From: Heterodontus francisci
Taxonomy: Eukaryota
Length of the DNA stretch: 64,000 nt
Reading direction: 5' to 3'
NCBI RefSeq assembly: GCF_036365525.1
Contig: NW_027141363.1
Coordinates: 372,001 to 436,000, forward strand
Shown: positions 1 through 64,000 of the stretch, piece by piece
How positions within the stretch are numbered: position 1 is the stretch's first letter
Layout of the letters: each line of letters opens with the position of its first letter
Position numbers and translations under genes: made by a program
The notes under the pieces: generated by a model
Database searches by the model: none
Told to the model about the DNA's origin: nothing
Seen by the model: only the letters and a program-made list of their open reading frames with translations

Positions 1-2876
1 TCCCCTCAGTCACTGTATCACACTCCCTGAGTGACTGTATCACACCCCTCAGTCACTGTATCATACTACCCTCAGACGCTGTATCCCACTCCCCTCAGTC
101 ACCTCATCCCACTCCTCTCAGTCTCTACATCTCACTCCCCTCGGTCACGGCATCCAACTCCCCTCAGTCTCTACATCGCACTCCCCTCAGTCTCTACATC
201 CCATTCCCCTCATTCACGGCATCCAACTCCCCTCATTCACTACATCCCACTCCTCTCAGTCTCTCCATCCCACTCCCCTCAGTCACGGCATCCAACTCCC
301 CTCAGTCACTGCATCCCACTCCCCTCAGTCACTACATCCCACTCCCCTCAGCCACTACATCCCACTCCCCTCAGTCTCTACATCGCACTCCCCTCAGTTT
401 CTACATCCCACTCCCCTCAGTCTCAACATCGCACTCCCCTCAGTCATTACATCCCACTCCCCTCAGTCACTGCATCCCACTCCCCTCAGTCACTGCATCC
501 CACTCCCCTCAGTCACTACATCCCACTCCCCTCAGCCAGTACATCCCACTCCCCTCAGTCTCTACATCGCACTCCCCTCAGTCATTACATCCCACTCCCC
601 TCAGTCACTGCATCCCACTCCTCTCAGTCTCTACATCCCACTCCCCTCACTCACTACATGCCACTCCCCTCACTCACTACTTCCCACTCCCTTCACCCAC
701 TACATGCCACTCCCCTAATCACTTCTTCCCACTGCCCTCAATCATTACTTCCCAGTCCCCTTAGTCAATGCATCCCACTCCCCTCAGTCACAATCCCACT
801 CCCCTTAATTACATCATCCCACTCCCCTCAGTCACTGCATCTAACTCCCCTCAGTCACTGCATCCCACTCCCCTCAGTCACTTAATCCCACTCCCCTTAA
901 TTACATCATCCCACTCCCCTCAGTCACTGCATCTAACTCCCCTCAGTCACTGCATCCCACTCCCCTCAGTCACTACATCCCACTCCCCTCAGACTCTACA
1001 TCCCACTCCCCTCAGTCACCCCATCCCACTCCCCTCAGTCACCACATTCAACTCCCCACAGTCTCTACATCCCACTCCCCTAAGTCTCTACATCCCACAC
1101 CCCTCAGTCACTGCATCCCACTTCCCTCAGTCACTGCATCCCACTCCACTCAGTCCATGCATCGCACTGCCCATGTCACGACATCCCACACCACTCAATT
1201 ACATCATCCCACTCCCCTCAATCACTGCATCCCACTCCCCTCAATTACATCATCCCACTCCCCTCAATCACTGCATCCCACTCCCCTCAATTACATCATG
1301 CCACTCCCCTCAGTCCCTCCATCCCATTCCTCTCAGTCACTGCATCCCACTCTCCTCAGTCACCACATCCCACTCCCCTCAGTCACTGCATCCTACTCCT
1401 CTCAGTCACTGCATCCCTCTCCCCTCAATCAGTGCATCCCACTCCTCTCAGTCACTGCAACCCGCTCCCCTCAGCCACTGCATCCCACTCCTCTCAGGCA
1501 CTGCATCCCACTCCCCTCAATCGGTGCATCCCACACCCCTCAATCAGTGCATTCCACTCCACTCAGTCTCTACATCCCACTTCCCTCAATTACTGCATCC
1601 CACTCCGCTCAATTACATCATCCCACTCCCCTCAGTCACTGCATCCCACTGCCCTCAGTCACTGCATCCCACTGCCCTCAGTCACTGCATCCCACTCCCC
1701 TCAATCACCACATCCCACTCCCCTCAGTCACCCCATCCCACTCCCCTCAGCCACTGTATCCCACTCCTCTCAGTCACTGCATCTCACTCCCCTCAATCAG
1801 TGCATCCCATTCCCCTCAGTCACTGCATCCCATTCCCCTCAGTCACTGCATCCCACTCCTCTCAGTCACTGCATCCCACACCCCTCAATCAGTGCATTCC
1901 ACTCCCCAGTCACTGCATCCCAATCCCCTCAGCCTCTGCATCCCACTCCCTTCCGTCACTACATCCCACTCCCCTCAATTACTGCATCCCACTGCCCTCA
2001 GTCCACTGCATCCCATTCCCCTCCGTCACTGCATCCCACTCCCCTCAGTCAGTGCATCCCACTCCTCTCAGTCACTACATCCCACTCCCCTCAGTCACTA
2101 CATCCCACTCCCCTCAATCACCACATCCCACTCCGCTCAATTACATCATCCCACTCCCCTCAGTCACTGCATCCCACTGCCCTCAGTCACTGCATCCCAC
2201 TGCCCTCAGTCACTGCATCCCACTCCCCTCAATCACCACATCCCACTCCCCTCAGTCACCCCATCCCACTCCCCTCAGCCACTGTATCCCACTCCTCTCA
2301 GTCACTGCATCTCACTCCCCTCAATCAGTGCATCCCATTCCCCTCAGTCACTGCATCCCATTCCCCTCAGTCACTGCATCCCACTCCTCTCAGTCACTGC
2401 ATCCCACACCCCTCAATCAGTGCATTCCACTCCCCAGTCACTGCATCCCAATCCCCTCAGCCTCTGCATCCCACTCCCTTCCGTCACTACATCCCACTCC
2501 CCTCAATTACTGCATCCCACTGCCCTCAGTCCACTGCATCCCATTCCCCTCCGTCACTGCATCCCACTCCCCTCAGTCAGTGCATCCCACTCCTCTCAGT
2601 CACTACATCCCACTCCCCTCAGTCACTACATCCCACTCCCCTCAGTCTATGTATTCCACTCCCCTCAATTACATCATCCCACTCTCCTTAGTCACTCCAT
2701 CCCAGTCCCCTCAGTCACCACATCCCTCTCCCCTCAGTCACCCCATCCCACTCACCTCAGTCACTCCATCCCACTTCCCTCAGTCACCCCATCCCACTCC
2801 CCTCAGTCACTCCATCCAACTTCCCTCATTCACTCCCTTCCACTTCCCGCAGTCACTCCATCCCACTTCCCTCAGT
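1..2876. repeat. 23-bp minisatellite (CCCACTCCCCTCAGTCACTGCAT)n in an intron of copy A
   Basis: Directly visible; gives a 23-aa period in the spurious + strand ORFs. Confidence 0.97.
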
Positions 2877-2964
2877 AAGAGACTGGATGATCTCGAGGAC
2901 TGATCTTCTATGGTGCAACATTGGGTGTGGAATCTGTTTCGAATGCACCCCACAAGGGGGATAC

Positions 2965-5900
2965 CTGATGTTCCAGACACCGCTGGGGTAGACGATGATC
3001 CCCTAGTGGATTCTCGAGTTGTTTGTTCCTCGGGTTCCTCAGTTGCGACAGTCTCTGGATCTGTAATAAAGGAAGAGGGCAGAGTGGAGAAAACCCGAAG
3101 AGCTCGTTTATTTAGTTCTCTAGTCCAGACAGTGTCAGATTTTCATCTTTATCAAACCCTCGAAGATCCTATCCAACTCCTCGTGAACATTGCTTCCTGG
3201 AGAGGGAGTGTGAGGTGCCCAGCACTGCAGTGGGGACCTGACGTGAGCCATGAACACTGCAGGGATCAGAGTGCCTGATAGACAGAGACAGCAGAGTCTG
3301 GTTCAGTTCCCTAGAGTTTCAGTGAAGTACACTTTGTGTTTCAGATCCTTTATTCACTGTGTCCCTTACAATAAGGAGGGGAGTGAGTAAACCGTCTCAT
3401 TTCTGTGGGTGACACGGGACATCCCAGAATCACCCTCTGGATGATATAGAAGCATCAATGTACCTGTACAATACGCAGCGCAATAAAACAAGGACTTCAA
3501 CTCATAAACGAAGTAACTGCTGCAGTTTTTGATCTTTATCTCATGGACCTTGTCGCAGTGTTTTCTACCCCAGGATAAACAAACTGTCCGTGTTACTTCC
3601 CCCTGTCCCACGCTGGGATGGGAACCTGAAATGAGAGTTTATAAATATTGAAGACTGTAACCCATGTGAACAGTGCTGGACAGTGAATGTAAATCTGATA
3701 TTCTCAAGGCTGAAATTACCATTTAACCAGCCTGTAACATGTGTGGAGCAGTGAAAATCTGGGACAGCAGTCTCCGGAATCTTCCATCCACCAGAACTGA
3801 AACAAAAATCACAGAGTCAGTCCCTGAACTGATGGCAAATATTAACTGTTAGAGAGACTGGTACCAGCAGATAGTACCAGAAGCTGGGGGAAATCCCTTA
3901 CTCTGCCCATATTGACTAGATTACCCTGAAATTGTTCCTTTACATTACCTTTTAAATCTGTACCATCCTTGAGCAAGATTATCATCACACTTCTCCTGAC
4001 CGGAGCACCCAGTGACATCACAATCGCTGCTCCTCCAGGGCTGGTCCAGGACTGTGTGATTTACACACGGGTCAGTGAGTGCAGAGTCTGTGACTGAGTG
4101 ACAGAAAGATGTTTAATGTTAATATGTGACCTTACATCAGAACTGGGAAAAGTTCTAGTGACAAGTGAAACCGGGGAGGATGTGATGATAAATGGAAGGG
4201 ATCACACTCCCCTCAGTTACCGTATCACACTCTCCTCAGTCACTGTATCCCACTCCCCACAGTCACTGTATCCCAATCCCCACAGTCACTGAATCACACT
4301 CCCCTGAGTCACTGCATGCCACTCCCCTCAGTCACTACACCCACTTCCCTCAATTACAGCATCCCACTCCCCTCACTCACTGCACCCACTCCCCTCAGTC
4401 AGTGCACCCACTCCCATCAGTCACTACATCCCACTCCCCTCAGTCACTACATCCCACTCCCCTCAGTCACTACATCTCACTGCCCTCAGTCACTGCATCC
4501 CTCTCCCCTTAGTCGCTGCATCCCACTCCCCTCAATTACTGCATCCAACTCCCCTCAATCACTGCATCCCACTTCTCTATGTCACTGTACCCACTCCACC
4601 GAATCACTCTATACCATTCCCTTCAGTCACTGCACCTCACTCCCCGCTTCTCTACATCCTACTCCCCTCAGTTACCACATCACACTCAGTAGTCACTACA
4701 TCCCACTTCCCTCAATTACAGCATCCCACTCCCCTTAGTCACTACATCCCACTCCCGTCAGTCACTGTATCCCACTCCCCTCAGTCTCTGTATCCCACTC
4801 CCCTCAGTCGCTACTTCCCACACCCCTGTCACTACACCCCACTCTCCTCAGTCACTACACCCCACTCTCCTCAGTCACTACATCCCACTCTCCTCAGTCA
4901 CTACATCCCACTCCCCTCAGTCACTACATCCCACTCCCCTCAGTCACTACATCCCACTCCCCACATTCACTGTATCCTACTCCACCTAGTCACCACATCT
5001 CATTCGCTCAGTCACTGTATCCCACTCCCCTCAGTCTCTGTATCCCACTCCCCTCAGTCGCTACTTCCCACTCCGCTCAATCACTGCATCCCACACCCCT
5101 CAGTCACTACCTCCCACTCCCCTGTCACTACACCCCACTCTCCTCAGTCACTACACCCCACTCTCCTCAGTCACTACATCCCACTCCCCTCAGTCACTAC
5201 ATCCCACTCCCCTCAGTCACTACATCCCACTCCCCACATTCACTGTATCCTACTCCACCTAGTCACCGCATCTCATTCGCTCAGTCACTACATCCCACTC
5301 CCCTCAGTCTCTGCAGACCACTCCTCTCAGTCACTGCAGCCCACTCCTTACCGAGCTAGCCGTGTCCTAAAAGACAAAGCTGCTAGTCTGGGACTGCGGT
5401 AGGTGATGACAGAACCAACAAGAGGAGAAAATATACTTGACTTCATCCTCACCAATCTGCCTGCCACATATCCATCTGTCCATGACAGTCTTGGTGGGAG
5501 TGACCACCGCACAGTCCTTGAGGATCCATTGAGGATACCGTCCATCGTGTTGTGTGACACTATCACCATGCTAAATGGGATAGATTCAAACAAGTCTAGC
5601 AATGCAACAATGGGCATCCATGAGGTGCTGTGGGAACAACAGCAGCAGCAGAATTGTACTCAACTACAATCTGTAACCTCATGGTCCGGTATATCCCCCA
5701 CTCGATCATGACCATCAAGCCAGGAGACCAAACCTGGTTCCATGAAGAATGCAGGAGGGCATGTAAAGTGCAGCACAAGGCATACCTCAAAATGAGGTGT
5801 CAGCCTGGTGAAGCTACAACACAGGACTATCTGCATGCCAAACAGCATAATTAGCATGCGATGGACAGAGCTAAGCGATCCCATAACCAACGGATCAAAT

Positions 5901-8900
5901 GAGTTCCGAAGAAGGGTCGCTGACCCGAAACGTTAACTTTGCTTCTCTTTCCACAGATGCTGCCAGACCCGCTGAGTGATTCCAGTATTTCTTGTCCTGC
6001 CACATCCAGTCGTGAATGGCAGTAGACAATTAAACAACTAACTGGAGGAGGTGGCCCCACAAATATCCCCATCCTCAATGATCAGGGAGCCCAGCACATC
6101 AGTGCAAAAGATAAGGCTGAAGCATTTGCAAAAATCTTCAGCCAGAAGTGCTGAGTTGATTATCCATCTCGACCTTCTCCTGCAATCCCCAGCATCACAG
6201 ATGTCAGTCTTCAGCCAATTCGATTCACTCCGCTTGATATCAAGAAATGACTGAAGGCACTGGATACTGCAAAGGCTATGGGCCCTGACAATATCCCGGA
6301 AGTAGTACTGAAGACCTGTGCTCCAGAACTTGTTGCATCCTTAGCCAAGCTGTTCCAGTACAGCTACAACACTGGCATCTACCCTGCAATGTGGAAAACT
6401 GCCCAGGCATGTCCTGTGCATAAAAAGCAGGACAAGTCAAAGCAGGGCAAGTTCAAGCCACCCAATTACCGTCCCATCAGTCTACTCTCTATCATCAGTA
6501 AAATGATGGAAGGTGTCGTTGACAGTGCTATCAAGCGGCACTTGCTCAGCAATTACCTGTTCAGTGATGGTCAGTTTGGGTTCCGCCAGGGTCACTCAGC
6601 TCCTGACCTCATTACAGTGTGGTTCAAACATGGACAAAAGAGCTGAACTCAAGAGGTGAGGTGAGAGTGTTTGCCCTTCACATAGAGTCTGTCAGGATCC
6701 TGCTGCTGTGTCTGACACTCACCAGAAAACCTGAATCTCCTCAATTGCAGACCTGACAGAATACTACCCAGACATGCCAGCCCTCTCTCCAGACAGTGAG
6801 CGTCTGGTTCAGTTCCCTAGAGTTTTAGTGAAGAGTTCACTCTGTTTTACAGATCCTATATTCACTGTGTCCCTTACAAAAAGGAGGGCAGTGAGTAAAC
6901 TGTCTCATTCCCATGGGTGACAAGGGACATCCCAGAATCACCCATCTGCACCATATACAAACAGCAATCTACCAGTGCAATAAACAGCGTTACAGTCGGG
7001 TGGAGGCTTCAACTCATAAACAAAATAACTGCTGCAGTTTATGATCTTTATTTCCTGGGTCCAGTGACAGCGATTTCCAGCCTTGTTAAAACAAACTGTC
7101 CTCGTTACTTCCCCCTGTCCCACACTGGGATGGGAACCTGAAATGAGAGTTTATAAACATTGAAGAAAGTAACCCACGTGAACAGTGCTGGACAGTGAAT
7201 GTAAATCTGATATTTTTAAGACGGAAATTACCCTGTAACCAGCCTGTGGCACGTGTGGAGCAGTGAAAATCTGGGACAACAGTGTCCGGAATCTTCCATC
7301 CACCAGAACTGAAACAATAATCACAGAGTCAGTCCCTGAACTGATGGTAAATATTAACTGTTAGAGAGACTGGTAACAACAGATAGTGCCAGAAACTGGG
7401 GGAAATCCATTACTCCTCCCTCATTAACTGATTTACCCAGAATTTGTTCCTTTACATTACCTTTTAAATCTGTACCATCCTTGAGCAAGATTATCATCAC
7501 ACTTCTCCTGACCGGAGCCCACAGTGACATCACAATCGATGCTCCTCCAGGGCTGGTCCAGGACTGTGTGATTTACACACGGGTCAGTGAGTGTGGAGTC
7601 TGTGACTGAGTGACAGAAAGATGTTTAATGTTAATATAAAGTACAGTTAATGTTACACAGCGCCTTGTACCCTCCCGAAATACCAATAATCTCAGTTTCA
7701 CCCTCCGCCCTGGGCAAAGCCCCGCAGATTAAAGATGGAAAATGTCCTCCTTCTCTAAACTGGGTTTCCATCTGTCTCCCAGCTCAGCCTCCCCCTCTAA
7801 CTCACTGCTCACAGACAGTCCTCCCGATTCTAGATTGACCACCAGCTCTCAGGTCACAGAAAGCAGTAAATATCTCAGCTTCACTTCATCCCAGTAGGAA
7901 AGATGTAAAGTGGAGGAGGAGCGAGAACTGCCAGGTGGAGCACAAGCGACCCAGTGTGACTGGTGGGTCCTGGAGAGGGAACGTGTAGTCTCAAAACCAA
8001 CAACAACCTGCGTTTATGTACTGCCTTTGATGTAATAAAATGTCCCAAAGCACTTCATCGGTGTGTTACCATCCCGAACTGACACCGATCCACAGAAGCA
8101 GCTGGTCGGGCAGGTGGCCAAATGCTCTGTCAAAGAGGTAGGTTTTAAGGAGTGTCTGAAAGGATGAAAGAGAGGAGGAGAGACAGAGAAGTTGAGGGCT
8201 AGAATTCCATAGCGTTAAGCCTCGGCAGGTGAAGGCACAGCTGCCAATGGTGGAAGGGATTCGAATCGGGAATATTCAAGAGGCCTGAATTAGAGGAGCG
8301 CAGAGATCTCCAAGGGTTGTGGGGCTGGAGATGATTTCAGAGGTAGGGAACGGCTAGGTGATAGAAGGATCTGGAAACGATTGTGAGAATATTGAAATCC
8401 AGGCCTTGCTGAACCGGGAGCCAGTGTAGGTCAGTGAGCACGGAGATGAAAGGTGAACGGGACTTGGGCAGTATCATACTGGATGACCAAAATGTACAGA
8501 AGGTGGAATGTGAGAGATCAGCCAGGAGATCTTTGGAATAGTCAAGTCTAGAGTTACCAAAGAACTGGTAAAGGGTTTGAGCAGCGGTGAAGCTGCAAGA
8601 GCCAAGTCAGGAATACCGTTTCTGATCATCCTTCTCGAATTGTCGGCAGTCTTTGACACAATTCACCACATTACCCTCTGCCAACACCTCTCCTTCCATG
8701 TCCAGCTGGGTGGAACTGCTCTGGCCTATTTCCACTCAACCCAGTCTAGTCTCAGCCAGAGAATCTCCTGCAGTGTCTTCCCTACCCACTCCAGCACTGT
8801 TACCTCTAGGGTACCCCGAGAATCTATCTTGTCCCTCTCCAATTTCTCATCAGCTTCCGACTGTGCCCAGCTTCCTTCACTGTAGCCTCCTCATCACAAG

Positions 8901-9570
8901 GACATCCAATTACAACCTCCGTAATATCCACCATCACTGATTTTGCCTCAGCCAATCCTCTACCAAAAACCCTCTCCCTTCTAGAGAATCAAATCTTCTA
9001 ATCCACACCTGGCCAGCCTCCCAGCTTCCACTTTCCAGAAGTCAGGTCTCCTCCAACACACTGCTGTTGTATGTTATCTTGCAGAAAGTTTAAGTCACAC
9101 ATCACCCCTGTGCTCTCTGACCTACATTGGTTCACAGCTGCAAACGCCTTTGATGTACAACTTCCGTCTTCCTGTTCAAATTCTTTCATGACCTCTCCCG
9201 CCCTCTCCCACCTCATTTCTGTAATCTTCACCAACTCTCTGTTTCTCTGACCCAAGCCTCCTGTATAAATTCCCTCCACTCCCTTTCCTCCAGCAGTGTC
9301 TGATGTGGCTTCAAGATGTCTAGCCTCCTAAACCTTTCTGCCTCTCCACCTCCGTCTGCTCTTTTAAACTAACAGTCAGCCCTCCAATCATCTCCTTCCC
9401 TGCCGTGTGTCAGACATTTCTTCAATCAGATTTCTGTGCAACATCTTGGGAGATTATTCTATGTAACGGTATGAATAAACACAGCTTGTTCTAGTTGTAC
9501 TGGGGGTGAACTTTGTCGAGAATGAAAGTTACTCACTCAGGTAACCCAGAATGATCAGCAGAGTCCACAT
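2965..9570 (-). CDS. Paralog (copy A) of the tandem-D10C gene, 5' part; 3' exons continue below position 1
   Basis: Exons 9570-9537 (MWTLLIILGYL); D10C-1 7605-7461, 7308-7232, 7137-6973; D10C-2 4093-3949, 3796-3720, 3625-3464; stalk 3060-2965 (DPETVATEEPEEQTTRESTRGSSSTPAVSGTS). Exon sizes and phases equal copy B, with canonical splice sites and no stops. Confidence 0.87.
4200..5348. repeat. 23-bp minisatellite array between the D10C-1 and D10C-2 blocks (copy A)
   Basis: Same unit. Confidence 0.95.
5385..6680 (+). mobile_element. CR1/L2-group LINE ORF2 fragment in the D10C-1/D10C-2 intron; paralog at about 40390-41617
   Basis: PTRGENILD, SDH, GPDNIP, NYRPISLL, QFGFR motifs with stops and frameshifts. 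Confidence 0.88.
5898..5996 (+). mobile_element. Penelope-type terminal fragment with a minimal hammerhead-like motif; copy A only
   Basis: CCGAAGA-A-GGGTC-gct-GACCC-GAAAC..CACAGATGCTGCC; absent at the matching site in copy B (about 40925-40940). Confidence 0.65.
8020..9480. mobile_element. Two old L2 fragments (minus about 8020-8590, plus about 8600-9480); paralog at about 42950-44415
   Basis: LLELSAVFDTIHH (LLDLSAAFDTVDH), HITPVLSDLHW, L2-type 3' end. Confidence 0.75.
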
Positions 9571-10034
9571 CTTACTGGTGAGATCCTGGAAAGGGAAACA
9601 CAAGACAAACATTTGAGAGAGATTACCGAGTAGGGAAATTGGAGGGAATATTAAATAGGGAGTTGCCGAGGAGTTCGTCAGTATATCTGTTCAGAGTGGT
9701 GAGCTCCATCTAATTATCTCTCTCTCACTGGGGCTCTTACAGACAGAGGTGAGCTCAGCTACATGTTCTTGTTAAACATCAGGAACTTGACTCCAATCCT
9801 TCACCCTTTCCACTCTCCAAAGCTTTTATGAATAAACCACATGTGTTCCTGACTCTCTCCTCCAGGTCTGTCTCCTGCATCCCTGAAACAAACCTCTTTG
9901 AATTTCTGACTAAGGTTATGACTCAAGATGATGTTGTTTCAGGAGAAGCAAGACACACACCCCCTGGGTCAACACCTAGCAAGTGACAAACTCCTTTGCT
10001 TTTTCTAACAGTCCTCCCATACCCGACTGCTTAC

Positions 10035-10230
10035 CAAAGTCTCCAAAGTAGATGTCGCTGGGTGGGAGATGTTGTCGGTTCAGTTCCAGCTGCTTGCTCC
10101 TCAGTCTCGGGTCCACTCTGCTGTGAACAGTGTCAGTCTCAGTGTCAGCTCCAACCCCTATATACACCACGACGGATTGACTGCAGTGCTGGTTGGCTGA
10201 AATATTAACATTTAGTAATGATGAATGACA
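10035..10230 (-). promoter_or_regulatory. Putative promoter and non-coding exon 1 of copy A
   Basis: Minus-strand TATATAGG with TATATA at 10164-10159; donor TTG|gtaagc at 10035/10034; HNF1-like GTTAATATTT about 40 bp upstream of the TATA; acceptor ttccag in front of the signal-peptide exon (exon starts 9585). Confidence 0.55.
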
Positions 10231-12599
10231 TGACATAATCTATGCAAACGAAGGCCTTTTGGTGAAACTATCTGCCATAATAAACCAAATTAATATTTCT
10301 CCTGGGCCCATGCTAACCCACGGGGCTTTGCTGTTGCAACATAACTTGTCTTCAGTTACCCAACAGGGAGGGTGTAGGGAGATTGGAGCCTGGGGCTGGG
10401 ACTCTGAATATTAAAGTTAGTATTTGCCAGTTGGCTGTGTATATTTGATCTTTCATAGGCACTAAGTATTAGGGAGAGAATATTCACAGGAGACATGCCT
10501 CTCTTATCAGTAGTGGGTCAGTATTGGGGGGATGATGAGAGGGGGCAGAGAAACAAGATGTTCCAGAGAGACAAATGATCAGACATCCATTTTCCTCCCT
10601 GAGGTCGTTGGGGTTAAAGTAAATGATTCTGTTTTTCAGAATATAGTCACAGAATGAGAACAATGAAATCCTCACATCAGCGACAGTGATACCATCTCCT
10701 AAATAGCACAGATACAGCGTTCGTAACACATACAAACCAGAATGAGGAGAACATAAATTTCTCAGTGAGAGAGTGTTTGAGTATTCAGGACATGGGATAT
10801 TGTGAGGGGTCCCTGACCAGATGTTAATGTCTCAGTCACTGACTGCTCCTCAACTGCTAACATTGAGATAGCAGTGGGCTTCAGGTATAAACTTCAATAC
10901 AAGAACCACCCAGGATGTTGTTTTTTGGAAGGAAAAGTGTTGTATGTAAACTTTATAGAGTTACTGGCAGACCATTGTCCATTACTGACTGAATAATAAT
11001 AAGCGGGTAATTTGTCCCAGATATGGGTGGGATTAGTCTTGGATATGTTTGATTTTGACTGAAAGAATGAGGAGAGATGAAACAATACAATTTGTGAAGT
11101 GGTGCAAGAACAGAGAGACCTGGGGGATGTTTGTGCAGGAATATTTAAAGGCGGCAGGGTAGGTTGAGAAAGCGATCAATAAATCAGATTGGCGTCTGGG
11201 CTTTGTAAATAGAGACGTCGAGTACAAAAGTCCGGGAGTCATGCCAAACCTGTATAAACCACCAGTTCGGCCCCTGTTGGAATATTGTGCCCAGTTCAGG
11301 GCACCACACTTCAGGAAAGACCTATAGGCTTTGGAGAGGGTGCAGAAGAGATTTGCTCGAATGGTTCAGTTAGTGAGGAATTTCAGTCAAGTAAAAAGAC
11401 TGGGCAAGAAAGGGACGTTCTCCTCAGAGCAGAGAAGGTTCTGGGGAGATTCGATAGATCACCAGAGGGCACAGCTTTAATGTGATGGGGAAAGGTACCA
11501 GAGGTGATATGAGGATAAATGTTTTTTAATATCATGAGTGGTTTGGATTTGGAGGGCAATGTCTGATAGGGTGGTGGAAATTCAATGGTATTATTCAAAC
11601 AGGGAATTGACTCAATACTTGAAGGGGAATTAATTGAGGGAATTAAGTGTGAAAGAGTGGGGATTTGGATTAACTGGGTTGATTTTCGAAAGAGATGGCA
11701 AAACCTCAATGGGCCGAATGGCCTCCCTCTGTTGGACTATTCTAGGATTTGTTTCTGATGTGGGTGAGATTCGTCAGTCCCCACATTTCTCTGTCAGATC
11801 ATTAGCACATTGGGCATTGCAGTCAGTCCAGGGCTCTAGATAATATTCCTGTGACAGAATCACAATGTCACTGTCCCCTCAGTAATCACAATCACCTTGC
11901 AGCACATTGTTACTCAATGTTACACTGCCTGTGAAAAGGGGCGTCTGAATGTGCATCTCAGTCCCAACCAGCCCATGTCCAATGCCTAGTCCCTGATAGT
12001 TTCCACTGTCTCCATTCTCACTGGATTGCTGATTCTGTCAATGCCCCTGTGTCCATGCCAGGTTGTCAGATATTCATTCAGTCCCACAATGGACCCATTA
12101 ACACTTCTGAGCCGGCTTTGATATTTGCATTCCCTGGGACTAACAGATTTGAATGTTGTGCCGTGTGTCACTGATAGGAAAATATCAACCTTTACAAAGC
12201 AGGAAGCTGTTGTGTTTGTCAAGGACTGAGAACAATAGACTCTTCACATCATAGGCACAGGTAAGATCAGCTGAAGGGCAAAGGTGCACAACTAACAACA
12301 TAGTCAAACAAACTGAGGAGAGAGAGAGAGAGAGGGAGTGAGAGTTGGGAGTGTGTGTGTGCATGCATCCAGTCATGCATTATTGAACGTGTGATTAATG
12401 AAAGAGTCTAAAATACAAAGGGTTTGGAGGTAATGCCACAGTTGTAGGAGGCTCTGGTTAGACTATGTCCGGAATATTGCACTCAGTCTGGACACCTTAC
12501 CTCAGCAAGCAGCTGTTTGCCTTAGACCAGATACAGCTGAGATTCACCAGAATGATACTGGGGTTGACAGTGAATACATTCCATGATCAGTGAGAGATA

Positions 12600-13868
12600 T
12601 CACTCTCTCTGTAACCTCCTGCAGCTCCTACAGCCCTCCCTATCACAGCAATCTCCTCAAGGTAATGCAACCCTCCCTATCTCTGCTACCTCCGTAAGAT
12701 AATGCAACCCTTCCGACATCTGTAACCTCCTCCAAACTCCGACAACCTTCCCTGTTTCTGTAACTTCCTCTAGCCCCGACAACCATCCCGATCTCTGTAA
12801 TGACCTCCAGCCCCGAAAACCAACGCTATGTCTGTAACCTCCCCCAGTCTACAACCGTCCCGATCTCTGTAACCTCGTCCATCCCGTACAACCCTCCCTA
12901 TCTCTGTAACCTCCTCCAGCCTACAATGCTCCCTATCTCTGTAACCTCCACCATCCCCTACAACCCTCCCTATCTCTGTAGCTTCCTCCAGCCCGACTAC
13001 CATCCCTATCTCTGTCACTTCCTTCAGCACCAACAACCATCCCTATCTCTGTAACCTCTTTCAGCCGCTACAACCCTCCCTATCTCTGTAGCTTCCTCCA
13101 GCCCGACAACCATCCCCATCTCTGTAGCCTCCTGCAGACCCTGCCACCCTCCTTAACACTGTAACCTCCTCCAGCCCCTACAACCCTCCCTATCTCTGTA
13201 GCTTCCTCCATCCCGACAACTCTCCCTATCTCTGTAACTTCCTTCAGAACCAACAAGCCTCCCTATCTCTGTAACCTCCTTCGGCCCCTACAAGCCCCTT
13301 ATCTCTGTAACAGCCTCCAGCCCCAACAACGTCCCTATCTCTGTAACCATCTCCAGCCCCTACAAACCTTCCTATCACTGTAACCTCCTCCAGCCCCAAC
13401 AACCCTCCCGATCACTGTAATCTCCTCCAGCCCAACAACCCTCCCTATCTCTGTAACCTCCTCCAGCCCCTACAACCCTCCCTATCTCTGTAACTGCCTC
13501 CAGCCCCAACATCCCTCCCTATCTCTGTAACCTCCTCCAGCCCCTCAACCCTTCCTATCTGTGTAACCTCCTCTCGCCCGACAACCCTCCCTTTCTCTGT
13601 AACCTCCTCCAGCCCCAACATCCCTCCCTATCTCTGTAACCTCCTCCAGCCCCTACAACCCTTCCTATCTGTGTAACCTCCTCCTGCCCGACAACCCTCC
13701 CTTTCTCTGTAACCTCCTCCAGACCCAAGAAGCCTCCCTCTCTCTGTAACCTCCTCCAGACCCCTACAACCCTTCCTATCTCTGTAACCTCCTCCCGCCT
13801 GACAACCCTCCCTTTCTCTGTAACCTCCTCCAGCCCCAACATTCCTCCCTATCTCTGTAACCTCCTCC
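12600..13868. repeat. About 37-bp minisatellite (CCTATCTCTGTAACCTCCTCCAGCCCCTACAACCCTC)n, L2-derived
   Basis: Tandem units; the unit matches the L2 ORF2 3' end (PPYLCNLLQPYNP) also seen on the minus strand at about 8305-8350. Confidence 0.9.
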
Positions 13869-14109
13869 GGGCAATACGACAACTGCAACAAAAACCTCAG
13901 CACGAAAATCATTAACAAATTCAACAACAACCTCAGCAGGGGAAAACACCAACAATTTGAGAAGCAACGTTGGCAAAAAAAAAGCTCACCAACAAATACA
14001 ACAACGTCAGGAGGAGAAAGAACATCAACAGAATTCAACAAGTGCTTCAGGAGGAGAAAAGTAATAAATACAACTTCAGCAGGCGAAACACAGCAACAGA
14101 TGCAACAAC

Positions 14110-15250
14110 ATGTCGAACCTGCAAAATCCTCCTTACCAACATTTAGGGGCTTGTGCCAAAGTTGGGAGAGCTGTCAAGCAACAGCCTGACATCGTCATAC
14201 TCAGGGAATTATGCCTTACAGACAATGTCACACACCTCGTCATCCCCATCCCCGGGTATGTCCTGTCCCACAATCTTCAACTGCTTCATCAATGAACTCC
14301 CTTCAATCAAAAGATCAGAAGTGGGGATGTTCACTGATGATTGCACAATGTTCAGCATCATTCGTGACACCTCAGATTCTGATGCAGCCCGTGTTCAGAT
14401 GTCGCAGGACCTGGACAACATCCAGGTTTGAGCTGATAATTGGCAAGAAACATTCGTGTCACATAAGTGCCAGGCAATGACCATCTCAATTAAAAGAGAA
14501 TCTAACCATCTCCCCTTGACATTCAATGGAATTAACATCGCTGAATCCCCCACTATCAACATCCTAAAGGGTTACCATTGACCAGAAACTGAACTGGGAT
14601 AGCCATATAAATATTGTGGCTTCAAGAGCAGGACAGAGGCTAGAAATCCTGTGACAAGCAACTCACCTCCTGACTCCCCAAAGCCTGTCCACCATCTACA
14701 AGGTACAAGTCAGGAGTGTGATGGAATACTCTCCACTTGCCTGGATGGGTGCAGCTCCAACAAAACTCAAGAAGCTCGACACCATGCAGGACAAAGCAGT
14801 CCGCTTGATTGGCAAACCATCAACAAACTTTCACTCCCTCCACCCATCCACAACTTTCACTCCCTCCACCACCGATGCTCAGTGGCAGCAATGTGTACCA
14901 TCTACAAGATGCACTGCAGCAATGCACCAAGGCTCCCTCGTCAGCACCTTCCAAACCCTGGACCTCTACCACCTAGAAGGACAAGGGCAGCAGATCCTTG
15001 GGAACACCATCACTTGCAGGTTCCCCTCCAAGTCACACACCATCCTGACTTGGAACTATATCGCCGTTCCTTCACTGTCGCTGGGTCAAAATCCTGGAAT
15101 TCCCTTCCTAACAGCACTGTGGGTGTACTTACCCCACATGGACTGCAGCAGTTCAAGAAGGCAGCTCACCACCACCTTCTCAAGGGGCGAAAAGGATGGA
15201 CAATAAATGCTGGCCTCCAGCAGCATCGCCCAAAATCTCAAGAATGAATT
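14110..15250 (+). mobile_element. 3' part of the same CR1/L2-group LINE family; paralogs at about 48420-49530 and 52160-52570
   Basis: MFTDDCT (FADD), MEYSPLAW and 3' UTR. Confidence 0.85.
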
Positions 15251-15731
15251 CAAAAAGAGAAAATAACCTCAGCAGGGAATATAAACGCAAAAAAATACAA
15301 CAACAACCACAACATTAAAAAATGCAACAACAAGTTAAGCAGGGAAGGAAACAACAACCTCAACAAAAACCTCAGAAGGGAAAACACCAACCAACACAAC
15401 AATTACCTCAGCAGGAGAACAAAGCCAACAAATTCAACAACAGATCAGCAGGAGATTCAAACACCAACAAATTCAACAACCTCAGTCGGAGAAAAACACC
15501 AGCAAATACAGCAACAAATACACCAACAACCTCAGCAGCAGAATGATACCAACAAATTCAACAGCAACGAGTGGAAGCCAATGGTAGAGAAAGGGGCGTG
15601 TGTTTCCCATCAGGGAGGGAGGTGTTGTGCAAACTTGAATCACTTCCTTGAGTTTTCATGTGGCTGCACACAAGACTCAACTCTCTTCTTTCCACTGATT
15701 TCCCAATTGCAGGATCAGCTTCCAGTGGAAG

Positions 15732-16085
15732 ATGTATCTGTTACTGAGTCTCATGGTCTTATTTCAAAGTAAGGGATCTTTCTCACCACCACCCCACACC
15801 CCCATTGTTTGTGCTAACAGCTCTCTTTCTTATTGTCTTTCTCTCTATCTTTCTCTCCTTCCTTCATTCCTCACATTCCAGATTGTCCCTGTTCACTGAT
15901 CTTCTTCTCTCCCTGTCTCTTCCCCCAGGCACGATCTCAGCGAGGGTCCGTCAGCTTCCACCGCCAGCTCCAGACTTCCTAGGGAGGGAGTAGGACTGGA
16001 GTGTCGTGTGGAGGGTGAGGGTAACGGTTCCATGTTCTGGTACAGACAGGACAGGCGAAGGAGCCGCGGCTGATGTTTTACTCCT
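15732..16085 (+). pseudogene. TRBV: Truncated, frameshifted duplicate of the TRBV30-like V segment
   Basis: Same leader peptide at 15732-15768, same intron, and V exon from 15929 (..LECRVEGEGNGSMFWYRQD..) with indels; cut at about 16085 by a CR1 3' fragment; no RSS. Confidence 0.85.
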
Positions 16086-16545
16086 GGGATAATGGGGTTG
16101 TCTTCTGAGGAATGGTTGAACAGGTTGGGCCTGTACTCATTGGGATTCAGAAGAATGAGAGGTGATCTTATTGAAATATACAAAATACATAAAGGGATAG
16201 ACAGGTTCGATGCAGGTAAGATGTCTCCTTTGGTTCGGGAGTCTAGAACCAGGGGACACAATTTCAAAATAAGGGGGAAGCCACTTAGGACGGAGATGAG
16301 GAGAAATGTCTTTACTCAGAGGGTTGTGAATCTTTGGAATTCTCTACCCCAGAGGGCTGTGGAAGCTCAGTCATTGAGTATGTCTAAAGCAGAGATTGAC
16401 AGATTTCTAAATACCAATGACATAAAGGGATATGAGGATAGTCTGGGGAAAAGGCATTGAAATGGATGATCAGCCATGATAGTATTGGATGGTGGAGCAG
16501 GCTCGATGGGCTGAATGGCCTACTCCTGTTCCTATGTTCCCATGC
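16086..16545 (+). mobile_element. CR1 3' end abutting the truncated V segment
   Basis: LGLYSL..RRMRGDLIE, RTRGH, FTQRVVNLWNSLP, GTTCCTAT-type tail. Confidence 0.9.
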
Positions 16546-19500
16546 TGCTGAAATACTTTATCCAAAACTACCCCATCAGTTCCCCTTAATATCTCAACAA
16601 CTTTGAACAAATCACCTTGATCCTCCTAACTTTCAGGGAATAAATCCCCAGTTTGTGTAATATCACCTCGTAATTTATCCCTTTGAGTCCAGTTATCATT
16701 CTGGTAAATCTACACTGCACTCAAATGGACATGGACCCCCCAAGTCTCTTTGGACCACCAGTGTTTCTTGTTTTTCAGCATTTGTAAAGTACTCTGCTCT
16801 AGTATTTTTTACCGACATTGAAATCTATCTACCACAGTTTTGCCCATTTATTTAAGATATTATTATCTCTTTGTAATTTGATGCTTCCAGCTACACTGCT
16901 TACAACGCTGCCTATTTTTGTGTCATTGGTGTCATTCTACCCCATCATCTTAAATCGTTCATGAATGCAGCAAAATTGAGACACACACGGGCTTTGCACT
17001 AGTAGACAGGAGTGAATCATTCCATCCGAGAGGTTTTTTAATTCCAGATTGATGTTTCTTTTTGAAAAAACTGAATTCAAATTCACAACAGCCCAGTGTG
17101 GGATTTGAACTCCTGCTTTTTCAATCATCAGTTCAGGCCTTCAAATTAAAACACATAAAAAGCGATTCATTTTCCTACTGCTGTTGTCTGACTGTCTCAG
17201 GTTTTGTATATTGTTCCCTTCTCCTCTTCTTCCATGTGTCTGAATTCTTTGAAGTTTGTCAGACATTGGTAAACTACTTCATGTGGTGTTCTGTAAATAC
17301 CTTCAATTCTGTGGATCTCAAACGTCCACAATGCAGGAATGTCTGAATGGAAACAGCTTTTGACACATTTCCCAACACGTTTGTTAACACTTTTCGGGAT
17401 GAAGCTAGATTCAACTTACAGATTGCAAGCCCCAAATTGAATCTTTAAGATATAAAAAGTGACACAAGTGAAATCCCAGATCTCTTTGTCCCTGCACCCA
17501 TTTTAACATGATACCATTTAGTTTATATCGCTTCTTCTCAGCCTTCCTTCCAAAATGCATCATTTTACATTTCTCAGCATTGAAGTTAACCTGCCATGAG
17601 TCTCACCATTTCACCAGACTGCCTCTATCCAACTGAAGTCTACTACTATTCCCTTCCCTGTTTGTTCCATTGCAGATGGCACAATGTTGAAGTTATGCCC
17701 TGTAAACCCAAGTCCAAGTCATTAATATATATCAAAACGATCAGTTGTCCTAATCCAAACCACTGGGGAATACCCCTGTACCACAATGTACACTGTATAC
17801 AGTGAGTACAAAAGCAGGGAGGTTATGCTGAACATTTATAAAGCTCTGGTTAGGCCCCAATTGGAGAATTGTGTCCAGTTCTGGTCACCACACTTTAGGA
17901 AGGAGGGGATAGTCCTTGAGAGGTTGCAGAGGAGATTTAGCAGAATGGTTACTGGGATGAGGGATTTTAGCAACAAAGTTAGGTTGGAAAAGCTGGGTTT
18001 GGTCTCCATAGAGCAAAGGAGATTGTGGGAAGAGTGAATAGAAGTGCATAAGATTATTTCAGGGATAGATTCGGACCTCCAGTCTGAACCAACCATTCAC
18101 CACTACTCTCTGTGTTCTGTCCCTTATCCAATGTTGTATACACTCTGTCCCTCTACAGAACACTCCAGAAGCTCGACACCATCCAGGACAAAGCAGCCCA
18201 CTTGATTGGCACCCCATGCACCACTTCAAACATTGATCAGATCACCCCTTAACCTTCTAAATTGCAGGGATACAGAGTAAAGCTCCATCTACACTGTCCC
18301 ATCAAATGCTGCCAAGCTATTAGTTAGCTATTGAGTCAATCTCTGCCTTCTCTGTTCTATCAAACACTCCCAGGGCAGGTACAGTGTGGGGTTAGATACA
18401 GAGTAAAGCTATATATGCCTCTCCTTCTCCTCCTCCATCCAGATGGAGAGAGTAACAGTGCGAAAGACAGGGATGGGTATAGAGATAGAAAAGAACAAAG
18501 AGAGAGGGAAGGATAGCACTGGGGAGAGAGTACCAGAGAGAAAGAGGAAGAGATTGGGAAGGACAGTGTCGGTCAGTGTTTCCGCAAAACTGTGTGCAGC
18601 ATCGTTGAAGGTATGAAACGGCTAGAGATTGGGATTGAGAGGGTACAGAGGGAGATCGAGATAGAGAGAGAAGAGGAGAGAGATAAACATGGACAGATTA
18701 GCAGAGAGGGGAACTAGTGATTGAGTGAGTAAGAGAGAGGGGAAGACAGAGATGGAGAGAGATTACCAGTAAGAGTAGCTCTCCACTTCTCTCTCCATGC
18801 CTATCTCTCCCTTTCTCACTGGTGCCCTCTCTCCATCTGTATTTATCCCTCTCTCCTGATGTTTCTCACTCTAAGCCTATTTCTTGTACATCTGTGTACA
18901 CAGGATTACATCAAACTATGAATATATTTGACATTTGCCCTTTCGATCTAGCCTAACAACGTGACTGTTCTCCAACATTGTCTCTTTGTCTGTGAACCCC
19001 GGGGGGCCTTGAAGTGAATGTTCACTGATTCCTGAGGCTGACAGGACAGGTGGGTAAGCTGGTTAGGAAGGGATAAGGGAGGCTTTCATTTCCCGAGCAG
19101 CGGTAACAATCTCTCAGTGTCGATCCTATCCAGTCCCTTTAGAATCTGATATGTTTCAATAGGATCACCTCTCATTCTTCTAAACTCCAGAGAATACAGG
19201 TCCAATTTACTCAGCCTCTCATCAGAGGACAAAGGCAGAGAAACTAAACAAATACTTTGTGTCTTTCTACATGTTCTCAGTCATGCTCTGCCATCTTCCT
19301 CCAATCATTAAACACTGCAGTTTATGGATATTTCACTGTTTGCTGTAGAGCTGATGAATTTGTTTGATTGGCAGTGATAATATTTTTGGACCATTGTATC
19401 GAGTCCAATGGGTTGCAACCAGGATTACTGGGTGACTTCTCTCTGCAACTTTTAATCTTTAATAAAGCTTATCTGGGCCTTAACCTGCAATCTGTTTTTT

Positions 19501-20369
19501 ATATGTCTGACTCCACTCATTCACCCGGGAATAAAGTTACTTTTGTCTGGTTGTGCACCCAATTAAATGACTGATTAACACGGCGAGTCTTTCTATACTA
19601 TGAACGTGTGCTGATCTCTCTCTCTCTCTCTCTCTCACGCACACACACACTATCTGCCTCTCTCTCTGCCCACATCTATCCCGGAATTCCCCTCTCTCTC
19701 TGACGGACACTCATTCATTTTTCGCTCTTTCTGTACACCCTGTGTCTACTCGTTTCCTCTGATTTCTCATTTTCCTTCCCACTCTCTCTCTCTCTTTCAC
19801 TCTGTTACTCTTTCCTCACCTTTATCTCTCCATTTGTCTGTTTCCTCACTCTCAAACTCTACCAGTCCCTCACTCTCCACCTTCCTTTCTCTTTGATCGC
19901 TCTTTACATCTCTCTATCACTCTCTCTCCATCTCTATCCAATTGAGGAAATTCTCCCTCCATTTCTCACCATCTCTTGCTCTCTCACTCTCTCCCCATCA
20001 CCTATTTTCTCTCAGTCTCTCCATCTCTCTATTATTCTTTCAAGCTCATTTCTCTCTCTCTCTCCCCCATCACTCTCTCTTTTCTATTTCCCTCTCTGTC
20101 ACTTGCTCTCTCAGTCTCTTGCTCTGTCTGTCCACGTTGGGTCCCTTTAAGAGTTTGGGACAGTTCTGGCGTTGCAGTTTGGTGCTGGCCCCTCCCCCCA
20201 CATGCGTGCTCACATGTCACCGAAACCGCGGTTGCGCGGAAGCTGGAGGCAGCTTTTGACCCCTTTGACCTCCAAACATGTGGGGCGCTGCAGCCAATCA
20301 GATACTATGTCCCCCCGTGAACGATTTCCTGTCCCTCCAACAGCTTGTGCCATTGCCCGAATTATCGGT

Positions 20370-21300
20370 GTATTTTCCCCTTCTGCTGATGTTGAATTTG
20401 TTTGTGATTATCACCTACTGAAGTTGTTGTATTTGTTGGATTTTTTTTGTCCTCACGAAGCTGTTCTTTTCCGGTTGAAATTGTTGAATTTGTTGGTATT
20501 TTATCCTGTTGAGGTTGTTTTTGTATTTGTTGGGGTGTTTCTCTGGCTGACGTCGTTGCTGTTGAATTTGTTGGTGTTTTTCTGCCGAAATTACTTTTGA
20601 ATTTGTTGGTGCTTTTCGCTTGCTGAACTTGTTGTTGAAGTTAACTGTTTTTGCTTCTGCCAAGGGTGGTGTTGCATCTGTTGGTGTTTTTCTCTTGAAG
20701 TTGTTGCTGTATCTGTCGGTGTTTTTCACTCGATGTTGCTCGATTTCTTGGTGCTTTTCTCCACCTGCAGTTGTTTTTGAATTTGCTGTGTTTCTCCTGC
20801 TGACCGTGTTTTGGAACTTGTCGGTGTTTTTCTCCTCTTGAAATTGATGCTGCAGTTGTTGGTGTTTCTGCCCTGTTGAGGAGGTTTTTGTATTTGTTGG
20901 TGTTTTTCTCCTGTTGAGATTGTTGTTGAGTTTGTTGGTTTCTCTGCTGCTGAGGTTGTTGTTCTTTGTTGTTGTTTCCCTCCTGTTGAGGTTGTTGTAG
21001 AATTTGTTGGTGCTCGTTCTCTGTTCAAGTTGTTGTTGCATTTGTTAGTGTTTCTCTCCTGGTGAGGTTGTTGTTGAATTTGTTGGTGCTCTTTCCCTGT
21101 TCAAGATGCTGTTGAATTTCTTGGTGTTTCTCTCCTGTTGAGGTTGTTGTTGAATTTGTTGCTGCTCGTTCCCTGTTCGACTTGTTGTGGCATTTGTTTA
21201 TTTCCCTCCTGAAGTTATTGCTGTATTTGTTCGTGTATTTTTGCTCCTGAAGTTATTGTATTTGTTGTTCTTTTTCCCCCTCCTGAAATTACTGTTGAAT
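20370..21300 (-). repeat. CAA-rich satellite-like array (about 38-40 bp, CAACAAATTCAACAACAACCTCAGCAGGAGAAAAACAC)
   Basis: Degenerate tandem units; related arrays at about 13870-14110, 15250-15570, 48190-48420, 49540-49850, 52580-52890, 54710-55230(-), 55950-56390. Confidence 0.85.
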
Positions 21301-21789
21301 TCCCCTGTTCCTCCTAAACATGTTACACTCACCACCCCTCATGACTCAGCTTACACTAAAACTGTATCTCTGAGTGAAATCTCTCGAATGTATATGTAAT
21401 ATCTGCTTCCAGCATCTCCCTGGAAGCCTGTTCCATGGAGTGACCTCCCGCTCGCTGAAATAACCTTTCTGCAGATTTGTTTCCAGGTCAAATAATTAAA
21501 ATGAAGTAACTACTACAACAAAGAATATTGTCCTTTTTCCATCAAGGAGGCTGGAATAGAAAGCGCTGGATGTTGTGTTACTGTTGTATGAAGCTCTGAT
21601 TCGACCCCATCTGGAGGAATTCTGTTCAGTTCTGTGCACCTGCACCACAGCTCAGGAAGGATATCTCAGCCTTGGAGGCAGTGACATCGGGTTTAAAAGG
21701 GTTAAATTAGCTTCACAGTTTGTATGGTCATGTGTCATATTCCCTTGAGTATAGGAATTTAAAGGGTGATGTCATTGAGGTAGTCGTTT

Positions 21790-22170
21790 GGAAGTACAGA
21801 ACTTGAGTATTGCTGAAAATAGCGACATGTTGTCAAAGCTCTTCATCTTGCACTCATCAGGACAATCGGCAAGAATGCCAATTTTAAATTTTTTTGTCAG
21901 TGTAATTCTTAGCACTGTGAGGATTATTTAGCAAATGTTGTCCATTTGCAGAATCACATCTCATGTTGGAAACTGTGTATTTAGTTTTGCAAGCATGGGC
22001 TGGTGAGGTATGGCCCGTACCTTGCCTGTTGCAAACAGTGGAAGGGATATGTGGGGATTATCCTACAAGCAGAGGTTGAGAAGTCTGCTCTGTGTCTGAG
22101 CAGTGAGGGGGTTCAGTGTCAGAGCCATTCCTGATATCAGCAATTAACTCAACAGGAGTTGAACTTATAT
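21790..22170 (-). mobile_element. Penelope-like element remnant (GIY-YIG C-terminus and hammerhead-like end)
   Basis: Minus strand reads CDSANGQHLLNNPHSAKNY, followed by CTGATGAGTGCAAGATGAA. Confidence 0.65.
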
Positions 22171-22764
22171 CATTGCGTGTTTGTTGGCCCCTCAAGCCTG
22201 CTCAACCATTCTATAAGATCATGGCTGATCTGATTGTAGCATTATCTCCACTTTCCTGTCTTCCCCCTATAACCCTGACTCCCTTGTAGATCAAAAATCT
22301 GTCCAACTCAAGCTTGAATATATTCAATGGCCCAGCCTCTGATGCTCTCCGGGGAACCGAGTTCCACAGACTCAACCTTTGAGTTGAGTCGATATGGCCA
22401 ACCTCTTCAACCTTTCCTCATAACAATCATAGAATTGTGATAATGCAGAAGGAGGCCATTCAGCCCATCATGTCCACTGGCTCTCTGAAAGAGCAACTTC
22501 TTCAGGTCCATTCCCCCGGCTTCCTCCTTTCACCATGCACATTCTTCCTTTTCATATAACTGTCTAATTCCCTTTTGAATGCTTCAATTGAACCTGCCTC
22601 CACCACGTTCTCAGGCAGCGCATTCCAGACTCGCTGTGTGAAAAGTTTTTCCTCATGTCACTTTTGCTTCTCTTACCAAATATTGCAAATCTGTGTCCTC
22701 TCGTTTAATATTTATTAGAGATACAGCATTGAAACAGACCCTTCGGCCCACCCAGTCATGCCGA

Positions 22765-25205
22765 ACTTCTTCTTTGGCCTCCTTGTCTCAAAGACAATGG
22801 GTAAGCGCCTGAAGGTGGTCAGTGGTTTGTGGAGCAGCGCCTGGAGTGGCTATAAAGGACAATTCGAGAGTGACAGACTCTTCCACAGGTGCTACATATA
22901 AAATTGGTTGTCGGGGCTGTTACACAGTTGGCTCTCTCCTTGCGCTTCTGTCTTTTTTCCTGCCAACTGCTAAGTCTCTCCAACTCGCCACTCTTTAGAC
23001 CCACCTTTATGGTTGCCTGCCAGCTCTGGCGATCGCTGGCAACTGACTCCCACGACTTGTGATCAATGTCACAGGACTTCATGTCGCATTTGCAGACGTC
23101 TTTAAAGTGGAGACATGGACATCTGGTGGGTCTAATACCAGCGACGAGCTCGCTGTACAATGTGTCCTTGGGGATCCTGCCATCTTCCATGCGGCTCACA
23201 TGGCCAAGCCATCTGATGCTCCGCTGGCTTATATGCTGGGGATGTTGGTCGTCTCGAGAACGTCTGTGTTGGAGATACGGTCCTGATGCCAAGCATTCTC
23301 CGGAGGCAGTGAAGATGGAATGAATTGAGGCGTCGCTCTTGGCTGACATACGTTGTCCAGGCCTCGCTGCCATGCAGGAAGGTACTGAGGACACAGGCTT
23401 GATACACTTGGACTTTTGTGTTCTGTGTCAGTGCGCCATTTTCCCACACTCTCTTGGCCAGTCTGGGCACAGCAGAGGAAGCCTTTCCCATGCGCTTGTT
23501 GATTTCTGCATCGAGAGACAGGTTACTGGTGATAGTTGAGCCTAGGTCGGTGAACTCTTGAAGCACTTCCAAAGCATGGTCGCCGATATTGATGGATGGA
23601 ACATTTCTGACGTCCTGTCCCATGATGTTCGTTTTCTTGAGGATGATGGTTAGGTCAAATTCGTTGCAGGCAGCCGCAATCCTGTCGATGTGTCTCTGCA
23701 GGCACTCTTCAGTGTGAGATGTTAAAGCAGCATCGTCAGCAAAGAGGAGTTCCCTGATGAGGACTTTCTGTACTTTGGTCTTCGCTCTTAGACGGGCAAG
23801 GTTGAACAACCTGCCACGTGATCTTGCGTGGAGGAAAGTTCCTTCTTCTGAACGCATGTGAGAGCAGCAGGGAGAAGAAGATGAGGAACAGTGTGGGTGC
23901 GAGAACACAGCCCTGTTTCACGCCACTCAGGATAGGAAAGGGGTCTGATGAGGCGCCGCTGTGCTGAATTGTGCCTTTCATATTGTCATGGAATGAGGTG
24001 ATGATACTTAGTAGCTTTGGTGGACATCCAATCTTTTCTAGTAGTCTGAAGAGACCACGTCTGCTGACGAGGTCAAAGGCTTTGGTGAGATCAATGAAAG
24101 CAATGTAGATGGGCATCTGTTGTTCACAGCATTTCTCCTGTAGCTGGCGAAGGGAGAACAGCATGTCAATAGTGGATCTCTCTGCTCGAAAGCCTCACTG
24201 TGCCTCAGGGTAGACATGCTCAGCCAGCTTCTGGAGCCTGTTTAATTCGACTCGAGCGAAGACTTTCCCTGCTATGCTGAGCAGAGAGATTCCACGGTAG
24301 TTGTTGCAGTCACTGTGGTCACCCTTGTTCATATAGAGGGTGATGATATTGGCATCGCGCATGTCCTGTGGTACTGCTCCCTCGTCCCAGCACAGGCAAA
24401 GCACTTCGTTCAGTGCTGACAGTATAGCAGGCTTGGCACTCTTGATTATTTCAGGGGTAATGCTATCCTTTCCCAGGGCTTTTCCACTGGCTAGAGAATC
24501 AATGGCATCACCGAGTTCCGATTTTGTTGGCTGTACGTCCAGCTCATCCATGACTGGCAGAGACTGGGCTGCATTGAGGGTGGTATCAGTGACAACATTT
24601 TCCCTGGAGTACAGTTCTAGGTAGTGTTCCACCCAGCGGTCCATTTGCTTGCGTTGGTCAGTAATTGTGTCCCCTGATTCAGATTTGATAGGGGTGATCT
24701 TCTTGATGGTTGGCCCAAAAGTTCTCTTCATGCCATCATACATTCCTCTGATATTTCCAGTGTCCGAGCCCAGCTGAATATGACTGCATAGGTGTTGCCA
24801 GTAGTCATTTGCGCAGCGCTTCTGGCTGCTTTAAGTGCTGCGGATGTTAACTCGCTGGGGACTTTCTTGGAGTTCAGCAGTGTAATGCGCTTAGTGGCTA
24901 TGACAGGTTCCAGCTCTTCAATGTGAGATTGAAACCAGCCTGCATTCCGCTTCACACATTTGCCATAGGTGGTCATTGCTGGTTCATAGATGGCGTCTCT
25001 GATGTGGGCCCATTTGGTCTCTGCATCCCCTGTGGGAGTGTTTTGAAGGGCTTTTTCAGGTGAATTTAGAATCTTATGTAACCGCTGTGGATGAGAAATT
25101 CTGCCAGTGTGATGCGCGGGCAGCCCTTCTGCTTGGAGTGATGCAGCTTCTTTGGTTTGAGTCTAACCTTGCTGCACACCAGGGGCTGGTCGGTGTCGCA
25201 GTCCA
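22765..25205 (-). mobile_element. RTE-clade LINE, 5'-truncated and frameshifted
   Basis: NYRGISLLSIAGKVFAR, FIDLTKAFD, GVKQGCVLAPTLF, LLFADDAAL, C-terminal CSTCGRVCHSR..LYSHSRRC, GAA-repeat tail. Confidence 0.92.
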
Positions 25206-25449
25206 TAACAACCACCCATTAAGACTAACCCTGCATATTCCCTATCACCTACCTACACTCGGGGCAATTTCCAAGGGCCAATTTACCTATCAACCTGCAA
25301 GTCATTGCTGTGGGAGGAAAACAGAGCAGCCAGCAGAAACCCACACGGTCACAGGGAGAACTTGCAAACTCCGCACAGGCAGTACCCAGAATCGAACCCG
25401 GGTCGCTGGAGCTGTGAGGCTGCAGTGCTAACCACTGCATCACTGTGCA
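25206..25449 (-). mobile_element. HE1-like tRNA-derived SINE; its 3' tail lies at about 22705-22764, beyond the RTE insertion
   Basis: Minus-strand head GCAGTGGTTAGCACTGCAGCCTCACAGCTCCAGCGACCCGGGTTCGATTC with A/B boxes. Confidence 0.85.
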
Positions 25450-26390
25450 CCCTGGTCTTGATCCTTTCACCAGTGGGAACAGTTTCTCTCTATCTACTCT
25501 GTCCAGACCCCTCATGATTTTGAATATCTCTCTCAAATCACCTCTCTGCCTTCTCTTCTCCAAGGAAAACAGCCCTAACTTCTCGAATCTATCTTCATAA
25601 CTGAAATTCCTCATCCCTGGAACCATTCTTGTGAATCTCGTCTGTACTCTCTCCAATGCCCTCACATCTTTTCTCAAGTGCAGCACCCAAAACTGGAGGC
25701 AATACTCCAGTTGAGGACGAACTAGTGCCTTGCACAAGTTCAAAATAACTTCGTTGCTCTTTTAATCTGTGCCACTATTAATAAAACCCAGGATACTGTA
25801 TACTTTATGAACCACTCTGTCAACCTGTCCTGCCACCTTCAATGACTTATGCACAAATGCATCCAGGTCTCTCTGCTCCTGCACCCTCTTTAGAATCGTA
25901 ACCTCTATTCTATATTGTCTCTCCATGGTCTTCCTCCCAAAATTAATCACTTCACATTTCCCCACATTGAACCTCATCTGTCACTTGTCCGCCCATTCCA
26001 CCAATTTGTCGATGTCCTTTTGAAGTTCTACACTATCCTCCTGACAGTTCACAATGCTTCCAGGTTTCGTATCATTTGCAAATTTTGAAGTTGTGCCCTG
26101 TACACCGAGGTCTAGGACATTAATATATATCAGGAAATGCCAGGGTCCCACCACCGATCCCTGGGGAACTCCACCACAAACCTTCTTCCAGCCCGAAAAC
26201 ATCCATTAATCACTATTCTCAGTTTCCTGTCACTCAGCCAGTTTTATATGCATGTTGTTACCATCCCTTTTATTCAATGAACTACATGTTTGCTCACAAG
26301 TCTGTTGTGTGGAACTGTATCAAATGTCTTTTGAAGGACCAGGTTCATCACGTCAACAGCAAGCTCGAATGGGCCGAATGGTCCACTCCT
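25450..26390 (-). mobile_element. CR1 RT 3' part; continues at about 22430-22700
   Basis: GVPQGSVVGP, KFANDTK, LVRPQLEYC..FW, LGLFSLEKRR motifs. Confidence 0.88.
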
Positions 26391-26999
26391 GTTGCCAGGA
26401 TTTCTCATTTTCCTCTGTGAGTCCTCAAGTGAGCTGGAATATCCAGGGTGGAAGCACTGACCAGAATAGAATGGAGCAGCATGAGGTTTGGGGAATGCTG
26501 GGCAGATCCACTACGTACAGTCACATCCCTTCTGATCCCAGCCCTCAGCAATCATTTAACAGTGCGTGTTCCCTCCCAGAACAAGAAAACACTGGATTTC
26601 CATGATCAGATGGGAAAGCCATTCCAGCAACATCAATAATCTTCTTGAGACGGTCAGGTTCAATATTCATAGATATATTGAGCAGACAGAGAATGCAATA
26701 AAACTTTAAACACACGGTTTACAATCAGATTTGCAATCACACTGGGTGTTCAGGGAGTCAAACACGTTAAAAGCCCTTTCCAAGCTGCATCTCTCCTTGT
26801 CTGAATGTCCATCAATGGAAGATACGCAGCCATATTCACTTATTGCAGACGTTTTACATCGTTACACTCGAGAGTTGTGACCAATGAGTCATTTCACAAC
26901 AGTGCAACTGACTGATCAGGATGTTAATATTGGGAAATTGGAGAGTAGCAGGGAGTCACTGAATGACAATCATTTCAGGGGGATGGGTGAACAAGGTTC

Positions 27000-27470
27000 T
27001 GAGTGAGTTAAGACACAGCAAATGATTGCATGAGTATAAGATCAGGAAGTGTGAAAGATGTGAGCTTGGCCAGGAGAGCATTGGAATAGTCCAGGCTCGA
27101 GGTAACAGAGACACGGATTAGGGTTTCAGCAGCAGATGAGCTGAGGCAGTGTCGGAGTAGAGAGATGGTATGGAGGTGGAAATGGACAGTCTTGGTGATA
27201 GTGCGGATATGGAGTCGGAAACTCATCTCGGGGTCAAACACAACAACAAAGGCTGAAAACTGTCTTGATCAGTTTCAGACAGGTACCAGAGATGGTGTCG
27301 GTGGTCCAAGAATGACATTTGTGTCGGGGACCACAGACAATGGCTTCAGTCTTCCCAATATTTGGTCGGAGAAAATATCTGCTATCCAGTATGGGATGTT
27401 AGACAAGCAGTGTGACAGAGCAGAGACAATGGAGGGATTCACAGAGATGTTAGTGAGATAGAGTGTTGTC
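27000..27470 (-). mobile_element. L2 fragment
   Basis: FDPEMSF..HI..ITKT..FHL..I..LR..LS..AAETLI...VTS.LDYSNALL. Confidence 0.85.
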
Positions 27471-28099
27471 AGCATTCGTTTCCTGAGCTCACTATAACTC
27501 CGTCCTTTGTTATTAAACATTTGACACTTGTCACACATAAATGCTATTGTACCAAATGAAAGCTTTCCTTTTAAATATATTTTGATTCTCAAAAGTTCAG
27601 CATCAACCGATGCCCCATTCTTCATGAACTCTCAATTTAAAAGATGTTATCTACCCAGAGGTTCTCCTTGGACAAGGACTAACTGTTTTCCTTGCCCCTG
27701 CTCTCAGTGCTGACAGCTCCATGAAGCTTTGGGACCTCTACTCAATGGTAGATCTTTAAAGAAACTCCCTCATTAAACCTGAGACCACTTCATCCTGATA
27801 GTGGCCAGAGCTGTCAGGTTAGTCTGGGTTCAGCTGACCAGTGGTCACTGTATACAAATGGGATCGTACTTCTCTATTTAACAAAGCAATAGCTTAAAGC
27901 TCCCACACCCCTGCAGTATAAAGACACACCAATTACAGTATAACATTAGCATACTTCTAGTCGGAGATTAACCCTTTGCTGACAATTTCCTTGAGTTAAA
28001 CAAGGTGAAGATAAGATGGTACAGTGATTGAGTGAGGATGTCAAACACACAGAGACTGGATCACACGTGTCGGGTGCTTGTTGACATGTCCAAACACCT

Positions 28100-31000
28100 T
28101 CACACTTCCACAGGCTCACTAGCCGAGCACTGAACGTCTTCTGGATCCAATTCGAGCTTCGTGTGTGGACACTGATCCTGGAACATGTGCTTCACCTGCA
28201 TCGCAGAGAGGAGAAACGATGAATATTAATGCAAGGGGAGGAGTGAATAGAAAGAGACAGAGAGGATACAGACAGAGATCGGGAGAAAGGGTGGGGACAA
28301 GACAGTGAGAGACAGGGTGAGGCAAAGATACTCAGATAGAGGGAGAGATGGAGAGGGAGGTTAGGAGAGCTCCAGGGATTGAGACAGAGGTAGAGAAACA
28401 GAGGGTGTGAGAGCGAGAGGTCGTCAGAGATGCAGTGAGGGAGAGACAGGCACAGACAGCAAGAAAGACAAAGAAAGAGAAATACAGAGTGGGTGAGCGA
28501 GGCAGAGAAAGAGACAGAGATAGAAAGGACATAAAGCGAGAATGGGGAGAGTGAGAGGGAAGATCAGAGAGAGGTTACCATACAACGAGGAGGCCATTCA
28601 TCTCCTCGAGTCTGTTATACAGGAACAGGAGAGGCCATTCAACCCCTCGTTCGAGTTCTTACACGGGAACAGGAGAAGGCCATTCAGCCCCCTCACCCCC
28701 TCTCGAGCCTTTCACACAGGCTTAGGAGGAGGCCCATTCAGCCCCTCACAAGCCTGAACTGGGGACCAGAAGATAAGCAGAGGTGGAATTAGAGCTGTTT
28801 AAATATCTGAGCTGGAAATCCCATTCAGTGAATACAGACAGTGAGAGGGAGGATCTGTTGTCTCCCGTGTTTCTCCTCAGTACCGTGCAGTCTCTCACCC
28901 TCTCCACAACGATTCTCTTTGCAGTTTCATAATCCAGATCAGTCATTGAAGTGATCTTCACATTAATCCTCTTGTATTTGGTACCTAAACACAACAGTCA
29001 CAACATCAACAGGTTGAACACACCCAGAGTTTCGCACAGGGCACGGGACGTATTTCGAATGATCTCTCCTCTCTAATTTAAACTCTCTTTCCTCCAGTTT
29101 GTCATCCACTCGTTTGTTCATCTGTCTCTGTTATTCTCTCTATCTCAACTCGTCTTGTCTCTGATCTGCCCTCCCTGTGTTATCATCCTCTATCCTGCAC
29201 TCTCTTCTCTGTTGCCTCCTTGTTCCATCTCCCTAGATCATTTGCATTCCGTGTTTACTCCGGTCTCACTGCCCTTTACTCTGTCTCTGTCGATCACTCT
29301 CACTCTCTCTCTCTCTCTGATGCTCTCTGTCCCTCTGACAAAGACAAAGACAGAGAGACAAAGAGCATCTGTGAGAGAGAGAGAAAGTGAGAGTCAGAGA
29401 GACAGACAGGGAGACAGAACATCAGAGAGAGTGGGAGACAGAGTGAGGCGAAAGAGGGAGCTGGAGAAACTGAGAGCCACATAGAAGGAGAAAGGCGGCT
29501 ACAGAAATGAAATATATTTATATATGCGTGTGAAAGGCAGATAAAGGAGAAACAGAGCGACAGAGATAAAACTGAGAGTTACAGAGAGAGGGATGCGAGA
29601 TAGAAGCTCAAAGATATTTCTGAAGGAATTTCTGAAGGTTTACGTTTCAGTCTTTTCCCAATGATTCCACTCACACTGAATACAACGTGACTGCAACTCT
29701 TGTCCGACAGCACAGACAAGGCACAGAGAGAGAGAGAGAGAGAGAGAGAACGATGGGTTTTCCGACACAGAACGATCACACATCTGTTTGGAGACACTCT
29801 AACCTGATAGATTTGTGCCAGACTGAGACGGGAGGAGGGATTTCATATTCAGAAATGTGTAGAATCTGAAATGTTCCCACCGTCATCAGAAACAGGCTGG
29901 GAGTGGGAGGTTCCTCAGGAGTAGACGAGACCCCGAGTCTGAGAGGATCAAATAAAGACAAGAGGAATTTCACTGGGATTCGGAACGCTGGATGAGTGGA
30001 GGGAACTGTTTTCACACAGAACCTTTTCTCGTATGTAATCTCACTCCCTTTACACACTGAATCAATGTGTACCAGCCATTACCGAGGGGAGACACCAGAC
30101 ATCATTGTCTGCAGAATCAGTTACTACTCCGACAGGAAAAAAAACTAACAGAGAAAACTCGGCAGATTATCAAAGTGATCGGCAAAAGGAGAGGAAGAAT
30201 GCCGTGAGGGGGAAAGTGGAGTCAGAGAACAAGAGAGAGCAGGAGTGAGAGAGAAAAGCAGGGAGGGCGACAGGGGTGATAGGGAAAAGAGTGAGGGAGA
30301 TCTGTAGTGAGTGAGAGCAAGAGAGAGAAAAGAAAACAGCAGTGTAATGTTCCCCTTAATCAGTATTGATACCCCTCCTCCTTTCCTTCCTTCCCTCTCT
30401 TTCCTGAACACCTTGTAGTCAGGAATATTCACTGCCCAGTCCTGCCCCTCTTAGAGCCAGGACTCTGTTATTGCCACAACAACATATTTCCACATGGTTA
30501 TTTGCGCCTGCAGCTCACCAACCTTATTTAACACTCTCCGGGCATTCATATCCACACACATTAAACAGAAGTTAGAGGTTAATAACTTCCTTCTTACACT
30601 GACCCCATCTAATACGTTATTCTATTTTACTGCCTTGCAACCTGTCCCTCAGAATTCTCTATGCATCTGTGTCTTACTTTTTAATGTTGCTCGAATCCTG
30701 TTCTTCTTGATGGATATTAATGAGTTACACTTGTGTGTACAGGGCAGAATTTCATAATTTGTAGTGAGCACAAGACCTGGAAGTATTGTGAACAGTGAGG
30801 AGGAAAGTGATGGACTTCAAGTTGACATAGACAGACCTGTGGGATGGGCAAGCAAGTGGCAGATGAAATTTAATGCAGAGAATTGTGAAGTGATTCATTT
30901 TGGTAGGAAGAAGGAGGAGAGGCAATATAAAATAAAGGATACAATTGTAAAGGAGGTGCAGGGGCAGAGGTGGTAAGACATGTCGAGAGAGTAGTGAATA

Positions 31001-34000
31001 CATAGGAAGGATGTTAAGGTATTCGAGAGGGTGCGGAAAAGATTTACGAGAATGGTTCCCGGGATGAGGGACGTCAGTTCCATGAATAGATCAGAGAAGC
31101 TGTGGCTGTTCTTCCTGCAGAAGAGAAGATGAAGAGGAGATTTGATCAAGGTGTTCAAAATCACGAGGGATGTGGACAGAGCAGACAGGGAGAAACTGTT
31201 CCCATTGGTGGGAGGATCCAGAACCAGTGGACACCGGTTTTAGGTGAGTGGTAAAAGTAGCAAAAGAGACAGGAAAACCTTTTCACACAGCGAGTGGTTA
31301 GGATCTGAAATGCACTGCCCGAGAGTGTACTGGAGGCAGGTTCAATTGAGGCTTTCAAAAGGGAATTGGATAATTATCATAGGAGAAACAATCTGCAGTG
31401 CAATGGGGAAATGGCAGGAGTGGGAGTCGGTGAGTTGCTCAGGCTGAGAGCTGGCACGGTGAAGATGGGCTGAACGGCCTCTTTCTGGGCTGTAACCAGT
31501 CGATGAATCCATGATTCTGCGATGATAACCCCACAAGGCAGGTACCTGAGCTTCCAGAGCCCGCTGGGATAGAGGATGAAACCTCAGTAGATTCTCTAGT
31601 CGATTGTTCCTCGGATGCCTGAGTTTGGAAAATCACGGGTTCTGTAATAAAGGGAGGGAGACATTGCAGAGAGAGATATGGAGTAAAACACGACCGGTCA
31701 ACAGGATGGTACTAGTGTCAGGAGAATGTCAGATAGCAGTCTTTATAAAACCATACTCTTCCATCCTGTTCACTGCATTACTGTGTCAAACTCCCCGATG
31801 TCACGGCGTCACACTCCCCTCAGTCTCTGTCACACTCTGCTCAGTCACTCTATCAAGCTCTCCTCAGTCACTGTATCACACTCCCATTAGTCGTTGCATC
31901 CCATTCCCCTCAGTCGCGGTATCCCACTCCTCTCATTCACTGTATCCCACTTCCCTCAGTCACTGCATCACACTCACCTCAATCACTGCATCACACTTAT
32001 CTCAGCCGCTGTATCCCACTCCCCTCAGTCAATGTATCACACTCCCCTCAGTCACTGTATCCCATTCCCTCAGTCACTGTATCACACTCCCCTCAGTCAC
32101 TGTATCACACTCCCCTCAGTCATTGTATCATGCTCCCCTCAGTCACTATGTCACACTCCCTAAATCACTGTATCACAGTCCCCTTTCTCACTGTATCGCA
32201 CTTCCCTCAGTCACTGTATCACACTCCGCTCAGTCGCTGCATCACCCTCCCCTCAGTCGCTGCATCACACTTCCCTCAGTCACTGTATCACACTCCCCTC
32301 AGCAATTGTATCACTCTTCCCTCAGTAACTGTATCACACTTCCCTCAATCACTGTATCACACTTCCCTCAGTCACTGTATCCCACTCCCCTCAGCAACTG
32401 TATCACACTTCCCTCAGTCACTGTATCCCACTCCCCACAGTTGCTGCATCACACTCCCCTCAGTCACTGTATCACATTTCCCTCAGACACTGTATCCCAC
32501 GCTCCGCAGTCACTGGATCCCAATCTCCTCAGTCACTGCATCCCACTCCGTTCAGTCAATGCATCGCACTCCCTTCAGTCACTAAATCTCACTCCCCTCA
32601 GTCACTTTGTCCCATTGCCCTCAGTCACTGTGTCCCACTGCCCTCAGTCACTACATCCAACTCCCCTCGGTCACTGCATCCCATCCCCCTCAGTCACGAG
32701 ATCCCACTCCGCTCAGTCATTACATCCCACTCCCCTCAGTCACTATATCCCACTGCCCTCTATCATTGCCCCACACTCCATCATTAAGAGACTGGATGTG
32801 TCTCTGAGACTGAGCACTTCAGGCGTCACAGTGTGGGACTCTGTAATGTGATTCCAGATTATTTGGGTCAGATCTGTTCTCACTCTATTGAGATTGGTTC
32901 TCCCTCAATGAATTATCTTTCCTCCGTATTTCTCCTTGTCCTTTTCCAGCGCCAACTTCAACCGCATGGTCCAATGGTCACTGTCCCCAAATGTTCCACG
33001 GTGGACCCTAAATTCACTTGTCCCACTTCATTTCCCAGAATCAGATCCAGCAATGCCTCCTTCCTCGTTGGACTGGAAACAAACTGACGTCAGAAATTCT
33101 CCTGAACACACTCGAGAAACTCTTGTCCCACTCTGCCGTTTACACTATTACTATTCCAGTCTATATTCAGATAATTATAGCCCAACGATCGATCAACACT
33201 TTAACTCTTGCATCTCTTGGTTGCTCTATGCAAATATGTTCCTCTATATCTTTCCCACCAGTTGTTGGCCTATAAAATACACCCAGAAAGGTCATGGTAT
33301 TTCTTCCGTTGTTTCACTTTAATCTGATGGATTCTATCCTTGGTTCCTCTGCGACATCATCGCTTTCCAGCACTGTAATGCTCCCCTTAATCAATACTGA
33401 AACCCGCCTCCTTTCCTTGCTTCCCTCTCTTTCCTGAACAGCTAGTAGTCAGGAATATTCACTACCCAGTCCTGCCTCTCTTCGAACCAGGAATCGGTTA
33501 TTGCCACAACAGCATATTTCCACGTGGCTATCTGCGCCTGCAGCTCAACAACCTTATTTACCACTCTCCGTCCATCCATATACACACACATTAAACTGAA
33601 TTTTCAGCTCATCACCATCCCTCTTACACTGTCCCAGTCCAATACGTTACTCTTTTCTACTCCAATGTTATCTGTCCCTCCTAATTCTCTGTGCATCTGT
33701 GTTTTACTCTTTAATATTGATCGAACCCTGTTTTTCTTGATGTATATTAATGTGTTGCATTTGTGTGTACAGGGCAGAATTTCAAAAGTTGTGGAGGGCA
33801 CAAGACCTGGAAGTATTGTGAACAGTGAGAAGGATAGTGATGGACTTCAAGTGGACATAGACAGACCTGTGGAATGGGCAGGAAAGTGACAGATGAAATT
33901 TAATGCAGAGAATTGTGAAGTGATTCATTTTGGTCGGACGAACGAGGAGAGGCAATATAAAATAAAGGATACAATTGTAAAGGGGGTGCAGGGGCAGAGG

Positions 34001-37000
34001 GACCTGGGCGTACGTGTGCACAAATCATTGAAGGTGGCAAGACAGAGAGCGGTGAATACTTAGGAAGGACGTTAATGTATTCGAGAGGGTGCGGAGATGA
34101 TTTACGAGAATGGTTCCCAGGATGAGGGACGTCAGTTACTTGGATAGATTGGAGAAGATGGGGCTGTTCTCCCTGGAGAAGAGAAGATTAAGAGAAGATT
34201 TGATCGAGGTGTTCAAAATCACGAGGGATGTGGACAGAGCTGACAGGGAGAAACTGTTCCCATTGGTGGTAGAATCCAGAACCAGAGGACACCGGTTTTA
34301 GGTGAGTGGTAAAAGTAGCAACAGAGACAGGAAAACCTTTTCACACAGCGAGTGGTTAGGGTCTGGAATGCACTGCCTGAGAGTGCGCTGGAGGCAGGTT
34401 CAATTGAGGCTTTCAAAAGGGAATTGGAAAATTATCATAGGAGAAACAGTCTGCTGGGTGATGGGGAAATGGCAGGAGTGCGAGTAGGTGGATTGCTCTG
34501 GCAGAGAGCTGGCACGGTGACGATGGGCTGAATGGCCTCTTTCTGTGCTGTAACCAGTCTCTGATTCCATCATTCTGTAATTATAGTCCGGCACGGCAGA
34601 TACCTGGGGTTCCAGAGCCCACTAGGATAGAGGATGAAACCTCAGTGGATTCTCCAGTCGATTGTTCCTCGGATTCCTGAGTTTGGGAAGTCATGGGCTC
34701 TGTTAGAAAGGGAGGCAAACATTGCAGAGTGAGAGATGGAGAAAAACACAACATTTCGACAGGATGGTACGAGTGTCAGGAGAAAGTGAGATATCAATCT
34801 TTATAAATCCATCATCTTCCATCCTTATCACTACATTACTGTATCCCACTCCCCTCAGTCACTGTATCCCACTCCCCTCAGTCGCTGTGTCCCATGCCCC
34901 TCAGTCGCTGTATCCCACTCCCCTCAGTCGCTTTTGCCCACTCCCCTCAGTCGCTGTATCCCACTCCCCTCAGTCACTGTATCACACTCCCCTCAGTCAC
35001 TGTATTACACTCCCCTCAGCCTGTGTAACCCACAACCCTCGGTCTCTACATTCCACTCCCCTCAGTCACCGCATCCCACTCCCATAGGTCACTACATCCC
35101 ACTCAGCTCCGTCAGTCTATCCCACTCCCCTCAGTCACTGCATCCCACCTCCCTCTGTCACTACATCCCACTACTCTCAGGCTCTAACTCGCACTCCCAC
35201 TTCCCTCAGTCACAACATCCCACTCCCTCAGTCAGGCCATCGCACTGCCCTCAGTCACGGCATCCCAAGCCCCTCCGTCACTGCCTCCCACTCTCCCTCA
35301 CTCTCTGGATCTAATATCAGTCACAGTATTCCACTCCCCTCATTCACTACAACTCACTCCCCTCAAACCTTTCACACAACTCCGCTCAGCCTCTCCATCC
35401 CAGTCCCCTCAGTCATTGCATCCCAATCACCTCCATCAGTCTATCCCACTCTTCTCAGTCACTACACCCCACCATCCTCTGCCATTACATTGCACTCCCC
35501 TTAGTCACGACATCCCACTCCCCTTAGTCAATGCATCCCACTCCCCTCAGTCAATGCATCCCACTGCCCTCAGTCACTGTGAGTGAGAGATAACGTGTGA
35601 GAGTTAGAGACAGTGAGAATGGGAGACAGAGTGAAAGAGGGCAACAGAGGGAGAGAAAAATGAGAAGAAAGAGAGCGATAGAAAATGTGAGAGATCAAGA
35701 AAGAGTCCGAGAGTGAGAGCAACAGATACAGACAGCGAGAGAAGAAGCGAAATGGGGAGAGCAGTGAGTTACAGAGATAAAGAGAGAGACAGAGGGAAAA
35801 CGAAATTGTCAGATAGAGATAGACAGAGACTAAGTGAAAATGGCAGACAGAGAGAGAGAGCAAATATAGAGATATAAAGAGAAAGATACACAGAGAGCAA
35901 AAGAGATACTGACAGGAAGTGCAGAAAGAGGCAGTGGGAGAGGAGGGTGGAGAGAGAGGGATAGAAAATAAAACAGTCACAAGTAAATCCAGTGGTGATT
36001 TCAGAGGAAGCCTCTTTACTCAAAAGTGCGTCACAGCCCTAGACTCATACAATTATACAGCATGGAAACAGGCCCTTCGGCCCATCGTGTCCATGCCGAT
36101 CATCAAGCACGTCGCTATTCTAATCCCATTTTCCAGCACTTGGCCCGTAATCATGTATGCTGCGGCGTTTCAAGTGCTTATCTAAATACTTATTAAATGT
36201 TGTGAGGGTTCATGCCTCTACCACCTCTTCAGACAGTGTGTTCCAGATTCCAACCACCCTCAGGGTGAAAATCTGTTTCCTCAAATCGCCTATAAACCTC
36301 TTGCCTTTTATCTTAAGTCTATTCCCCCTGGTTACTGACCCCTCCGCTAAGGGAAATAGTTTCTTCCAATCTAACCGATCAATGCCCCTTATAATTTTGT
36401 ATACCTCAATCAGGTCCCCCCTCAGCCTTCTCTGCTCTAAGGAAAACAACCATAGCCTAGCCAGCCTCTCTTAACAGCTGAAATGCTCCAGCCCAGGCAA
36501 CCTCCTGGTGAATCTCCTCTGCACCCTCTCCAGTGCAATCACATCCTTCCTATATTGTGGTGCCCAGAACTGTTCTCAGTACTCCAGCTGTGGCCAAACT
36601 AGCGTTTTGTACAGCTCCATCATAACCGCCCTGCTCTTATATTCTGTGCCTCGGCTAAGACAGGCAAGTATCCCATATACCTTCCAAACCACATGATCTA
36701 CCTGTGCTGCTGCCTTCAGTGAACTATGGACAAGTACACCAAGGTGTAGTGAGAATGTAGAATTAATCCTGAATTGTCCAGGGCAATGAAATTTGAGGTA
36801 AATCTGGTTAAACACCTGAAGGAGAAAGGAAAAGAGGGATAAGGTTGGATAAAGAGGAGTAGCAAGAGGGGCCGAGGGGCCTCTTACTGTGCGGTAGATT
36901 CCATTCACCCAAATCAGGCAGTCAGTGTAAGAATCTACCCGTCCTGCTTGATCAACACAAAACTGACACCTGAGGTGAAAGTATCGATTGGGTTAGATGG

Positions 37001-40000
37001 TGATTTCTCAATGGAGTGTGGAGTTGTTTGCTCCTTGGTTCTTGAGGTTGTTGAAGTCTCTGGATGTGTAATAAAGGGAAAGAAACATGGGGGAGAGCAG
37101 GAGTGAGAGGAAGCTCGAACTGGATAGATTAGAGTACAGTAAATCACAGATGCTAGTCTATATGAAAACCATTGTGAGACAATCCACTGTCCACACTCAC
37201 CGCATCCCAGTTGGCACAGGAACTGCATTACATTTTCCCCAGTCATAAAATGTCACTGCCCTCAGTCATTGCATCCCACTCCCCGCAATCACATCTTCTC
37301 AATCCCCTTAGTCACTAAATCCCACTCCCCTCAATTACATCATCCCACTCCCCTCCGTCACTGCATCCCACTCCCCTCTGTCACTGCATCCCACTCCCCT
37401 CAATTACTTCATCCCACTCCCCTCCTTCACTACATCCCAATCCCCTCAATTACATCATCCCACTCCCCTTAATCACTGCATGCCACTCCCCGCAGTCTCT
37501 ACATCCCACTCCCCTCAGTCACTACATCCCACTCCCCTCAATCACTACATCCCACTCCCCCTCAGTCACCCCATCCCACTCCCCTCAGTCACCCCATTCC
37601 ACTCCCCTCAGTCGCCCCATCCACTCCCCTCAGTCACTACATTCCACTCCCCTCAGTCACTCCATCACACTTCCCTCAGTAAGAGACTGGATGATCTCCA
37701 GGACTGATCTTCTATGATGTAACACTGGGTGTGGAATCTGTTTCGAATGGGCCCACAAGGGGGGTACCTGATGTTCCAGACACCGCTGGGGTAGACGATG
37801 ATCCCCTCGTGGATTCTCGAGTTGATTGTTCCTCGGGTTCCTCAGTTGTGGCAGTCTCTGGATCTGTAATAAAGGAAGAGGGCGGAGAGGAGGAAACCCG
37901 AAGAGCTCATGTATTTAGTACTCGAGTCCAGACAGTGTCAGATTTTCATCTTTATCAAACCCTCGACTATCCAATCTGACTCCTCGTGAACATTGTTTCC
38001 TGGAGAGGGAGTGTGAGGTATCCAGCACTGCAGTGGGGACCTGACGTGAGCCATGAACACTGCAGGGATCAGAGTGCCTGATAGACAGGGACAGCAGAGT
38101 TCAGTTCCCTAGAGTTTCAGTGAAGTACACTTTGTGTTTCAGACACTTTATTCACTGTGTCCCTTTCAATAAGGAGGGGAGCGAGTAAACTGTCTCATTT
38201 CGGTGGGTGACAAAGGACATCCCAGAATCACCCTCTGGATGATATAGAAGCATCAATGTACCTGTACAATACGCAGCGAAATGAAACAACGACTTCAACT
38301 CATAAACGAAGTAACTGTTGCAGTTTTTGATCTTTATCTCATGGACCTTGTAGCAGTGATTTGTACCCCAGTGTAAACAAACTGTCCGTGTTACTTCCCC
38401 CTCTCCCACGCTGGGATGGGAACCTGGAATGAGAATTTAGAAATATTGAATAATGTAACCCATGTGAACAGTGCTGGACAGTGAATGTAAATCTGATATT
38501 ATAAAGGCTGACAGTACCCTGTAACCAGCTTGTAACATGTGTGGAGCAGTGATGATGTGGGACAGCAGTCTCCGGAATCTTCCATCCACCAGAACTGAAA
38601 TAACAATCACAGAGTCAGTCCCTGAACTGATGGTAAATATTAACTGTTAGAGAGACTGGTACCATCAGATAGTACCAGAAGGTAGGGGAAATCCCTTATT
38701 CTGCCCATATTGACGAGATTACCCTGAAATTGTTCCTTTACATTACCTTTTAAATCGGTACCATCCGAAATGAAGACCATCATCACACTTCACCTGGCTG
38801 GAGCACCGAGTGTCATCACAATCGCTGCTCCTCCAGGGCTGGTCCAGGACTGTGTGATTTACACACGGGTCAGTGAGTGCAGAGTCTGTGACTGAGTGAC
38901 AGAAAGATGTTTAATGTTAATATGTGACCTTACATCAGAACTGGGAAAAGTTCAAGTGACAAGTGAAAGCGAGGAGGATGTGAAGATAAATGGAAGGGAT
39001 CACACACCCCTCAGTCACTGTATCCCATTCCCCTCAGTCACTGTATCCCAGTCCCCTCTGTCACTGTATCCCACTCCCCTCTGTCACTGTATCACACTCC
39101 CCTCAGCCACAGTATCACACTCCCCTCAGCCACTGTATCACACACCCCTCAGTCACTGTATCCCATTCCCCACAGTCACTGTATCACACTCCCCTCAGTC
39201 ACTGTATCCCATTCCCCTCAGTCACTGCATCCCACTTCCCTCAGTCTCTGTATCCCACTCCCCTCAGTCACTGTATCACACTCCCCTCAGTCACTGTATC
39301 CTACTCCCCTCAGTCACTGCATCCCACTCCCCTCAGCCACAGTATCACACACCCCTCAGCCACTGTATCACACTCCCCTCAGTCACTGTATCCCATTCCC
39401 CACAGTCACTGTATCACACGCCCCTCAGTCACTGTATCCCACTCCCCTCAGTCACTGCATCCCCCTCCCCTCAGTCACTGCATCCCACTCCCCTCAGTCA
39501 CTGCATCACACTCCCCTCAGTCACTGGATCCCACTCCACTCAGTCACTGGATGCCACTCCCACTCAGTCACTGGATGCCACTCCCCTCAGTCACTGCTTC
39601 CCACTCCCCTCAGTCACTGTATCACACTCCCCTCAGTCACTGTATCCCACTCCCCCCAGTCACTGTATCCCATTCCCCATAGTCACTGTATCACACTCCC
39701 CTCAGTCACTGTATCCCACTCCCCTCAGTCACTGCATCCCACTACCCTCAGTCACTGTATCCCACTCCCCTCAGTCACTGCTCCTACTACCCTCAATCAC
39801 TGCATCCCACTTCTCTATGTCACCACACCCAGTCCACCGAATCACTCTATAACATGCCCTTCATTCACTGCACCTCACTCCCCGCATCTTTACATCCTAC
39901 ACCCCTCAGTTACCACATCCTACTCATCAGTCACTGCATCCCACTACCCTCAGTCACTGTATCCCACTCCCATCAGTCACTACATCCTACTCCCCTCAGT

Positions 40001-43000
40001 CTCGTCATCCCACTCCCCTCAGTCACTGTACCCCACTCCCCTCAGTTACCACATCCTACTCATCAGTTACTGCATCCCACTTCCCTCAATTACAGCATCC
40101 CACTCCCTTCAGTCACTACATCCCACTCCCCTCAGTCACTGTATCCCACTCCCTTCAGTCACTACATCCCACTCCCCTCAGTCACTATACCCCACTCCCC
40201 TCAGTCACTACATCCCACTACCCTCAGTCACTGTATCCCACTCCCCTCAGTCACTGTATCCCCCTCCCCTCAGTCGCTACATCCCACTCCCCACATTCAC
40301 TGCATCCCACTCTCCTCAGTCACTACATCTCATTCCCCTCAGTCACTACATCCCACTGCCCTCAGTCGCTGCAGCCCACTCCTGACCGAGCTGCTAGTCT
40401 GGGACTGTGGCAGGTGATGACAGAACCAACAAGGGGAGAAAATATACTTGACGTCATCCTCACCAATCTGCCTGCCACATATCCATCTGCTGATGACAGT
40501 ATTGGTGGGAGTGACCACCGCACAGTCCTTGTGGAGACGAAGTCCCGCCTTCACATTGAGGATACCGTCCATCGTGTTGTGTGGCACTATCACCGTGCTG
40601 AATGGGATAGATTCAAACAAGTCTAGCAATGCAACAATGGGCATCCATGAGGTGCTGTGGGAACAACAGCAGCAGCAGAAATGTACTCAACCACAATCTG
40701 TAACCTCATGGTCCGGTATATCCCCCCACTCTATCATGACCATCAAGCCAGGAGACCAAACGTGGTTCAATGAAGAGTGCAGGAGGGCATGCAAAGTGCA
40801 GCACATGACAGACCTCAAAATGAGGTGTCAGCCTGGTGAAGCTACAACCCAGGACTATCTGCATGCCAAACAGCAGAAGCAGCATGTGATCGACAGAACT
40901 AAGCGATCCGATAACCAACGGATCAGATCTAAGCTCTGCAGTCCTGCGACATCCAGTCGTGAATGGCAGTAGACAATTAAACAACTAACTGGAGGAGGTG
41001 GCCCCACAAACATCCCCATCCTCAATGATCAGGGAGCCCAGCACATCAGTGCGAAAGATAAGGCTGAAGCATTTGCAAAATTCTTCAGCCAGAAGTGCCG
41101 AGTTGATGATACATCTCGGCCTTCTCCTGCAGTCCCAAGCATCACAGATGCCAGTCTTCAGCCAATTCGATTCACTCCGCTTGATATCAAGAAATGACTG
41201 AAGGCACTGGATACTGCAAAGGCTATGGGCCCTGACAATATCGCGGATGTACCTGTGCTCCAGAACTTGTTGCATCCTTAGCCAAGCTGTTCCAGTGCAG
41301 CTACAACACTGGCATCTACCCTGCAATGTGGAAAACTGCCCAGGCATGTCCTGTACATAAAAAGCAGGACAAGTCAAAGCAGGGCAAGTTCAACCCACCC
41401 AATTACCGTCCCATCAGTCTACTCTCTATCATCAGTAAAATGATGGAAGGTGTCGTTGACAGTGCTATCAAGTGGTACTTGCTCAGCAATTACCTGTTCA
41501 GTGATGGTCAGTTTGGGTTCCGCCGGGGTCACTCAGCACCTGACCTCATTACAGTGTGGTTCAAACATGGACAAAAGAGTGGAACTCAAGAGGTGAGGTG
41601 AGAGTGACTGCCCTTCACATAGAGTCTGTCAGGATCCTGCTGCTGTGTCTGACACTCACCAGAAAACCTGAATCTCCTCAATTGTAGACCTGACAGAATA
41701 CTACCCAGACATGCCAGCCCTCTCTCCAGACAGCGAGCGTCTGTTTCAGTTCCCTAGAGTTTTAGTGAAGAGTTCACTCTGTTTTACAGATCCTTTATTC
41801 ACTGTGTCCCTTACAAAAAGGAGGGCAGTGAGTAAACTGTCTCATTCCCATGGGTGACACGGGACATCCCAGAATCACCCATCTGCACCATATACAAACA
41901 GCAATCTACCTGTACAATAAGCAGCGTTACAGTCGGGTGGAGGCTTCAACTCATAAACAAAATAACTGCTGCAGTTTATGATCTTTATTTCCTGGGTCCA
42001 GTGACAGCGATTTCCAGCCTTGTTAAAACAAACTGTCCTCGTTACTTCCCCCTGTCCCACACTAGGATGGGAACCTGAAATGAGAGTTTATAAATATTGA
42101 AGAAAGTAACCCACGTGAACAGTGCTGGACAGTGAATGTAAATCTGATATTTTTAAGACGGAAATTACCCTGTAACCAGCCTGAGGCACGTGTGGAGCAG
42201 TGATACTGTGGGACAACAGTGTCCGGAATCTTCCATCCACCAGAACTGAAACAATAATCACAGAGTCAGTCCCTGAACTGATGGTAAATATTAACTGTTA
42301 GAGAGACTGGTAACAGCAGAGAGTACCAGAAACTGGGGGAAATCCATTACTCCTCCCTCATTAACTGATTTACCCAGAATTTGTTCCTTTACATTACCTT
42401 TTAAATCTGTACCATCCTTGAGCAAGATTATCATCACACTTCTCCTGACCGGAGCCCACAGTGACATCACAATCGATGCTCCTCCAAGGCTGGTCCAGGA
42501 CTGTGTGATTTACACACGGGTCAGTGAGTGTGGAGTCTGTGACTGAGTGACAGAAAGATGTTTAATGTTAATATAAAGTACAGTTAATGTTACACAGCGC
42601 CTTGTACCCTCCCGAAATACCAATAATCTCAGTTTCACCCTCCGCCCTGGGCAAAGCCCCGCAGATTAAAGCTGGAAAATGTCCTCCTTCTCTAAACTGG
42701 GTTTCCATCTGTCTCCCAGCTCAGCCTCCCCCTCTAACTCACTGCTCACAGACAGTCCTCCCGATTCTAGATTGACCACCAGCTCTCAGGTAACAGAAAG
42801 CAGTAAATATCTCAGCTTCACTTCATCCCAGTAGGAAAGATGTAAAGTGGAGGAGGAGCGAGAACTGCCAGGTGGAGCACAAGCCACCCAGTGTGACTGG
42901 TGGGTCCTGGAGAGGGAACGTGTAGTCTCAAAACCAACAACAACCTGCGTTTATGTAGAGCCTTTGATGTAATAAAATGTCCCAAAGCACTTCATCGGTG

Positions 43001-44504
43001 TGTTACCATCCCGAACTGACACCGATCCACAGAAGCAGCTGGTCGGGCAGGTGGCCAAATGCTCTGTCAAAGAGGTAGATTTTAAGGAGTGTCTGAAAGG
43101 ATGAAAGAGAGGTGGAGAGACGGAGAAGTTGAGGGAGAGAATTCCATAGCGTTAAGCCTCGGCAGGTGAAGGCACAGCTGCCAATGGTGGAAGGGATTCG
43201 AATCGGGAATACTCAAGAGGCCTGAATTAGAGGAGCGCAGAGATCTCCGAGGGTTGTGGGGCTGGAGATGATTTCAGCGGTAGGGAACGGCGAGGTGATA
43301 GAAGGATCTGGAAACAATTGTGAGAATATTGAAATCCAGGCCTTGCTGAACCGGGAGCCAGTGTAGGTCAGTGAGCACGGAGATGAAAGGTGAACTGGAC
43401 TTGGGCAGTATCATACTGGATGACCAAAATGTACAGAAGGTGGAATGTGAGAGATCAGCCAGGAGATCTTTGGAATAGTCAAGTCTAGAGGTACCAAAGT
43501 ACTGCTAAAGGGTTTGAGCAGCAGAGAAGCTGCAAGAGCCAAGTCAGGAATACTGTTTCTGATCATCCTTCTCGAATTGTCGGCAGTCTTTGACACAATT
43601 CACCACATTACCCTCTGCCAACACCTCTCCTTCCATGTCCAGCTGGGTGGAACTGCTCTGGCCTATTTCCACTCAACCCAGTCTAGTCTCAGCCAGAGAA
43701 TCTCCTGCAGTGTCTTCCCTACCCACTCCAGCACTGTTACCTCTAGGGTATCCCGAGAATCTATCTTGTCCCTCTCCAATTTCTCATCAGCTTCCGACTG
43801 TGCCCAGCTTCCTTCCCTGTAGCCTCCTCATCACAAGGACATCCAATTACAACCTCCGTAATATCCACCATCACTGATTTTGCCTCAGCCAATCCTCTAC
43901 CAAAAACCCTCAACCTTCTAGAGAATCAAATCTTCTAATCCACTCCTGGCCAGCCTCCCAGCTTCCACTTTCCAGAAGTCAGGTCTCCTCCAACACACTG
44001 CTGTTGTATGTTATCTTGCAGAAAGTTTAAGTCACACATCACCCCTGTGCTCTCTGACCCACATTGGTTCACAGCTGCAAACGCCTTTGATGTACAACTT
44101 CCATCTTCCTGTTCAAATTCTTTCATGACCTCTCCTCCCTCTCCCACCTCATTTCTGTAATCTTCACCAACTCTCTGTTTCTCTGACCCAAGCCTCCTGT
44201 AGAACTTCCCTCCACTCCCTTTCCTCCAGCAGTGTCTGATGTGGCTTCAAGATGTCTAGCCTCCTAAACCTTTCTGCCTCTCCACCTCCGTCTGCTTTTT
44301 TAAACTAACAGTCAGCCCTCCAATCATCTTCTTCCCCGCCGTGTCAGACATTTCTTCAATCAGATTTCTGTGGAACATCTTGGGAGATTATTCTATGTAA
44401 CGGTTTGAATAAACACAGCTTGTTCTAGTTGTACTGGGGGTGAACTTTGTCGAGAATGAAACTTACTCACTCAGGTAACCCAGAATGATCAGCAGATTCC
44501 ACAT
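28100..44504 (-). CDS. Complete multi-exon gene (copy B): secreted uromodulin/GP2-like tandem D10C (D8C) domain protein without ZP module, about 424 aa
   Basis: GT-AG exons, all in frame: 44504-44471 (MWNLLIILGYL); 42542-42398 (ITDSTLTDPCVNHTVLDQPWRSIDCDVTVGSGQEKCDDNLAQGWYRFK); 42245-42169 (SSGGWKIPDTVVPQYHCSTRASGWLQ); 42074-41910 (GSHPSVGQGEVTRTVCFNKAGNRCHWTQEIKIINCSSYFVYELKPPPDCNAAYCT); second D10C 38891-38747, 38594-38518, 38423-38262; 96-nt stalk exons 37863-37768, 34699-34604, 31641-31546; 28984-28899 (GTKYKRINVKITSMTDLDYETAKRIVVER); 28195-28100 (VKHMFQDQCPHTKLELDPEDVQCSASEPVEV*). The D10C motifs match UMOD/GP2 (DPC..LD..WRS, GWYRF, HP...G.V.R..C, YFVY.L..P..C..YCT). Confidence 0.85.
30330..32820 (+). 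repeat. Intragenic duplication unit (CR1 debris + stalk exon + minisatellite), repeated at about 33370-35580
   Basis: Same CR1 pieces and junctions precede the stalk exons at 31546-31641 and 34604-34699. Confidence 0.88.
31770..32785. repeat. 23-bp minisatellite array
   Basis: Same unit (GTATCACAC variant); follows a stalk exon. Confidence 0.95.
34835..35580. repeat. 23-bp minisatellite array
   Basis: Same unit. Confidence 0.93.
36040..36745 (-). mobile_element. CR1 3' fragment in a stalk intron
   Basis: FSLEQRRLRGDLIEVYKI, LYKTLV.PQLEY. Confidence 0.85.
36970..37065 (-). pseudogene. Degenerate fourth 96-nt stalk exon with its acceptor mutated (ttattacAC instead of ttattacAG)
   Basis: Open frame PETSTTSRTKEQTTPHSIEKSPSNPIDTFTS, homologous to the other stalk exons and exactly 96 nt; GT donor present, AG absent. 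Confidence 0.7.
37252..37680. repeat. 23-bp minisatellite array
   Basis: Same unit; positional equivalent of the much longer array at 1-2876. Confidence 0.93.
39000..40382. repeat. 23-bp minisatellite array (copy B, between D10C blocks)
   Basis: Same unit. Confidence 0.95.
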
Positions 44505-44967
44505 CTTACTGGCTGAGATTCTGGAAAGGGAAACACAAGACAAACATTTGAGAGAGATTACCGAGTAGGGAATTGGAGGGAATATTAAATATGGAGTTGC
44601 CGAGGAGTTCGTCAGTATATCTGTTCAGAGTGGTGAGCTCCATCTAATTATCTCTCTCTCACTGGGACTCTTACAGACAGAGGTGAGCTCAGCTACATGT
44701 TCTTGTTAAACATCAGGAACTTGACTCCAATCTTTCACCCTTTCCACTCTCCAAAGCTTTTATGAATAATTGCATGTGTTCCTGACTCTCTCCTCCAGGT
44801 CTGTCTCCTGCATCCCTGTAACGAACCTCTTTGAATTTCTGGCAAAGGTTATGACTGAAGATGGTGTTGTTTCAGGAGAAGCAGGACACACACCCCCTGG
44901 GTCAACACCTAGCAAGTGACAAACTCCTTTGCTTTTTCTAACAGGCCTCCCATACCCAACTGCTTAC

Positions 44968-45160
44968 CAGAGTCTCCAATGGAGGTGTCACTGGGTGGGA
45001 GATGTTGTCGGTTCAATTCCAGCTGCTTGCTCCTCAGTCTTGGGTCCACTCTGCTGTGAACAGTGTCAATCTCAGTGACAGCTCCAACCCCTATATACAC
45101 CACGGCGGATTGACTGCATTGCTGGTTGGCTGAAATATTTACATTTAGTCATGATGAATG
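44968..45160 (-). promoter_or_regulatory. Putative promoter and non-coding exon 1 of copy B
   Basis: TATATA at 45097-45092 and donor CTG|gtaagc at 44968/44967, both conserved with copy A. Confidence 0.55.
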
Positions 45161-47534
45161 ATATGACATAATCTATGCAAACGAAGGCCTTTTGGTGAAA
45201 CTATCTGCCTTAATAAACAACATTAATATTTCTCCTGGGCCCATGCTAACCCACGGAGCTTTGTTGTTGTAACATAACTTGTCTTCAGTTACCCAACAGG
45301 GAGGGTGGAGGGAGATTGGAGCCTGGGACAGGGACTCTGAATATTAAAGTTAGTATTTGCCAGTTGGCTGTGTATATTTGATCTTTCATAGGCACTAAGT
45401 ATTAGGGAGAGAATATTCACAGGAGACATGCCTCTCTTATCAGTAGTGGGTCAGTATTGGGGGGATGATGAGAGGGGGCAGAGAAACAAGATGTTCCGGA
45501 GAGACAAATGATCGGACTTCCATTTTCCTCCTTGAGGTCGATGGGGTTAAAATAAATGATTGTGTTTTTCAGAATATAGTCACAGAATGAGAACAATGAA
45601 ATCCTCACATCAGCGACAGTGATACCATCTCCGAAATAGCACAGATACAGCGTTAGTAACACATACAAACCAGAATGAGGAGGACATAAATTTCTCAGTG
45701 AGAGAGTGTTTGAGTATTCAGGACATGGGATATTGTGAGGGGTCCCTGACCAGATGTTAATGTCTCAGTCACTGACTGCTGCTCACCTGCTAACATTGGG
45801 ATAGCAGTGGGCTTCAGGTACAAACTTCAATACAAGAACCACCCAGGATGTTGTTTTATGGAAGGAAAAGTGTTGTATGTAAACTTTATAGAGTTACTGG
45901 CAGACCATTGTCCATGACTGACCGAATAATAATAAGCAGGTAATTTGTCCCAGATATGGGTGGGATTAGTCTTTGATATGTTTGATTTTGACTGCAAGAA
46001 TGAGGAGAGATGAAACAATACAATTTGTGAAGTGGTGCAAGAACAGAGAGACCTGGGGGATGCTTGTGCAGGAATATTTAAAGGTGGCAGGGTAGGTTGA
46101 GAAAGCGATTAATAAATCATATTACAGTCTGGGCTTTGTAAATAGAGAGGTCGAGTACAAAACTCCGGGAGTCATGCCAAACCTGTACAAAACACCAGTT
46201 CGGTCCCTGTTGGAACATTGTGCCCAATTCAGGGCACCACACTTTCGGAAAGACCTGCAGGCTTTGGAGAGGGTGCAGAAGAGATTTGCTCGGATGGTGA
46301 AGTTGGTGAGGAATTTCAGTCAAGTAAAAAGACTGGGCTAGAAAGGGACGTTCTCCTTAGAGCAGAGAAGGTTAAGGGGAGATTCGATAGATCACCAGAG
46401 GGCACAGCTTTAATGTGATGGGCAAAGGTACCAGAGGTGACATGAGGATAAATGTTTTTTAATATCATGAGTGGTTTGGATTTGGAGGGCAATGTCTGAT
46501 AGGGTGGTGGAAATTCAATGGTATTATTCAAAAAGGGAATTGGCTCAATACTTGAAGGGGAATTAATTGAGGGAAATGGTGAAAGAGAGGGGAGTTGGAT
46601 TAACTGGGTTGATTTTCGAAAGAGATGACAAACCCTCGATGGCCCGAATGGCCTCCCTCTGTTGTACTATTCTAGGATTTGTTTCTGATGGGGTGGGATT
46701 CGTCTGTCCCCACATTTCTCTGTTAGATCATTAGCACATTGGGCAGTGCAGTCAGTCCAGGGTTCTAGATAATATTCCTGTGACAGAATCACAATGTCAC
46801 TGTCCCCTCAGTAATCACAATCACCTTGCAGCACATTGTTATTCAATGTTACACTGCCTGTGAAAATGGGCGTCTGAATGTGCATCTCAGTTCCAACCAG
46901 CCCATGTCCAACTCCTCGTCCCTGATAGTTTCCACAGTTTCCATTCTCTCTGGATTGCTGATTCTGTCAGTGCCCCTGTGTCCATGCCAGGTTGTCAGAT
47001 ATTCATTCAGTCCCACAATGGACCCATTAACACTTCTGAGCCGGCTTTGATATTTGCATTCCCTGGGACTAACAGATTTGAATGTTGTGCCGTGTGTCAA
47101 CTAGGAAAATGTCAACTTTTGCAAAGCAGGAAGCTGTTGTGTTTGTCAAGGACTGAGAACAATAGACTCTTCATATCAGAGGCACAGATAAGCTCAGCTG
47201 AAGGACAAAGATGCACAACTAACAACATAGTCAAACAAACTGAGGAGAGAGAGGGGGTGGGAGAGAGAGAGAGTTGGGAGTGTGTGTGTGGTGTATGCGT
47301 GCATCCAGTCATGCATTATGGAACGTGTGATTAATGGAAGAAGCTACAATACAAAGGGTTTGGAGGTAATGCCACAGTTGTAGGAGGCTCTGGTTAGACT
47401 ACATTTGGAATATTGCACACAGTCTGGGCACCTTCCTCAACAAGCAGCTGTTTGCCTTGGACCAGATACAGCTGAGATTCACCAGAATGATACTGGGGTT
47501 AACACTGAGTACACTCGATGAACAGTGACAATTA

Positions 47535-48182
47535 TCCCTGTCTCTGTAACCTCCTCCAGCCCCTACAACCCTCCCTATCTCTGTAACCTCCTCCAGCTCC
47601 TCCAATCCTCCCTATGTCTGTATCCTGCTTAAGGTACTGCAACCCTCCCTATCTCCGTAACCCCCTCCAGCCCCCTACAAGCTTCCCTGTTTCAGTAACC
47701 TCCTCCTGACCCGACAACGCTCCCTATCGATGTAACCCCCTCCAGCCCCCAACAAACTTCCTTATTTCTGTAACTTCGTCCAGCCCCGACAACCCTCCCT
47801 ATCTCTGTTCCCTCCTCCAGCCCCCACAATCTTCCCTATCTCTGTAACCTTCTCCAGCCCAACAACCCTCCCTGTCTCTGTAACCTCCTCCAGCCCCGAC
47901 AATCCTCTCTATCTCTGAAACCTCCTCTAGCCCTACTACCCTCCCTATCTCTGTAACATCCTCCATCCCTACAACCCTCCCTATCTCTGTAACTTCCTCC
48001 AGCCCCTACAATACTCCCTATCTCTGTCACCTCCTCCAGCCCTACAACCCTCCCTATCGCTGTAACCTCCTCCAGACCTACAACCCTTCCTATCTCTGTA
48101 ACTTCCTCCAGCACCTACAATACTCCCTTTCACTGTAACCTCCTCCAGCCCTACAACCCTCCCTATCTCTGTAACCTCCTCC
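47535..48182. repeat. About 37-bp minisatellite, paralog of 12600-13868
   Basis: Same unit, shorter array. Confidence 0.9.
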
Positions 48183-49931
48183 GGGCAATACAACAAATAC
48201 AACAAAAACCTCAGCACGAAAAGCATCAACACATTCAACAACAGCCTCAGCGGGGGAAAACACCAACAAATTCAGAAGCAACGTTGGCAAACAAAAGCTC
48301 ACCAACCAATGTCAGGAGGAGAAAAAAACACCAACAGAATTCAAGAAGTGCGTCAGGAGGAGAAAAGCAACAAAGACAACTTCAGCAGGTGAAAAACAGC
48401 AGCAGATGCAACAACATGTTGAATCTGCACGGTCCTCCTTACCAACATTTCGGGCCTTGTGCCAAGGTTGGGAGAGCTGTCAAGCAACAACCTGACATAG
48501 TCATACTCAGGGAATCATGCCTTGCAGACAATGTCACAGAGCTCGCTATCGCCATCCCCGGGTACGTCCTGTTCCACCATCTCCAACTGCTTCATAAATG
48601 AAATTCCCTTCAATCATAAGAGCTCAGAGTGGGGATGTTCACTGATGATTTCACAATGTTCAGCATCATTCGCGACAGCTCAGATTCTGAAGCAGCCCGT
48701 GTTCAGATGTAGCAAGACCTGGACAACATCCAGGCTTGGGCTGATAAGTGGCAAGTAACATTCGCACCACACAAGTGCCACGCATTGACCATCTACAACA
48801 GGAGAGAATATAACCATCTCCCTTTGACATTCAATGGCATTACCATCGCTGAATCCCCCACTATCAACATCCTGGGGATTGCCATTGAACAGAATCTGAA
48901 CTGGAGTAGCCATATAAATACTGTGGCTACAAGAGCAGGTCAGAGGCTAGGAATCCTGCAGCCAGTTACTCACCTCCTGCCTACCCAAAGCCTGTCCACC
49001 ATCCACAAGGCACAAGTCAGGAGTGTGATGGAATACTGTCCATTTGCCTGGATGGGTGCAGCTCCAACAACACTCAAGAAGCTCGACACCATCCAGGGCA
49101 AAGCAGCCCGCTTGATTGGCACCCCATCTACAAACATTCACTCCCTCAACCACTGATGCATAGTGTCAGCAGTGTGTACCATCTACAAGATCGACTGCAG
49201 CAATGCACCAAGGCTCCCTCCGTCAACACCTTCCAAACCCGCAACCTCTACCACCTAGAAGGGCAAGGGCAGCAGATGCATGGGAACACCACCACTTGCA
49301 GGTTCTCCTCCAAGTCACACACCATCGTGACTTGGAACTATATCGGCTGTTCCTTCACTAACTGTGGGTCAAAATCCTGAAACTCCCTTCCTAACAGCAC
49401 TGTGGGTGTACCTACACTACATGGACTGCAGTGGTTCAAGAAGGCAGCTCACCACCACCTTCTGAAGGGGCAATTAGGGATGGACAATAAATGCTGACCT
49501 CAACCAGCATCGCCCAAAATCCCATGAATGAATTAAAAAAGAGAAAATAACCTCAGCAGGGAAAGAAAAACACCAAAAATACAACAACAACCTCAGCATG
49601 CAAAAACCGAATTGAACAACAATTTAAGCAGGGAAGAAAACAACAAGTACAACAAAAACTTCAGCAGGGAAAACATCAACCAACACAACAACTACCTCAG
49701 CAGGAGAACAAGGCCAACAAGTTCAACAACAGATCAGCAGGAGATTCAAACACCAACAAATTCAACAACCTCAGCCGGAGGAAAACACCAGCAAATACAA
49801 CAACAACCTCAGCAGCAGAATGATACCAACATTTGCAACAGCAACTACTGGCAGCCAATGGCAGAGAGAGGGGCGTGGGTTCCCCATCAGGGAGGGAGGC
49901 GTTGTGCAAACCTAAATCACTTGCTTGAGTC

Positions 49932-50205
49932 GACAAGTCAGTGCCGACCACCAACCACCCATTTATACTAATCCTACACTCATTCCATATTCCTACCACA
50001 TCCCCACCTGTCCCTGTATTTCCCTCCCACCTACCTATACCACGGGCAATTTATAATGGCATGTGGGAGGAAACCGGTGCACCCAGAGGAAAGTACGCAG
50101 ACACAGGAAGAACTTGCAAACTCCACACAGGCAGTACCCAGAATTGAACCTGGGTCGCTGGAGCTATGAGGCTGCGGTGCTAACAACTGGGCCACTGTAC
50201 CGCCC
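49932..50205 (-). mobile_element. HE1-like SINE
   Basis: Same head and body as 25206-25449. Confidence 0.85.
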
Positions 50206-51679
50206 TTTTCATTGGTGCTTTTATTTTTACTGTTGAAGTTATTGTTGAAATTGTTAGTGTTTTTTTCTGCTGCAGTTGTTTTTGTATTTTTGGGGTGTTT
50301 TCTCCTCCAGGGGGACAGCAGAGGGCGAGCTAGGACCAGGAAACACATCAGACTTCACCAATATTGATTATAAAAAACATTGTTTACATTGTTCTGTAAA
50401 ATTGTTTCCTTTCTCTCTCTCTTCATGCCTGTTTCTCTGTCTCTGTTGCTCTTGTTATCTTTCCTCTCTCACACACACTCACTCTCATTCTCTTTCTTTA
50501 TCCCTGTCTCTCTTTCCTTCTCTCATTTCCTCTCAGCTCTGTTGCTCTTTCTGTCTCTCACACACACACCCATTCTCATTCTCCCTCTTTATCTCACTCT
50601 CTTCTTTCCGTCCCCTCTCTTTCTCGCCTCTCATTTCCACGCTTTCTCTTGCTGTCTGTCTCTATTTCTCTCTCACACGCACTCAGTCTCATTCTGTCTC
50701 TCTGTCTCTAATTAATTCTGCCTGTCTCCTCTCATTTCCTGTCTCTGTGTTGCTCTGTCTCTGTCTCTCCCTGTCTGTCTCTGCACCTCCTATTGCCTCA
50801 TTCTCTCTATCTGTCACTCGTTCTCTCAATCTCTCTCTCTCTCTCTTTCGAACTAATTTTCCCTGAATCATTCCATCTCTCAGTGGCTTTGTTAATCAGT
50901 CTGTCTCTCTCTCTCTGTCTTTGCCTCAGTCTACCTCTCCCTTGCTCTCTCTCAGTTGTTGTCTCTCTCTCATTCTCTCTTTATTTCTCCCTATGTGGGG
51001 TTCCCCGGGATGGCCTCTGCCTGTCCGGCTCTGTTCCCCTCTAAGGTTTTGTTGGTATGATGTGGTCAGAGGGTGCTCTGCAAGGAATACAACGCCAGTG
51101 ACACTGGTTATTTGACCTATCTGCAGTTTCCACAGCAGCAGGGGCGGTTTGATCACACTGCTTATAACGAGCCTCCACCTCTGAAAAGAATCTCAAAGTA
51201 GTTTGAGATCTGCTTTCCATGTTACTGCTTTCCAGCTTTAAGACAGGAAACACCACTATCCCCATTTGGTCCCATTGTTGATGAAATTAATGTTCGTAAT
51301 AGTTACTTTTTGCATTGCTATACATAATCTCCTCGTCAACCAAATTGAAATAATTTACTGTTCCTTGATGTGAACAGCAGTTAGGATTATTCTGACAGAG
51401 TATCATCATTAAACATTACCAATTTTCATTTTTCTCAGATGCAGACTGAGCTGGTTTGTGTTCATCCTTCCGAGTTTGGTGCATTTATAGTTTTATCAAT
51501 GTAATAAATCTGATTTATAATTGGGCTTAACCTGTGGAGCAAATATAAGTGTGAATGTAGCAGCGTGACTGGAGAAGAATAATTTGTCTCCTTCTTATTC
51601 CCTCTCTTCTGCTTTTGCCTCTGTCCCGCCCTGTAACCCGCTGTCGTTCTCTCCCCATTGATTTGGATCCTGTGTCAAG

Positions 51680-52011
51680 AATCTTGTTAGATGGTTCTCC
51701 AGTCCCCGGTGGTCAAAACCCTGGTTCCCGTGGAGGAAGCCACGTTCCACAGAAGCATTGGGCAGGGCAACATGACTGAGTGTTATTTGGACTGGTACTT
51801 GCAGATTGGTGACTGCATGGAATGGATCAGATAGAGTGTACTTTCTTCATTGAACGACAGGAAAAGGATTGAAACCCAGCACGAGACTCAGGCAAACATT
51901 TTCACTCTGTCATTGAAAAGCTCCCGGGTCCAAGCCAACAGCACTTACTACTGTGGGGCTCACAAGGATACACACAGTGTAACTAGAATGCAAGGAAACA
52001 TGGCAAAAACT
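51680..52011 (+). pseudogene. Second TCR V pseudogene (V-delta/alpha-like pattern) with 23-RSS
   Basis: From 51691: MVLQSPVVKTLVPVEEATFHRSIGQGNMTECYLDWYLQIGDCMEWIR*SVLSSLNDRKRIETQHETQANIFTLSLKSSRVQANSTYYCGAHKDT. First Cys lost, in-frame stop. CACAGTG 51973-51979, 23-nt spacer, GCAAAAACT 52003-52011. Confidence 0.8.
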
Positions 52012-53050
52012 TGGGAATTGTGTAATACACCTTACCCCAGTCTCTGGGAGTACGGTGGCACAGCTGTTATTTTACAGGGACTAGTAATCCAGAGGCCTCG
52101 ACCAAATGATCCAGAGCACAGGAGTTCAAATCCCACCACAGCAGCTGGGGGAATCTAATTAAACAAACACCACCTTAAATATTCACTCCCTCCGCCACCG
52201 ACGCACAGTGGCAGCAGTTTGTACCAGCTACAAGATGTACTGCAGTAACGCACCAAGGTTCCTTTGACAGCACCGTCCAAACACATGAGCTCTACCAACT
52301 AGAAGGACAAGGGCAGCAGACGCATGGGAACATCACCGTCTGCAAGTTCCCTTCCAAGTCACACACCATCCTGACTTGGAACTATATCACCGTTCCTTCA
52401 CTTTCGTGGGTCAAAATCCTGGAACACCCTTCCGAACAGCACTGTGGGTGTACCTACCCCACATGGACCTAGTGGTTCAAGAAGGCAGCTCACCACCACC
52501 TTCTCAAGGGCGATTAAGGATAGCCAATAAATGCTGGCCTCAACCAGCGTCGCCCAAAATCTCATGAATTAATTAAAAAAGAGAAAATAACCTCAGCAGG
52601 GGGCAAAAAAACCTCGAAATAATGCAACAACAAACTCAACATTAAAAAAATTCCAACAGCAACTTAAGCAGGGAAGAAAACAAAAAACACAACAAAAACC
52701 CCAGCAGGGAAAACACAACAACTACCTCAGCAGGAGAACAACGCCAACAAATTCAACAACAGATCAGCAGGAGATTCAAGCACCAACAAATTCAACAACC
52801 TCAGTCGGAGAAAAACACCAGCAAATACAACAACAGATACAACAACAACTTTAGCAGCAGAGCGATACCAACAAATGCAACGACAACTACTGGCAGCCAA
52901 TGGTAGAGAGAGGGGTGTGGGATCCCCATCAGGGAGGGAGGTGTTGGACAAACCTGAATCACTTGCTTGAGTCTTCATGTGGCTTCTCACAGGACTCAAC
53001 TCTCTTCTTTCCACTGATTTCCCAATTGCAGGATCAGCTTCCAGTGGAAG

Positions 53051-53582
53051 ATGTATCTGTTATTGAGTCTCATGGTCTTATTTCAAAGTAAGGGATCTTT
53101 CTCACCACCACCCCACACACCCATTGTTTGTGTTAACAGCTCTCTTTCTTATTTTCTTTCTCTGTATCTTTCTCTCCTTCCTTCATTCTTCACATCCCAG
53201 TTTGTCCCTGTTCACTGACCTTCTTCTCTCCCGGTCTCTTCCCGCAGGCGCAATCTTAGCGAGGGTCCACCAGACTCACACCGCCGTCTCCAGATTTCCT
53301 GGGGAGGGAGTGGGACTGGAGTGCCATGTGGAGGGTGAGAGTAGCGGTTACATGTTCTAGTACAAACAGGACCCGGGGAAGGAGCCGCGGCTGATGTTTT
53401 ACTCTGCAGCTACACCAGGTGTGAACTCAGAGGGGATGGTGGAGGGTTTCAATGCCAAACGACCGACTGGTTCCCAGTTCAACCTGGAGACCACCAGCCT
53501 GCGGGAGAATCACTCGGCCCTGTATTTCTGTGCCTGGAGTCAGCACAGTGACTCAGAGAGACGCAGCAGTTCAACAAAAACA
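53051..53582 (+). pseudogene. TRBV: TCR beta V segment pseudogene (TRBV30-like, CAWS) with leader and 23-RSS
   Basis: Leader 53051-53087 (MYLLLSLMVLFQ|gtaagg). V exon 53248-53543: SAILARVHQTHTAVSRFPGEGVGLECHVEGESSGYMF*YKQDPGKEPRLMFYSAATPGVNSEGMVEGFNAKRPTGSQFNLETTSLRENHSALYFCAWS. The conserved Trp codon is TAG (53358-53360). Followed by CACAGTG, 23 nt, ACAAAAACA. Confidence 0.9.
53544..53582 (+). promoter_or_regulatory. 23-bp-spacer recombination signal sequence
   Basis: Heptamer CACAGTG 53544-53550, spacer 53551-53573 (23 nt), nonamer ACAAAAACA 53574-53582 (8/9 consensus). Confidence 0.92.
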
Positions 53583-54709
53583 CCAACAGAAACACCTGTT
53601 TCAGATAAAAGCCTGCAGCTCTGTATCCTGTTCGGTTTATCTGTTGCAGTGTGAACATGTCTTCCACATGAAGACACAGAAAGATGTTCAAGGATGATAT
53701 CAGAACTGAGAGGTGATAATGATCAGGAAAAGACTGAACAGACTGGGGCTCTTTTCTCCAGAAAAGAGAAGGCTGAGGAGTGACCTGATAGAGCTCTTTA
53801 AGATTATGAAAGGGGTTTTGATCAGATAAATGTAGAGAAGATTTTTTCCATTTGCGGGCGAGTCCAGAAAAAGGGGGAGGGGTCATCAATATAAGACAGT
53901 CACCAATAAATCCAATTGGGAATTCGGGAGAAACATCTTCACCCAGAGAGTGAGGAGAATGTGGAACTCATTACCACAGGCTGAGGGGAATAGGCAAGAT
54001 GTATTTAAGCTGGGGGTGGCGGGGGTCGGGGGGGTCGGGGGGGGGTGCTGCATAGGACATGAGGGAGAGAGGAACAGAAGGAGATGCGGCTGGGGGCGAG
54101 ATGAAGAGGGCGTGGAACGACGTTCCTGTGGACCAAAAAGGCCTGCATGGACGTGTCTGGCCGAATGCTCTGTTTCTGTGCTGTAAATTCCCTGCAGCTG
54201 GAGCGAGGAGCAGGAACACCAACACTGTGGGACTAGTCAGTGGAACTGGGGAACTGACTCCTGGGTGAGGAGCAGCTTTTCTTTGTGATCCTCATCTAAA
54301 CCTGTCACAATCGTGTACACCTCTATCAGGTCTCCACTCAATCTCATTTTCTCCAGGTTTTCCAACCTAACCTTGTAATTAAAATCCCCTATCCCCGAAA
54401 CCATTGTGGTAAATCTCCTCTACACCCTCTCAAGGAAACTCACCTCCTTCCTAAAGTGTGGTGAGCAGAACTGGATGCAATTGTCCAGTTGTGGCCTAAC
54501 TAGAGCTTTATAAAGATTCAGCATAACTTTCCATATTTTGTAAGCAGTGCCTCTATTTATGAAGCCCAAGATCTCACAGTTTTGCTAATCTCATATGTTT
54601 TGCTATTCCCATATTCTTTGCTACTGTTTCGAAGTACAGGCGCTGCTGTAATGCAGGAAGTGTGGCAGCCAGTTTCCACAAGGCAAGATCCCACGAACTG
54701 ACAATGTGC

Positions 54710-56390
54710 AGATCCTGCTGAAGTTGTTTTTGTTTCTTTTGTTTTTTTCTCCTGCTGAAGTTGTTGTTGACTTTGTTGGTGTTTTTCCTGTTGAAGTTGT
54801 TGTTGCATTTGTTGCTGTTTTTCCTGCTGAGATTGTTGTTGAAATTTTTGGTGTTTTTCCTGTTGAGGTTGTTGTTTTGAATTTGTTGTTGTTTACTCCT
54901 GCAGAAGTTGTTGTTGAATTTGTTGGTGTTTTTCTTGTTGTTGAATTTGTTGGTGCTTTTTTCCTTCAGGTTGTTGTTGAATTTGTTGGTGTTTTCTCCT
55001 GCTAAAGTTGTTGTTGACTTTGTTGGTGTTTTTCTCCTGTTGAAGTTGTTGTTGATTTTATTAGTACTTTATTTTTCTCCTGTTGAAGTTATTGCTGAGC
55101 TTGTTAGTGGGTTATTTTTCTGGTGCAGTTGTTTTTGTATTTTTTCCTGTTTGTCTCCTGCTAAAGTTGCTGTTGAATCTATTGGTGTTCTTTCTCGATG
55201 TTGTTGTTTTTCTCCTGAAGTTGTTGTTGAATTCCATATCATTTAATACCCTCACCTAACATCAATCTAGCAATCTCTGCTTTGGAATGTCTGATTAACC
55301 CCCTCAAACCCCCATCTGTAGAGCTTTTTGAGGGAGAGAGCTCCAGATTTCCACTTCCTGCTGTGTGAACCAGCGTTTCCTGACATCACTCCTAAACAGC
55401 CCCACCCCACCTTGCCCTGGACTCCCCCAGCAGAGGAAATTGTTTCTGTCCATTAACACCATCGAATCCTTTAATCGCCCTAAATATTTCAATGAGATCA
55501 CCCTTTAATCTCCTATACTTAAGAGAATATGACATTAGGCCATGCAAACTGTGAAGCTAATTTAACCCTTTTAGACCTGGTGTCATTACTTCCAAGGCTG
55601 AGACATCCTTCCTGAGTTTTGATGCACAGAACTCAACATGGTTTCTCCAGAAGGGGACTAATCCGAGCTGCATACAACAGTAACACAACACCCAGCGCTT
55701 TCTATTCCAGCTCCCTTGAGGGAAAAGGGACAATACTCTTTGTTGTAATAGTTACTTAATGTTTTAATTATTTGACCTGGAAACGAACCTGCAGAAAGGT
55801 TATTTCAATGAGCAGGAGTTCACTCTGTGGAACAGGGTCCCAGGGAGACGCTGGAAGCAGATATCAGAGAGATTTCACTCAGGGATACACCGAGAGTGAA
55901 AGCTGAGTCATGAGGGGTGGTGAGTGTAACATGTTCAGGAGGAACAGGGGAATTCAACAACTACTTCAGGAGGGGGGAAAAGAACAACAAATACAACAAC
56001 TTCAGGAGCAGAAAGACACCAACAAATTCAACAACTTCTTCAGGAGAAATAAAAACAAACATCACAACAACTTCAACAGGAAAATTACACCAACAAATTC
56101 AACAACAACTTCAGGAAGCAATCACCAACAAATCCTGCAACTTTAGGGGAAGGGGGGAGTAAAGAAAACAACTAATATTCTCACAACGTCAGCAGGGGAA
56201 ACACCAACAACTTCACCAACAACTTCAGGGAAGTACATCAAGCAATGCAGCAGCAACTTCAGCTGGGGAAAGACACCAACAAGTTCAACAACAACTTCAG
56301 TGAAAAAAACAATAAATACAGCAACAACTTCAGCAGGGGAAAAACACTAACAAATTGAACAACATCAGAAGGGGGTAAAACACTGACAAA
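54710..56390. repeat. Two CAA-rich satellite arrays in opposite orientation flanking CR1 debris
   Basis: GTTGTT-rich 54710-55230 and CAACAA-rich 55950-56390. Confidence 0.8.
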
Positions 56391-56629
56391 TGGGGAAATT
56401 GCACAACTTGTTGAGGTTGATGGGAATTCGTTCACAAAAGCTCCGAGTATCTGATCAGACCTGCATGATGTAATCGTTGCAAACAAAGCCCATTTGAGCC
56501 TCAATGTGGAAAGGGGAGAGGGAGATTCATAAAAGGGGCTCAAAGATCTTCTACCAGCACGTAAATAGTAAGTGAGTAGTAAGAGGTAAAGAGGGGTCAA
56601 GTAAGGACGGAGAGAGTAATATGTGCTTT

Positions 56630-58320
56630 GAGGCACAGGGCAAAGCTAATATACTTAATGAGAACTTTGTATCAGTGTTCACGAAGGAACTGGAGGCTGA
56701 AAATTATCTGCAGAAGCAGAGAGAGTAGAGGCAATGGATGGGATAACAATTGAGAGCTGGTACTAAAAAGGCTGGCTATGCTTTGGGTGGATAAGTCACC
56801 TGGTTCAGATAACTTGCATCACAGGTTGTGAAAGGAAGTGGGGGGTAGAGATAGAAGAAGGGCTTGCCATAATCTTCAAATCTTCCCTGGTTATGGGGGA
56901 GGTGCCAGAGGATGACAAAGTGGCAAAACCATATTCAAGAAAGGGTGTAAGGACAGTCCGAGCAACTACAGGCCACTTAGTTTAACATCACTGATGGGTT
57001 TGGTTCTAGAAACAATAATCAGAGAAAAATCAATAGATGGTTTGAGAGGTTCGAGTTTAATTAAGGATAGCCAGCATGGATTTTCAAAAGGCAGGACATT
57101 ATTGACTAATCTAATTGAATTCTTTGATGAAGCGACAGAGAAGGTCGATGGAGTGAATGTGGTGGATGTTGTATATGTGGATTTTAAGAAAGCGCTTGAC
57201 AAGGTACCACATAAAAGGCTGGTTAACACAACTGAGGCTCATGGATGAGAGGGTCAGTGTTCAATTGGGTGAAAAAGTGCCGTCAGGACAGGAAACAGCG
57301 AATCGTAGTAAATGGTTGCTTTTTAGACTGAGGGATGGTAGTCAGTGTTGTTCCCCCATGGGTCAGTGCTGGGACCACTGCTTTTTCTGCTATATATAAA
57401 TGACTTGGATCTTGAAATACAGAGCAGAATCTCAAACTTTGCTCTCCACACCAAACTTGGAGGTGCGGCAAACAGTGTGGATGATATGAACTGCCTGGAT
57501 CAGGGCATAGATAGGCTAGCAGAATGGACAGAGAGGTGGTCAATGGAATTTCATACTGACAAGTGTGAGGTGATGCATTTTAGCAGAAGGAATAGGGAGA
57601 TGCAATATATACTTAATGGCACAGTTGTAAAGATTGTGCAGGGACAGAGGGACCTGGGGGTGTATGTGCACACATCTTTGAAGGTGGCAGGACATCGTGA
57701 GAGAGTGGTTAGGAAAGCAGGTGGGATCTTGGGCTTCATAAATAAAGACATAGGGCACAAAAGCAGTGAAGCCATTGTGAACCTTATAAAGCTCTGGTTC
57801 GTCCCCAAATGGAGAGTTGTGTCCAGTTCTGGTCACCACACTTCAGGAACGATATGAGGGTCCTTGAGAGGGTGCAGAGAAGGTTTACCAGAATGGTTCC
57901 AATGATGGGGGACTTTAGTTGCAAGGTTAGGTTGGAAAAACTGGGTTTGTTCTCCTTAGAACAAAGGTGGTTTGACAGAAATGTACAAGATTATGACAGA
58001 CTTAGATAACTCAGACAAGAAAAAACGGTTCCCATTAACTAATGGTACAATAGGGAGGTTGTAGGTTTGGGTTAGAGATGCAGGGGAATATGAGGAAGAA
58101 CTTTTTTGGCACTGCGGGTGTTAATGACCTGGGACTCGCTGCCCACAGGGTGGTGAAAGCGAAGATGATCAATGACTTCAAGAGGAAGTTGGATTTCCAC
58201 CTGAGAGAAATAGACTTGCAGGGCTACAGGGATCGAGCTTGGGGAGTGGACTTACTTCACAGCACCGTGGACAGCCAGCATGAACTCGATGGTCCGAATG
58301 GTCTTCTTCAGTGCCGTAAA
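56630..58320 (+). mobile_element. Degenerate CR1 ORF2
   Basis: SQHGFSKGR..LTNLIEFF, YVDFKKALDKVPH, GSVLGPLLFLLYINDL. Confidence 0.88.
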
Positions 58321-58739
58321 TGGCTCGATGCCTCCTTTAAAAGAAGCAACCCTTGACTCTTCTGTCCTTACAAAATACTGTCCCATCTCCAACATCCCTT
58401 TCCTCTCCGAAATCCTGGAACAAGCTGTGCCCATCTTTCCCAGAATTCCATGTTTGAATCCATCAGCCCCTTGCTATGGTTCTGATATTAATCCCAGCCA
58501 TATCAGTAATGGGTTAGTATTTGACAATAGCCTGTCAATAACTCCCTCAGATATACAGACTAATGCTTCGAGAAATACACCCTTGCCAATGTTTGACTTG
58601 AAATTTAAATACAGAGCCCATCGCAGTCCCAGCACTGTCCCAATGTTAGGGTGTGACCAGCAGTCAGTGTCTGGTCCATTGATAGCTGGGCAGAGGCTTC
58701 ACAATGTCACGTTTCCTGGTTACACAGCGACTCTCACAG

Positions 58740-58776
<37 letters not shown>

Positions 58777-59204
58777 GCTGTCTTCACTCTTTATTGCCTA
58801 TGTACCTGAATATGTACCGGTGCCTATTCAGGAGATCCTATCTGTGCCTCTGATCGAAACAGTCCATTGTCCTCAGTCTGTGAGACTCATCTGACAAGCA
58901 CGACATCAGTACTGGGTCAAATTGTGGCAATGTGCTCTGTATCCTCTCAGATTAATGGACACTGAGTATCCGACAGAAAATATTCACAGGATAAATACCT
59001 CCCATATCAGTAATGTGTCAGTATTGAGCAATAGGCTGTTTATATTAGATCATAAATGGACACTGAGTGTCCCAGACAGATCATTCTCATGATAAGTTGC
59101 TTCAATATGTCAGCAACAGTCCAGGACCCCAAACTCTCCTTCCAGGTGAAACAGCGATTCACTTGGACTTTCAATATCAAATAGAAAGAGGGAGTTATTG
59201 ACAG

Positions 59205-59550
59205 GCTATTTTATATCGTCCCTCACGACCACCTGCCAAAGTGCGTCACAGCCAATGAAATGCTTGTTTTGCTGCAGTGTAGTCACTGTTGTAATGTAAG
59301 AATCATGGCAGCTGATTTGTGCACAGCAAGCTCCCACAAACAGCAATGTGAGAATGACCAGGTAATCTGTTTTAATGACGTTGATGGAGGGATAATTATT
59401 GGCCAGGACACCAAGGAGAACTCCCCTGTGTTTCTTCAAAATAGTCCAATGGGATCGTTTATATCCACGGGAGTAAGAGGATGGAGTCTCTGTTTAATGT
59501 GACATCTGAAAGAGGGCATCCTGACAGTGCAGCACTCACTCAGTACTGCC
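59205..59550 (-). mobile_element. DeuSINE (SacSINE1/AmnSINE-like)
   Basis: Reverse complement matches the recalled Deu core and 3' tail (GGTGTCCTGGCCAAT..ATCCCTC..CAGATTA.CTGGTCATT.TCACATTGCTGTTTGTGGGAGCTTGCTGTGC). Confidence 0.85.
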
Positions 59551-59713
59551 GCTCTGACAGTGCAGCACTCACTCAGTACAGACCCTCTGACAGTGCAGCA
59601 CTCCCTCAGTACTGCCCCTCTGAAAGTGCAGCGCTCCCTCAGTACTGACGCTCCGACAATGTAACATTCCCTCAGTACTGACCTTCCAACAGTGCAGCAC
59701 TCCCTCAGTACTG
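59521..59713. repeat. About 32-bp tandem repeat (CTGACAGTGCAGCACTCCCTCAGTACTGCCCCT) grown from the Deu domain of the adjacent SINE
   Basis: About six units contiguous with the DeuSINE core. Confidence 0.85.
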
Positions 59714-62700
59714 AAAATAACTTTCCTTTCAGTGCAGCAGCTTTTTCGGGAGCAGAGTGTGAGCGAGTGAGCAGCTGGGAAAGTCAGTTTGAAAGTAAAT
59801 TTAAAATCCTTTTGTTTTTCGGCGGAGGCCGGGGGCTGCTGGGTAAGTAAAACACTATATATTTGGGCGGTTTAAAATAACTTTCCTTTCAGTGCAGCAG
59901 CTTTTTCGGGAGCAGAGTGTGAGCGAGTGAGCAGCTGGGAAAGTCAGTTTGAAAGTAAATTTAATTTCCTTTTGTTTTTCGGCGGAGGCCAGGGGGCTGC
60001 TGGGTAAGTAAAACACTATATATTTGGGCGGTTTCTGAACCCGAGATACCACACTTGTAGTGTCTCCCACCCGCCCTCCTCCTCTAACCAAAAAAAAGGA
60101 CTCGGTGGGGTGTTTATAAGGTAAGGCTTTTTCGATTTCTCTGGTTTTATTGTGATTGGTAAAAACTTTTCGTTCCTTTTTCATTTAACTAAGTTTAAAC
60201 TTTAGATTAAAAATGGCAGGAGATCTCAGACCCGTATCATGCTCGTCTTGCTCAATGTGGGAGCTCAGGGACATGGCTGATGACCCTGACTCCTTCACGT
60301 GCAGGAAGTGTGTCCAGCTGCAGCTCTTGTTAGACCGCATGACGGCTCTCGAGCTGCGGATGGACTCACTTTGGAGCATGCGCGATGCTGAGGAGGTCGT
60401 GGATAGCACGTTTAGTGAATTGGTCACACCGCAGATTAGGATTGCTAAGGGAGAAAGGGAATGGGTGACCAAAAGGCAGAGAAAGAGCAGGAAGGCAGCT
60501 CAGGAGTCCCCTGCGGTCATCTCCCTCCAAAACAAGTAAACCGTTTTGGATACTGTTGAGGGAGATGGCTCACCAGGGGAAGGCAGCAGTAGCCAGGTCC
60601 ATGGCACCGTGGCTGGCTCTGCTATTCAGAAGGGTGGGAAAAAGAGTGGAAGGGCTATAGTCGTAGGGGATTCGATTGTAAGGGGAGTAGATAGGCGGTT
60701 CTGTGGTCGAAAACGAGGCTCCCGAATGGTATGTTGCCTCCCAGGTGCACGGGTCAGGGACGTCTCAGATCGGCTGCAGAACATTCTAAAGGGGGAGGGT
60801 GAACAGCCAGTTGTCATTGTGCACATAGGCACTAATGATATAGGTAAAAAACGGGATGAGGTCCTATAAGCAGAGTTTAGGGAGTTAGGAGCCAAGTTAA
60901 AAAGTAGGACCTCAGAGGTAGTAATCTCAGGATTACTACCAGTGCCACGTGATCGTCAGAGTAAAAATGAAAGAATAGTCAGGATGAATGCGTGGCTTGA
61001 GAGATGGTGCAGGAAGGAGGGGTTCGGATTTTTGGGACATTGGGACCAGTTCTGGGGGAGGTGGGACTATTACAAATTGGACGGTCTACACCTGGGCCGG
61101 ACTGGAACCAATGTCCTTGGAGGTGCTTTTGCTAACGCTGTTGGGGAGGGTTTAAACTAATGTGGCAGGGGGATGGGAACCAATTGAGGTCAGTTGACAG
61201 TAAGGAGGTAGTAACAAAAGCCTGTAAGGAACTAGATAATGAAGTCAGTGTGACTAAGGGGAAGAGCAGGCAGGGAGCAGATGATGAATATAAAGGGACT
61301 GGTGGTCTGAGGTGCATTTGTTTTAATGCAAGAAGTGTAGTAGGTAAGGCAGATGAACTTAGGGCTTGGATTAGTACCTGGGAGTATGATGTTATTGCTA
61401 TTACTGAGACTTGGTTGAGGGAAGGGCATGATTGGCAACTAAATATCCCAGGATATCGATGCTTCAGGCGGGATAGAGAGGGAGGTAAAAGGGGTGGAGG
61501 AGTTGCATTACTGGTCAAAGAGGATATCACAGCTGTGCTGAAGGAGGGCACTATGGAGGACTCGAGCAGTGAGGCAATATGGACAGAACTCAGAAATAGG
61601 AAGGGTGCGGTAACAATGTTGGGGCTGTACTACAGGCCTCCCAACAGCGAGCGTGAGATAGAGGTACAAATATGTAAACAGATTATGGAAAGATGTAGGA
61701 GCAACAGGGTGGTGGTGATAGGAGATTTTAATTTTCCCAACATTGACTGGGATTCGCTTAGTGTTAGAGGTCCAGATGGAGCAGAATTTGTAAGGAGCAT
61801 CCAGGAGGGTTTTCTAGAGCAGTATGTAAATAGTCCAACTCGGGAAGGGGCCATACTGGACCTGGTGTTGGGGAATGAGCCCGGCCAGGTTGTTGAAGTT
61901 TCAGTAGGGGACTACTTTGGGAATAGTGATCACAATTCCGTAAGCTTTAAAATACTCATGGACAAAGACGAGAGTGGTCCTAAAGGAAGAGTGCTAAATT
62001 GGGGGAAGGCCAACTATACCAAAATTCGGCAGGAGCTGGGAAATGTAGATTGGGAGCAGCTGTTTGAAGGTAAATCCACATGTGATATGTGGGAGGCTTT
62101 TAAAGAGAGGTTGATTAGCGTGCAGGAGAGACATGTTCCTGTGAAAATGAGGGATAGAAATGGCAAGATTAGGGAACCATGGATGACAGGTGAAATTGTG
62201 AGACTAGCTAAGAGGAAAAAGGAAGCATACATAAGGTCTCGGCGGCTGATGAAAGACGAAGCTTTGAAAGAATATCGGGAATGTAGGACCAATCTGAAAC
62301 GAGGAATTAAGAGGGCTAAAAGGGGTCATGAAATATCTTTAGCAAACAGGGTTAAGGAAAATCCCAAAGCCTTTTATTCATATATAAGGAGAAAGAGGGT
62401 AACTAGAGAAAGGATTGGCCCACTAAAGGACAAAGGAGGAATGTTATGCTTGGACTCAGAGAAAACGGGTGAGATTCTAAACGAGTACTTTGCATCGGTA
62501 TTCACCGAGGAGAGGGACATGACGGATGTTGAGGTTAGGAACAGATGTTTGATTACTCTAGGTCAAGTCGGCATAAGGAGGGAGGAAGTGTTGGGTATTC
62601 TAAAGGGCATTAAGGTGGACAAGTCCCCAGGTCCGGATGGGATCTATCCCAGATTACTGAGGGAAGCGAGAGAGGAAATAGCTGGGGCCTTAACAGATAT

Positions 62701-63066
62701 CTTTGCAGCATCCTTAAACACGGGTGAGGTCCCGGAGGATTGGAGAATTGCTAATATTGTCCCCTTGTTTAAGAAGGGTAGCAGGGATAATCCAGGTAAT
62801 TATAGACCGGTGAGCCTGACGTCAGTGGTAGGGAAGATGCTGGAGAAGATACTGAGGGATAGGATCTATTCCCATTTGGAAGAAAATGGGCTCATCAGTG
62901 ATAGGCAACATGGTTTTGTGCAGGGAAGGTCATGTCTTACCAACTTAATAGAATTCTTTGAGGAAGTGACAAAGTTGATTGATGAGGGAAGGGCTGTCGA
63001 TGTCATATACATGGACTTCAGTAAGGCGTTTGATAAGGTTGCCCATGGCAGGCTGATGGAGAAAGT
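59714..63066 (+). mobile_element. Young CR1-clade LINE: 5'UTR, ORF1 (Zn-finger/zipper plus SGNH esterase, two stops) and ORF2 (APE endonuclease plus start of RT), 3'-truncated
   Basis: ORF1 60213-61160 with CSSCSMW..CRKC, GDSIVRG, HIGTND, DGLHL. ORF2 61160-63066 open for more than 630 codons with ITETW, GDFN, SDHN, PGPDG, NYRPVSL, YMDFSKAFDKV. Confidence 0.95.
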
Positions 63067-64000
63067 GATAGCTGATGGAGAAAGTGATGGAGAAAGTGAA
63101 AGAGAAAGGAATAGCTTGATGGATGTTTAAAATAGAGGCTATTGCCTCTGGATCTCTCCTGATGTTTCCATCTCCATACCTATCTCCTATATGTTTGTGC
63201 ACACAGCAGTGAAGGATTACATCAAATTCATATATCTTACATTCTCCCTTTCAATCCACCCCAACAATCTCTCTCTCTCTCTCCAACCCTGTCCCTCTCT
63301 ACTGCCCGCTCTCTGTCTGCATATCTAACCCTCTCTCCCTCTGTCTCACTCCTAGTGTCAGAGAGAGCAGGAGGAAGAGACGGAGAGAGGAAGACAGAGA
63401 GAGAATTTAGAAGGAACTGTACTCTCTTCCTAAGCTGAACCTGCTCTCGGAGTGTTTGATGGGCTACATTAATCGGCCGTGTGTAGTCCTGTATCAGGCT
63501 GTGAAGAAGCAGAGCATGTTCAGTACACAACGGGTCAAAGGGAACGATTCACTCCTGTCTGCTACGGGAAAGAGAGACTGACCTTAACATCAATGCCGCG
63601 TTTGACCGAGTGTGACAGCGAGGAGACCGAGTAAAACTGAAGTCAGTAGGAATCTGCTGGTTGGAATTATACTGAGCACAAAGGAAGATGGTTGTGGTTG
63701 TTGGAGGTCAATCATCTCAGTTCCAGGACATCACTGCAGAATAATAGAGACAAGATAGATGAAAACTTTCTGTCTGCCATAAAAAGTGAAATGGTCAAAC
63801 AATGTTGTTATTGGAGAGGTCTGGCCTCTATCTGATTCCATTCAGACAGACAGACAGATATCAATATAAATGAAGACATATATTTGCCTGGGTTAGAGAT
63901 GGAAGACTGAACATTCCCTTCGGTCTTGTTACTACCTATCAGCAGCTGTGTACAATTTCTAATTGCACTGGTTTGATGTGGGTAATATTTATGTTTGAAA

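Follow-up and report, generated by a model that had tools for sequence, protein, structure and literature searches.

Of the described systems, UMOD and GP2 come closest to the gene presented here; both carry a D10C/D8C head (PF23283) and on the current view, neither works as an adhesin decoy without its ZP filaments. The D10C domain is also used outside UMOD and GP2, since OIT3 (LZP) combines it with a ZP domain and VWDE with VWD and EGF domains, and we know of no tail of the shark type in either of them. The ZP modules are controlled by a propeptide or by cleavage. According to PMC8930769, D10C occurs in VWDE, OIT3 and VWDE are both listed in the legend of the D10C alignment, and the glycan site at N65 of GP2 binds FimH. 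The tail of the present gene is best compared with the SEA domain; according to PMC10327162, each half of the cleaved MUC1 SEA domain contributes two strands to one sheet.

In this study, which was based on a 64,000-nt window of the Heterodontus francisci genome (GCF_036365525.1, contig NW_027141363.1:372,001-436,000, forward strand), we analysed a minus-strand gene that ends in a 60-residue tail. This tail is the genuine, spliced end of a gene that belongs to a very large family in sharks, whose products are likely secreted, have uromodulin-type heads and lack the filament-forming part. The gene model with the tail is open over 424 aa (454 with the optional exon S2), has canonical AG/GT exon ends and leads from a signal-like N-terminus through two D10C (D8C) heads and a Ser/Thr/Glu stalk to the tail. 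The first coding exon (44471..44504) contains the ATG and a hydrophobic segment that resembles a signal peptide by hydropathy alone, and the N-terminus of P0006 is identical. The first head (41910..42542; exons 42542-42398, 42245-42169 and 42074-41910) was matched by PF23283 in its third exon (E 5.5e-7) and has an N-x-T sequon at residue 23, while the second (38262..38891; exons 38891-38747, 38594-38518 and 38423-38262) has one at residue 152, and Pfam D8C_UMOD was found twice on the near-identical P0009. The stalk (41% Ser/Thr and 18% Glu) is encoded by S1 (37768..37863, 96 nt, phase 1-1), the optional S2 (36970..37059, 90 nt), whose usual acceptor is altered with an in-frame AG 6 nt further on and whose peptide is identical in P0022, S3 (34604..34699, 96 nt, phase 1-1), whose peptide is identical in P0009 and P0022, and S4 (31546..31641, 96 nt, phase 1-1). 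Eighteen of the 20 cysteines in the model are located in the heads and two in the tail. Neither a ZP domain nor a membrane anchor was found in the 424-aa model and, by hydropathy, there is no hydrophobic segment after the N-terminus; the maximum for the tail over 15 residues is -0.13, and it thus has no anchor segment. Each head of the window gene has nine cysteines with a spacing unlike that of the ten described for GP2, and the odd number leaves one cysteine free.

The tail is encoded by two exons. The first, T1 (28899..28984, 86 nt, AG/GT ends), starts in phase 1, ends in phase 0 and encodes a predicted strand, a loop and the first half of a helix, with the phase-0 intron at its donor located inside the predicted helix. 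The second, T2 (28100..28195, 96 nt including the TGA stop), has an AG acceptor, starts in phase 0 and encodes the end of the helix, Cys38, a second extended segment and Cys52. The location, phases and translation of the exons agree with what had been read from the sequence in the first-pass annotation, and the two cysteines noted there are at tail positions 38 and 52. The splice evidence came from contigs of three runs of one sample, presumed to be RNA, which were compared over window positions 27500-31750. The T1-T2 intron (703 nt) was skipped exactly in the contigs of two of the three runs and the S4-T1 intron (2561 nt) in those of one, run X2, where a single contig joins S4 straight to T1; a cDNA-type joint between the stalk and the tail is therefore present in the contigs, in paralog form. 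The contigs extend about 600 nt past the tail stop codon (3' UTR as far as covered, 27503..28099; contigs of runs X1 and X2 span 27503-28194), and this stop codon with the 3' UTR cover behind it is one of the grounds for the absence of a ZP domain. Because the contig base at 28931 differs from that of the window, the contigs are paralog transcripts, and the splice form they show is that of the family rather than that of the window copy. Moreover, the joined tail is contained in the RefSeq models P0006 and P0008, which are labelled Heterodontus francisci, and among the 39 paralog loci examined T1 was intact in all and T2 in 37. The tail is also neither predicted to be disordered (pLDDT 81) nor without homologs, as relatives were found in six other shark genera. 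It is a real, spliced, conserved and unannotated C-terminal module at the position where UMOD and GP2 have their ZP module. In L027 and L039 the last tail exon is broken, by a 2-nt loss in one and by an interruption in the other, at which intron-like pieces are repeated at a 90-bp spacing.

A further stalk exon, S5 (29881..29938, read as 29938-29881), which was absent from the first-pass annotation, bears on whether the window copy itself makes the tail. S5 is 60 nt long in 37 of the 39 paralog loci, 58 nt in one and uncalled in one. The window exon is 58 nt long and hence frameshifted; if spliced in, it leads to a stop at codon 382, upstream of the tail, so that this copy can yield the tail only when the exon is skipped. 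S5 had no cover in the presumed-RNA contigs, which proves nothing about its use. It is rather unlikely that the tail of this copy is not made, either because S5 is spliced in and translation stops within the stalk or because the copy is decaying. This would fit the intact AG/GT ends of the 58-nt exon, the altered S2 acceptor, the nine cysteines of each D10C head, the Tyr that replaces Asp/Glu at the helix start only in the window copy and in L001, and the paralog base at 28931 in the contig over T1. However, direct S4-T1 splicing occurs in the family, the remaining exons of the window copy are all open with canonical ends, and the argument concerns a single copy and not the family module. The copy in the window has a twin on C761 (L001) with 99% identity; the two share the 58-nt S5 and the helix-start Tyr and represent either a recent duplicate or another haplotype.

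The wider family consists of elasmobranch proteins without a ZP domain that have a signal-like start, one to four D10C heads, a repeat stalk and a tail of one of two types, of which that of the window is type 1. The range of one to four heads was observed in the retrieved models, and Pfam D8C (PF23283) covers two stretches each in P0006 and P0009. In the Heterodontus francisci genome, T1 had 69 matches among 69 candidates, the tail exons of both types number on the order of 190, and D8C had at least 146 matches when 150 of the 423 candidates were scored. None of the 100 ZP (PF00100) matches obtained from 150 scored candidates of 191 fell on the contigs of the family; they are located on other contigs. 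Pfam reported only D8C_UMOD on P0006, with no ZP family and no EGF domain. Large tandem arrays of ZP-domain exons were seen at G000:C2:223.0-225.1 Mb, C48:10.6-11.5 Mb and C36:45.5-45.8 Mb. In contrast to UMOD and GP2, the shark family has no ZP, EGF or hydrophobic C-terminal anchor and no room for a beta-hairpin ahead of the first head, and it has tandem three-exon heads, a stalk of repeat exons, an unannotated tail and on the order of 190 tail exons in the one genome.

The first-pass annotation had proposed that the tail replaces ZP, which is borne out for its position only. The D10C head is split over three exons here and lies in one open frame in a D8C-plus-ZP gene of the same genome (G000:C42:7430824-7439606; L081, L082; ZP 8.5 kb from D8C), which we take to be OIT3-like, and D10C is also present in VWDE; descent from UMOD by the loss of ZP is thus unproven. 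The heads also share with GP2 a DPC-x-N-x-T sequon that matches N65, the FimH-binding glycan site according to PMC8930769. The N-x-T is present at this place in both window heads, though in only 27 of the 54 D10C starts among the proteins analysed (isoforms counted). By analogy with GP2, the retention of this sequon in both heads makes a decoy role plausible.

A profile search of 6548 candidates recovered 18 proteins with the tail, every one of them under a shark name, and a nine-sequence profile that was compared with 1.84 billion representatives gave eight matches, including five shark tails. The relatives belong to Mustelus, Carcharodon, Cetorhinus, Scyliorhinus, Chiloscyllium and Stegostoma, which span four galeomorph orders. 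Three non-shark matches of the search at E<=0.001 (P0033, P0034 and P0037) were dropped as repeat-driven, a judgement that comes from the sequence of P0037 and the 10 stretches of P0034; P0033 has 0 stretches. The tail had also been likened to the C-terminal tails of teleost C-type-lectin and GP2-like proteins; there was no teleost match at E<=0.001 among the 1.84 billion representatives, for which a 60-position profile may fall short, and this resemblance therefore remains a lead. That the tail is unannotated was borne out by Pfam, which assigned no family at E<0.001 to any of 12 tails. Its weak rows for OSCP (E 0.054-0.19) and Flavi_propep (E 0.0016) were below the cut-off and were taken as chance, and the best values in PDB sequence searches with the tail, E 0.63 and 0.34, were at chance level. 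V9, S13, A22, Q37 and C52 are invariant in all 12 aligned tails. Between species, the tail is less conserved than the last head, with an identity of 32-49% vs 61-70%. Among 38 young copies, the tail exons have 0.106 variants per site vs 0.178 in the intron, with a pN/pS of 0.7 for the tail, which is a weak signal.

The family is already present in RefSeq under automatic names. The RefSeq/UniRef models XP_067883778.1, XP_072329629.1, XP_043533706.1, XP_041038350.1 and XP_055492300.1 have the same architecture with the tails present, and the names of the automatic shark and skate models (uncharacterized, GP2-like, uromodulin-like, OIT3-like) were assigned by similarity, with the tail unannotated. 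A literature search, whose coverage excluded most subscription journals, found no paper on a ZP-less D10C-stalk family, and the main text of PMC11979771 nowhere mentions uromodulin, umod, GP2, OIT3 or D8C. What is new here is the reading of the tail as a half-fold, the intron position it has in common with SEA and the existence of two paralogous tail types.

The fold was modelled with AlphaFold2 on the tail of P0006, which differs from that of the window in three residues. The pLDDT was 74 with five alignment rows and 81 with 12 rows (pTM 0.62), and both models have a helix at 19-37 and no strand bridges. Of the strand-helix-strand pattern in the first-pass annotation, the helix was thus recovered, and the two strands came out as extended segments that do not pair in the monomer. 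The flanking segments do show a strand-like hydrophobic alternation (moments 0.76 and 0.74). The tail is accordingly predicted to be an ordered but incomplete fold, with one helix between unpaired extended segments, although the unpaired strands may be an artefact of the 12-row alignment. Foldseek against the PDB gave no matches at E<=0.001, and in a wider structure search all of the matches were below Z 4 and tied with unrelated folds. For model 1, the N-terminal chain of the MUC1 SEA domain topped the list (Z 3.7, rmsd 3.0, 48 aligned), and six of the 50 best rows were chains that contain SEA (ranks 1, 3, 6, 11, 19 and 22). For model 2, which is the better one, they took five of the 50 best rows (ranks 6, 7, 15, 18 and 20) behind unrelated proteins, the top row was protoporphyrinogen oxidase (Z 3.7), and none of the best 50 was the MUC1 N-half. 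Overall, the matches to SEA halves, among which we count the matched ranges of GPR110, GPR126 and TMPRSS6, had Z values of 2.7-3.7, level with unrelated folds, and several other rows are ferredoxin-like. In the ESM Atlas, the P0006 tail had one feature match (0.75) along with weak structure rows, whose TM reached 0.56 at most, while the P0032 tail had no usable match, which shows neither novelty nor absence.

The comparison with SEA at the level of exons was mixed. The SEA profile (PF01390) matched none of the 12 tails, and a complete SEA fold of four strands and two helices in one chain was not found, as the tail ends after 60 residues and one helix. In this genome, most first SEA exons have their phase-0 donor within helix 1, and those second exons that were found start with L-x-x-L-F/Y, like the second exon of the tail. 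When anchored at the intron, type 1 scored z 3.2 against SEA (2/5000 shuffles), which could arise from helix periodicity alone, and type 2 scored z 0.9. An unanchored comparison of type 1 with the first SEA exons (hhalign) was at chance, with 18 of 100 shuffles as high. The SEA alignments comprised 19 of 30 loci in the unanchored comparison, where one junk row (L057) and intron tails were included, 16 in the second step and four for the anchored scoring. Features that the tail may have in common with the SEA halves of MUC1, GPR110, TMPRSS and MUC16 are its place after a Ser/Thr-rich stalk, a predicted strand-helix-strand half fold, a weak structural match over about 50 residues, and a phase-0 intron that interrupts helix 1 where the hydrophobic register is similar. 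Unlike them, it encodes one half only, which is ended by a stop, it has no sequence-level SEA match, its strand-to-helix loop is about nine residues shorter, and the same chain has neither a second half nor a membrane segment. On these results, the tail in its predicted form resembles one half of a ferredoxin-like fold, and it may have arisen from SEA, but we do not class it as SEA. A long array of SEA exons, some of them at a spacing of about 1.9 kb, is located at G000:C36:26.7-27.5 Mb (L040-L069) and is MUC16-like.

The explanation that we favour, although we would put it just short of an even chance, is that the tail is half of a ferredoxin-like (SEA-type) fold and that two tails interlock. 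Two type-1 tails, or a type-1 tail and one of the paralogous type 2, would interlock their strands into a four-stranded sheet beneath two helices, and the invariant Cys52 might serve to lock the pair. What would result is a soluble dimer whose glycosylated arms present four D10C heads, and at body surfaces it would be a multivalent decoy or binder of low order and not a filament. The homo-oligomerisation proposed in the first-pass annotation would, on this reading, follow from the incompleteness of the predicted fold. Counting against the explanation are the structure matches below Z 4, the missing Pfam SEA match and the chance-level unanchored comparison, the lower conservation of the tail than of the heads, the pN/pS of 0.7, the presence of the sequon in only half of the D10C starts and the possible truncation of the window copy at S5. 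Since a half-fold most simply gives dimers, the avidity would be far less than that of a ZP filament, and on this model low-order avidity from a dimer instead of ZP-like filaments is likely. A prediction of a two-copy tail complex had ipSAE values of 0.04 and 0.03, which are evidence neither way as the alignment was unused and the fold of the partner is uncertain. Alternatively, the tail could be a self-contained monomeric cap, or could dock on an unrelated partner, for instance a protein of the membrane or matrix from which the missing strands would come, and would then localise the protein rather than multimerise it. This is unlikely in our estimate. In its favour, the confidence of the monomer model is already fair (pLDDT 81), the tandem heads (one to four per model) provide some avidity by themselves, and an intrachain bond could form between Cys38 and Cys52, which are both present in all nine tails of the first wider alignment. 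However, strand pairing is absent from both monomer models, and in two of the 12 tails Cys38 is lost and Cys52 kept (one of the two has a cysteine at the start of strand 1), which shows that Cys52 does not need Cys38.

Still more doubtful is an assembly into open-ended polymers or a disulfide-linked mesh, by which the tail would be a true functional stand-in for ZP filaments; we consider it very improbable. Exposed edge strands and an invariant cysteine could propagate such a structure, and the tail matches ZP in position, but no result points to open-ended assembly, the nearest folds are closed domains of two halves, and a control by propeptide or cleavage like that of ZP is not evident in 60 residues. 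If the interlocking of half-folds is right, the tail would define a new small assembly module, and the roughly 190 tail-bearing genes with a D10C head would represent a second route to the multivalency of the heads; a large unstudied candidate defence family could then be tested with a peptide of 60 residues.

The second tail type, which was absent from the first-pass annotation, opens the possibility of hetero-pairing. Carcharodon P0016 and the skate P0013 and P0017 end in this type 2, which had 121 matches among 125 candidates in the Heterodontus francisci genome (C325, C1075, C220 and C328; L070-L079). As in type 1, its start is in phase 1 and its helix is interrupted by a phase-0 intron. 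In the ungapped comparison anchored at the intron, types 1 and 2 scored z 5.0 (0/5000 shuffles), with offset 0 the sole positive of 13, and hhalign placed them in the same register (P 0.003, probability 10%); judged by their sequences, the two types are paralogous. We also considered that type 2 could be a helical hairpin or the C-terminal half of SEA, but dropped this because it aligns in register with type 1. One could thus propose that type-1 and type-2 tails are obligate hetero-partners, with one fold split over two gene classes and different D10C heads combined. This paralogy would favour it, as would the interspersion of the types on C220 (six type 1 and 21 type 2) and C328 (two and 10) and the splicing of type 2 in the same sample as type 1 (two of the three runs). 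Against this, the skate proteins retrieved have type 2 only and no ray type-1 tail appeared in the profile searches, the copy numbers are unequal (69 vs 121 matches), hhalign with the thin first type-2 alignment of three rows was at chance, and the charge complementarity between the types that was seen in this species is lost in Mustelus. Obligate pairing is, on balance, quite improbable. The same judgement applies to its broadest form, in which half-SEA-like tails on about 190 secreted D10C genes would pair in trans into combinatorial multi-headed decoys, that is, a germ-line repertoire; if both types do pair, the combinations of heads would multiply. In Heterodontus francisci, the type-2 chains end in a basic Lys/Arg stretch.

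The window also contains the next paralog of the tandem array (2965..9570, minus strand), of which the first exon, two D10C heads and the first stalk exon are open over 300 codons, with the tail located to the left of the window (L019). The two copies are arranged head to tail about 35 kb apart, and a segmental duplication of 7.3 kb with 94.6% identity links window positions 5994-13243 and 40941-48180. Several introns are filled with a minisatellite of about 23 bp (1-5350, 31800-32780, 34830-35580, 37250-37680 and 39000-40380), and remnants of LINE reverse transcriptase are present at about 23700-24830 and elsewhere in the window.

Follow-up and report, generated by a model that had tools for sequence, protein, structure and literature searches.

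The decoy module of GP2 and uromodulin (UMOD) is composed of a β-hairpin and a D10C domain, with the glycan in the groove between both (PMC8930769; PDB 7P6R, 7PFP). In the reference D10C the cysteines are paired as C1-C8, C2-C9, C3-C6, C4-C10, and C5-C7 (PMC8930769). Among the zebrafish omcins (omc1-15), which are reported to be teleost-specific, omc5 is bacterially induced and confers protection from infection; the omcins retain EGF IV and a ZP module, and a GPI anchor is predicted for them (PMC11415648).

The window considered here (the whole stretch of 64,000 nucleotides from Heterodontus francisci) carries on its minus strand, at 45.1–27.3 kb, a shark gene that very probably encodes a ZP-less secreted protein of an elasmobranch family, in which two D10C domains in tandem are followed by a stalk and a tail. 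The 12 coding exons described in the initial annotation were re-derived with AG/GT borders and compatible phases and sum to 1275 nt, i.e., 424 amino acids and a stop. Its three stalk exons are all present; it had missed, however, a fourth one (37059–36970), with which the predicted product has 454 amino acids, and a 58-nt "hinge" exon. Open frame and canonical splice sites are retained in all 13 coding exons. The parts are arranged in the same way in the closest homolog, P0010 (XP_067884563.1, H. francisci, 472 amino acids), whose tail is nearly identical, and in tblastn with P0010 and P0121 every part maps onto the predicted exons. It should be noted that the searches ran exon by exon or through database homologs. 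The features are as follows.

45092..45097, minus strand: TATATA box 5′ of the first exon, read directly; identical in the paralog
44968..45065 (start approximate), minus strand: putative non-coding exon 1 (5′UTR), donor CTG/GTAAGC, conserved in the paralog
44471..44520, minus strand: exon 2, acceptor CCAG, ATG at 44504, donor A/GTGAGT, phase 1
41910..42542, minus strand: D10C domain 1, three exons (42542–42398, 42245–42169, 42074–41910), from Pfam, GP2/UMOD alignments, and splice phases
38262..38891, minus strand: D10C domain 2, three exons (38891–38747, 38594–38518, 38423–38262), from Pfam, the GP2 match, and splice phases
37768..37863, minus strand: stalk exon S1, 96 nt, phase 1-1, 83% identical to the P0010 stalk, 45% Ser+Thr
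36970..37059, minus strand: stalk exon S2, 90 nt, phase 1-1, internal acceptor CCAG/AG
34604..34699, minus strand: stalk exon S3, 96 nt, phase 1-1
31546..31641, minus strand: stalk exon S4, 96 nt, phase 1-1, with RNA-type contigs confined to 31546–31628
29881..29938, minus strand: disabled hinge exon, 58 nt, AG/GT intact, reading to TGA in phase 1
28899..28984, minus strand: tail exon T1, 86 nt, phase 1 to 0, 87% identical to the P0010 tail
28100..28195, minus strand: tail exon T2, stop TGA at 28102–28100, 29 of 31 residues matching P0010
27337..28099, minus strand: 3′UTR, from contigs contiguous with T2
1..10367, minus strand: paralogous gene copy with 5′ end, signal-peptide exon, both D10C units, and S1, running off the window start

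The putative TATA promoter and the second paralog about 35 kb away, both claimed at the outset, were found again: the TATATA box is followed by a putative exon 1, with no ATG from the box to the donor, and the paralog is offset by ~34.9 kb. The coding part of exon 2 (44504–44471) encodes MWNLLIILGYL, which, from its sequence and its conservation in the family, would be a short cleavable signal peptide; N-termini of RefSeq homologs are alike (MWTLLIILSYL, MRTLLLILG). An open reading frame at 42706 (METQFREGG...), which has a phase-1 donor, was dropped as signal-peptide exon in favour of this one, which fits the homologs. S2 was at one point taken for a dead exon, with AC as its upstream acceptor; this was abandoned on account of the internal CCAG acceptor and of its peptide, which is identical in 30 of 30 residues to part of XP_067883189.1 (H. 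francisci). Compared with the 60-nt exon encoding DSGIPSTPEEPPDSQPVSDD in P0010, the hinge exon has lost one nucleotide at each of two places; being 2 nt short, it would lead to a premature stop and a truncated protein if spliced in. A canonical poly(A) signal (AATAAA or ATTAAA) was not found within 1.6 kb of the stop codon.

Both D10C units are recognized by Pfam D8C_UMOD (PF23283; gathering cut-off 27 bits) from the third exon of each alone, with 33.5 bits for D10C-1 and 31.7 bits for D10C-2, and whole homologs reach 85–257 bits. GP2 and UMOD are the sole significant matches of the D10C exons to solved structures (D10C-2 vs GP2, E = 4.8e-6), the shark domains being 40–45% identical in sequence to the human ones. 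The fold was tested on the homolog P0010, whose AF2 model superimposes in VIA on GP2 (7P6R) with a Z of 18.3 and an rmsd of 1.7 Å over 123 residues and gives Foldseek TM scores of 0.83–0.88 (0.83 with the GP2 decoy module); its pLDDT is 83–96 in the D10C part, below 50 in the stalk, and 58–86 in the tail. The DPC-x-N-x-T sequon of the shark domains aligns with N65 of GP2 (CVNHT vs C63-Q-N65-Y-T), and NHT is found there in all four D10C domains of the window, those of the paralog included. The position of UMOD N275 reads YELK in this gene and holds no sequon.

The likeness to human GP2 and UMOD includes the disulfides C1-C8, C4-C10, and C5-C7, which are conserved in the shark family. It does not extend to the ten-cysteine pattern, however: C3 and C6 are missing throughout the family, C2-C9 is dispensable in half of it (among 152 family domains 71 have both cysteines, 72 neither, nine C9 alone, and none C2 alone), and the domains often have an additional pair of cysteines in the loop. 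In the present copy D10C-1 has nine cysteines, with the loop cysteine Ca kept and Cb missing, and D10C-2 likewise has nine, with C2 kept and the core C9 replaced (SLFHF; SLFYC in the paralog and P0010). The odd number leaves one unpaired cysteine in each domain. Unlike the human proteins, the shark protein has its D10C duplicated in tandem, with a mucin-like stalk and then a new tail after the domains; it lacks the EGF and ZP modules and the GPI anchor and is unable to form ZP filaments. The β-hairpin is also absent, just 8–9 cysteine-free residues (TDSTLTDP, VTDSALTDP) preceding C1 of each domain.

The stalk is encoded by phase-1 cassette exons of 90–96 nt, each lying within a genomic repeat of ~3 kb. 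It is disordered and acidic, has 39–48% Ser+Thr per exon, and is probably O-glycosylated, and its cassettes would set the reach of the protein and allow isoforms. The tail, of about 55–60 amino acids, is a conserved C-terminal domain: a profile search with it recovers 18 family proteins from sharks and batoids. Its C-terminus (...DVQCSASEPVEV) is hydrophilic. Like the mucins MUC1 and MUC16, in which a SEA domain is present, the shark protein has a Ser/Thr-rich disordered stalk followed by what may be a small α/β domain. However, the tail is about half as long as SEA (~110 amino acids) and shows neither a Pfam SEA match, the GSVVV autoproteolysis motif, nor a transmembrane segment. Pfam gave no match of any kind, SEA included, with the tail exons and alternative upstream open reading frames. 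The tail of the P0010 model compares with the SEA domains of MUC1, MUC16, and GPR110 at a Z of 2.4–2.7, far below significance. An ESM Atlas search with the tail (best score 0.79) was uninformative, and a dimer prediction (P0010 residues 405–472, two copies) scored 0.02, which is evidence neither way.

The tail of the family is transcribed and spliced, as seen from contigs placed on 27000–31760 from the runs X1 and X2, which we take as RNA. In contigs of both runs T1 is joined to T2 by removal of exactly 703 nt, the intron length, and the sequence then continues unspliced through the stop. A 99% identical contig is contiguous with T2 down to 27953, and contigs of 95–96% identity, which come from a paralog, reach 27337. 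Between the best contig and the window there are two differences, of which one (28931) is non-synonymous; the contig may therefore represent an allele or a near-identical paralog. Coverage of S4 stays inside the exon. No contig in any run covers the hinge exon, so that expressed copies may skip it. The 94-residue open segment of domain 2, used as protein query, gave no match within the length band and no copy-specific transcript fragment.

The gene is a member of a tandemly amplified elasmobranch family, which RefSeq predicts with its ZP-less architecture in at least 14 species of sharks, skates, and rays and on which no paper was found in the literature searched. Searches of this literature for any ZP-less D10C protein of cartilaginous fish were likewise negative. 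RefSeq/UniProt models share the signal peptide, the D10C subtype, the cassette stalk, and the tail. Examples are XP_067884563.1 and XP_067883189.1 (both H. francisci), XP_078062394.1 (Mustelus asterias), XP_072423510.1 (Chiloscyllium), XP_041038352.1 (Carcharodon), and XP_055514227.1 (Leucoraja). The stalk exons of the window are 97–100% identical to XP_067883189.1 and its tail ~90% to XP_067884563.1. These models are computational, with inconsistent names and ends, and one reads through a stalk donor; the present copy differs from them in having unpaired cysteines and a hinge exon that is disabled. Contrary to what had been thought, the family is not "hidden," since full-length models of it exist for many sharks, skates, and rays. 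It does go under the automatic names that the initial annotation foretold ("uromodulin-like," "GP2-like," "OIT3-like") and, besides these, under "mucin-5AC-like," "MAGE-E1-like," and "bile salt-activated lipase-like." Names were looked up for 28 clusters, all of them from elasmobranchs; since no chimaera is among them, a "chondrichthyan" range is unproven. Within the family the copy number has expanded, the number of D10C domains varies from 1 to 4 per protein, and the protein sequence of domain 2 diverges fast. In being clustered, lineage-specific, and quickly duplicating, and in having several tandem D10C domains, the family resembles the omcins, which through omc5 provide a precedent for a defence function of multi-D10C proteins. 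It differs from them in having a stalk and a tail instead of EGF IV, ZP, and a GPI anchor.

Since each characterized D10C protein (UMOD, GP2, and the zebrafish omcins) has EGF, ZP, and a GPI anchor (PMC8930769, PMC11415648), the exons could in principle be the 5′ part of a larger gene of this type with its EGF and ZP exons elsewhere. This is highly improbable, because the stop lies within a terminal exon, the contigs staying unspliced for 150 to 760 nt, because RefSeq models of many species stop at the same tail, and because a Pfam scan of ten homologs found D8C_UMOD alone, with a ZP match in none of them and no EGF. The architecture of signal peptide, two D10C domains, stalk, tail, and stop stands as first described; there is no ZP, EGF, membrane span, or GPI-type hydrophobic end. 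There is a smaller but real chance that this copy is a decaying or non-functional paralog (a young pseudogene, or one whose product misfolds or whose transcript undergoes nonsense-mediated decay) of a family that is still functional. The C2 without its partner C9, kept in the paralog and P0010, and the premature stop in a hinge exon with intact splice sites speak for this, as does the divergence of D10C-2 from the paralog (25.5 non-synonymous vs 3.5 synonymous, dN/dS ~1.9), which fits relaxed constraint. That ratio equally fits diversifying selection, however, and stems in part from gene conversion in the paralog, and the dN/dS of D10C-1 is 0.33, from only nine differences. Ca without Cb, a further sign of decay, occurs in eight other family domains, the hinge exon with its stop may be skipped in expressed copies, every coding exon has an open frame and canonical splice sites, and there is a 99% identical spliced contig for the tail. 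The protein made by this copy may or may not still fold well.

Having no ZP, EGF, membrane span, or GPI signal, the product is expected to be soluble or associated with mucus, and without a ZP module it cannot polymerize like UMOD and GP2. We tentatively suggest that the D10C heads of the family have an extracellular role in defence or recognition, on mucosal surfaces or within body fluids, via the N-glycan at the GP2-N65 position or by direct ligand binding. A decoy function might be expected from the NHT sequon in all four domains of the window and from the sole functional precedents, UMOD and GP2, which work through their glycan. The case for it is weaker than had been claimed, since the hairpin, which in GP2 and UMOD gives shelter to the high-mannose glycan (PMC8930769), is absent, since the sequon is found in ~40 of 152 family domains (~26%), VTHT, VKHR, and VNHK being common there instead, and since both domains of this copy have an unpaired cysteine. 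It is conceivable, though less likely than not, that the heads are diversified ligand-binding domains of a humoral recognition family and not carriers of decoy glycans for mannose-specific adhesins, to which, besides the scarce sequon and the missing hairpin, the growth in copy number, the varying number of domains (1–4), and the fast divergence of domain 2 would point; yet no ligand is known for a stand-alone D10C.

To our knowledge, how D10C functions has been learned entirely from ZP-filament proteins (UMOD, GP2, and the omcins). A widespread and expanded ZP-less secreted D10C family in sharks and rays would show that D10C works as a free-standing module, and the family would be a natural system for asking what the role of D10C itself is, glycan display or ligand binding. 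Because its members now go by ten or more automatic names with no relation to each other, naming the family has practical value for annotation, and its interleaving with T-cell-receptor V segments matters for the assembly and annotation of shark antigen-receptor loci. More speculatively, and rather unlikely at present, elasmobranchs may have here a large and rapidly evolving family of soluble proteins with D10C heads borne on mucin stalks, which is co-amplified with these V segments in 35-kb tandem blocks and serves in recognition, in agglutination, or as a decoy, be it humoral or mucosal. If true, the uromodulin/GP2 domain would here be used apart from ZP filaments, in a previously undescribed arm of shark innate immunity.

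The gene lies on the minus strand, where stop-to-stop open segments and direct reading reveal two D10C units, each made of three exons. The initial annotation had proposed 12 coding exons, and direct reading, with all borders and phases tabulated, confirms them; they sum to 1275 nt, i.e., 424 amino acids plus the stop codon. Frame continuity was calculated from the lengths and phases of the exons, and searches of the gene were run exon by exon. The whole-protein analyses (fold, Pfam, PDB) were performed on database homologs rather than on the window's own joined product.

Coding exons of the gene
44504-44471, minus strand: signal peptide (SP) exon, MWNLLIILGYL, donor A/GTGAGT, phase 1
42542-42398, 42245-42169, 42074-41910, minus strand: D10C unit 1, three exons
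38891-38747, 38594-38518, 38423-38262, minus strand: D10C unit 2, three exons
37863-37768, 34699-34604, 31641-31546, minus strand: stalk exons, 96 nt each, phase 1-1, by direct reading
28984-28899, 28195-28100, minus strand: tail exons (T1, T2), the second terminating in TGA

The exons of both D10C units have polypyrimidine-AG acceptors, GTA or GTG donors and the phases 1-2, 2-1 and 1-1. The TATA promoter that had also been claimed probably corresponds to a TATATA box at 45097-45092, followed by a putative first exon that is devoid of an ATG and has the donor CTG/GTAAGC. The box, this donor and the SP exon are all conserved in the second gene copy (the paralog), which had been placed about 35 kb away. 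The paralog extends from 10367 beyond position 1 of the window, is offset by ~34.9 kb, and is 98% identical to the gene in D10C unit 1 and 93% in unit 2.

The assignment of the two units to the D10C domain of uromodulin (UMOD) and GP2 rests on several searches. The third exon of each domain matches Pfam D8C_UMOD with 33.5 and 31.7 bits (gathering threshold 27), and human GP2 and uromodulin were the only significant matches when the first and third exons were searched against solved structures. In the AF2 model of P0010 (XP_067884563.1, the closest homolog, from Heterodontus francisci), built from a 40-sequence family alignment, the D10C domains have a pLDDT of 83–96, the stalk (271–414) is below 50, and the tail, with one long helix, is at 58–86. 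The model superimposes on the GP2 decoy module with Z 18.3 and an rmsd of 1.7 Å over 123 residues, and Foldseek gives TM values of 0.83–0.88 against GP2 and UMOD. In the alignment CVNHT sits on C63-Q-N65-Y-T of GP2, whose N65 bears the oligomannose that is bound by FimH (PMC8930769). The decoy module of GP2 and UMOD has two parts, a disulfide-stabilised β-hairpin and the D10C domain, and the glycan occupies the groove where they meet (PMC8930769). In the window gene each D10C is preceded by only 8–9 cysteine-free residues, so that the hairpin is missing. Two cysteines that form a disulfide in GP2, C3 and C6 (GP2/UMOD numbering), are missing from the shark domains, which often have an extra cysteine pair (Ca, Cb) in the C1-C2 loop. 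Among 152 near-full-length family domains C1, C4, C5, C7, C8 and C10 are ~100% conserved, and C2 and C9 co-vary: 71 domains have both, 72 have neither and 9 have only C9, and C2 never occurs without C9.

Two further exons were absent from the earlier model. A fourth stalk exon (37059-36970, 90 nt, phase 1-1) uses an internal acceptor, CCAG/AG, its upstream acceptor being mutated to AC; its peptide of 30 residues is identical to part of H. francisci XP_067883189.1, and the product including it would have 454 amino acids. Because all stalk exons are phase-symmetric cassettes, any subset of them keeps the frame; up to five isoforms are listed in RefSeq for ray homologs. A hinge-like piece at 29938-29881 has intact AG and GT borders and a length of 58 nt versus the 60 nt of the exon in the closest homolog (DSGIPSTPEEPPDSQPVSDD), and, read in the incoming phase, it gives SGSRLLLRNLPLPACF and then a stop codon. 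This hinge exon is disabled and, if included, would truncate the protein before the tail; it is covered by no contig in three sequencing runs, which is uninformative either way. The RefSeq models of P0010 and of P0121, another H. francisci homolog, handle the last stalk exon inconsistently: one continues 12 codons past the usual donor and is then spliced to the hinge exon, the other runs into the intron and stops, and is thus without the tail.

Contigs from these three small runs (116–160 million letters, from one sample) were compared with 27000-31760 at a likeness of at least 90%. One contig in each of two runs (X1 and X2) has a joint from which precisely 703 nt are missing, as many as the T1-T2 intron contains. 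The X1 joint contig (324 nt, depth 85) reaches 85 nt into the T1 side; in the other direction it runs on without splicing from T2 past the stop codon as far as 27953, with a single mismatch; the reported offset of the joint is explained by four shared letters, GTGA. Contigs with 95–96% identity, evidently derived from paralogs, carry the 3'UTR on to 27337 and on the other side stop at the T2 acceptor, and coverage of the last stalk exon (31641-31546) is confined to the exon. Given the removal of the intron, the exon-limited coverage and sizes far too small for a shark genome assembly, we infer that the runs are RNA. Two positions, 28042 and 28931, set the best contig apart from the window, the latter changing Y to D in T1; this contig may stem from an allele or a near-identical paralog, and the evidence for transcription is therefore at the level of the family rather than of this exact copy. 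Retroelement fragments with reverse-transcriptase-like ORFs in the introns (30100-31450, 33100-34500 and 40400-41600) draw very high contig depth, which is not expression of the gene.

T2 is the last exon of the family transcripts and contains the stop codon, a strong argument against ZP exons further downstream. Together with the ten homologs in which a Pfam scan found no ZP, this supports the ZP-less secreted architecture (SP, two D10C, stalk, tail) that the initial annotation had put forward. With a hydrophilic C-terminus, ...DVQCSASEPVEV, the protein has neither a GPI nor a TM signal. In the 1.6 kb 3' of the stop codon (26500-28099, minus strand) neither AATAAA nor ATTAAA occurs; the 3'UTR is long, since paralog-type contigs reach at least 760 nt past the stop.

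The same note had spoken of a hidden family, which is not borne out, as members are already annotated in databases. A HMMER scan with one 54-aa exon as query against 1.84 billion representatives gave 137 matches at E ≤ 1e-10. The nearest share one layout: an SP (M[WRK]TLLLILG.L), one to four D10C domains, a S/T/E/P-rich repeat stalk and one of two conserved tails, both of ~50 aa. By name look-up the species are Heterodontus francisci, Mustelus asterias, Carcharodon carcharias, Chiloscyllium, Hemiscyllium ocellatum, Scyliorhinus torazame, S. canicula and Pristiophorus japonicus, and further Leucoraja erinacea, Rhinoraja longicauda, Mobula hypostoma, Hypanus sabinus and Hemitrygon akajei. In a Pfam scan of ten homologs only D8C_UMOD was found, with no ZP and no EGF. 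The closest homolog (472 aa) has the exact part order of the window gene and a tail that is ~90% identical, and the stalk exons of XP_067883189.1 are 97–100% identical to those of the gene, including even an intron-derived reading common to both. The profile of the gene's tail type matches 18 proteins from both sharks and batoids, and this tail is therefore old and conserved. A second, unrelated conserved tail, ..EECE..I...V.V.Y.G.N.L.....E.YL..V...L...LPCK.., takes the place of the gene's tail in many members (e.g., P0021, P0052, P0004 and P0151); in Mustelus it is an alternative isoform at one locus (isoform X1 against isoform X2). The database names range from "uncharacterized", "uromodulin-like", "GP2-like" and "OIT3-like" to "mucin-5AC-like", "integumentary mucin A.1-like", "bile salt-activated lipase-like" and "melanoma-associated antigen E1-like". 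The family is thus annotated yet not recognised as a family, and a literature search for papers on a ZP-less D10C family found none. Of the published proteins, the zebrafish omcins come closest; they have five D10C domains but have kept EGF, ZP and the GPI anchor (PMC11415648) and are reported to be teleost-specific (PMC11415648).

The surroundings of the gene contain T-cell-receptor-type V segments and minisatellites.

Elements around the gene
53200-53580, plus strand: TCR-type V segment ending ...ALYFCAWSQ, with heptamer at 53544, 23-bp spacer and nonamer ACAAAAACA
51680-51990, plus strand: TCR-type V segment, ..STYYCGAH, also with stops
31780-32760, 34838-35579, 37254-37680, 38999-40382: 23-bp minisatellite arrays, 18 to 60 copies

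In the first V segment TGA replaces the conserved Trp (YMF*YKQ), and both segments, which lie between the two D10C genes, resemble V pseudogenes. A tandem duplication of ~35 kb (40941-53404 versus 5994-16083; 94.6% identity over 7.3 kb, then 85–88%) takes in the V-segment region besides the D10C gene, so that D10C genes and V segments amplify together. The minisatellite arrays occupy the intron beside every stalk exon as well as the stretch separating the two D10C units. The long plus-strand ORFs that they give rise to, e.g., one of 415 aa at 31604-32851, are spurious and not genes.

The soundness of this gene copy is doubtful; it might be decaying, a reading that we nevertheless consider rather unlikely. 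In its favour are unpaired cysteines in both domains and the frameshifted hinge exon. Domain 1 has Ca without Cb, a state shared by the paralog and by 8 of the 152 family domains; domain 2 has kept C2 and lost its partner C9 (SLFHF versus SLFYC in the paralog and P0010), a state seen in none of the 152. Between this copy and the paralog, domain 1 differs by 5 non-synonymous and 4 synonymous changes (dN/dS 0.33) and domain 2 by 25.5 and 3.5 (dN/dS ~1.9, with an intron divergence of 5.9%). The excess over neutrality in domain 2 is not significant at these counts. Relaxed constraint and diversifying selection both fit domain 2. The paralog's first D10C-2 exon (3951-4097, compared with 42400-42542) reads CDVTGCSGQEKCDDNLAQGWYRFK, the domain-1 version, and domain 2 of the window gene has another version there, CDDTRCSSQVKCDDGLHFGWYRFK. 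The pattern points to gene conversion between the two D10C domains in the paralog, and part of the domain 2 excess may reflect conversion of that exon by domain-1-like sequence.

As to function, it is conceivable that the protein is a decoy for adhesins, and we hold this only tentatively. The sequon of GP2-N65 is kept in all four D10C domains of the window. The decoy reading is weakened by its presence in only ~26% of family domains and by the absence of the β-hairpin, an element that in UMOD contributes to keeping the glycan high-mannose (PMC8930769). That the D10C heads are diversified binding domains is rated about equal, and thus also doubtful. The tail offers few clues: a homodimer prediction gave no answer, neither for nor against, and structural matches of the homolog model are weak (Z ≤ 3.5), three SEA domains at Z 2.4–2.7 being a lead only.

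It has been shown that the gene encodes a family-type SP, two D10C folds, an S/T-rich stalk and a conserved small C-terminal domain, without a polymerisation or anchoring module. The stand-alone D10C on a mucin stalk with a new tail is an arrangement that is present in databases and absent from the literature searched. The stalk is disordered and acidic, with 39–48% Ser+Thr per exon and a pLDDT below 50 in the homolog model. The protein would be secreted, with the stalk probably heavily O-glycosylated and CVNHT N-glycosylated, and may thus be a soluble or mucus-embedded molecule displaying two D10C heads.

What the first reader, a model, noticed from the sequence alone, without database searches (positions are those of the whole stretch)
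38262..38891. D10C domain 2 is hyper-diverged between paralogs while domain 1 and introns are nearly identical
Hand count, copy A versus B: domain 1 differs at 4 residues (DF/QY, T/S, V/A). Domain 2 differs at 19: V/D, G/R, G/S, E/V, N/G, A/H, Q/F; D/H, F/H, G/S, N/Q; Q/E, S/H, R/T, K/N, D/Y, S/N, Y/H, C/F. Very few silent changes are visible. The changes cluster in loops (DNLAQ/DGLHF, SWGRKHCD/HWGTNHCY). Inference: diversifying selection on a ligand-contacting surface, implying the protein surface and not only the glycan is under pathogen pressure.
Basis: partly seen in the sequence, partly recalled or inferred. Interest (0 to 1): 0.78.

Follow-up and report, generated by a model that had tools for sequence, protein, structure and literature searches.

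The report
Mosaic variable shark D10C head domain
The second uromodulin/GP2-like head domain of two neighbouring shark gene copies really differs at 19 residues, but much of this comes from an older, patchwork history of sequence exchange among family members, so pathogen-driven selection is possible but not shown.

Summary
Window 38262-38891 (minus strand) is the three-exon second D10C domain (B_d2) of an intact secreted, ZP-less tandem-D10C stalk gene. Its closest database relatives are Heterodontus francisci proteins. A ~35 kb segmental duplicate (copy A) lies in the same window.

The counts hold: 19 amino-acid differences in domain 2 against 4 in domain 1, 3.5 silent changes in domain 2, and clustered positions.

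The baseline is wrong. Domain 2's own introns differ by 5.6%, against 1.7% around domain 1, which lies in a ~3.3 kb tract where A and B differ by only 2.1%. Coding and non-coding divergence stand in the same ratio (1.40) in both domains.

- Omega for domain 2 is 1.9-2.3, not significantly above 1 (p 0.13-0.22).
- A gene-conversion tract links A_d2 exon a to domain 1 (p < 0.0002).
- 15 of 19 B states recur in another horn-shark paralog (P0160), and other paralogs are mosaics.
- The changes avoid conserved positions (1 of 19, p 0.0004), so this is not random decay.
- The beta-hairpin tip shows a local non-synonymous excess over introns (p 0.006-0.03).

Verdict: a hypervariable surface shuffled among paralogs. 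Selection is plausible but unproven. The scan had already noted this family on other DNA of this genome.

The parts
38747..38891 (-). B_d2 exon a (domain residues 1-47; carries the DPCVNHT sequon and the variable loop 26-41)
   Evidence: 4-way alignment and exon mapping. AG/GT borders are visible.
38518..38594 (-). B_d2 exon b (residues 49-73; HH at 61-62, S70, Q73)
38262..38423 (-). B_d2 exon c (residues 75-127). Pfam D8C_UMOD 29.6 bits against a cut-off of 27.
38757..38813 (-). Segment of B_d2 exon a with 13 B-unique nucleotides in 57 (alignment columns 156-212). The matching A_d2 segment is 3959-4015, where A_d2 equals domain 1.
   Evidence: Sawyer-type run of 11 sites between A_d2 and d1, 0 of 5000 permutations reach it.
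38350..38373 (-). Codons 91-98 of B_d2 (HWGTNHCY), the tip of the betaE-betaF hairpin between canonical Cys 5 and Cys 7. It is the most variable patch of the family.
   Evidence: The equivalent UMOD region is the Bence Jones protein epitope (PMC8930769 passages).
38278..38280 (-). Codon 122 of B_d2, TTC (Phe) where A_d2 and both d1 have Cys. This is loss of canonical Cys 9, whose partner Cys 2 is kept.
   Evidence: The same F is in P0160.
3464..4093 (-). A_d2, three exons (a 3949-4093, b 3720-3796, c 3464-3625). Its translation matches the d2 of database protein P0157 at all 125 compared positions.
41910..42542 (-). B_d1, three exons (a 42398-42542, b 42169-42245, c 41910-42074)
6973..7605 (-). 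A_d1, three exons (a 7461-7605, b 7232-7308, c 6973-7137)
41300..44600 (.). Low-divergence A/B tract (matches A 6363-9666). It has 69 mismatches in 3300 aligned bases (2.1%) and holds d1, intron 1 and the signal-peptide exon.
   Evidence: my sum of its rows. Flanks are 4.7-11.5%.
44472..44504 (-). Signal-peptide exon of gene B (MWNLLIILGYL). Gene A's is at 9538-9570.
   Evidence: An RNA-like contig joins this type of exon to an exon a.
37769..37863 (-). First acidic Ser/Thr stalk exon of gene B (approximate 5' border). It differs from copy A at 3 of 31 residues.
28133..28982 (-). Two tail exons of gene B (28893-28982 and 28133-28195, the latter ending in a stop)
39007..40382 (.). 23-nt satellite array in the intron between B_d1 and B_d2. 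With the array at 37254-37680 it brackets the d2 plus stalk-exon block.

Best explanation
The stretch is the second D10C (uromodulin/GP2-type) head domain of gene B. Gene B is an intact member of a tandemly duplicated shark family of secreted, ZP-less double-D10C proteins on an acidic stalk. Its 19 differences from copy A are mainly a product of mosaic family history, not of a burst of new substitutions. (1) Shown: A and B differ unevenly along the duplicate. Domain 1 lies in a ~3.3 kb tract with 2.1% divergence, and I infer that A and B were homogenised there recently. Domain 2 lies in a block with 5.6-8% divergence, introns included. (2) Shown: A_d2 exon a carries a domain-1 conversion tract. 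B_d2 keeps a d2-type cassette (GLHF) that is also found in a more distant paralog. (3) Shown: A-type and B-type d2 each recur in other horn-shark paralogs, and further paralogs combine their cassettes. (4) Shown: the differences fall almost only on positions that vary across the whole shark and ray family. These lie next to canonical Cys 2, Cys 4, Cys 5-7 and Cys 9. (5) Inferred: these patches form one surface at the disulfide-rich pole of the domain, away from the glycan groove. Variation there is generated by point change and spread by short conversion tracts. It is tolerated, or favoured, because it changes what the head binds.
For: Divergence along the duplicate. Non-coding divergence is 26/465 in the d2 unit and 8/468 in the d1 unit. 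Per-300-nt profile: 0.7-3.3% around d1, 4.3-8.0% in the d2 block, 10-12.7% further upstream. The coding versus non-coding odds ratio is 1.40 in both domains. Scaling d1's 4 differences by the intron ratio gives 13.1 expected against 19 seen, p 0.07. The neighbouring stalk exon also differs at 3 of 31 residues. Conversion and mosaicism. With d1 as outgroup the asymmetry is the same in exons (19 B-unique, 4 A-unique) and non-coding DNA (17 against 3; Fisher p 1.0). B-unique sites are clustered (runs test p 0.0005). A_d2 and d1 share a run of 11 of 145 polymorphic sites, reached by 0 of 5000 permutations; B_d2 and d1 show no such run (p 0.68-0.80). Between d1 and d2, exon a dS is 0.035-0.17 and exon c dS is 0.63-0.71. 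B states shared: P0160_d2 15 of 19, P0009_d2 6, P0030 5, P0163 3. A_d2 shares 12 of 19 states with its own d1. All four combinations of the exon-a cassette (AQ or HF) and the hairpin cassette (RK or xN) exist among the paralogs. Position of the changes and intactness. Mean entropy at changed positions is 2.68 bits against 1.38 (p 6e-7). Only 1 of 19 changes falls in the 51 positions that are at least 80% conserved (p 0.0004). Gene B has signal, d1, d2, stalk and tail exons with no stop in d2.
Against: Omega point estimates are above 1 (1.87, 2.3), and the N:S split differs between d2 (about 25:4) and d1 (5:4) at p 0.04-0.07. The hairpin tip has 3 to 4.5 times the intron divergence (p 0.006-0.03). 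So selection may contribute more than I allow. The conversion tract in A_d2 is interrupted by two d2-type sites (the G-C codons). B-unique non-coding sites are interspersed with shared sites, so one simple tract does not explain the long B branch. I had no DNA of the other paralogs, so the direction and dates of exchange rest on protein states. P0157 and P0160 lie on other contigs of the public assembly, and I could not rule out that they are haplotypic copies of A and B. P0160's d1 does differ from B_d1 at 7 of about 80 residues.
Confidence: 0.6

Rival explanations
1. One reading: after the A/B duplication, positive diversifying selection on a ligand-contacting protein surface drove many new amino-acid replacements in domain 2. 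Domain 1 stayed under purifying selection.
For: Omega is 1.87 (NG86) and 2.3 (ML) for d2, against 0.33-0.37 for d1. Without the exon-a tract, exons b and c have 15 N changes in 186 sites and 1 S change in 48. Hairpin tip: 5/20 against 26/465 in introns, p 0.006. Several positions have three or more states among paralogs. Changes avoid the conserved core. Between d1 and d2 the hairpin dN (0.74-0.84) exceeds the dS of the rest of exon c (0.42-0.51).
Against: No test of omega > 1 is significant (p 0.13-0.22; N versus introns p 0.066 one-sided). 15 of 19 B states are already in P0160 and 12 of 19 A states are in A's own d1. So most are not new since the duplication. The same B-heavy asymmetry is seen in introns (17 against 3), which protein selection cannot explain. 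d1's non-synonymous rate (5/298) equals its intron rate (8/468), so d1 shows no clear purifying selection between A and B either. Multi-nucleotide cassette changes inflate omega.
Confidence: 0.2
2. B_d2 is under relaxed constraint or is decaying. Loss of canonical Cys 9 and of two glycosylation sequons marks a head domain that no longer functions, so its exons drift at the intron rate.
For: Coding nucleotide divergence is about equal to or slightly above non-coding (odds ratio 1.40, p 0.26). C122F removes the partner of Cys 2. S109N destroys the N-C-S sequon, and B lacks the N73-G-S sequon of A. No contig of three RNA-like runs covered the B-specific parts of exons a and b at 95% likeness.
Against: Only 1 of 19 changes hits one of the 51 conserved positions, where 7.6 are expected (p 0.0004). 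There are no stops or frameshifts, and the splice sites are intact. The same F122 is kept in a second intact paralog, P0160. 64 of 131 family domains lack Cys 9 and 15 of 131 have nine cysteines, so this disulfide is labile in the family. d1 shows the same coding to non-coding ratio. Contigs cannot show absence.
Confidence: 0.1
3. B_d2 (exons and introns) was overwritten by a conversion from a more diverged B-type paralog such as the P0160 locus. On this reading the long B branch is imported and A_d2 is the unaltered copy.
For: Exons a and b of B_d2 translate identically to P0160's d2. The B branch is long in both exons and introns. The d2 block is bounded by satellite arrays.
Against: The flanks of the d2 block are equally diverged between A and B (6-8.7%). 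So no imported tract is needed to explain 5.6%. The only significant run links A_d2 to d1. I had no DNA of P0160 to test this.
Confidence: 0.15

Closest known systems
D10C domain of the human GP2 / uromodulin decoy module (PDB 7p6r, 7p6s, 7p6t, 7pfp, 7q3n)
   Same: Same fold and family. Pfam D8C_UMOD matches exon c. A profile of the four exon c peptides hits UMOD and GP2 at E 1e-9. The AF2 model of P0157 superposes on 7p6r at 1.3 A over 125 columns with 41% identity. The DPCxN[HY]T sequon of GP2 N65 is kept in all four domains. Canonical Cys 1, 2, 4, 5, 7, 8, 9 and 10 align.
   Different: There is no ZP module, no EGF IV and no N-terminal beta-hairpin. There are two heads in tandem on an acidic stalk. 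Canonical Cys 3 and 6 are absent, and there is an extra Cys pair at positions 24/29. B_d2 also lacks Cys 9, and d1 lacks Cys 29. The UMOD N275 sequon position is FVYELK here, with no sequon.
Zebrafish omcin family (PMC11415648; abstract, outline and three passages read)
   Same: It is a lineage-specific, tandemly expanded cluster of UMOD/GP2-like genes with variable numbers of D10C domains, linked to defence against bacteria.
   Different: Omc5 has five D10C domains plus EGF IV and a ZP module and is predicted to be GPI-anchored. The shark genes have no ZP module or anchor. The terms 'positive selection' and 'gene conversion' do not occur in its main text.
Tandem immune-type multigene families whose binding loops are shuffled by gene conversion (for example MHC peptide-binding exons). 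Recalled from general knowledge, not from a call.
   Same: Hypervariable patches on a conserved scaffold, cassette-like sharing of motifs among paralogs, uneven divergence along duplicates, and exon divergence exceeding that of neighbouring introns.
   Different: A different fold, no known ligand, and no population data. Selection is not demonstrated here.

Membership tests
D10C / D8C domain (UMOD, GP2, OIT3; Pfam PF23283) | Sequence match to the family profile | tested here: met
   B_d2 exon c alone scores 29.6 bits against a cut-off of 27. A_d2 exon c (20.7) and A_d1 exon c (26.0) are below the cut-off as fragments. Exons a and b alone give no hit. The profile of the four exon c peptides hits UMOD and GP2 at E 1.5e-9 to 2e-8. 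Full-length relatives carry PF23283.
D10C / D8C domain (UMOD, GP2, OIT3; Pfam PF23283) | D10C fold | tested here: met
   The AF2 model of P0157 has block-mean pLDDT mostly above 90 over the two heads (mean 83.3 overall). P0157's d2 matches the A_d2 exon translations at all 125 compared positions. Foldseek gives GP2 7p6r at rmsd 1.3 A over 125 columns, TM 0.85. The B-type domain itself was not modelled.
D10C / D8C domain (UMOD, GP2, OIT3; Pfam PF23283) | Ten conserved cysteines paired C1-C8, C2-C9, C3-C6, C4-C10, C5-C7 (PMC8930769 passage) | tested here: not met
   Alignment to GP2 and UMOD: C3 and C6 are absent in all four window domains, and positions 24/29 carry an extra pair. A_d2 has 8 canonical plus 2 extra cysteines. 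B_d2 lacks C9. d1 lacks the extra Cys 29. Pairing itself was not tested.
GP2/UMOD bipartite decoy module | N-glycan sequon in the groove (GP2 N65 or UMOD N275) | tested here: met
   DPCVNHT aligns with GP2 DPCQNYT in all four domains. The UMOD N275 position has no sequon. Glycan type is not testable here.
GP2/UMOD bipartite decoy module | Disulfide-stabilised beta-hairpin packed against D10C | tested here: not met
   Only about 7 residues without Cys separate the signal peptide from DPC in d1, and d2 follows d1's last Cys directly.
UMOD/GP2 filament proteins | EGF IV plus ZP polymerisation module | tested here: not met
   The relatives' precomputed Pfam lists show only PF23283. Gene B's exons are signal, d1, d2, stalk and a short tail.
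Locus under positive diversifying selection | dN/dS significantly above 1 | tested here: inconclusive
   Omega is 1.87 (NG86) and 2.3 (ML). LRT against 1 is 2.1-2.2, p 0.13-0.15. Fisher N versus S p 0.22; N versus introns p 0.066; hairpin tip versus introns p 0.006-0.03. Only one pair of sequences was available.
Locus under positive diversifying selection | The signal survives removal of gene-conversion tracts | tested here: inconclusive
   Exons b and c only: N 15/186 against S 1/48 (p 0.20), and against introns p 0.16 one-sided.
Multigene family evolving by gene conversion (concerted or mosaic evolution) | Significant shared tracts, uneven divergence, and recombinant combinations among paralogs | tested here: met
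   Run of 11 of 145 sites between A_d2 and d1, 0 of 5000 permutations. Runs test p 0.0005. d1-d2 dS is 0.035-0.17 in exon a and 0.63-0.71 in exon c. A/B divergence is 2.1% to 11.5% along the duplicate. All four cassette combinations occur among horn-shark paralogs.

The most novel reading that the evidence does not exclude
The shark ZP-less double-D10C genes are a germline-diversified recognition family. A hypervariable protein surface sits at the disulfide-rich pole of the D10C head, made of the loop before Cys 2, the dipeptide before Cys 4, the betaE-betaF hairpin tip and the residue before Cys 9. This surface is assembled from cassettes exchanged among tandem paralogs and between the two heads of one gene. 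Selection keeps islands of divergence (exon c) against the homogenisation that erases differences in the introns. On this reading the protein surface, and not only the conserved N-glycan at the GP2 N65 position, takes part in binding microbes or other ligands.
Probability: 0.22. Interest if true: 0.75.

Novelty: new member of a known kind. Interest (0 to 1): 0.42.

Why it matters
D10C heads are known as carriers of a decoy glycan for bacterial FimH. In three literature searches I found no published work that treats the D10C protein surface as a variable recognition surface, and none on D8C/D10C genes of sharks. This pair of copies shows that the family has defined hypervariable patches on a strictly conserved scaffold, and that these patches move between paralogs as cassettes. 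If selection is later shown, it would point to a protein-based binding function of D10C heads in early jawed vertebrates. It would also give a concrete set of residues to test. As it stands, the finding is mainly a caution. A contrast between two domains of duplicated genes can come from different conversion histories, and the introns of one domain are not a neutral baseline for the other.

Tried and rejected
So multi-paralog codon site models, intron trees and dating were not possible.

RNA evidence. Three runs of one sample are guessed to be RNA and are kept as contigs. They cover only exonic parts and show exon-exon continuations: signal exon to an exon a, exon a to b, d1 exon c to d2 exon a, stalk exon 1 to a stalk repeat, and stalk exon 1 to the tail. 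The pieces come from conserved segments or carry d1-type or A-type letters. None covers the B-specific parts of exon a (38757-38813) or of exon b. Expression of gene B is therefore neither shown nor excluded.

- Loop enrichment by DSSP class was not significant (13 of 19 against 70 of 127, p 0.16).
- I could not compute solvent exposure or 3D clustering, because model coordinates are not given to scripts. The claim that the patches share one pole is an inference from sequence adjacency to Cys 2, 4, 5-7 and 9 and from the text of PMC8930769.
- I tried to polarise positions 38-41 with two-domain proteins of other sharks and rays (9 proteins). This failed: d1 and d2 are not orthologous across species, and in two of the nine proteins they are identical (P0169) or nearly identical (P0167) at the loop segments printed.
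- Random decay of B_d2 is rejected as the main cause. An assembly artefact was considered and not tested.
- Extended Data figures and supplementary tables of PMC8930769 were not seen (supplements are closed). They may hold a residue-level conservation map that bears on the surface claim.
- Papers. PMC8930769: abstract start and passages. PMC11415648: abstract, outline and passages. bioRxiv 10.1101/2025.05.09.653020: abstract start and six passages, nothing on variable D10C surfaces. PMC12212870: search listing only.
Full report
WHAT IS THERE. The gene lies on the minus strand. A masked self-comparison of the window shows a segmental duplication: copy A at about 2877-16083 and copy B at about 37681-53404, with an offset near 35 kb. 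Each copy holds two units of about 830 nt that are 85-88% alike. Each unit has three exons with AG/GT borders and compatible phases. The finding's coordinates, 38262-38891, run exactly from the start of exon a to the end of exon c of the second unit of copy B (B_d2).

Exon c matches Pfam D8C_UMOD (B_d2 29.6 bits, cut-off 27). A profile of the four exon c peptides hits uromodulin and GP2 structures at E 1.5e-9 to 2e-8. A profile search of 1.84 billion representatives found 1644 proteins at E up to 0.001, many with several such domains. The closest are annotated 'uncharacterized protein' of Heterodontus francisci, the horn shark.

Gene B is complete in the window. It has a signal-peptide exon (44504-44472), d1, d2, three acidic Ser/Thr stalk exons and two tail exons ending in a stop. 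There is no stop or frameshift in d2. Gene A runs off the window after its first stalk exon.

THE OBSERVATION. A_d2 and B_d2 differ at 19 of 127 residues, and A_d1 and B_d1 at 4. Nei-Gojobori counts for d2 are 3.5 synonymous and 24.5 non-synonymous differences, plus one more non-synonymous change for the Cys/Phe codon that the DNA alignment split. For d1 they are 4 and 5. The changed positions are clustered: 17 of 19 have a changed neighbour within 3 residues (p 0.01).

The statement that introns are nearly identical is true only for domain 1. Inside the d1 unit 8 of 468 non-coding sites differ (1.7%). Inside the d2 unit 26 of 465 differ (5.6%).

A 300-nt profile of the whole duplicate gives these values; the sums are mine, from its rows:
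- Tract around d1 (A 6363-9666): 0.7-3.3% per bin, 69 of 3300 in all.
- Beyond that tract (A 9667-12373): 128 of 2700, or 4.7%.
- d2 block, including a stalk exon: 4.3-8.0% per bin.
- Upstream block (A 13869-15404): 10-12.7% per bin.

So domain 1 lies in the least diverged tract of the duplicate and domain 2 outside it. The ratio of coding to non-coding nucleotide divergence is 1.40 in both domains. Scaling d1's four differences by the intron ratio predicts 13.1 differences in d2, against 19 seen (Poisson p 0.07).

TESTS OF SELECTION. Omega for the d2 pair is 1.87 (NG86). It is 2.3 under a pairwise codon likelihood model, with a likelihood-ratio statistic against omega = 1 of 2.1-2.2 (p 0.13-0.15). 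For d1, omega is 0.33-0.37 (p 0.13-0.17).

One-sided Fisher tests give:
- N against S: p 0.22.
- N against the unit's introns: p 0.066.
- N against S plus introns: p 0.055.
- Exons b and c only, against introns: p 0.16.
- N:S split between d2 and d1: p 0.04-0.07.

For residues 90-101 the p value is 0.03.

GENE CONVERSION AND MOSAIC ANCESTRY. I used the two d1 units as outgroup. In exons, 19 differences are unique to B_d2 and 4 to A_d2. In non-coding DNA the split is the same, 17 against 3 (Fisher p 1.0). Selection on the protein cannot produce that asymmetry in introns.

B-unique sites are clustered (runs test p 0.0005). Thirteen of them lie in 57 nt of exon a, where A_d2 equals d1. A Sawyer-type test finds a run of 11 of 145 polymorphic sites identical between A_d2 and d1. 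None of 5000 permutations reaches it, and B_d2 shows no such run. Between d1 and d2, dS is 0.035-0.17 in exon a but 0.63-0.71 in exon c. The 5' part of the unit has therefore been homogenised between the two heads, and further in A than in B.

Five other horn-shark proteins add the family view:
- P0157's d2 matches A_d2 at all 125 compared positions.
- P0160's d2 shares 15 of 19 B states, including Phe 122. Its d1 differs from B_d1 at 7 of about 80 residues, so I take it for another locus.
- P0009's d2, a more distant paralog, has the B cassette GLHF and also N95 and Y98.
- P0030 combines HF and HH (B states) with RK and D (A states).
- P0163 combines AQ (A state) with N95 (B state).
- A_d2 shares 12 of 19 states with its own d1.

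All four combinations of the exon-a cassette and the hairpin cassette exist. Most of the 19 differences are therefore older than the A/B pair, or were moved in as cassettes.

NOT RANDOM DECAY. I aligned 130 distinct D10C domains from 88 non-Heterodontus proteins. The 19 changed positions have mean entropy 2.68 bits against 1.38 for the rest (p 6e-7). Only 1 of 19 falls in the 51 positions that are at least 80% conserved (p 0.0004).

The Cys-to-Phe change removes canonical Cys 9, whose partner in GP2 is Cys 2 (PMC8930769 passage; alignment). However, 64 of 131 family domains lack this cysteine, mostly together with Cys 2. Fifteen of 131 have nine cysteines. The window's d1 also has an odd count. 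So this is weak evidence of loss of function. A caveat applies: cassettes copied from working paralogs would also spare conserved positions.

STRUCTURE. An AF2 model of P0157 has mean pLDDT 83.3, with block means mostly above 90 over the two heads. It superposes on the GP2 decoy module 7p6r at 1.3 A over 125 columns.

The changed residues lie in four places:
- The long loop before canonical Cys 2 (residues 26-41).
- Just before Cys 4 (61-62).
- The tip of the betaE-betaF hairpin between Cys 5 and Cys 7 (91-98). In uromodulin this region is the Bence Jones protein epitope.
- Next to Cys 9 (121-122).

The paper places a disulfide-rich region at the end of D10C opposite the glycan groove. I infer that the patches share that pole, away from the conserved DPCVNHT sequon that aligns with GP2 N65. 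I could not test this with coordinates.

The shark domains lack canonical Cys 3 and 6 and have an extra pair at positions 24/29. The copies also differ in sequons. A_d2 alone has N73-G-S, at the position of UMOD N232 and GP2 N122. B_d2 alone has lost N107-C-S.

EXPRESSION. Contigs of three runs of one sample, guessed to be RNA, lie only on exonic parts and continue across exon junctions. They come from conserved or non-B segments, and the B-specific parts are not covered. The family is transcribed and spliced in that sample. Gene B itself is undecided.

VERDICT. The numbers are right and the baseline is not. The best reading (about 0.6) has three parts. Domain 1 was recently homogenised between A and B. 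Domain 2 keeps an older divergence between two d2 types that recur in the family. Short conversion tracts, one of them significant, move loop cassettes between heads and paralogs. The variable patches are real and fall on defined, family-variable positions. Diversifying selection on them is plausible, locally suggested, and unproven. Random decay is unlikely.

The scan had already noted this gene family on other pieces of the same genome, and I did not test those notes. I found no published study of shark D8C/D10C genes in three searches. The nearest described case is the zebrafish omcin cluster, which keeps the ZP module.

Noticed in passing
window 1-2876, 4201-5347, 12719-13868, 31809-32760, 34838-35579, 37254-37680, 39007-40382, 47535-48182: Arrays of a 23-nt satellite fill the introns of both gene copies. 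They bracket the block that holds d2 and the first stalk exon. They may mark or promote exchange, but the drop in A/B divergence starts 700-1000 bp beyond the array, not at it.
   Followed up: partly
window 6363-9666 and 41300-44600: A tract of about 3.3 kb where copies A and B differ by only 2.1%, inside a duplicate that otherwise differs by 4.7-11.5%. It covers d1, intron 1 and the signal-peptide exon, and looks like a recent A/B homogenisation.
   Followed up: partly
window 6973-7137 / 3464-3625 and 41910-42074 / 38262-38423 (exon c of d1 and d2): Between d1 and d2, synonymous sites of exon c outside the hairpin are more diverged (6 of 19 and 7 of 19) than the flanking introns (54 of 465 and 65 of 460; p 0.02 and 0.015). 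The hairpin dN is 0.74-0.84. This is an island of divergence, as expected if homogenising exon c is selected against, but the counts are small.
   Followed up: partly
window 7461-7605 and 42398-42542 (d1 exon a); 3949-4093 and 38747-38891 (d2 exon a): The shark domains lack canonical Cys 3 and Cys 6 of GP2/UMOD and carry an extra pair at domain positions 24 and 29. Both d1 copies have lost Cys 29 (V-G instead of G-C). So d1 has nine cysteines, as B_d2 does.
   Followed up: partly
window 3721-3723 (A_d2 codon 73) and 38317-38319 (B_d2 codon 109): Glycosylation sequons differ between the copies. A_d2 (and P0157) alone has N-G-S at the position of UMOD N232 / GP2 N122. B_d2 alone has lost the family's N-C-S sequon at Cys 8.
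   Followed up: partly
window 37764-37768: RNA-like contigs continue from the first stalk exon either straight into the tail exon (KYKRINVKIT) or into a stalk repeat exon (EPMTS...). So short-stalk and long-stalk forms are both transcribed in the family.
   Followed up: no
window 38925-38952: Many 31-letter contigs of all three runs, with depths up to 235 among the pieces listed, lie on this intronic spot just upstream of B_d2 exon a, each with one other letter. It is probably a short repeat that is abundant elsewhere. Unexplained.
   Followed up: no
window 27011-27226: The last 72 residues of the annotated protein P0160 match this stretch at 92%, downstream of gene B's stop codon. The public gene model probably reads into a repeat or a neighbouring element.
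   Followed up: no
proteins P0167 (Heptranchias) and P0169 (Cetorhinus): In these two-domain relatives d1 and d2 carry identical (P0169) or nearly identical (P0167) residues at the variable-loop segments printed. This suggests that homogenisation between the two heads of one gene is common in the family.
   Followed up: no
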